A stretch of DNA of 26,184 nucleotides from a virus (Duplodnaviria; Caudoviricetes), in IMG/VR virus record IMGVR_UViG_3300042549_002286, positions 1-26,184 of that record; one strand, written 5' to 3'. The notes beneath the pieces were generated by a model. That model searched no databases. It was not told where the DNA came from and saw only the letters and a list, made by a program, of their open reading frames with translations. Positions 1 to 26,184 of this stretch are shown in pieces. The position numbers and the translations under genes were made by a program. Every line of letters begins with the position of its first letter. Position 1 is the first letter of the stretch.

Positions 1-464
1 TTTCCGTTAAGAAGAACATCTTCAATGTCATTACCTGCTTGTGTTGCCATCATGCGAGCAATGTGATCTTCTAGATCTGGACCTTCAATGTTGTCTTCTA
101 GAGACTCTGTTGAAAGCTCCCAGTCTAAGCGAAGCTTCTTTGTTGTAAGAGAGATCTTTGAGAATGTTACGGCACTGTTAGATGCTGTATCGTCTGCCTC
201 AGTAGCGAGCTTCATAAGCTTCTCGCCAACTCCGACGCGATCAATCTCGGTTGTGTCTGACTTCATGCGGACTGTGCGAGCTACCTTACCGATAACTGTT
301 GAGTCAAACATGTAGTCTAGGAATCGTGCAGATTGCTCTGGATTTAGTAGGCCACCCTTTGTGGTAGCACCAACGTGAATCCCTGTTCCTGAAAGGGAAC
401 CTGAGAAATCACCAGTATCGACTGTTCCAGCAGCGATTGTTTTTTCTAGTATTTCGTTACTCAT
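1..464 (-). CDS. Major capsid protein, HK97-fold (5' part; runs off window)
   Basis: Absent from ORF track because truncated. Hand translation from ATG 464: MSNEILEKTIAAGTVDTGDFSG...KGGLLNPEQSARFLDYMFDSTVIGKVARTVRMKSDTTEIDRVGVGEKLMKLATE...KLRLDWELSTESLEDNIEGPDLEDHIARMMATQAGNDIEDVLLNG, open to window edge. GGxLxP and E...LED...D.E...LNG pattern; directly after protease; AGGTAGGT RBS. Confidence 0.92.
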   Translation of the reverse strand, partial: MSNEILEKTIAAGTVDTGDFSGSLSGTGIHVGATTKGGLLNPEQSARFLDYMFDSTVIGKVARTVRMKSDTTEIDRVGVGEKLMKLATEADDTASNSAVTFSKISLTTKKLRLDWELSTESLEDNIEGPDLEDHIARMMATQAGNDIEDVLLNG

Positions 465-479
465 ATTTTTTTACCTACC

Positions 480-995
480 TTAGTTTGAGAAAATTTCATT
501 TACGGAACCGAGGAAAGAACCGTTCCATTTTGATTTTTTGATTGTTACTTCCTGAGACCCGCCAAGGTCTGAGGACTTCTTAATTGCAGTATCACCTTCG
601 ACTGCATCGACACGCTTTTCAACGCCATCAATTGTGTTCTTTATGTTTTCAACTGCTTTTGATAGTGCAGCGTGTTGTTCTGCCAACTCTGAAATTCGAG
701 TATCAACGCTCTTGCTGAAAGTTTCAACTGTTTCTGTAACAGCCTTAACCTGTGCAGCATTTGCATCAGTAGCCTTTGTTAGAGTTTCTGAGAAAAAGCC
801 CTTTAGATCGCCAAGCATCTTTGCAAAATCAGGTTCATCAACCATAACTTCTGATACGTCGGCTGCTTTTTCCAGAGTTTCGGCAGAAGCGTCCGCTACT
901 GCATCTTCTGCAGGAGCCGCTGTCTCTTCAACAGCTGGTGTTTCTTCAACAACAGGAGTTTCTTCAACAACTGTGTTTTCTGTGTTTTCTGACAC
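480..995 (-). CDS. Putative nested scaffolding protein from an internal in-frame GTG (171 aa)
   Basis: AAGGAGGT (1009-1002) lies 6 nt before an in-frame GTG at 995 (MSENTENTVVEETP...), exactly where the acidic region begins. Confidence 0.6.
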   Translation of the reverse strand: MSENTENTVVEETPVVEETPAVEETAAPAEDAVADASAETLEKAADVSEVMVDEPDFAKMLGDLKGFFSETLTKATDANAAQVKAVTETVETFSKSVDTRISELAEQHAALSKAVENIKNTIDGVEKRVDAVEGDTAIKKSSDLGGSQEVTIKKSKWNGSFLGSVNEIFSN

Positions 996-1784
996 TTCAT
1001 TACCTCCTTCTGCGTTTGCCTGTTTTGCAATTGTTTGTGTTTCAGGCAACGACAATCTTGATCTCTTATATGAATCAAGAATTTTATCTATCTCTTGTGA
1101 CTTGTTAACGTCTGCCGACTCAACCCATCCGATTAGTGTTGCTGGCTTACCAGTAACTGGAGAGTTATAAGCTGAATCTGTTGAGATAAAAACTGATTCG
1201 CTATCTTCGCAATAAAAAATATTTTCTGCAATTGTTTCTGCTGCAATGCCTTTAAACATTAGCTGACCATTCATCTTTGAAATAGAAAGGATATTGCATA
1301 ATTCATTTGCTGGTGAATCTACAATTGATAGCTCTAGCAATGCATAGTCTTTAATAAATCTTGTAGACTTACCTGTTGCTTTGTTAACTTCATTGTCTGA
1401 TTCAACAATCTTTCCGCCAATTGAGAAACCTGCAAGTGTTCCATCTAGAACTTTCTCCCAAGTATCTTGTGCGCCTTTTGAGATGTATGCATCTACATAA
1501 ACGCCATTATAAAATTCTTTTGTTGCTGGATCATAGTATGTCTCTGGCTTAAATGAAATCATTTTGCCTACTGCTGTAGGTCCATGCATTTCACGAATGT
1601 TTCCACGGAAGTTTTCAAAAGCCTTAAGGCTTGCTTCCATTGTTACAACGTCGCCTGTTTGATCTAAGTTATCAAGTGTTGCGAAACCTGATACTGTGCG
1701 CTTTTCACGATTTACTTTTGTGAACGGAACAGACAAAACGAGGTTGTCGCCGTTTGAAGACCATAAAGATTTCTCAATTTTCAT
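480..1784 (-). CDS. Prohead maturation protease (HK97/S78-like) fused to acidic scaffold-like C-terminus
   Basis: VSGFAT..LDQTGD, REMH (His), GFSIGG (Ser), ELSIVDSPAN motifs; C-terminal E/A-rich and coiled-coil region; lies between portal and capsid. Start moved from TTG 1820 to ATG 1784 because 1820-1792 is a promoter-like element. Confidence 0.88.
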   Translation of the reverse strand: MKIEKSLWSSNGDNLVLSVPFTKVNREKRTVSGFATLDNLDQTGDVVTMEASLKAFENFRGNIREMHGPTAVGKMISFKPETYYDPATKEFYNGVYVDAYISKGAQDTWEKVLDGTLAGFSIGGKIVESDNEVNKATGKSTRFIKDYALLELSIVDSPANELCNILSISKMNGQLMFKGIAAETIAENIFYCEDSESVFISTDSAYNSPVTGKPATLIGWVESADVNKSQEIDKILDSYKRSRLSLPETQTIAKQANAEGGNEVSENTENTVVEETPVVEETPAVEETAAPAEDAVADASAETLEKAADVSEVMVDEPDFAKMLGDLKGFFSETLTKATDANAAQVKAVTETVETFSKSVDTRISELAEQHAALSKAVENIKNTIDGVEKRVDAVEGDTAIKKSSDLGGSQEVTIKKSKWNGSFLGSVNEIFSN

Positions 1785-1791
1785 ATGTTTA

Positions 1792-1820
1792 ATTTTATCG
1801 ACTTGTATATAAAAAGGCAA
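1792..1820 (-). promoter_or_regulatory. Sigma70/SigA-type promoter, probably leaderless transcript
   Basis: TTGCCT-17 nt-TAAAAT-7 nt-ATG(1784); no Shine-Dalgarno. Confidence 0.7.
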
Positions 1821-1837
1821 ATAATGGTTGAGTAGGG

Positions 1838-3418
1838 TTACTCAACTTGTCTGCCATCGCCTTGAGCATTACGGCCTTCACCAGAACCATCTGGCGAATT
1901 ACTTTGTCTATTTTGATCTCTTAATCTATTACCATTTGCCTGAGTCCTAATTTCTGACTGTTGCTGTGGCTTTAATTCAACCACATTATCTCCGCCATCA
2001 ATTGGAACCATGCCCTTTCGAATACGAACTTCGTTAGGAGTAATGACCTGCATTCTTAAATAGCGCTCATCAATCTTAGACTGAGTATCCTCATCTGTAA
2101 GAGTCAATTCATTGAATTTAAGGGTTAGGGCATCAGTCATCTCAGAGATCATTTTATTCAATTTCTTCTCAAGAATATCCTGAGCTGGACGACAAACTTG
2201 CTCTCTAAATGTCTTATCTGCATCACGGGCTGCCGCTAAATTAATTCCTTCTGGCGTTCCAATTTTATTAATTGGGACACGGTGAGAAAGAAGAATTTCA
2301 TCACGATTAGATCTACGATATGTATTAAATGATGAATCCTGGACTCCAGCCTCAACTGGCTCCATTTTAAATTCAACTTTATTATCTGGGGTATCAGCAG
2401 GAAGTGGAACATACAGGGATCTATGGTTTTTGCCCTTTAGCCCAACCTGGAAAAATTCAAGCAACTTACGTTCTGATTCAGGTGATAATTTAGCACCCTT
2501 AACTGTAATAATATATCTTGGGACCGCCTTATTTTCAAAGTAGTCTAGGTTATATTTTCCAGCAAATTCATTACCAGCCATTGCGTTTTGTGCCGCAACA
2601 ATATCTGGAATTCCATAATAGTTATTCATTGGAGTATACTTCTTAAAATGAATAATTTCGTTTGGACGATCTTCTCCGCCTGAAATAGGGTTAGGAGTTT
2701 CTTGATCTCCAAAGTTACGGAAGAAGACAGCCTTACCGTAAAGCAATTGAATAAAGCCATCACGCAATCTACGAACTCTCATTGTCTTTGCTGGGATATG
2801 CCCAATATAACCAATCTTACCAGCAGATGTTCTGCCAACTTCAAGGTATCCATTTCCAGTTGCCTCTACATCAGTGTAGAATTTAATCAATGTTTCTTTA
2901 AATGTTTCTTCTTCGTTACAATCTTCAAGCCAGTCATGTAAATCTTGGCGCAATCTATTTAGCTTTTTACGTGCTCTTTCTAATTGAGCGTCGCTATTAA
3001 TAGCATCGATTGCCTCATTTGTTTTACGTGTTTCAACAAAGTCAAATCCTAAACCTACAATGTTTGAAACTTTAGCATTAATGGCTGCATAGTTATATGG
3101 GGAGATTTCATAAATACGTGAAAGGTATTCTAAATTATATGTTGGCTGAACAAGGTCAAACATGGCATAGCCAGTAATGGCTTGCTGCAATAAATTCTGT
3201 TGTGTCTGTGCGCCGTCAATACCTACAAAACGCTTTTGAAGTTCTCTTGATACTTTACGGCGGAAAGAAGTTCCCATTCCATAAATCTTAAGGATGTCAT
3301 CATTTTCTACATTAAACTCATCTACTGATTTAGTTACAGGAACATTTGGAATCCAAAGGTCTGATGAATTACTTACTCTAATATCTGATTCTACGTCGTG
3401 ATCTTCTACATGTTCCAT
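1838..3418 (-). CDS. Portal protein
   Basis: 526 aa; TGNGYLEV, EIIHFK...YYGIP, YFENKAVP, EILLSHRVP...IG and ITPNEVR..KG..PI.GGD motifs of HK97/PBSX-like portals; directly upstream of protease. Confidence 0.93.
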   Translation of the reverse strand: MEHVEDHDVESDIRVSNSSDLWIPNVPVTKSVDEFNVENDDILKIYGMGTSFRRKVSRELQKRFVGIDGAQTQQNLLQQAITGYAMFDLVQPTYNLEYLSRIYEISPYNYAAINAKVSNIVGLGFDFVETRKTNEAIDAINSDAQLERARKKLNRLRQDLHDWLEDCNEEETFKETLIKFYTDVEATGNGYLEVGRTSAGKIGYIGHIPAKTMRVRRLRDGFIQLLYGKAVFFRNFGDQETPNPISGGEDRPNEIIHFKKYTPMNNYYGIPDIVAAQNAMAGNEFAGKYNLDYFENKAVPRYIITVKGAKLSPESERKLLEFFQVGLKGKNHRSLYVPLPADTPDNKVEFKMEPVEAGVQDSSFNTYRRSNRDEILLSHRVPINKIGTPEGINLAAARDADKTFREQVCRPAQDILEKKLNKMISEMTDALTLKFNELTLTDEDTQSKIDERYLRMQVITPNEVRIRKGMVPIDGGDNVVELKPQQQSEIRTQANGNRLRDQNRQSNSPDGSGEGRNAQGDGRQVE

Positions 3419-3759
3419 TATGGTCTCCCGCTTAATTTCTTCATTTCATCTTTGTATGCGCCGATATCTAGCGGATCTGGTGTGAGTCCCCATTTTAATC
3501 TCTGTTGCTGGTATTCAAATTCTTCGTCATCAATTTTTCTACGACCTGATAAAAATTTTGGTTGGCCATCTGTTACACCATAGCCTCTTACGGCATCTGC
3601 TAGTAAATCAATTCTGCCTTTATTGTTTTTCTTTGATGTAATAGATAAAAAGTTGCCATCGTCATCGCCTACCCAGCGACCATCTGGCATCTCCCAGACA
3701 TAAATTCCAAGGGTAGATTCTTCGTCGTTGACCTGATAATTAGTTCTCTTGATATCCAT
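3418..3759 (-). CDS. Hypothetical protein coupled to portal
   Basis: 113 aa; TAATG overlap with portal start; own promoter-like element upstream. Confidence 0.8.
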   Translation of the reverse strand: MDIKRTNYQVNDEESTLGIYVWEMPDGRWVGDDDGNFLSITSKKNNKGRIDLLADAVRGYGVTDGQPKFLSGRRKIDDEEFEYQQQRLKWGLTPDPLDIGAYKDEMKKLSGRP

Positions 3760-3767
3760 AGAACTTT

Positions 3768-3796
3768 ATTTTACCACTCCCAATAGCCTAAGTCCA
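3768..3796 (-). promoter_or_regulatory. Promoter with extended -10, probably leaderless or near-leaderless
   Basis: TGGACT-17 nt-TAAAAT (TGGTAAAAT)-8 nt-ATG(3759); no SD between -10 and ATG. Confidence 0.6.
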
Positions 3797-3799
3797 GCT

Positions 3800-3822
3800 T
3801 TTTGTCACAAAGATTGACAAAA
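3800..3822. repeat. Perfect 8-bp inverted repeat TTTTGTCA-N7-TGACAAAA
   Basis: Read directly; sits between the LamG stop codon (3823) and the -35 of the portal operon. Confidence 0.6.
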
Positions 3823-5586
3823 TTATATATTTTTAATGACAGTCCAGTCATTATCATATATGGAAACGCCATCTTCTGTCACTGAGAATGACGAATCATC
3901 TGAAACTAACGATGCTTTTTCAATATATAGGTTATAGTGATCTAAGGCATTTGCTGAGTCAAACTGCCCAGGATAAATAGATATGTTTTGATATAAGGCT
4001 GAAGGGCTTCCAGATGAGGTATAGTTGAAAGTAATATCTCCACTAATTTCAGATGTGTAGACTATTACAACATGATGTAATTCTCCTACCTCAAATAGAC
4101 CAGATACGTTAGTCTGAGATGTCTTGCTTACCCCGTTTACATATATTGCTGAAATGTTTGTTTTGCTAATTACCCCGCTTGAGTTCCAAGAAAACTCTGA
4201 TGCTGCTCCAGCTCCAGAAGCGCTTGAGGCTAATCTGCCCACAGTTAAAGCGACGGGAGTATAGAAAAACTCTAGAGTTTTAATTAAACTATTAGTGTTT
4301 ACTTTAAATCCCGAATTAGTAGCAACTCTAAGACCATTTCTATGATCTCTAGATAAGATAGGGTAATTATTGTTACTCATAGAAATATCATATACTGAGA
4401 CACCTGAAGTTCCTTCGAGTGTGGACATATAGCTACCAGAGGTAGATGAATAAAATCTAAGGTCATTGTAAAATGTTAATAATAAATTAGATAGTTTTGG
4501 AAGATACTTGCTAGCATCAGATGAAGTAAATGTTATCCTTAAATAAAGATTTCTATCTGTGCTAAAACTAGATATACTATACCCTGGAATTACTCCGCCA
4601 TTTGTGCAAGTTGTATAGGTTGTGCCATCTAGACTAGTTTGTATAGATACCCCGTTATCGCCGTCCCACTCTATCTTAGACGAGTCTAGAGTGAATCCTA
4701 GGGGTATTGTGAGGAAGTCATCAAGAACTACCGTCTTAGAGCCTGTGGAGACCGCCAACTCAATTGAGTCATCGTTCTTATTATAATAAAGATCATCAGA
4801 TAAAAAGTATGACCAAGGCTTGTTTGCTGGATAAGCGTATGAATATTGCTTGCTCAATGTATTATCATAAAACTCAAATAGTTCGCCTTGCTCTGGATAT
4901 GAAATTTGAATTGCTGGAAGAGGCTGGATTTCATTGTAGTGGCTTTTAATCTTTTCAGGACTTAAAGAATATCTATAAACAGCTGGAGCATCAATTAAAA
5001 ATGAATCTGATGAGTTTAAGGTTGGCCCAATATTTAGCTGAAATGTTGAGTTTGTAAATCTAAATAAAGATAAATCTTTTGAAACAACCAATTCTCCATC
5101 TACATATAAATACATTGCTGATACTGAATATACAGCTACGAGATGTAGAGACTTTCTTGTATATGGGACAGTATAGTCAATTCTTTCTGTATTTAATTTA
5201 AATACGATATTTCCCTTATCCCAAAAGATTCCGATACCCTGTGTTGAATCCGCCAATAATGGAGTTAGATTGTTTGTTGAGAATCTAGGATGAATCCATG
5301 CTTCTAGTGTAAAATCATTATCTGAGGTATCACTATCTGCTAATCCGCCGCTTGCTGTTGATCCATAATAATCTTTTGAAACGGGAAGAACTAAATATTG
5401 AGTTGTTGTAATCTTTGATGAAGATGTTCCGCCAGGGATTAAAGGTATTAAATTTGTAGTTAAAGATCCAGTATACGTTCCATTATTACCGCACCCAGAA
5501 ATATCTGAGGCGGTAGTCCCAGAGGTTTCATCCAACGGCCAGAAGCCAATCGGATGATCCTGAATTACCTTTAACTGATACGACAT
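3823..5586 (-). CDS. Virion structural protein with N-terminal LamG/concanavalin A-like domain
   Basis: PIGFWPLDETSGTTASDISG.GNNGTY, DFTLEAWI, HLVAVY, LYVDG, IDAPAVYRYSLS..I..HY; second LamG-like remnant at the C-terminus (HHVVIVY). Start moved to ATG 5586 (MSYQLKV) to avoid overlap with the upstream gene. Confidence 0.82.
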   Translation of the reverse strand: MSYQLKVIQDHPIGFWPLDETSGTTASDISGCGNNGTYTGSLTTNLIPLIPGGTSSSKITTTQYLVLPVSKDYYGSTASGGLADSDTSDNDFTLEAWIHPRFSTNNLTPLLADSTQGIGIFWDKGNIVFKLNTERIDYTVPYTRKSLHLVAVYSVSAMYLYVDGELVVSKDLSLFRFTNSTFQLNIGPTLNSSDSFLIDAPAVYRYSLSPEKIKSHYNEIQPLPAIQISYPEQGELFEFYDNTLSKQYSYAYPANKPWSYFLSDDLYYNKNDDSIELAVSTGSKTVVLDDFLTIPLGFTLDSSKIEWDGDNGVSIQTSLDGTTYTTCTNGGVIPGYSISSFSTDRNLYLRITFTSSDASKYLPKLSNLLLTFYNDLRFYSSTSGSYMSTLEGTSGVSVYDISMSNNNYPILSRDHRNGLRVATNSGFKVNTNSLIKTLEFFYTPVALTVGRLASSASGAGAASEFSWNSSGVISKTNISAIYVNGVSKTSQTNVSGLFEVGELHHVVIVYTSEISGDITFNYTSSGSPSALYQNISIYPGQFDSANALDHYNLYIEKASLVSDDSSFSVTEDGVSIYDNDWTVIKNI

Positions 5587-5592
5587 TCTTTT

Positions 5593-5600
5593 ATTATACC
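5593..5600 (-). promoter_or_regulatory. Possible -10 box for a leaderless LamG transcript
   Basis: GGTATAAT-6 nt-ATG(5586); no convincing -35; overlaps the upstream stop codon. Confidence 0.4.
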
Positions 5601-5797
5601 CTACCCCATTGTATATAGTTCCATCCACGCTCATGTGCGTAGTAAATAAACACTTTAACTACAGTTTCCCAAAATGCAATCGTCACAGAAAGAGAAGCAT
5701 TTTGTGTTATTACATAGGCAACGGCAACTGATGATAGGGTGCCCCAAATTCTATAGCTAAGGGCTTTTGCAAACGATCTGGATTTAGTTACTTTCAT
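5594..5797 (-). CDS. DUF2061-like small membrane protein
   Basis: RS..KA.SYR..GT.....AY..T......IA..E...K...YY.HER.W..I.WG signature; two hydrophobic segments; GGAG 8 nt before ATG 5797. Confidence 0.8.
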   Translation of the reverse strand: MKVTKSRSFAKALSYRIWGTLSSVAVAYVITQNASLSVTIAFWETVVKVFIYYAHERGWNYIQWGRV

Positions 5798-5886
5798 GAA
5801 GGCCACTCCATATTATTGGGCTTGGTAATCCAGCCCCAAAACTTAGATGCCCATTTCTTTACGTTTTTGCGTAGCCGATATAGCAT
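5794..5886 (-). CDS. Possible 30-aa overlapping peptide MLYRLRKNVKKWASKFWGWITKPNNMEWPS
   Basis: Hand-translated; starts inside the cysC 3' end and its TGA overlaps the DUF2061 ATG (ATGA). Confidence 0.3.
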   Translation of the reverse strand: MLYRLRKNVKKWASKFWGWITKPNNMEWPS

Positions 5887-6601
5887 GAATCTCTGCCCCC
5901 AAATCTACTTGCTCAATCTTATATCCGACATCTCTGCCATATACAATGTTAGTAATGTTAGGCAATCTTAATACTAATGCCCCATCCATAAATTCGTCTT
6001 TGGCTATATATTCTTTTACCTGATCGAACTTAAGAGGATCTTTCTCACTTGTGTTATATGTATTACGGACTCCAAGAAGAACTTGATCGGTTCTCTTTCC
6101 CGCCTCTTTATATAATGCGTGATGTCCTTCATGCCATGGTTGATATCTCCCAAGCATTAATGTTGTTGGGGCAGACCAATCATGAAGATCAAACTCTTCA
6201 ATAATAACAGAAGCTTTATCATTTGGATCTAAGTTGTGATTTAAGAAAGACCAATCATATTCGGTTGGCACCTCAAACATCTTATTTGTATCCTCAAATC
6301 TTCCCTCTGCCAATGTGTCCATAAAGATTAAAACATCTGGTTTGCCAAATGCTGCACGAGTTAGGTTTGTAGGACAAATGAAATCTACAATTACTGTATG
6401 TCCTTGTCCATCTAGCATTCGTGCCATTTCGCCTAAACGACGAGCATGCTCAATTCTATCTTCAATAGTAAATCCTAGATCAGAGTTAATTGTTGCACGA
6501 ACATAATCTGCATTTAAATGAATTGCATTGATTCGTTCTTTAAGGGCGGTAGCCAAAGTTGTCTTCCCGCTTCCAGGTAGACCTATAATTTGTATAATCA
6601 T
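5843..6601 (-). CDS. cysC: Adenylylsulfate (APS) kinase fused to HxGH nucleotidyltransferase; candidate bifunctional PAPS synthase
   Basis: N-terminus: GLPGSGKTT P-loop, LNAD.VR..INSDLGF..EDR.E..RR.GE.A, VIVDFICP, FEVP (CysC pattern). C-terminus: LGRYQPWHEGH, YGRD, ISATQKR (HxGH/cytidylyltransferase-like superfamily). Confidence 0.85.
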   Translation of the reverse strand: MIIQIIGLPGSGKTTLATALKERINAIHLNADYVRATINSDLGFTIEDRIEHARRLGEMARMLDGQGHTVIVDFICPTNLTRAAFGKPDVLIFMDTLAEGRFEDTNKMFEVPTEYDWSFLNHNLDPNDKASVIIEEFDLHDWSAPTTLMLGRYQPWHEGHHALYKEAGKRTDQVLLGVRNTYNTSEKDPLKFDQVKEYIAKDEFMDGALVLRLPNITNIVYGRDVGYKIEQVDLGAEIHAISATQKRKEMGI

Positions 6602-6602
6602 T

Positions 6603-7445
6603 TTAGCCTATTATTTCGTTATAAATTGCTGTAGCTTTTTGAATTATTTCCGCTACATCTGTATCAGATAAATCTACCTGAAATAAATCTCTTTCTTCTG
6701 ATGGCAGGTTCCCTGCCCAATTTTCAGCAAGCATCAATGCCTTTACTTCTTCAAGGTCAAATGAGGTTGGCTTTATATCAATTTCCGCTGAGACTTTTGC
6801 TAACGTTATTTCTAGGTTTGTTGTTAGTTCATCAAAAGTAATTACTGTAACTTTATTCTTGTATTCTTTAAGAATTTTAAACCAGTTAAGATTTTTCTGT
6901 GCCAAGCTTAATAAATCTGTTTTGTCTGGTGATTGATTATATAGCTCACACCAACTTCTAATTGAATCTGACGGATTTCTTATTACAATGACTACAGAAT
7001 TAAAAATTTCTGGACCAAGGATAAAGCTTTCTTTTGTATGCATATCTGTATATCCAACTTTTCTATAAACTGTTGGGAAAGCAGCATTCATCACATACGC
7101 ACAAAATATCGTTCCGCTTCTTGGAAAACCATCAATTAATAATGACGCATTATTTAATGGAACATCTTCATCCATCTGAGATGTAAGCCAAGAATTTGCT
7201 TGGTATACAGACATAAAAATATTTTTTTCAGGATCATAAATATATCCTTCTCCCGCAAAATTTCCTCTAAATGAGTTATTATAAGAAGTTTGTATCCAAT
7301 TAGTTTCTTGTCCAAATAGGGATTTGCAATAATTTATTCCAACCAGTTCATCTTCTCCGCCTAATCCATCGGATAATTTATCATTATCTAATGCAATAAC
7401 TCTTATCACACGATTATTATTATCTAGTTCTGCAAAATGTGCCAT
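6603..7445 (-). CDS. Fusion of 'MAHFAELD' fibre-partner domain and P-loop sulfotransferase domain
   Basis: Residues 1-80 match paralogs at 10668 and 17285 (MAHFAE.D.NN.V...W..TSYN...R.N.A..G..YD...F). Then LIDGFPRSGT (5'-PSB loop) and IVIRNPSDSIRS (3'-PB motif), plus FDELT. Confidence 0.8.
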   Translation of the reverse strand: MAHFAELDNNNRVIRVIALDNDKLSDGLGGEDELVGINYCKSLFGQETNWIQTSYNNSFRGNFAGEGYIYDPEKNIFMSVYQANSWLTSQMDEDVPLNNASLLIDGFPRSGTIFCAYVMNAAFPTVYRKVGYTDMHTKESFILGPEIFNSVVIVIRNPSDSIRSWCELYNQSPDKTDLLSLAQKNLNWFKILKEYKNKVTVITFDELTTNLEITLAKVSAEIDIKPTSFDLEEVKALMLAENWAGNLPSEERDLFQVDLSDTDVAEIIQKATAIYNEIIG

Positions 7446-8881
7446 TATAGGACCACCCTAACTATTACTATTCCTGAGCCGCCAGCACGTTTTGCGCCGC
7501 CGCCGCCACCTGTATTTATCGTTCCAGCAACAGCCGTTGAGCCTGCTGAAGCAATTACTGTGTCACCAGTTCCTCCACCACCAAGACCCCCTGCGCCGCC
7601 AGATGCTGGTGTAGACCCACCTCCACCACAACATGCTCCTCCGCCGCCTGAATAATATGTGCTAGTCCCAGTTATGGTTGAAGTAGCTCCAATTCCTCCT
7701 GAGCCAGGATTATTTGCAGTTCCATTTCCACCAACTGCTCCAGCGCCTCCGCCGCCACCTCCTGCATTTTTTACTCCTCCTACATAAGACACTGCTCCAC
7801 CTCCCGCATTTCCTTGTCCTGAAGTTGCGGATCCACCAGAAGATGATCCAGCGTTATAACCTCCTCCTGCACCACCACCTGAACCACCAGATACTCCATT
7901 AATTTTTGAATTGTCTCCACCTCCATAAGTCCCTGCGGCACCGCCACCTGATGCTGTAATTGTTGGTGAAAATGCAATGCTGCTATTTCCTCCATTTGTT
8001 CCATATCCTGGAGCACCAGTTCCGCCAGCAAATATGGCTCCACCAGAACCTACTGTGACAACATATGTCCCAGCAGTTACTGAATTTTTTGTGCCTGCTA
8101 AAAAACCGCCAGCGCCGCCGCCTCCTATTGCACCAGTTGTGTCGTTCCAATCAGCACTTGGCCTACCTCCACCAGGACCTCCACCTGCAACAATTAAATA
8201 CTCAATGTTAACTGTAGAATTTACTATAAGAGACCCAGTTCCAGTAAATGTTTGAGACATATATGTTGTTGGACCACTTGTATAAATACTTTGTGTCCCA
8301 CCAGATATTGGCATATTAACATTTGTAGAAGATACAGCCTCTACGCCTAATCCATATACACCATTAGCATCTTTACCAGATAAAAGAGCAGTTGCTGGAG
8401 ATCCATGAGTTAATCCTGCAAGCGTTACAGATGTTTTTGGAGAAGTTGTTGTTGCTAAAGATACTGATGTTCCATCACGATAATAAGCAATAGTGTCAGA
8501 TGATCCAGATGGATTTGTCCATGCAATGGATCCTACTAGACCAACACCTAAAGTTATTGATGCTCCTGTTGGAGCCGCCATCATTGTATATGAACCAAGT
8601 CTGATATTAATATTTGCTGGGTATGTCATTCCTGCTGGAATAACAATTTTATTAGATGTTGCTGGAACTGTAATGTATCCCTTACCGCCACGAATTGTTC
8701 CTGTAAACCTATATCCTGTTGATGTTCCAAGACCTAATGTAAATGATGATTGTGAAGTATCAGTTGTAATTTCATATAGCCCCGCCGCTAAAGGAGTTGA
8801 TAAAGTATATGTTCCTGCTGCAGTTGCTGGAAATGTTTGTGAAGCTGCATCTCCAAAAAGAAGCGAGTAATTAATTGGCAT
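7445..8881 (-). CDS. Glycine-rich virion fibre/adhesin-like protein
   Basis: FTGTG, EYLIVAGGG, VTVGSGG, NTGGGGG, GGSGIVIVR domain pattern. Start moved to ATG 8881 (MPINYS), giving a TAATG overlap. Confidence 0.8.
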   Translation of the reverse strand: MPINYSLLFGDAASQTFPATAAGTYTLSTPLAAGLYEITTDTSQSSFTLGLGTSTGYRFTGTIRGGKGYITVPATSNKIVIPAGMTYPANINIRLGSYTMMAAPTGASITLGVGLVGSIAWTNPSGSSDTIAYYRDGTSVSLATTTSPKTSVTLAGLTHGSPATALLSGKDANGVYGLGVEAVSSTNVNMPISGGTQSIYTSGPTTYMSQTFTGTGSLIVNSTVNIEYLIVAGGGPGGGRPSADWNDTTGAIGGGGAGGFLAGTKNSVTAGTYVVTVGSGGAIFAGGTGAPGYGTNGGNSSIAFSPTITASGGGAAGTYGGGDNSKINGVSGGSGGGAGGGYNAGSSSGGSATSGQGNAGGGAVSYVGGVKNAGGGGGGAGAVGGNGTANNPGSGGIGATSTITGTSTYYSGGGGACCGGGGSTPASGGAGGLGGGGTGDTVIASAGSTAVAGTINTGGGGGAKRAGGSGIVIVRVVL

Positions 8882-9498
8882 TATCCTAATCTCCATCCAT
8901 ATGTTGAGCCAGTATAAATTAAACTAGCTCCTACACCATTTACGTCTAATATTGCGTCTTGAACGCTACCGTTAATTTTACCACTATTTGAGTTAATTGT
9001 AATGTTATATGTTGCTGCCGTTCCTGTTCCATCAAATACCTGAATTTCATCGCCTAATGTAGGGGAGGCTGGAAGGGTCAAAGTTCTAGCGGCTGTAGTA
9101 TCTACAAAATATTTATTATTAGCAGCCAAAGTTACATTTGAAGATACAGCAGTTGATGCTGGTCCTGTAACAATTGTTACGCTTCCGCCCAAAGAAACGG
9201 CGGAACCATTAACAGTAATACTTGAATTAGTTAAAGATTCATTACCTATATTAGTAAGAGTATTAGATGCGCCAGATATAGTTTTATTGGTTAATGTTTC
9301 TGTTCCCGCCAAAGTTGCAAAGTTGGCATCAGATAATGCCGTATTAAATTGGGCGGTAGTTCCAGTAAAAGTATTACTGGCAAGATCGATTGTTTTATTG
9401 GTTAATGTCTGAGTTCCATTAATTGTAAGGGCATTAGGTAAAGCAGCAGCAACATCTTCCCATGCTGTTCCATTCCATACTTTAATTAGTTTAGCCAT
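8881..9498 (-). CDS. Adaptor-like structural protein with C-terminal T4 gp9/gp10-like domain
   Basis: TLTNKTI repeats; [30 protein letters not shown]...KING...YTGSTYGW C-terminus shared with 12762 and 15806 genes. Confidence 0.75.
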
Positions 9499-10661
9499 TA
9501 GAAAGTTATGCTCCCTGTCGCTGTAAATTGATAAATTGTATATCCACCACTGGTTGTAATTGTTGGCGAACCTACAGTTGTAGCAGCTGGAATAACATCA
9601 GAACATCTAATGATAACAATCCCTGAACCGCCAGATGTTCCTGGTGCTGCTAAATAACGACCACCACCGCCACCGCCAGTATTTGTTGTTCCATTTGTAG
9701 CGTTAGTAGCAGAGCCGCCTATTCCTCCTCCACCATTACCTCCTGCTGCTGTTACACCTGTGCCAGCTGCTGCGCCGCCTCCGCCGCCTCCACCTGCACG
9801 AAATACTGCTGAGCCTGTAATAGAAGATGAAACTCCAACTCCACCTGCTCCAGGTGTTGTGCCACTTGTGCTTCCACCAACTCCGCCTGCTCCGCCGCCG
9901 CCTGCTGCTGCGTTAATAGTTGTAGTGTTTCCACCAGAATATCCTTGTCCCGTTGTGCCAGATCCACCAGTTTTAGCCGCATTGTATCCGCCTGCACCTC
10001 CACCTGATCCACCATTATTTCCGTTGGCAGAATAAAGACCTCCGCCGCCGCCGCCAATAGCAGTAATTGTAGTTAAACCAGTTCCAGCTATAGAAGAGTT
10101 GCTTCCATTATTTCCAGTAGCATTTCCTACTGCAGTGCCTCCTGCACCAACAGTTATTGTGTAAGTAGTTCCAGTTATCATAGAAATTGATAATTCTGCA
10201 GCTGCTCCACCTCCTGATGATTCTCCACTTACGGAGCTTATGTAGCCACCTGCACCAGCACCAGCTGTTGAGGCATCTCCACCTGTATAGCTACCACCGC
10301 CTCCGCCGCCAGCGATGACTAAATATTGTGCAATAACTGGCGCCCTAGATCCAGCTATAATCCATCCAGATGAATTTTTTTGATACAAATTATCTAACGA
10401 AGTATCATAGTATAAATCGCCTACCGAGCCAGCTGGTCTATTTGCCGTTGTTCCACGGCCAAAGTGTCCATTTGCTACTGTAGCATGTGTTGAAATTGCA
10501 GATGATAAAGATGTAGCTGTTGCAAGAACTGATGTGTCTGTAATTCCATGAACAGATGTTGTAGCAGAATTATGTGAAGAAATTGCGGAGGCAACTTCAG
10601 CATCAGTTGCTGCATCTGTTGATCCACTAAATAGATTTGCTATATCTCTAATTCTGCTCAT
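9498..10661 (-). CDS. Glycine-rich virion protein, MSRxRDxAN N-terminal class
   Basis: N-terminus paralogous to 16288 and 17729; GTTANRP..GDLYYDT motif; YLVIAGGGGGG...GGSGIVIIR...YQFTATGSITF. Confidence 0.82.
   Translation of the reverse strand: MSRIRDIANLFSGSTDAATDAEVASAISSHNSATTSVHGITDTSVLATATSLSSAISTHATVANGHFGRGTTANRPAGSVGDLYYDTSLDNLYQKNSSGWIIAGSRAPVIAQYLVIAGGGGGGSYTGGDASTAGAGAGGYISSVSGESSGGGAAAELSISMITGTTYTITVGAGGTAVGNATGNNGSNSSIAGTGLTTITAIGGGGGGLYSANGNNGGSGGGAGGYNAAKTGGSGTTGQGYSGGNTTTINAAAGGGGAGGVGGSTSGTTPGAGGVGVSSSITGSAVFRAGGGGGGGAAAGTGVTAAGGNGGGGIGGSATNATNGTTNTGGGGGGRYLAAPGTSGGSGIVIIRCSDVIPAATTVGSPTITTSGGYTIYQFTATGSITF
10433..10475. repeat. Third, more diverged copy of the ANGH.GRGTTANRP DNA repeat
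   Basis: ctggtctatttgccgttgttccacggcca...ccatttgc, shared with 17129-17184 and 18972-19027. Confidence 0.7.
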
Positions 10662-10667
10662 AATATT

Positions 10668-11048
10668 TTACGCTTCCTCTAAAGGATGCAGTCCCCACTC
10701 CTGCAATTCTTCATTCCAAATATATACTCTATCATCATTTGGGCGTTCTACTGGAGCAACCCATGTGCATGTTTCTTCATTTAAAGTCCATGACGCAAAT
10801 GGTTTTGGCCATATAAAAGCATCTCTTTCTTGATCATACGTTCCACCAATAACTGCATAATTTTTTCTAAGCGGGGTCCCGCCTAAAATATGAGTATTAG
10901 CATGAGTATTATAAGAAGTTTTAATCCATACTCCACCTAAGTTATCTACTAAATCTTGATAACCTTCATCACCATTTGGGTGATCATTGTCTCCTACAAC
11001 AATATTTATAACAATATTATTTTCATCTATCTGTGCAAAATGTGCCAT
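10668..11048 (-). CDS. 'MAHFA' family small fibre-partner protein (putative chaperone or cap)
   Basis: 126 aa; closely similar to the 17285 gene; PKPFASW.L.E.TC.W.AP...P and Trp-rich C-terminus; follows a Gly-rich gene. Confidence 0.78.
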   Translation of the reverse strand: MAHFAQIDENNIVINIVVGDNDHPNGDEGYQDLVDNLGGVWIKTSYNTHANTHILGGTPLRKNYAVIGGTYDQERDAFIWPKPFASWTLNEETCTWVAPVERPNDDRVYIWNEELQEWGLHPLEEA

Positions 11049-11052
11049 TTTA

Positions 11053-12762
11053 TTACCTCACGCTCATAAGGATAACGCCTGATGCGCCACCATGTGTGGT
11101 GCTATCGCTCTGTGCACCTGCTCCACTATTTGCTGGAGCAGTATCAGATCCGCCAAGACCTTGACCTACATTTGTATTATATCCATGTCCTCTTCCGCCC
11201 CAAGCATAGTAAGTTGATTGCCCAAAGAACTGCATTCCATCTCCGCCACGGCCTTTAACTCCAGCAGATCCAGCACCGCCACCAGCACCACACCCAGTAT
11301 TATTTGCAGAATTTGGCGAAACCCCACCACCATCACCGCCGACATTTCCGAAGTGCGTAGTTCCTCCAGTTCCTTTTGTAGATGTTCCTCCATATCCAGC
11401 TCCCCCGCCTCCTCCGCCAGATCCTCCAGATATTCCTGCGCCTGTAGCTCCTTGTTGCCTACATCCTCCGCCTCCATAACCAGTAATTGTTGTTGATCCA
11501 ACTGTTAAAGATGTATTGCCTCCAGTGCCACCATCAGTGCTTTGGCTTGGATACGGATTAGAACCTCCTCCACCAATAGAGTATGTCAAAGTTTGTCCTG
11601 GAGTTACGGAGAACTGCCTATAAGCAACTCCTCCTGAACCTCCACCGCCACCGAAGCCATAAGAGTTTCCGCCGCCGCCTCCAATTGCATATGCTTCAAT
11701 TACTGAAGCTCCTGCTGGAACCGTATATGATGAGCCAGAAGTTAATGTTACTAATTGAGAAGGTTTTACGGATGTTGTTGTTGATGTTTCTGATACTCCA
11801 GACGCATTTGTTCCTGTTAATGTAAACGTGTAAGATGTATTATTGACAAATGCCCCAGTCACAGATATTGGTGAGGTTGTTCCACTATATGTTAATGAAA
11901 TTGATGGAGAAGATGTTACTGTAACTGCAGTTAAAGCGCTTCCTCCAGTATTTGCTGTAAATGGAATAGATACTACTGTTGGGCTTGTTATGCTTGGAGT
12001 TCCAACAGTGATCTGTGGCTTAGTTGCGGCTGTTACTGAACTATATGCAGTTGATGCCGCAGAATCTCCATTTGCATTAACTGCTTTAACATTAAAAGTA
12101 TATGCTGTTCCAGCTGTTAGTCCAGATACTGTCAATGGACTAGTTGTTTGTGATGGAGAGAATGCAGTATATGTAGTTCCATCTGTTGAATATTTATAAT
12201 TTGTAATTGTTTTACCGCCAGTATGACCAGCAGTAAATGCTAATGTTACTGAAGGAGATGATCCAAAATTTGTTCCCGTAACAATTGCCGAAGCTCCTGG
12301 TGCAGGACTTTGAGGAACTGTTGTTGCAGTAATTTGATTTGAATTTCCGCTTGCATTAGAAGTTCCAAAATTATTAGTTGAAGTTCCAGAAAAAGTATAT
12401 GTTGAGCCTGGAGTCAATCCAGTCACAGTAATTGGAGAAGATGTTCCAGTTGCAAAAACTGAATCTGAAGATGCATTAATTCTGTAAGAAGAAGAAAGCC
12501 CTCCTCCAGTTCCTGTAGTAAATGCAACTGTTGCTGCTGCTCCAGTTGAAGAATAGGAACGTCCTGTTCCTATATCTGTAGCCGTTCCAATTGAAATAAC
12601 TGCTGGTGTTGCACTATTTGCTACCCAACCAGCAGAAGTATAAATTTCTGTTACTCCAGTTTCACCATTATGGTAGGTTCGTCCAATTTCTGGGTCTGAT
12701 GGTCTATTTGCAGTATCCCCAAATGGTGTTCCGCCTAAACTGCTTGCCTTTATATCTGCCAT
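11053..12762 (-). CDS. Virion protein with about 3 FN3-like domains plus glycine-rich C-terminal domain
   Basis: Three SP(I/L).V.G....T.YTF.....N..G.S units; AIGGGGG...GGASGVILM; N-terminal PFG.TA.RP..P..G..Y.NG..GV.E shared with the 14694 gene. Confidence 0.82.
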   Translation of the reverse strand: MADIKASSLGGTPFGDTANRPSDPEIGRTYHNGETGVTEIYTSAGWVANSATPAVISIGTATDIGTGRSYSSTGAAATVAFTTGTGGGLSSSYRINASSDSVFATGTSSPITVTGLTPGSTYTFSGTSTNNFGTSNASGNSNQITATTVPQSPAPGASAIVTGTNFGSSPSVTLAFTAGHTGGKTITNYKYSTDGTTYTAFSPSQTTSPLTVSGLTAGTAYTFNVKAVNANGDSAASTAYSSVTAATKPQITVGTPSITSPTVVSIPFTANTGGSALTAVTVTSSPSISLTYSGTTSPISVTGAFVNNTSYTFTLTGTNASGVSETSTTTSVKPSQLVTLTSGSSYTVPAGASVIEAYAIGGGGGNSYGFGGGGGSGGVAYRQFSVTPGQTLTYSIGGGGSNPYPSQSTDGGTGGNTSLTVGSTTITGYGGGGCRQQGATGAGISGGSGGGGGGAGYGGTSTKGTGGTTHFGNVGGDGGGVSPNSANNTGCGAGGGAGSAGVKGRGGDGMQFFGQSTYYAWGGRGHGYNTNVGQGLGGSDTAPANSGAGAQSDSTTHGGASGVILMSVR

Positions 12763-13583
12763 TATCCAACCTTCCAGCCATATGTAGAACCAGTATAAAC
12801 TAAAGAAGCCCAGTATCCATTGGCGTCAATTATAAAGTTTCCAGCATTGCCATTAATTAATTTAGAATTTCTTGCTATAGTAATATTATACGTTGCAGCA
12901 TTTCCTGATGCATCAAATATGTCAATTTGATCATTTCTTGTGGGATTTGTGGGAAGAGTCAATGTTAATGCAGATGCAGATGTTACGTAATATCTGAGTC
13001 CAGCTGCAAGATTTGTATTTGAAGAAATTGAAGAATAAGAGGTAGGATTATAGGAATTAAGATTAGTTATTGTTACTACTTCAACAATATCATTTACCGC
13101 CGCTGCCGCCCCTAATGTAACTGTATTTGAATTAGAAGTTGTATAGTCTGTAGTTCTAAGCAAAAGCATTCCGTTAAAAAACACCTGCTCATATCCCTCT
13201 ATAAATGAAACTGATGTAGTAAATGCTGTTTGTCCAGCGGTTGCTGTAAAAGACTGTCTACGGATAATATTAGGGTCAAATGAGTCTGCTGTTGAATCTG
13301 ATTCCACCCAAATTTGTCCAACAACTGGAGATGCTGGTGCATCTGCAGAATATGTGACGGGGGTTACAAGAGATGTAAGAGTTGTAGGAGCATATGTAGT
13401 TCCAGATGATGAATATAGAATTTGTCCTGAAGAAGGGGATGTTGTTGTTCCAGTTCCGCCATATTGTGTAGCTAAATTTGTGTGGGAATCAACAGTGTGT
13501 CCTTCAGCAATAAGGACTCCAGATGAATTAGTAAGCCCAGCTATTGTGAGCTTATTTTTAACCTTAAAATTTTTATCTGACAA
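12762..13583 (-). CDS. Multi-module adaptor protein (FKVKN N-terminus; VFFNG..DY module; gp9/gp10-like C-terminus)
   Basis: TTG start supported by homology of MSDKNFKVKN with the 20825 and 15806 genes; ends in YTGSTYGW; TAATG-coupled to the next gene. Confidence 0.78.
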   Translation of the reverse strand: MSDKNFKVKNKLTIAGLTNSSGVLIAEGHTVDSHTNLATQYGGTGTTTSPSSGQILYSSSGTTYAPTTLTSLVTPVTYSADAPASPVVGQIWVESDSTADSFDPNIIRRQSFTATAGQTAFTTSVSFIEGYEQVFFNGMLLLRTTDYTTSNSNTVTLGAAAAVNDIVEVVTITNLNSYNPTSYSSISSNTNLAAGLRYYVTSASALTLTLPTNPTRNDQIDIFDASGNAATYNITIARNSKLINGNAGNFIIDANGYWASLVYTGSTYGWKVG

Positions 13584-13600
13584 TCTGGTTCACATATCCC

Positions 13601-13652
13601 CTAATTGATTATACCTAATTATAGCATAGGCTAATTTATGACATTATAGGCT
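13601..13652 (-). promoter_or_regulatory. Internal promoter region with three TATAAT boxes
   Basis: TATAAT at 13648-43, 13623-18 (TGCTATAAT, extended -10) and 13613-08, in the largest intergenic gap of the fibre region; CTAATT repeated at 13601, 13615 and 13631. Confidence 0.55.
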
Positions 13653-13666
13653 TATACAGCCAACAC

Positions 13667-14374
13667 TTAGACTGTCCATTCTGCCGAATAATATAGGTCC
13701 ATGTCATTTGGCATTAAATCTTCAATTATTGATTTTTCTTTTTTAGTTAATGAATTATATATTAATTTAGAATTTGGATTAATTATGTTATGTATAGTTG
13801 TTTCAAAATATGGATCGCTATCTTTAATTCCAAAATGGTTACGCATAATAGCCAAGCTTTTTTTTGTTATATCATGCGACATTTCTTCTGTCTTAAATAA
13901 ATAATCAACTGATTTAATTCTTTGTTTTGCTAAAAGAAAATCTTCATCTGATACCTTATTTTTTAACTCATGTTCATCTATATGAATAGCATAAGAATCA
14001 CCGCTATAAGCAATAAACTTTGTCTGATAATCAATAATTCCTTTATTTGGATTTTCAATAAGGAAATCAAGCATCTTTCTTTTTTCCGACTCTATATCAA
14101 CTGTTTTTGAATCAAAAGAATTAAAATATATATGCTGATAATGACTGATTGTTCTAGCAACAGGCTCTCTTAATGTAGAAAAACTTAAAATATTTTTATT
14201 ATCTAAAGGCTTAAATGATAAATGACCATATCCATGTAAGACATCACCATATTGTTTACCGTTTATTATAAGTTCTTGTTCAAGAACCCTAACGGTATTA
14301 GCATAAAAAAATCTACCACTAGTTTTTGGTATATGAAAAAACCAAATAGGATCTATGGCCTTGTTGCTATCCAT
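13667..14374 (-). CDS. Sulfotransferase (Sulfotransfer_2 / carbohydrate-sulfotransferase-like)
   Basis: FFHIPKTSG (5'-PSB), LREPVARTISHY (3'-PB), DYQ, C-terminal I.....D..LY. Start ATG 14374 preferred over TTG 14401; AT-rich. Confidence 0.82.
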   Translation of the reverse strand: MDSNKAIDPIWFFHIPKTSGRFFYANTVRVLEQELIINGKQYGDVLHGYGHLSFKPLDNKNILSFSTLREPVARTISHYQHIYFNSFDSKTVDIESEKRKMLDFLIENPNKGIIDYQTKFIAYSGDSYAIHIDEHELKNKVSDEDFLLAKQRIKSVDYLFKTEEMSHDITKKSLAIMRNHFGIKDSDPYFETTIHNIINPNSKLIYNSLTKKEKSIIEDLMPNDMDLYYSAEWTV

Positions 14375-14697
14375 TCTTGCGTATCCTCGTCCCATGCCCA
14401 AACTGCTCCATGGCTTCCATACAATAGCTCTGGGTGTAACTTAGGTGCAACCCATAAATATTTTGTTTCATCCCAAAGCCAAGATGGGTAGGGCTTTGGT
14501 GGCATAAATCTTTCACCATTAAATACATTACCAATTCCGCAAACAGAAGTGTCATCTGGTATTTCCATAGCAGTTAAAGTATCATTATTAAATATAACTT
14601 TTTGTGCATCTAAAAATGGTGTTATATCTTGTGGAGTTTCTTCAAACTCAATGATATTTTCAACAACGTTATCTGAATTAATTATTGCGTATTTCAT
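14353..14697 (-). CDS. Diverged 'MAHFA'-related fibre-partner protein
   Basis: MKYAII..DNVV.NII N-terminus; F.PPKPYPSW.WDE....W.AP...P and W.WDE..QEW match the 10668/17285 C-termini; ATGA-coupled to a Gly-rich gene. Confidence 0.75.
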   Translation of the reverse strand: MKYAIINSDNVVENIIEFEETPQDITPFLDAQKVIFNNDTLTAMEIPDDTSVCGIGNVFNGERFMPPKPYPSWLWDETKYLWVAPKLHPELLYGSHGAVWAWDEDTQEWIATRP

Positions 14698-15806
14698 CCT
14701 ATAGCCGCCGCAATTCCAGTGTTTCCACTTCTACCAGATTGTGCCCAAGTAGCACCACCTGCACCACCGCCACGAACAATACCATTTTCATTTGTTGCTG
14801 CACTTGCTCCTCCTCCAGTGCCAAAAAGACCGCCCCAAGTTATACCGTTAGCACCAGAATAAGAACCAGCACCACCATGAGGAATTCTTTGATCAGTTCC
14901 TAATCCAGCAGCTACTCCTAATTGTCCAGTGCCTCTAGTTCCTGCTGTTCCTTGAAAACCATTGCTTCCATAATAACCACCACGACCATCGCCACCAGTT
15001 CCATTAGCATCGCCTTGGCTACCTCCACCAGAACCGCCATTACCAGTTCCTCCACCACGACCACCGTCGCCACCAGCAGCAGAACAAAGAGTTGTTCCGC
15101 TTCTAACAAAACTAGTTGTTCCGCCAGCATCGCCAGCTGAACCACCACCTGCGCCAAGTGTGACTACTACAGAATTTCCAGAAGTTAAAGATACAGAAGT
15201 GGGCGTCATGCGGCCAGAACCACCACCAACTGCAGCATTACCTGCACTACCAGATCCACCTCCACCTCCTACTGCAACCAATAAATATGTTCCAGTAGCA
15301 GGAACTGTCCAAGTAGTGCTGCTAGTAAAAACTGTAACTGCTGGAGCTTTAAATGATGTTGCTGGAGATGCTGCAGATGATGCGCTTCCAGATCTTGCTG
15401 CATAAGTAAAATTATATGTTGTTCCAGAAGTTAAACCAGTAATAGTTGCAGTTAATGAACTTGTTGTTGCTGTAGATACAACTGTTCCATCAGTAGTTGC
15501 CGCATAAATGATATAGCTATCAATAGCAGCAATATTTCCAGCTGGAGAAACTGCAGTCAATGTTACTTTTGCTGTAGTTGTTACAGTTGCATTAGTGTAT
15601 GCTGTAGGATTTATTTCTACTGTAGGGGCAACTGTAGGTGCTGGAACTGTTTGTGATGCAACAGAAATAAATGAACCAGAAGCATTAGCTACTTCAAGGA
15701 CTCCTGCTGTTCCATTAAAATATGGTTGTCCAACAGCTGGGGATGCTGGTCTTCCTGCAGTATTTCCAAAAGGTATACCTATAATAGATGACTTTCTAAT
15801 TGGCAT
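14694..15806 (-). CDS. Virion protein with FN3-like domain and glycine-rich domain
   Basis: TITGLTSGTTYNF; FTSSTTWTVP, AVGGGGG, GNTGIA; TAATG-coupled to the upstream adaptor. Confidence 0.8.
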   Translation of the reverse strand: MPIRKSSIIGIPFGNTAGRPASPAVGQPYFNGTAGVLEVANASGSFISVASQTVPAPTVAPTVEINPTAYTNATVTTTAKVTLTAVSPAGNIAAIDSYIIYAATTDGTVVSTATTSSLTATITGLTSGTTYNFTYAARSGSASSAASPATSFKAPAVTVFTSSTTWTVPATGTYLLVAVGGGGGSGSAGNAAVGGGSGRMTPTSVSLTSGNSVVVTLGAGGGSAGDAGGTTSFVRSGTTLCSAAGGDGGRGGGTGNGGSGGGSQGDANGTGGDGRGGYYGSNGFQGTAGTRGTGQLGVAAGLGTDQRIPHGGAGSYSGANGITWGGLFGTGGGASAATNENGIVRGGGAGGATWAQSGRSGNTGIAAAIG

Positions 15807-16288
15807 TAATCAAACCTCCATCCGTATGTTGAACCTGTATAAATAAATGATGAACTAGAACCACTGATATCTATTATAGCATCATCTGAAACACCGTTTA
15901 TTTTATTACTATTTCTTGATACTGTAATATTATACGTTGCAGCAGATCCTGATGCATCAAATACATAGATTTCATCTCCAACAGAAGGGCTCGCTGGAAG
16001 AGTAAGGGTTCTAGCTGCAGTTGTATCTACAAAATATTTATTAAATGACGATAGGGTTATATTGGAAGATACTGAAGTAGATGGCATTGCTACAAATCCA
16101 GAAGAAACTGTTGTCCAAGAAGTATTCGTTCCATCAGTTTTTAATACCTTATTAGCATTATCTGTTTGTAATGGAAGCAAAGCATTTAATGTATTATTAG
16201 CTGTTGTTTGTCCTGTTCCGCCCATAGACACAGGAATAGGTGTTGCTACATCAAGACCATTTTTAACTTTAAAATCTTTATTAGCCAT
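15806..16288 (-). CDS. Adaptor protein (FKVKNGL N-terminus; gp9/gp10-like C-terminus)
   Basis: N-half shared with the 20825 gene (GGTGQTTA.N..NALLPLQT); C-half shared with the 8881 gene. Confidence 0.78.
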   Translation of the reverse strand: MANKDFKVKNGLDVATPIPVSMGGTGQTTANNTLNALLPLQTDNANKVLKTDGTNTSWTTVSSGFVAMPSTSVSSNITLSSFNKYFVDTTAARTLTLPASPSVGDEIYVFDASGSAATYNITVSRNSNKINGVSDDAIIDISGSSSSFIYTGSTYGWRFD

Positions 16289-17280
16289 TACTCACCTACC
16301 GCCGACTTTAAGTATCTAACAATAACTACACCTGATCCGCCTGATGCTCCGTTAGCGTTCCAACCTGCGTCTCCACCTATTCCACGATTGCCTGTTGGGT
16401 TAGATGGTATTACACCAGATCCTGCTGACCCACTTCCTGCACCACCTGATGCATATGTAATTGATGTGCCAGTTATTGAATTAGCTGTTCCTGCACCTGC
16501 TGTTGGATTACTACCAGAACCACCAGCGCCGCCTCCGCCTGCGCCACCTCCGCCTGAACCTTCGTTGCCACCATTGTTACCTTGACCTACAGTGCCTGTT
16601 CCGCCAACTGTTGTAGTTGTAGCACTAAAACCAGCACCACCACCAGATCCACCATTACCTCCTGAATAACCTGTGCCAGTTCCACTAGCACCTCCGCCTG
16701 CTCCACCACCAATAGATGCGGCTAAAGAGCCAAATACAGAGTTAGATCCGTTAGTTCCACTGGTTCCAGTTGATCCAATTCCTGCCGAGCCAGGTCCGCC
16801 AACTGTTATAGTATAAGATCCAACTGATAAAGATTGATTTGTTAAATATTGAAGTCCACCAGCTCCTCCGCCGCCACCAATTGAACCATTATTTGATCCG
16901 CCTCCGCCGCCGCCACCAGCAACTATTAATATGTCGACTGATACATTACCAGACGCTACATTTAAAGTTCCACTTGACGTAAATTCTCTATAATAATATG
17001 TTGAATAAGAGCCTAGCGCTCCTCCAGTTATGCTTGGGTATAATGCAGATACTCCAGCAACACCCCAACCACTAGAATTATATTGATATAAATTTTTCAA
17101 ATCTGTGTCATAATATAGATCACCAACTGTTGGAGATGCTGGTCTATTTGCCGTTGTTCCACGACCACTATGACCATTTGCTGCAGTATTATGAGTAGAA
17201 ATAGCAGCAGCAGTTTCTGTATCTGTCGCCAACGATGTGGCGGTAGACAGAACATTTGCTACATCTCTAGCTCTAGTCAA
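16288..17280 (-). CDS. Glycine-rich virion protein, MTRARDxAN class
   Basis: TTG start supported by paralog N-termini; FTSSGT, ILIVAGGGGGG, GGSGVVIVRY. Confidence 0.8.
   Translation of the reverse strand: MTRARDVANVLSTATSLATDTETAAAISTHNTAANGHSGRGTTANRPASPTVGDLYYDTDLKNLYQYNSSGWGVAGVSALYPSITGGALGSYSTYYYREFTSSGTLNVASGNVSVDILIVAGGGGGGGSNNGSIGGGGGAGGLQYLTNQSLSVGSYTITVGGPGSAGIGSTGTSGTNGSNSVFGSLAASIGGGAGGGASGTGTGYSGGNGGSGGGAGFSATTTTVGGTGTVGQGNNGGNEGSGGGGAGGGGAGGSGSNPTAGAGTANSITGTSITYASGGAGSGSAGSGVIPSNPTGNRGIGGDAGWNANGASGGSGVVIVRYLKSAVGE
17129..17184. repeat. 56-bp dispersed repeat, copy A
   Basis: 53/56 identical to 18972-19027 by hand alignment. Confidence 0.85.
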
Positions 17281-17284
17281 TTAT

Positions 17285-17668
17285 TTACTCTCCAGGAATT
17301 ATTACTTCTTGCCAGTTTAAATCTTCTTCAACCCACATAAACATTTTGCCTTCTACTACAGGCACAGGTGTTGGGGCATTCCAAATACATGTTGTTTCAT
17401 CTAATACCCATGAAGCAAATGGTTTTGGTGCAATAAATGCATCTCTAGATTCATCATATGTGAATCCGATTCCTGCGTAATTTTTTCTAAATGGAGTTCC
17501 GCCAAGTGCGTGAACATTACCCATTGTGTTATATGAGGTCTTTTTCCAAGTCCCGCCCAAACCTAGGTCGGTAGCAAGGAATTCTTGTCCTCTATGATCT
17601 TCTTCATCTGCAACTACTAATACACGAGTTACAATATTATTTTCATCAATCTCGGCCCAATGTGCCAT
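17285..17668 (-). CDS. 'MAHFA' family small fibre-partner protein
   Basis: 127 aa; strong AAGGAGG RBS; paralog of the 10668 gene. Confidence 0.8.
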   Translation of the reverse strand: MAHWAEIDENNIVTRVLVVADEEDHRGQEFLATDLGLGGTWKKTSYNTMGNVHALGGTPFRKNYAGIGFTYDESRDAFIAPKPFASWVLDETTCIWNAPTPVPVVEGKMFMWVEEDLNWQEVIIPGE

Positions 17669-17693
17669 AACTTCCTCCTTATTTAACTTTTTA

Positions 17694-17722
17694 ATTTTAC
17701 CATTTATATAATGATAATGCTA
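17694..17722 (-). promoter_or_regulatory. Internal promoter with extended -10
   Basis: TAGCAT-17 nt-TAAAAT, with the same TGGTAAAAT as at 3768-3776. Confidence 0.55.
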
Positions 17723-17728
17723 TTAAAT

Positions 17729-19270
17729 TTATGCTGCGTATCTTACTATAATTATTCCTGATCCACCTGATCCACCGCTATTTACATTTCCACCTGAGCC
17801 GCCGCCGCCGCCTCCAGTATTTGTAGTTGCACTTGCTGCACCTGTAGCAGAAGGAGGATTTGGGAAAGACCCACCTGATGCTCCTCCACCTGCTCCACCT
17901 GGGCCACCGCTAACTCCAGAATAACCTGAACCATCACCAAGTCCTCCGCCGCCGCCGCCTCCAGCAATTGCTCCAGTTGATGTTGCAGCTGCCCATCCAG
18001 AAATGCTACTCATTGAAGAAGTAATTGCAGATATCCAAGCAGAGTATGTAGTTAAACCAGCTCCTCCAAAGTTTTGGCTTTTAACGCCGCTAGGTGATGC
18101 ATTACCACCAACAGCTCCAGATCCTCCGCCGCCTCCTCCTGAATAATTAGGACCAGAATCAGTAGCAGTTCCTCCAGCAAAACCTTGACCAGATATTCCT
18201 GTTCCAGTAGAAGATGGTAAATTATAAGAAGGGCCTCCGCCAGATCCACCATTTTTTCCACCTGCTGTAGAATCAGCAGCACCTAATCTTGCTCCACCTG
18301 CACCGCCACCTGTTGCTGTGCTTGAACCAAACACACTGTTAGAACCATTTTGTGCGGTAGTTCCACCACCGCTTGTTAATCCTGCTGCGCCAGCCCCAAC
18401 TGTTGCTGTTACAGCAACTCCATTAGAAACTGAATAAGATGAGCTGTAAACTAATCCTCCTGCGCCACCACCTCCTCCTCCATTACCTGCTCCACCTGCG
18501 CCACCGCCAGCGATGTTAATTACTTGAGCTGATGTTAATCCAGCGGTGGCAGGAGTGAATGATCCACTAGAAGTAAATACGTGATAGAAATATCCTCCAG
18601 AAGAAGTGATATAGTTTCCACCATTGGCTTTAGGTGTGCTTGCAGCAGATGATGCTGTGCTATTTGCAGAAGAACCATTAGCCCCATTTGCTTTTACTGT
18701 AAATGTATACGATGTTGCTATTGTAAGACCAGTAATTGAAATTGGAGAAGATGATCCAGTGGCTGTTTGTCCGCCAGAAGATGTAACAGTATATGAAGAT
18801 GCAATTGGCCCCGTTGCAGATGGAGTAAATGAAACTGACATTGAAGTAGTTCCAGTAGCACTTGCAGAAACTGATGTTGGTGCATTTGGAGGTGGAGAAA
18901 CTTGTAGCCATCCAGTAGATGTATACATAATTAATGTATCTAAAGTTGTATCAAAGTATAAGTCTCCTAAAGTTGGAGATCCTGGTCTATTTGCCGTTGT
19001 GCCACGGCCACTATGACCATTTGCTGCTGTAGCATGTGTAGATATTGCTGTAGTTGCTGCTGCTCTATCTCCATGTGGATCAGTAGCAGAAGAGTGTGTA
19101 GATATTGCAGATGTCACAGATGTTGATGTAGCAAGGCTTGCGGTATTTGTAATTCCGTGGACTGAAGTAGTAGAATTATTATGAGAGGCAATAGCAGCGG
19201 TTACTTCAGCATCTGTTGCAGCATCAGTTGATCCTGAGAACAAATTGGATATGTTCCTTGCTTTGCTCAT
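17729..19270 (-). CDS. Glycine-rich virion protein with FN3-like domain, MSKARNxSN class
   Basis: PNAPTSVSA...SPISITGL...YTFTVKA; YHVFTSSGSF, IAGGGAGG, NTGGGGGG, GGSGIIIVRY; AGGAG RBS. Confidence 0.83.
   Translation of the reverse strand: MSKARNISNLFSGSTDAATDAEVTAAIASHNNSTTSVHGITNTASLATSTSVTSAISTHSSATDPHGDRAAATTAISTHATAANGHSGRGTTANRPGSPTLGDLYFDTTLDTLIMYTSTGWLQVSPPPNAPTSVSASATGTTSMSVSFTPSATGPIASSYTVTSSGGQTATGSSSPISITGLTIATSYTFTVKANGANGSSANSTASSAASTPKANGGNYITSSGGYFYHVFTSSGSFTPATAGLTSAQVINIAGGGAGGAGNGGGGGGAGGLVYSSSYSVSNGVAVTATVGAGAAGLTSGGGTTAQNGSNSVFGSSTATGGGAGGARLGAADSTAGGKNGGSGGGPSYNLPSSTGTGISGQGFAGGTATDSGPNYSGGGGGGSGAVGGNASPSGVKSQNFGGAGLTTYSAWISAITSSMSSISGWAAATSTGAIAGGGGGGGLGDGSGYSGVSGGPGGAGGGASGGSFPNPPSATGAASATTNTGGGGGGSGGNVNSGGSGGSGIIIVRYAA
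18972..19027. repeat. 56-bp dispersed repeat, copy B
   Basis: 53/56 identical to 17129-17184. Confidence 0.85.
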
Positions 19271-19279
19271 TGTTCTCCC

Positions 19280-19552
19280 TTAAGATAAAAGAAGTCTTGC
19301 TTCTTCTTCTGTAATACCAAGTCTTTCTAGAAGTGCCGATTTTTGTGTTGCAAAATCTGGTGCAATCATTGTGCCATCATGTGACGCAACAACTGTTGCT
19401 GCTGCTGCTTCATCAGATTCAATGATGTTTAGCCATAATTCTTTATTTTCATCTATAAGTGGACGACCAGTAACTTCAACACCAATAGCGTTTAATTCTG
19501 CTACTAGCTCCTGCCCATTAAGATTTGTTGGGGTATTAAATTTAATTAACAT
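19280..19552 (-). CDS. Small partner/chaperone-like protein of the C1q-like fibre
   Basis: 90 aa; TAATG-coupled; C-terminal K.ALLERLGITEEEA.LLL helix. Function inferred from position. Confidence 0.65.
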   Translation of the reverse strand: MLIKFNTPTNLNGQELVAELNAIGVEVTGRPLIDENKELWLNIIESDEAAAATVVASHDGTMIAPDFATQKSALLERLGITEEEARLLLS

Positions 19553-20526
19553 TATGCTCCTAAATAACTAAATTGTAGTTGAGTTGAATAACCAGAGGCA
19601 AGATTTAATGCGCCGCCAGAGTTTTGCCCACAACGACTGTCTATGTAATCTCCTGCTGCTAATTGTAAAACAAATGATGCGGAATGTGTAACTTGGCTAC
19701 CAGCGCTGGTATATGTCCAGAATGTTCCAAACACATCTACTCCATTTTTATAAATATAACCCCACTTTGCACCAGTTGATGCAGCTGCCCAGCAGTGTTG
19801 AAAATTAATTAACCATTTCCCACCATATCCTGTAGGAACATATAAACGAGAGTTATTGGTAGTATTGTCATGAATATTATGTGTATCATAATATTCAGCA
19901 TCCCAAGTTATTATATTGTCTGAACCATTATTGCAAGATTGAGTGGTAGCCTTGTATACAGAAGCGCCCACATAAGTTGGTGATGGTGCAGCTGTCCAAG
20001 CTGGAACTCCGCCAGAAACTCCAAGCAATTGTCCTGTGCTTCCAATTCCTAATCTAGCAGGAGTATTTGCACCTGATGCATAAATAATATCGCCTGTAGT
20101 TGTAGTTAATGTTTTTGCAATTACATCAGCTGAATTTGCTAGACCTGTAATTGTTCCACCAAGTGCTACTGCTGTGCTATTAATTGTAATTCCTGAATTA
20201 GCCAATTGATTATTTGCAATTGTTCCAGTAATTGATGTAGCTGGAGTTGTAGCAACTGAATAATTATTGTAGCAATTAATTTGAACAAAGTCTGATGCTG
20301 CTAAAGCTGTTAATCCTGTAATAGATGTGCCATTTGTAGCTGTATAGTCATCTCCACGAACTAGAAGGATACCATTAAGATATACCTGTTCCTGCCCTGG
20401 AGTATATGAAAGAGCTTGTGAGGCATTATCATAACCCGATAAACTTGTTTCTCCGCCGCTCATTGTCTTACGCCAAATAAGGCTAGTTAGAACGCCATTA
20501 GGACTTGGATATGATTCTATACTCAT
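19552..20526 (-). CDS. Fibre protein with C-terminal C1q/TNF-like jelly-roll
   Basis: ITWD.E.YD....D....RL.VP....G.W.I...YIYKNG...LQLAAGDYI...FS.L pattern; TTTGDIIYASGANTPARLGIG fibre repeat; N-terminal VYLNG..L..G.DY module. Confidence 0.7.
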   Translation of the reverse strand: MSIESYPSPNGVLTSLIWRKTMSGGETSLSGYDNASQALSYTPGQEQVYLNGILLVRGDDYTATNGTSITGLTALAASDFVQINCYNNYSVATTPATSITGTIANNQLANSGITINSTAVALGGTITGLANSADVIAKTLTTTTGDIIYASGANTPARLGIGSTGQLLGVSGGVPAWTAAPSPTYVGASVYKATTQSCNNGSDNIITWDAEYYDTHNIHDNTTNNSRLYVPTGYGGKWLINFQHCWAAASTGAKWGYIYKNGVDVFGTFWTYTSAGSQVTHSASFVLQLAAGDYIDSRCGQNSGGALNLASGYSTQLQFSYLGA

Positions 20527-20825
20527 GTTGTCTCAACCCCCGAAATATGAAATTTAACATCTGTAGCTGTAGCAAATCCTGCGATAATCTTAGTTGTAGC
20601 AATTACTGTTTTGAACTGAAAGTTAATTACTGAGTTTGCAGAAATTGGAACAGCAGGAACTAAGTTAATTCCGTCTACTGTAATTGTAACATATTGTTGA
20701 CTTGCAGACGTATTTGATACTACAATGTCTGTTAAAACAGATGTTGTAGAAGATGGGACGGTATAGAGAGTAGCAGAACTTGTTGCTGCCGCCCCTCTAT
20801 AAAATAATTTTGGTGTTGCTGACAT
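20523..20825 (-). CDS. Small beta-rich virion structural protein
   Basis: 100 aa; TLYTVP..T......VSN and F.ISGVE; coupled on both sides (TAATG, ATGA). Confidence 0.7.
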   Translation of the reverse strand: MSATPKLFYRGAAATSSATLYTVPSSTTSVLTDIVVSNTSASQQYVTITVDGINLVPAVPISANSVINFQFKTVIATTKIIAGFATATDVKFHISGVETT

Positions 20826-21223
20826 TAGTATACCCCCATCAAAGCATATGTTTCTGCATTTCCGCCACCTAAAGTAATTGTAGTTGTATCTGCTTCAGAA
20901 TCATCTGAAAATGTTGCTCCAACTATATTAACATTCTTTCTAGGGTTTACAGAAGTTCCTTCATTCTTAAATAATTGATTATATACTTTTGCCCAAGATA
21001 CATTTGTTTGATCCGTTGATAGGAAGTATCCATCATTGCCCGTCTGAAGCGGTAGCAGGGCGTTACGGGCGTTTTGAGCTGTTGTCTGACCTGTTCCACC
21101 CTCTGTTAATCCCAAAGTGGCGGAGGACGAAATAACTCCAGAAGCATCTGTTCTAACAACTCCAGCAGTAGATAAAGAAGGGACTACGAGTCCATTCTTG
21201 ACCTTAAAGCTTTTGTCTGACAT
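20825..21223 (-). CDS. Adaptor protein with FKVKNGL N-terminus
   Basis: AAGGAG RBS; paralogous segments in the 15806 and 12762 genes; ends ALMGVY. Confidence 0.75.
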   Translation of the reverse strand: MSDKSFKVKNGLVVPSLSTAGVVRTDASGVISSSATLGLTEGGTGQTTAQNARNALLPLQTGNDGYFLSTDQTNVSWAKVYNQLFKNEGTSVNPRKNVNIVGATFSDDSEADTTTITLGGGNAETYALMGVY

Positions 21224-21232
21224 CTGTTCTCC

Positions 21233-24091
21233 TTAAAGCTTTACTTTGCTAAATTTAACTGCTACGTTTGTAGTTGCTGCATCAGTTGCTGTTACTTGTA
21301 ATACTGCATTTGTTGAAGATACTGCTGCTGATACGACTACACCTGAAATTGTTCCGCCAGTTTCTGTAATTGCAAATTCTGTCATATCTACATTTGTGCC
21401 ATCAGTTTGAACAATTACTTTAGATGTTCTAGCCTTTGAACCCTGCTTTAAAGATACCATATATTCAATTGATGTAAACGCTGACAATGCTGTGGTATCT
21501 ACAGTTTCTACTGTATTTCCAGTAACAGTATCTGTTCCAGTTTCAATTGGAACTACTAGAGTTGCCCATGAAGCCGCTGATCCATTTGTGGTTAAATACT
21601 TTCCTGAATTATTTGTTTGAGTTGGAAGTGCATCTACTGTTGCCCAATATGAGGTAGTCCCATCATTTGTAAGATACTTGCCTGTGGTCGCTACACCTGG
21701 AGAACGAAAAATTCCATCGTCTACGCCCGCAACTGTTCCAGATACAAAAGTTAGATTTTCCCATAAAATATTAGGTCCATCGTTTATACAGGCTTCCGTA
21801 ACAATGAGTTCACAAAACTCAACAGAAGGGTCTGCCGATGCTGCAAGAATTACAGTTGAGCCAACAGGATAGGCAGCGTTTATTGCGTCTGCGTCTCCGT
21901 TGGTCGGATTGCTGCTCAGATTAATCTGCACAGTTACTATGGTAGGACCATCATATATATCTATGTAACCAATTGCATCAGATAAAGAACTTATCAAAGC
22001 GGTGTTTGTTACTGCCGCTGTTGATGTCGTGACTGCAGGAACTTCGCTAATGGCGTCCCAAGAAGCTGTTGTTCCATTTGTAGTTAAGTATTCTCCAGAG
22101 TTTCCAGTTTGATCTGGAAGACTTACTGGTGCTGCCGCCCACTCAACTCCATTAGTTGCTGCTGAGTTTGCTGTGAGCAAATATCCGTTTGTTCCAGCTG
22201 CTAATTTTGCTGGTGTATTATCGGCGGAAGCAACTAAAATATCTCCCTTAGTATCAAATAAGGATTCATCTACCTTACCATCTAATTGTGTTTGAATTGC
22301 TGAAGTTACGCCATCTACATAATTTAATTCAGTTGTAGAAAGAGTTGCTCCATCTAAAATATTAAGTTCTGCTGCTGTTGAGGTTACCCCGTCAAGGATA
22401 TTTAATTCGGCGGCTGTAGAAGTAACTCCATCTAGGATATTTAACTCTGCTGTGCTTGAAGTAATTCCATCTAAAACATTTAATTCTGTTGCGGTTGCTG
22501 TAACTGCTACATCCTCGTTAATTTTTGGACTTGTTAAAGTTTTATTTGTTAAAGTTTGAGCGGTAGAAAGGTCTACTGTTGCTGCTGTATTTATAGAAAC
22601 TTCATTTCCACTTACAGTTATACCTGTGCCAGCAGTAATTGTTCCTGATCCTGAGAACTGGTATACGTCAATATTATCTGTTCCAACTACAAATGTTGTT
22701 GGGTCTGCAACTACTTGAATCCATCCTGTTCCTGCACTTGTTCCTGCTTGGACATATATATATGCTCCTGGAATTTCTGAAGCTTCGTCACAAAAACTAC
22801 AACGAGTTAAAACATATGGCGTTGATACAGATCCCATATTTGAAACAAAATATCTACCGTTATGAGCCTTATTAGTTTGATTTTTTACTAAAATACCTTT
22901 TCCAACTGCCCAGCCTGTTGCTCCACCTGCTTCTGCAGGAAATACTCCGTTTGTATTGTGTGTAAGAGTTGCTCCTACACCTGCTGTGCCATTATTATAT
23001 GTGGCATCAATGTTTGCTGTTGTTGCTCCAAGAACTTGTGGCTTAGCAACAATTCCTGACGCTGTATTGTCAACATATTGCTTTGTTGCTGCTTGAAGAG
23101 CAGATGCAGGATCTGCAGCAAGAGTAACTGTGCCAGTAAATGTTGGATTATTTATTGGGGCCTTATCATTAATCTGTGTTTGAATAGCTGAAGTTACTCC
23201 ATTTAAGTATCCAATTTCAGTGTCTGAAACATCTGCTACTCTGGCTTGAATTGTAGTTGTATCTACAGAAATAGCACCAGTTGTATCGTTATACGATAAT
23301 CCTGTGCCTACGGCTTCTCCAACTGCATCTTGTGCATTTTCGTTTGAATATGTATTTGCTCCAACAAATGTAAACTTATTATTATCATCATCATATGTAA
23401 TAGTTATATTTGTATGGGTTCCCGCCGCAATTGCTGTAGCAATAGCATCTTGTGCTCTTTCATCTGTAAAATATTTATTAGTTGATCCTTCAGAAAGCCC
23501 ATCTGTGCTTGAAGGAATATTAGAAGTTAAAGCAACTGTTCCGCCTGCGTCTGGGATAGTAATTGTTCTATCTGCAGTTGGATCTGTTACCTGAATAGTT
23601 GTTTCAAAGTCATTTGCTGTTGCGCCCTCAAAAGTAATTGCTGTCGGAACGCTAATATTTCCTGTAAATGTGGCACCAGATAATGCTGCTACATTTTCTG
23701 CCAAAGCTACTGTTCCAGTAGCATTTGGAAATGTAATAGTTCTATCTGCTGTAGGGTCTGTTACTGTTAAAGTAGTTTGATAATCATCTTCTGTAGCACC
23801 TTCAAATATAATACTATCATTTGGAATTAAAAGATTCTGTAGACCATTTAGGCCAGCTACTCCACTTTCAGCACCAATGTCTCCAACCTCAACATATCCG
23901 TTAAGTGTTGTATTTAAATTTGATGGGACGACGTTTGCGTAGTTAGTAATCTGAGTCCATGTGCTTGACCCATTTCCAACCTTCATCTTTAGTGTATCTG
24001 TCTCGATACCAACTTCACCTTCACGCAATGTTGGATTATTTGATGTCCAATTTGCTGCGGTGTCTCTACGTAATTGAATTCTAACTGCCAT
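21233..24091 (-). CDS. Long fibre protein with Mtd N-terminal-like domain and COG5301-like domain
   Basis: MAVRIQLRRDTAANWTSNNPTL.EGE.G.ETDT.K.K.G.G...W; duplicated FEGAT.D...T..VTDPTADRTIT.P; ILVKNQT...NG.Y; ELNILDG repeats. Start moved to ATG 24091. Confidence 0.82.
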   Translation of the reverse strand: MAVRIQLRRDTAANWTSNNPTLREGEVGIETDTLKMKVGNGSSTWTQITNYANVVPSNLNTTLNGYVEVGDIGAESGVAGLNGLQNLLIPNDSIIFEGATEDDYQTTLTVTDPTADRTITFPNATGTVALAENVAALSGATFTGNISVPTAITFEGATANDFETTIQVTDPTADRTITIPDAGGTVALTSNIPSSTDGLSEGSTNKYFTDERAQDAIATAIAAGTHTNITITYDDDNNKFTFVGANTYSNENAQDAVGEAVGTGLSYNDTTGAISVDTTTIQARVADVSDTEIGYLNGVTSAIQTQINDKAPINNPTFTGTVTLAADPASALQAATKQYVDNTASGIVAKPQVLGATTANIDATYNNGTAGVGATLTHNTNGVFPAEAGGATGWAVGKGILVKNQTNKAHNGRYFVSNMGSVSTPYVLTRCSFCDEASEIPGAYIYVQAGTSAGTGWIQVVADPTTFVVGTDNIDVYQFSGSGTITAGTGITVSGNEVSINTAATVDLSTAQTLTNKTLTSPKINEDVAVTATATELNVLDGITSSTAELNILDGVTSTAAELNILDGVTSTAAELNILDGATLSTTELNYVDGVTSAIQTQLDGKVDESLFDTKGDILVASADNTPAKLAAGTNGYLLTANSAATNGVEWAAAPVSLPDQTGNSGEYLTTNGTTASWDAISEVPAVTTSTAAVTNTALISSLSDAIGYIDIYDGPTIVTVQINLSSNPTNGDADAINAAYPVGSTVILAASADPSVEFCELIVTEACINDGPNILWENLTFVSGTVAGVDDGIFRSPGVATTGKYLTNDGTTSYWATVDALPTQTNNSGKYLTTNGSAASWATLVVPIETGTDTVTGNTVETVDTTALSAFTSIEYMVSLKQGSKARTSKVIVQTDGTNVDMTEFAITETGGTISGVVVSAAVSSTNAVLQVTATDAATTNVAVKFSKVKL
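22307..22501 (-). repeat. Five tandem 13-aa (39-bp) repeats T....ELN.LDG
   Basis: TATATELNVLDGI/TSSTAELNILDGV/TSTAAELNILDGV/TSTAAELNILDGA/TLSTTELNYVDGV; synonymously diverged DNA. Confidence 0.88.
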
Positions 24092-24551
24092 TTGCTGATC
24101 CCCCATCAATTATATCATTATTAGGTGCTGAAGAATAATTAGAACTTGCTGAACCGCCATCCATAGAAACTATATAATTACCAAACTCTACATAATTTCC
24201 ATAATCTGCATGTCTAACAAATCCTTCTCCTGCGTAATGCTGGTGGTCTATTAATTCTTTTGGACCAGCTACATCATACCATATTGTGCCATTGTAAGTC
24301 TTTATTGTTTGTTCTGTTGTATCAAAGTAAACTGTTCCTTGTGTTGGAGAATTTGGAGCTGTTGCAAGTGCTTGAATTCCTGTTGCAGTTCCGCCACCCC
24401 CAGAACCAGTTCCTACAGTTTGCCAAGTTGTTCCATTATAATATTTTAATACGCTAGATGTTGTATTATAATAAATTTCACCAGCATATGTTCCAGACGG
24501 ATCTGAACTAAGTGCTGGAGGAGCAATCGGGGTTTTGAATAATCTAGCCAC
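24081..24551 (-). CDS. Small virion adaptor with two P...G..Y..T....K.YNG..W motifs and C-terminal DGG motifs
   Basis: 156 aa; GTG start; 11-nt overlap with the Mtd-N gene. Confidence 0.72.
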   Translation of the reverse strand: MARLFKTPIAPPALSSDPSGTYAGEIYYNTTSSVLKYYNGTTWQTVGTGSGGGGTATGIQALATAPNSPTQGTVYFDTTEQTIKTYNGTIWYDVAGPKELIDHQHYAGEGFVRHADYGNYVEFGNYIVSMDGGSASSNYSSAPNNDIIDGGSANGS

Positions 24552-24553
24552 GA

Positions 24554-26184
24554 TTAACCTACAACTACGACTCTATATTGATCCGTTGTTGGTGCTGTAG
24601 AAAATCTAACCTTGACAGTATTAGCATCAAAATGTTCTACATCTGCTTCTACTTGTGCATAAGGGGTAGCATTTTCATATACATGAACAGTTACGTCTCT
24701 ACTTGAAAGATTGTGCTCTAGTGGGTATAGAACTGTTGTTCCATCTCCAACATCAAACGCCTTCTTTCTTACTCCATAACCATTTGCAGTATCAAATACT
24801 AATGCTCCGCTAGAGAATGTAAATCCAGCTCCATTATTAATTCCAACACCGCTGCCAGTTACTTCAAGACCGTCTGCTGTATTTAATTTTACTTCTACTG
24901 CTCCGCCTGTATTTGTAAGCGATGCGTTTGTAGAAGATGGTGTTACATCTACACTAAATTCAGTTCCAGTTAAAGTTAATCCAGAACCTGCGGTAAATGT
25001 TCCAGTTCCAGAGAACTGTGTAAATGTTAGAGGTGTTGTTCCTAAAGTGATTGGATTATCTGTTGTTAGAACCCAGCCAGTATTTCCGTATAAAGTTCCC
25101 TCTTCTACGAATGTGAAGAATCCTGCAGTTACTTCTGAGCTAATATTTGCGTCATCGGCTCTTGCTGCTGCTCCTGAAGATTGAACTACATAAAGACCAT
25201 TGTCTCCACCAGTTGTTTGGTGCTTAACCAATACTCTGTTACCAGCTACAAGTGTGATCCCATCGATTACGTCTCCAGCTTCTAGGGCTGTAGACAAATC
25301 TACGTTTGCTGTAGTAGAAACTCTAACTGATTGCTTAACATCTAAGCCTTGAGAAACTGAGTCAACATAAGCTTTATTAACTGCATCTGTTGAAGCAGTT
25401 GGTGTGGCTAAATTAATAATCTTATTACTATTAGCATCTAGGCTTGCAGATAAAGATGTGCTTGCCCCTAATGTTTTGTTTGTAAGTGTTTGTGTTCCAG
25501 AGTTTGTAGTAACAGTTGTATCAATATCAATTGATAGTGTCCCTGCTCCATCTGTATATGTAGCATCAATTCCTGTTCCGCCAAGAATGAGGGTAGATAC
25601 GATATCTTCTACACGCTCTGCGTTTAATGTTACGTTTCCAGTCGTTACTGTAAAGTCTGTTACATCGAATGACGCTACACCCTTATTAGATGAACTTGCA
25701 TCTTCTCCAGCCACTGTAATGGTTGTTCCACTGTGTGTTACATCCATTCCTTCTCCACCCAGAATTGAAATTCCGTGTGTTGAAGGGGTAAGAGCTCCAG
25801 AATTAGTTGTAATTGTTTTAACAACTGTGTCTTCTAGTTCTACATGCCCATCTGTTGTATTAAAGTCATCTGAATTAAATGATGCTACACCCTTATTGCT
25901 AGTAGAAGCATCTTCTCCAGCAATTGTAATTGTGTTGTCTGTTACAGTTGTATTGATTCCTTCGCCTGCGGCAAAAGTCAATGTATCTGTTAAAAGATTT
26001 ACTGTATCTGCTGTTCCAGATTCTGCAGCAATTGAGAGAACTGTTGCTACTGTTGCTGTTCCAGCGGCAGTCAAACGACCTTGAGCATCTACTGTAAATG
26101 TAGGAATTGCTGTTGAAGATCCATATGATCCTGCTGTTACTGCTGTATTATCTAAATCAATTGTTGTTGTTCCAGCTGTATCAT
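24554..26184 (-). CDS. Large fibre/structural protein with COG5301-like domain (5' end outside window)
   Basis: Frame stays open upstream of TTG 26074 to the window edge (..DLDNTAVTAGSYGSSTAIPTFTVDAQGRLTAAG); two AGEDAS.SNKGVASF repeats; GLDVKQSVRV..TAN...RVLVK.Q....NG.Y domain; C-terminal HNL..RDV.V.VY domain. Confidence 0.82.
   Translation of the reverse strand, partial: DTAGTTTIDLDNTAVTAGSYGSSTAIPTFTVDAQGRLTAAGTATVATVLSIAAESGTADTVNLLTDTLTFAAGEGINTTVTDNTITIAGEDASTSNKGVASFNSDDFNTTDGHVELEDTVVKTITTNSGALTPSTHGISILGGEGMDVTHSGTTITVAGEDASSSNKGVASFDVTDFTVTTGNVTLNAERVEDIVSTLILGGTGIDATYTDGAGTLSIDIDTTVTTNSGTQTLTNKTLGASTSLSASLDANSNKIINLATPTASTDAVNKAYVDSVSQGLDVKQSVRVSTTANVDLSTALEAGDVIDGITLVAGNRVLVKHQTTGGDNGLYVVQSSGAAARADDANISSEVTAGFFTFVEEGTLYGNTGWVLTTDNPITLGTTPLTFTQFSGTGTFTAGSGLTLTGTEFSVDVTPSSTNASLTNTGGAVEVKLNTADGLEVTGSGVGINNGAGFTFSSGALVFDTANGYGVRKKAFDVGDGTTVLYPLEHNLSSRDVTVHVYENATPYAQVEADVEHFDANTVKVRFSTAPTTDQYRVVVVG

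Follow-up and report, generated by a model that had tools for sequence, protein, structure and literature searches.

Two sulfotransferase-like enzymes and a predicted maker of PAPS are encoded among the virion-appendage genes of the phage record IMGVR_UViG_3300042549_002286, and because they stand there it is quite possible, if somewhat short of probable, that this phage sulfates its own Gly-rich appendage proteins or glycans carried by them. The role of its cysC-type gene can be assigned with more assurance: very probably, the encoded protein supplies PAPS for sulfation and not for sulfate assimilation. Should the appendage be the acceptor, sulfation would stand beside glycosylation among the virion modifications that phages encode, with possible effects on charge and receptor binding; should the HxGH half of the cysC product be an ATP sulfurylase, the sulfur-cycle reading of a very common freshwater viral "AMG" would change. 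No description of virion sulfation or of this protein was found in the main texts of the open-access literature, and subscription papers could hold one.

Organization of the Locus

The window, that is, the whole stretch of 26,184 nucleotides analysed, comes from a record that is only about 23% complete. The four ORFs of main concern (DUF2061, the cysC fusion and the sulfotransferases ST1 and ST2) belong to one operon, all on the minus strand, with genes that overlap or lie 1–83 nt apart, which bears out the co-orientation and tight linkage to fibre genes reported in the first-pass annotation. The features of the array are as follows.

3823..5586, minus strand: LamG protein (PF13385), conserved downstream boundary of a variable slot of tailoring enzymes
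5594..5797, minus strand: small membrane protein DUF2061 (PF09834, E 5e-16), constant partner of the cysC fusion
5843..6601, minus strand: 252-aa fusion of APS kinase and HxGH domain (PF01583, phrog_10255), predicted minimal PAPS synthase
6603..7445, minus strand: ST1, an N-terminal MAHFA part (phrog_7759, residues 1–90) plus a sulfotransferase-fold domain (Foldseek/VIA)
7445..8881, minus strand: Gly-rich appendage protein upstream of ST1 (PF21722, E 1e-7; phrog_2295), candidate acceptor
8881..9498, minus strand: adaptor-type virion protein (phrog_31104 and tail-protein PHROGs)
9498..10661, minus strand: Gly-rich appendage protein (PF21722, E 2e-10)
10668..11048, minus strand: stand-alone MAHFA protein (phrog_7759, E 5e-37), no sulfotransferase behind it
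11053..12762, minus strand: FN3 and Gly-rich appendage protein (PF00041, PF21722)
12762..13583, minus strand: adaptor-type virion protein (phrog_31104)
13667..14374, minus strand: ST2, predicted Sulfotransfer_2-type (carbohydrate-type) enzyme (Atlas features, PF03567 in a homologue, family profile)
14353..14697, minus strand: divergent MAHFA protein (phrog_7759, E 5e-11)
14694..15806, minus strand: FN3 and Gly-rich appendage protein upstream of ST2 (PF00041, PF21722), candidate acceptor
15806..16288, minus strand: adaptor-type virion protein, first gene of the ST2 triplet (phrog_31104 and tail PHROGs)
17285..17668: fourth MAHFA gene, without a sulfotransferase

The array is located upstream of the portal and capsid genes and stands apart from the tail-tube module of a sister contig, and for this reason "appendage" is a safer label than "tail fibre". 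ST2 follows a triplet of adaptor (15806–16288), Gly-rich (14694–15806) and MAHFA (14353–14697) genes, and in the ST1 triplet (8881–9498, 7445–8881) the MAHFA part is fused to the enzyme itself. The earlier statement that a sulfotransferase ends such triplets holds for these two, but a third identical triplet (12762–13583, 11053–12762, 10668–11048) and the fourth MAHFA gene have none, so that two of the four MAHFA genes in the window carry an attached sulfotransferase. The adaptors, described before as gp9/10-like, received no Pfam support for that label but did match PHROG tail and virion proteins; the interval proposed for the system, 5594..14697, agreed with the ORF coordinates but cut short the ST2 triplet, which extends past its end. 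From the Gly-rich gene (alternative start at 8896) through ST1 to cysC, the gaps are −1 and +1 nt, as in translational coupling. The LamG gene occupies the same position across portal-anchored loci.

As previously indicated, neither cysH nor a sulfite reductase gene was found among the 28 window proteins scanned with Pfam, which represent a genome about a quarter recovered. The window also showed no glycosyltransferase and no tRNA, and its promoter and terminator counts did not exceed those of shuffled sequence. Two freshwater metatranscriptome assemblies held only pieces of relatives, mostly less than 90% alike, which indicate neither expression of this phage nor its habitat.

A Predicted Minimal PAPS Synthase

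Judged from sequence and predicted structure, the 252-aa protein joins a trimmed APS kinase (residues about 1–140) to an NMNAT-like HxGH nucleotidyltransferase domain (about 141–252); an APS kinase/HxGH fusion had been proposed in the first-pass annotation. PF01583 matches residues 2–84 (E 1e-16, 61.7 bits against a cut-off of 21.1) and phrog_10255 spans the whole protein (E 4e-63). In searches with the AlphaFold model (pLDDT 96), APS kinases were the top structural matches (Z 16–18); the kinase fold aligned with 4rfv at Z 18.2 (rmsd 1.7 over 127 residues), and the next family was gluconate kinase, at Z 15.2. The full-length equivalog TIGR00455 was missed (63 bits against a cut-off of 138.7), and since only positions 20–106 of its 184 were matched, the kinase is regarded as a trimmed variant; it also lacks the canonical lid segment.

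The second half matches PF01467 weakly (residues 149–187). Across 69 sequences (32–85% identity), H157, G159, H160, Y221–G226, S242, T244 and R247 are conserved in at least 75%, and the conservation of the HxGH motif, the GRD-type loop and the terminal SxT/R motif points to membership of the HxGH nucleotidyltransferase superfamily. Among PDB matches to a profile of 15 such domains, NMNAT was the closest (E 2e-11), PPAT and GCT were also found, and no Sat appeared among the 34 matches down to E 10; nor did the fusion match PF01747, the Sat catalytic domain, at E 0.01. Both fold searches with the whole fusion were filled by matches to its kinase half, and an alignment to 1x6v across both halves, considered as a sign of Sat kinship, was discarded (rmsd 16).

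The domain is nevertheless likely an ATP sulfurylase that has escaped recognition, because in two alphaproteobacteria (G364 and G232) it is the last member of a cysG-cysI-cysH-DUF2061-cysC operon, and the stretch examined contains no further sulfurylase gene. It is joined to APS kinase in both orders, including to full-length canonical CysC, it is 91–97% identical in its best 119 relatives, and in G196, where Sat and CysD were not found, it precedes a PF13469 sulfotransferase. Sat is present elsewhere in the G232 genome and CysD in G045; Sat or CysD occurred in 1/8 versus 7/20 genomes, an anti-correlation with the HxGH domain that was not significant (p 0.37) and came from incomplete genomes. 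Eight of 350 entered this genome-wide set, and one genome flagged as unpublished was excluded from all counts. Were the domain a sulfurylase, a third kind would be added to the ATP sulfurylases, and the fusion would be the smallest PAPS synthase. The first-pass annotation had overlooked this half as the likely supplier of the sulfurylase step.

DUF2061 lies within the flanks of 77 of 80 cysC-fusion loci and is fused to CysC in 2/80 bacterial loci. A scan of the genome collection with P0168 was dominated by ordinary CysC, with the HxGH domain in 2/80 loci.

Two Predicted Sulfotransferases of Different Type

Both ST1 (PAPS-binding loop GFPRSGT) and ST2 (HIPKTSG) are supported as predicted sulfotransferases, ST1 by its modelled fold and ST2 by profile matches, together with invariant PAPS-binding residues. 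Although neither sulfotransferase domain itself was matched in Pfam, NCBIfam, PHROG or single-sequence PDB searches, these fold and profile checks uphold the two enzymes with different loops that had been proposed, and with them HMM and Foldseek searches sustain the earlier assignments of DUF2061, APS kinase, the ST1 fold and the ST2 family.

The MAHFA part of ST1 lacks the Trp-rich C-terminal third. Foldseek retrieved sulfotransferases for ST1 (E 2e-5), and the first 21 VIA matches all had the sulfotransferase fold, the best being TPST1 (Z 11.9, rmsd 3.4 over 177), with tyrosylprotein sulfotransferases ahead of other structural matches by about 1 Z unit only and at 11–13% identity. R109, R156, P158 and S164 are invariant across 18 homologues (15–40% identity), and R109, R156 and S164 are what we take to be the 5'-PSB loop and 3'-PB positions that bind PAPS. 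Twelve full-length MAHFA-ST1 fusion homologues and seven fusion loci were found, and in four of these loci cysC lies directly behind; some fused versions have altered PAPS loops, and the ST1 domain alone as query found no viral locus. Between near-identical phages (portal 100%, cysC 99%), the ST1 domain is only 26% identical.

For ST2, Atlas features placed the protein at 0.96–0.97 to Sulfotransfer_2 clusters, an 81% homologue matched PF03567 (22.7 bits against a cut-off of 22), and the family profile matched heparan sulfate 6-O-sulfotransferase 5t03 (E 9e-8). The H, G, R, P and S of the motifs H..K..G and R.P..R..S are invariant in 16 sequences.

Context in Related Phages

The position of cysC among appendage genes is a minority arrangement: 3 of 80 close cysC-fusion loci lie in a fibre array and 77 in a non-structural region. 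Cultured carriers representing the latter context include Stenotrophomonas phages Suzuki and DLP6. A sulfotransferase accompanies all three of the fibre-array loci and 23/77 of the others (Fisher p 0.03, in related genomes). Near-complete phage genomes carrying the fusion encode a sulfotransferase in 7/7 cases, against 1/7 without it (p 0.005), a comparison in which kinship and the building of the profiles from these very loci are confounders. It is because of these seven genomes that the PAPS-for-sulfation reading, already put forward in the first-pass annotation against a role in boosting host metabolism, is well supported; cultured phage Sano agrees with it, having a sulfotransferase-like gene two genes upstream of the fusion, both outside the structural operon. 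About 1,300 IMG/VR stretches hold this class of viral cysC, which is very common in freshwater.

The evidence for the fibre as acceptor is split. Linkage to fibre genes recurs in a second, unrelated phage group, in which a complete 40.9-kb WhiB actinophage has a Gly/MAHFA/ST2/cysC/DUF2061 block directly behind its tail-fibre gene phrog_38058 and also encodes the glycosyltransferase phrog_34859; the Gly-rich (14694–15806), MAHFA and ST2 proteins of the window are 68, 73 and 81% identical to those of the unrelated-phage block. Against this, the 77 non-structural loci and all seven near-complete genomes lack a MAHFA/Gly context (MAHFA gene in 0/7), the sulfotransferases of the latter are mostly sited among oxygenase arrays, and the complete genome G002 encodes a MAHFA-ST1 whose PAPS loop is intact, yet no APS kinase. 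Fusion neighbours comprise 2OG oxygenases, a Trp halogenase and carbamoyl-, methyl- and glycosyltransferases. In sister phages, the slot before LamG holds hydroxylase (2OG oxygenase) arrays and glycosyltransferases; of the 37 portal-anchored loci in which 5 kb or more could be read on the upstream side of LamG, none had cysC there and 4 had a sulfotransferase. We propose that the cysC fusion and DUF2061 form a mobile cassette for donor supply; in the majority of relatives it would serve sulfotransferases encoded at other sites.

A Gly-rich gene is present in 72 of 80 MAHFA loci, usually directly upstream, and MAHFA follows tail-fibre genes in four cultured phages. MAHFA, a possible Tfa-like tail-fibre assembly chaperone, had no Pfam or PDB sequence match. 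With our profiles, which give a lower bound, a sulfotransferase occurs in 1/80 MAHFA loci, that of the sister phage. In most of the longer MAHFA proteins (best 120 of 597), the extra length consists of coiled-coil inserts and Trp-rich repeats. Some others seemed to be Gly-MAHFA or oxygenase-MAHFA fusions but were not counted, since a Gln a few residues ahead of their internal start suggests that the gene caller had translated through a stop codon. Over 6 pairs, the identities of the Gly domain and of ST1 showed no significant correlation (rho 0.24, p 0.38). Neither of the Gly proteins encoded upstream of a sulfotransferase contains an acid-flanked tyrosine, and Ser, Thr and Tyr contents do not differ between the 7 Gly domains accompanied by a sulfotransferase and the 37 that are not. 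Phe and acidic residues are lower in the former, a small related set.

Proposed Pathway and Alternatives

According to the virion-sulfation model, the 252-aa fusion would make PAPS from sulfate and ATP unaided late in infection, with APS formed by the HxGH domain, as its context suggests, and PAPS by the kinase domain, an activity predicted from its fold and family. ST1 and ST2, given their fold and PAPS-binding residues, would use this PAPS. In what is the weakest step, MAHFA, whose gene comes after Gly-rich genes in phages of many families, would be the assembly partner of the Gly-rich protein and bring ST1 to it. ST1 would then act on protein hydroxyls and ST2 on a sugar that a glycosyltransferase encoded at another site had attached, and DUF2061 might, at a guess, import sulfate or anchor the enzyme. 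Taken together, these elements would amount to self-sufficient virion-appendage sulfation, in which a new 110-residue class of ATP sulfurylase and a trimmed APS kinase make PAPS in hosts that cannot, MAHFA tethers a protein-type sulfotransferase to a polyglycine adhesin, and thousands of viral "cysC" AMGs are PAPS synthases for tailoring; this joint reading is offered tentatively.

PAPS could instead serve an acceptor outside the virion, either a host envelope glycan, lipid or protein (for receptor masking or superinfection exclusion) or a small molecule of the oxygenase/halogenase arrays, the slot before LamG then being an accessory island of general use, expressed with the late operon. We consider this rather unlikely, even if it accommodates the many fusions and sulfotransferases away from MAHFA/Gly genes, their tailoring neighbours, the membrane nature of DUF2061 and a carbohydrate-type ST2 in a window devoid of glycosyltransferases, for it leaves unexplained both the covalent MAHFA-ST1 fusion and the transfer by which an unrelated small phage came to have the whole Gly/MAHFA/ST2/cysC block after its tail fibre, and inspection of the ST1, ST2 and fusion sequences revealed no evident signal or membrane segments. 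It is less probable still that the sulfotransferase-fold domains serve as virion components, non-catalytic or self-contained, borne on MAHFA, binding for example sulfated host glycans, next to a cysC retained by descent from an older catalytic module. Such a role would suit G002, the altered PAPS loops and the swapping of the ST1 domain between near-identical phages, as in a receptor-binding part, but the four invariant ST1 residues are PAPS-binding ones, cysC adjoins most fusion loci, and PAPS for G002 could come from the host.

The chemistry itself may be questioned. The fusion might make a PAPS analogue (a phospho- or phosphoramidate donor) in the manner of Campylobacter Cj1415, the transferases moving another group; the NMN adenylyltransferase likeness of the HxGH domain and the low TIGR00455 score lean this way, but the presence of that domain in a sulfate-assimilation operon and its fusion to canonical CysC make this quite improbable. 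Slightly more remote is the sulfation of modified DNA bases (hypermodification), suggested by Ralstonia phage RSL1, where a related kinase without HxGH sits beside three TAGT glycosyltransferases, a PF03567 sulfotransferase, HMUDK and a thymidylate-synthase homologue; no base-modifying genes were found in the window, among 86 neighbour proteins scanned or among 20 ORFs scanned of complete genome G005, and the module here is in a late structural position. Least probable of all is an auxiliary cysC that boosts host sulfate assimilation, with unrelated sulfotransferases. This is the published reading of phage cysC (PMC10914622; bioRxiv 2021.01.05.425418), and the DUF2061/kinase/HxGH trio does lie in the cysH-cysI operon of two bacteria; against it, cysC co-occurs with sulfotransferases, scanned phage neighbours include no cysH or sulfite reductase, and the likely hosts, Nanopelagicales (inferred from WhiB in relatives), lack the full pathway according to PMC12817590.

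Comparison with Known Systems

Like the bifunctional PAPS synthases (human PAPSS1, 1x6v; Aquifex Sat-CysC, 2gks), the phage fusion combines APS kinase with an HxGH-superfamily nucleotidyltransferase, in the PAPSS1 order, both orders occurring in the family. It differs in being less than half their size, with an NMNAT-like second domain of about 110 aa and without a PF01747 match, PUA-like part or canonical kinase lid. Dedicated PAPS supply linked to a tailoring sulfotransferase exists in rhizobial nodPQ/nodH and Xanthomonas raxPQ/raxST, and the best structural matches of ST1 are tyrosylprotein sulfotransferases; nodPQ and raxPQ, however, encode CysD/CysN-type sulfurylase, and it is a lipochitooligosaccharide or a secreted peptide that receives the sulfate, rather than a virion protein.

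The phage cysC AMGs of PMC10914622 and bioRxiv 2021.01.05.425418 likely belong to the same abundant freshwater gene class, but those papers interpret them as genes of sulfate assimilation, and neither main text contains the word "sulfotransferase". Mycobacteriophages, for which glycans on capsid and tail tube were demonstrated experimentally (Freeman et al. 2023, as summarized in PMC12619734), offer a case of actinobacterial phages encoding decorators of their own virion proteins, with, in that summary, no sulfate and no donor-synthesis fusion. In Iyer et al. 2010 (PMC2938197), bacterial operons were predicted to join beta-hydroxylases, sulfotransferases and PAPS synthetases with tail-collar or Gly-rich/collagen-like proteins, these co-encoded proteins being hydroxylated and then sulfated. 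The present locus likewise brings a predicted PAPS source and a sulfotransferase together with a Gly-rich structural protein, their candidate substrate, in a single operon, and 2OG oxygenase arrays fill the same slot in sister phages. Those operons, as described there, are bacterial and known from prediction only, whereas here the system is phage-encoded, the window has no oxygenase, PAPS supply falls to a 252-aa fusion and one of the enzymes is fused to MAHFA.

Architecture of the window and enzymes of the candidate module

The window corresponds to the part of a tailed-phage genome that encodes the head and appendages, every gene being on the minus strand according to gene calls and Pfam/PHROG matches. 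The source record, a linear piece of the genome, has a completeness of about 23%; its sister contig G004 (portal 100% and cysC 99% identical) has a tape-measure-sized ORF and tail genes beyond the capsid gene, on the far side, which places the appendage array outside the tail-tube module. WhiB was present in 51 of the 84 loci examined first, which suggests an actinobacterial host. The first-pass annotation had proposed a sulfation system embedded in a fibre operon, and its four genes, with their motifs, were located and found closely packed, as it had held; its "gp9/10-like" adaptor owes that name solely to PHROG tail-protein matches.

Features of the window (all on the minus strand)
3823-5586 (-): LamG
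5594-5797 (-): DUF2061
5843-6601 (-): cysC fusion, 252 aa, trimmed APS kinase plus HxGH nucleotidyltransferase domain
6603-7445 (-): ST1, MAHFA domain plus sulfotransferase-fold domain
13667-14374 (-): ST2, Sulfotransfer_2-type
21233-26184 (-): Mtd_N-bearing 958-aa fibre and head-decoration-like protein (phrog_2647) at the array start, both Thr/Ser-rich and candidate acceptors too
Other genes (-): decoration/fibre genes; long array of adaptor, Gly-rich (PF21722) and MAHFA (phrog_7759) genes; portal; protease; capsid

Neither ST1 nor ST2 has a direct Pfam match. The ST1 model (13 sequences, pLDDT 81), submitted to the Foldseek check that had been advised, matched sulfotransferases (E 2e-5), and by VIA the first 21 rows were sulfotransferases, with TPST1 at Z 11.9 and the others no more than 1-2 units away. 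Only R109, R156, P158 and S164, the established PAPS-binding positions, are invariant among 18 homologues. The MAHFA-ST1 fusion is genuine, since it recurs in 12 homologues of 275-280 aa each and its MAHFA part ends where the enzyme domain starts. Three lines of sequence evidence assign ST2 to the carbohydrate-type sulfotransferase family: Atlas features, the Pfam match of an 81% homologue, and profile similarity to heparan sulfate 6-O-sulfotransferase (E 9e-8). That a sulfotransferase follows MAHFA holds for two of the four MAHFA genes in the window (one precedes ST2, one is fused as ST1) and fails for the other two. Elsewhere, large families of extended MAHFA proteins (P0286-P0403, 320-390 aa) have an acidic coiled-coil insert and, at the C-terminus, repeated motifs rich in Trp and Pro. 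Eight database "fusions" (P0284, P0285, P0290, P0302, P0306, P0336, P0342, P0344), with Gln just ahead of an internal start, were rejected as probable artefacts of gene calling in which a stop codon was translated as Gln.

The HxGH domain as a predicted sulfurylase

The cysC fusion was modelled from 69 sequences (pLDDT 96). Its kinase half is an APS-kinase domain (Z 18.2), trimmed and under the TIGR00455 cut-off, and the small HxGH domain is closest to NMN adenylyltransferases, with no match to Sat in Pfam and profile searches. Searches with this domain gave 3,560 relatives at E 0.001; identity is 91-97% among the top 119, and at E 1e-30 the family falls into 89 half-identity clusters. It occurs both N- and C-terminal to the kinase, full-length canonical CysC being also a partner.

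Among 350 usable alphaproteobacterial genomes (351 searched), eight carry HxGH. Two streamlined ones, G364 (L363:269-4645) and G232 (L364:5992-10353), encode uroporphyrinogen methyltransferase (cysG), sulfite reductase (cysI), PAPS reductase (cysH), DUF2061, trimmed cysC and stand-alone HxGH in a row, with no Sat/CysD-like ORF in the stretch read. The fusion lies 5' of a PF13469 sulfotransferase in G196, and near PF13469 and arylsulfotransferase genes in G289. Genome searches found no Sat/CysD in G364 and G196; Sat lies elsewhere in G232, and CysD was found in G045. A canonical sulfurylase was present in 1/8 carriers versus 7/20 controls, a non-significant difference between genomes of unknown completeness. 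The HxGH domain probably has ATP sulfurylase activity, and this small sulfurylase, probably new, is the firmest novelty of the system. A phage-borne sulfurylase would be useful in Nanopelagicales, since isolates lack the full assimilatory pathway, according to one report (PMC12817590).

Other arrangements were also observed. Kinase and HxGH are adjacent separate ORFs in two large phages (G024:C1:40152-40918, G026:C1:28422-29185); canonical CysC is fused to DUF2061 in Caldisericaceae (L182:5749-6519) and Aquificota (L239:5788-6516) MAGs; and an unknown 90-100-aa gene follows the fusion in nine loci (e.g. L002:4334-4633).

Co-occurrence and genomic linkage

Fourteen viral records at least 90% complete were compared. 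All seven with the fusion have 1-3 sulfotransferases each, versus one of the seven without it (G002); the p value of 0.005 overstates the association, since the genomes are related and the profiles derive from the same loci. The proposal that cysC supplies PAPS to the sulfotransferases is thereby strengthened. In cultured phages the family is present in 19 of 50,697 records (12 full length). In phage Sano, the second gene upstream of the fusion is sulfotransferase-like (PF17784 E 4e-4, below cut-off), and no such gene was seen among the eight DLP6 neighbours scanned. Ralstonia phage RSL1 (L173:7989-16348) has a kinase-only version inside a DNA-hypermodification-type cluster. This kinase (L173:7989-8684) has, in place of HxGH, a tail resembling by eye the 90-100-aa product; the cluster's three TAGT glycosyltransferases, PF03567 sulfotransferase, HMUDK and thymidylate-synthase homologue are a candidate for sulfated-sugar DNA hypermodification.

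Linkage to fibre genes was upheld only partly. Among the best 80 of 589 viral cysC loci, from about half of the collection, DUF2061 is nearby in 77 and MAHFA/Gly genes in only three; sulfotransferases occur in 3/3 of the latter versus 23/77 of the remainder. MAHFA is absent from the seven near-complete fusion genomes, whose sulfotransferases lie mostly among oxygenase-type arrays, one being in the slot before LamG, and two have a short Trp-rich piece resembling the MAHFA C-terminus. Conversely, 80 MAHFA loci have a Gly-rich gene in 72 and a sulfotransferase in at least one, a lower bound because at L119, next to the fusion, two genes bearing the motif escaped the profiles. In that locus (986-3664), from a different large phage, the fusion lies behind these two genes, whose loops resemble those of sulfotransferases and which have no Pfam match, and is 6 kb from a Gly/MAHFA pair. 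At seven MAHFA-ST1 loci (one repeating L001, two near-identical) the next gene is cysC in four and a GT4 glycosyltransferase in three, and no APS kinase was found in the complete genome G002, which has MAHFA-ST1.

In a portal-anchored sample, 37 of 80 loci extend 5 kb past LamG; beyond it, Gly-rich genes occur in 15, MAHFA in six, sulfotransferases in four and cysC in none within the flank (one contig has it further upstream), other loci having tandem 2OG oxygenases, DUF6065, glycosyltransferases and epimerases. The slot before LamG is thus a variable tailoring island, the sulfation module being one filling. Sister phages (L284, L297, L303, L343) have DUF6065 and tandem arrays of 5-7 2OG-Fe(II) oxygenases there; such arrays often come after a protein that combines FN3 with a Hint/intein-like domain.

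The strongest link of the module to fibres is in G005, a WhiB phage whose complete genome measures 40.9 kb and whose capsid differs. There a tail fibre is followed by an unbroken series of Gly/FN3 (68% to 14694-15806), MAHFA (73%), ST2 (81%), the cysC fusion (68%) and DUF2061; one glycosyltransferase lies elsewhere. Between the window and G004, the Gly tip (61%) and MAHFA-ST1 (31%) were exchanged together, which one recombination event accounts for, and Gly and sulfotransferase identities were uncorrelated in six pairs.

Possible acceptors and relation to known systems

The system is real and coherent; virion sulfation is a plausible candidate use of the module, not a general one. The cysC fusion would make PAPS inside the infected cell, ST1 and ST2, judging from fold and residues, would consume it, and the sulfate would most likely go onto the Gly-rich appendages during assembly, an acceptor assignment that is appreciable but tentative. 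The G005 block favours it, and the 77 cysC loci away from MAHFA/Gly genes leave room for host or small-molecule acceptors, a rather unlikely use here. That the sulfotransferase-fold domains are non-catalytic virion parts fits G002, where MAHFA-ST1 occurs without an APS kinase, and is improbable given the invariant residues; MAHFA itself is a candidate tail-fibre assembly chaperone of the Tfa kind. The fusion product could be a donor analogue, as with Cj1415, and HxGH does resemble NMN adenylyltransferases; its place in sulfate-assimilation operons and its fusion to full-length canonical CysC speak for PAPS, and the idea is quite improbable. Slighter still is the chance that DNA is the target, the setting of the RSL1 kinase set against the appendage genes of the window. 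Least credible is assimilation, which two surveys proposed for phage cysC (PMC10914622; bioRxiv 2021.01.05.425418) and which the alphaproteobacterial operons recall; cysH was absent among the phage neighbour proteins scanned, and sulfotransferases accompany every near-complete fusion genome.

Sulfation of appendages has a precedent in the prediction by Iyer et al. 2010 (PMC2938197) of bacterial operons in which tail-collar/Gly-rich proteins are hydroxylated and sulfated, with PAPS synthetase co-encoded, and mycobacteriophage virions are glycosylated, as cited in PMC12619734. Searches of the open-access literature returned no description of sulfated virions or of a kinase-HxGH fusion. The module of the window is akin to dedicated PAPS-plus-sulfotransferase tailoring loci, such as nodPQ/nodH and raxPQ/raxST, as a variant not described before.
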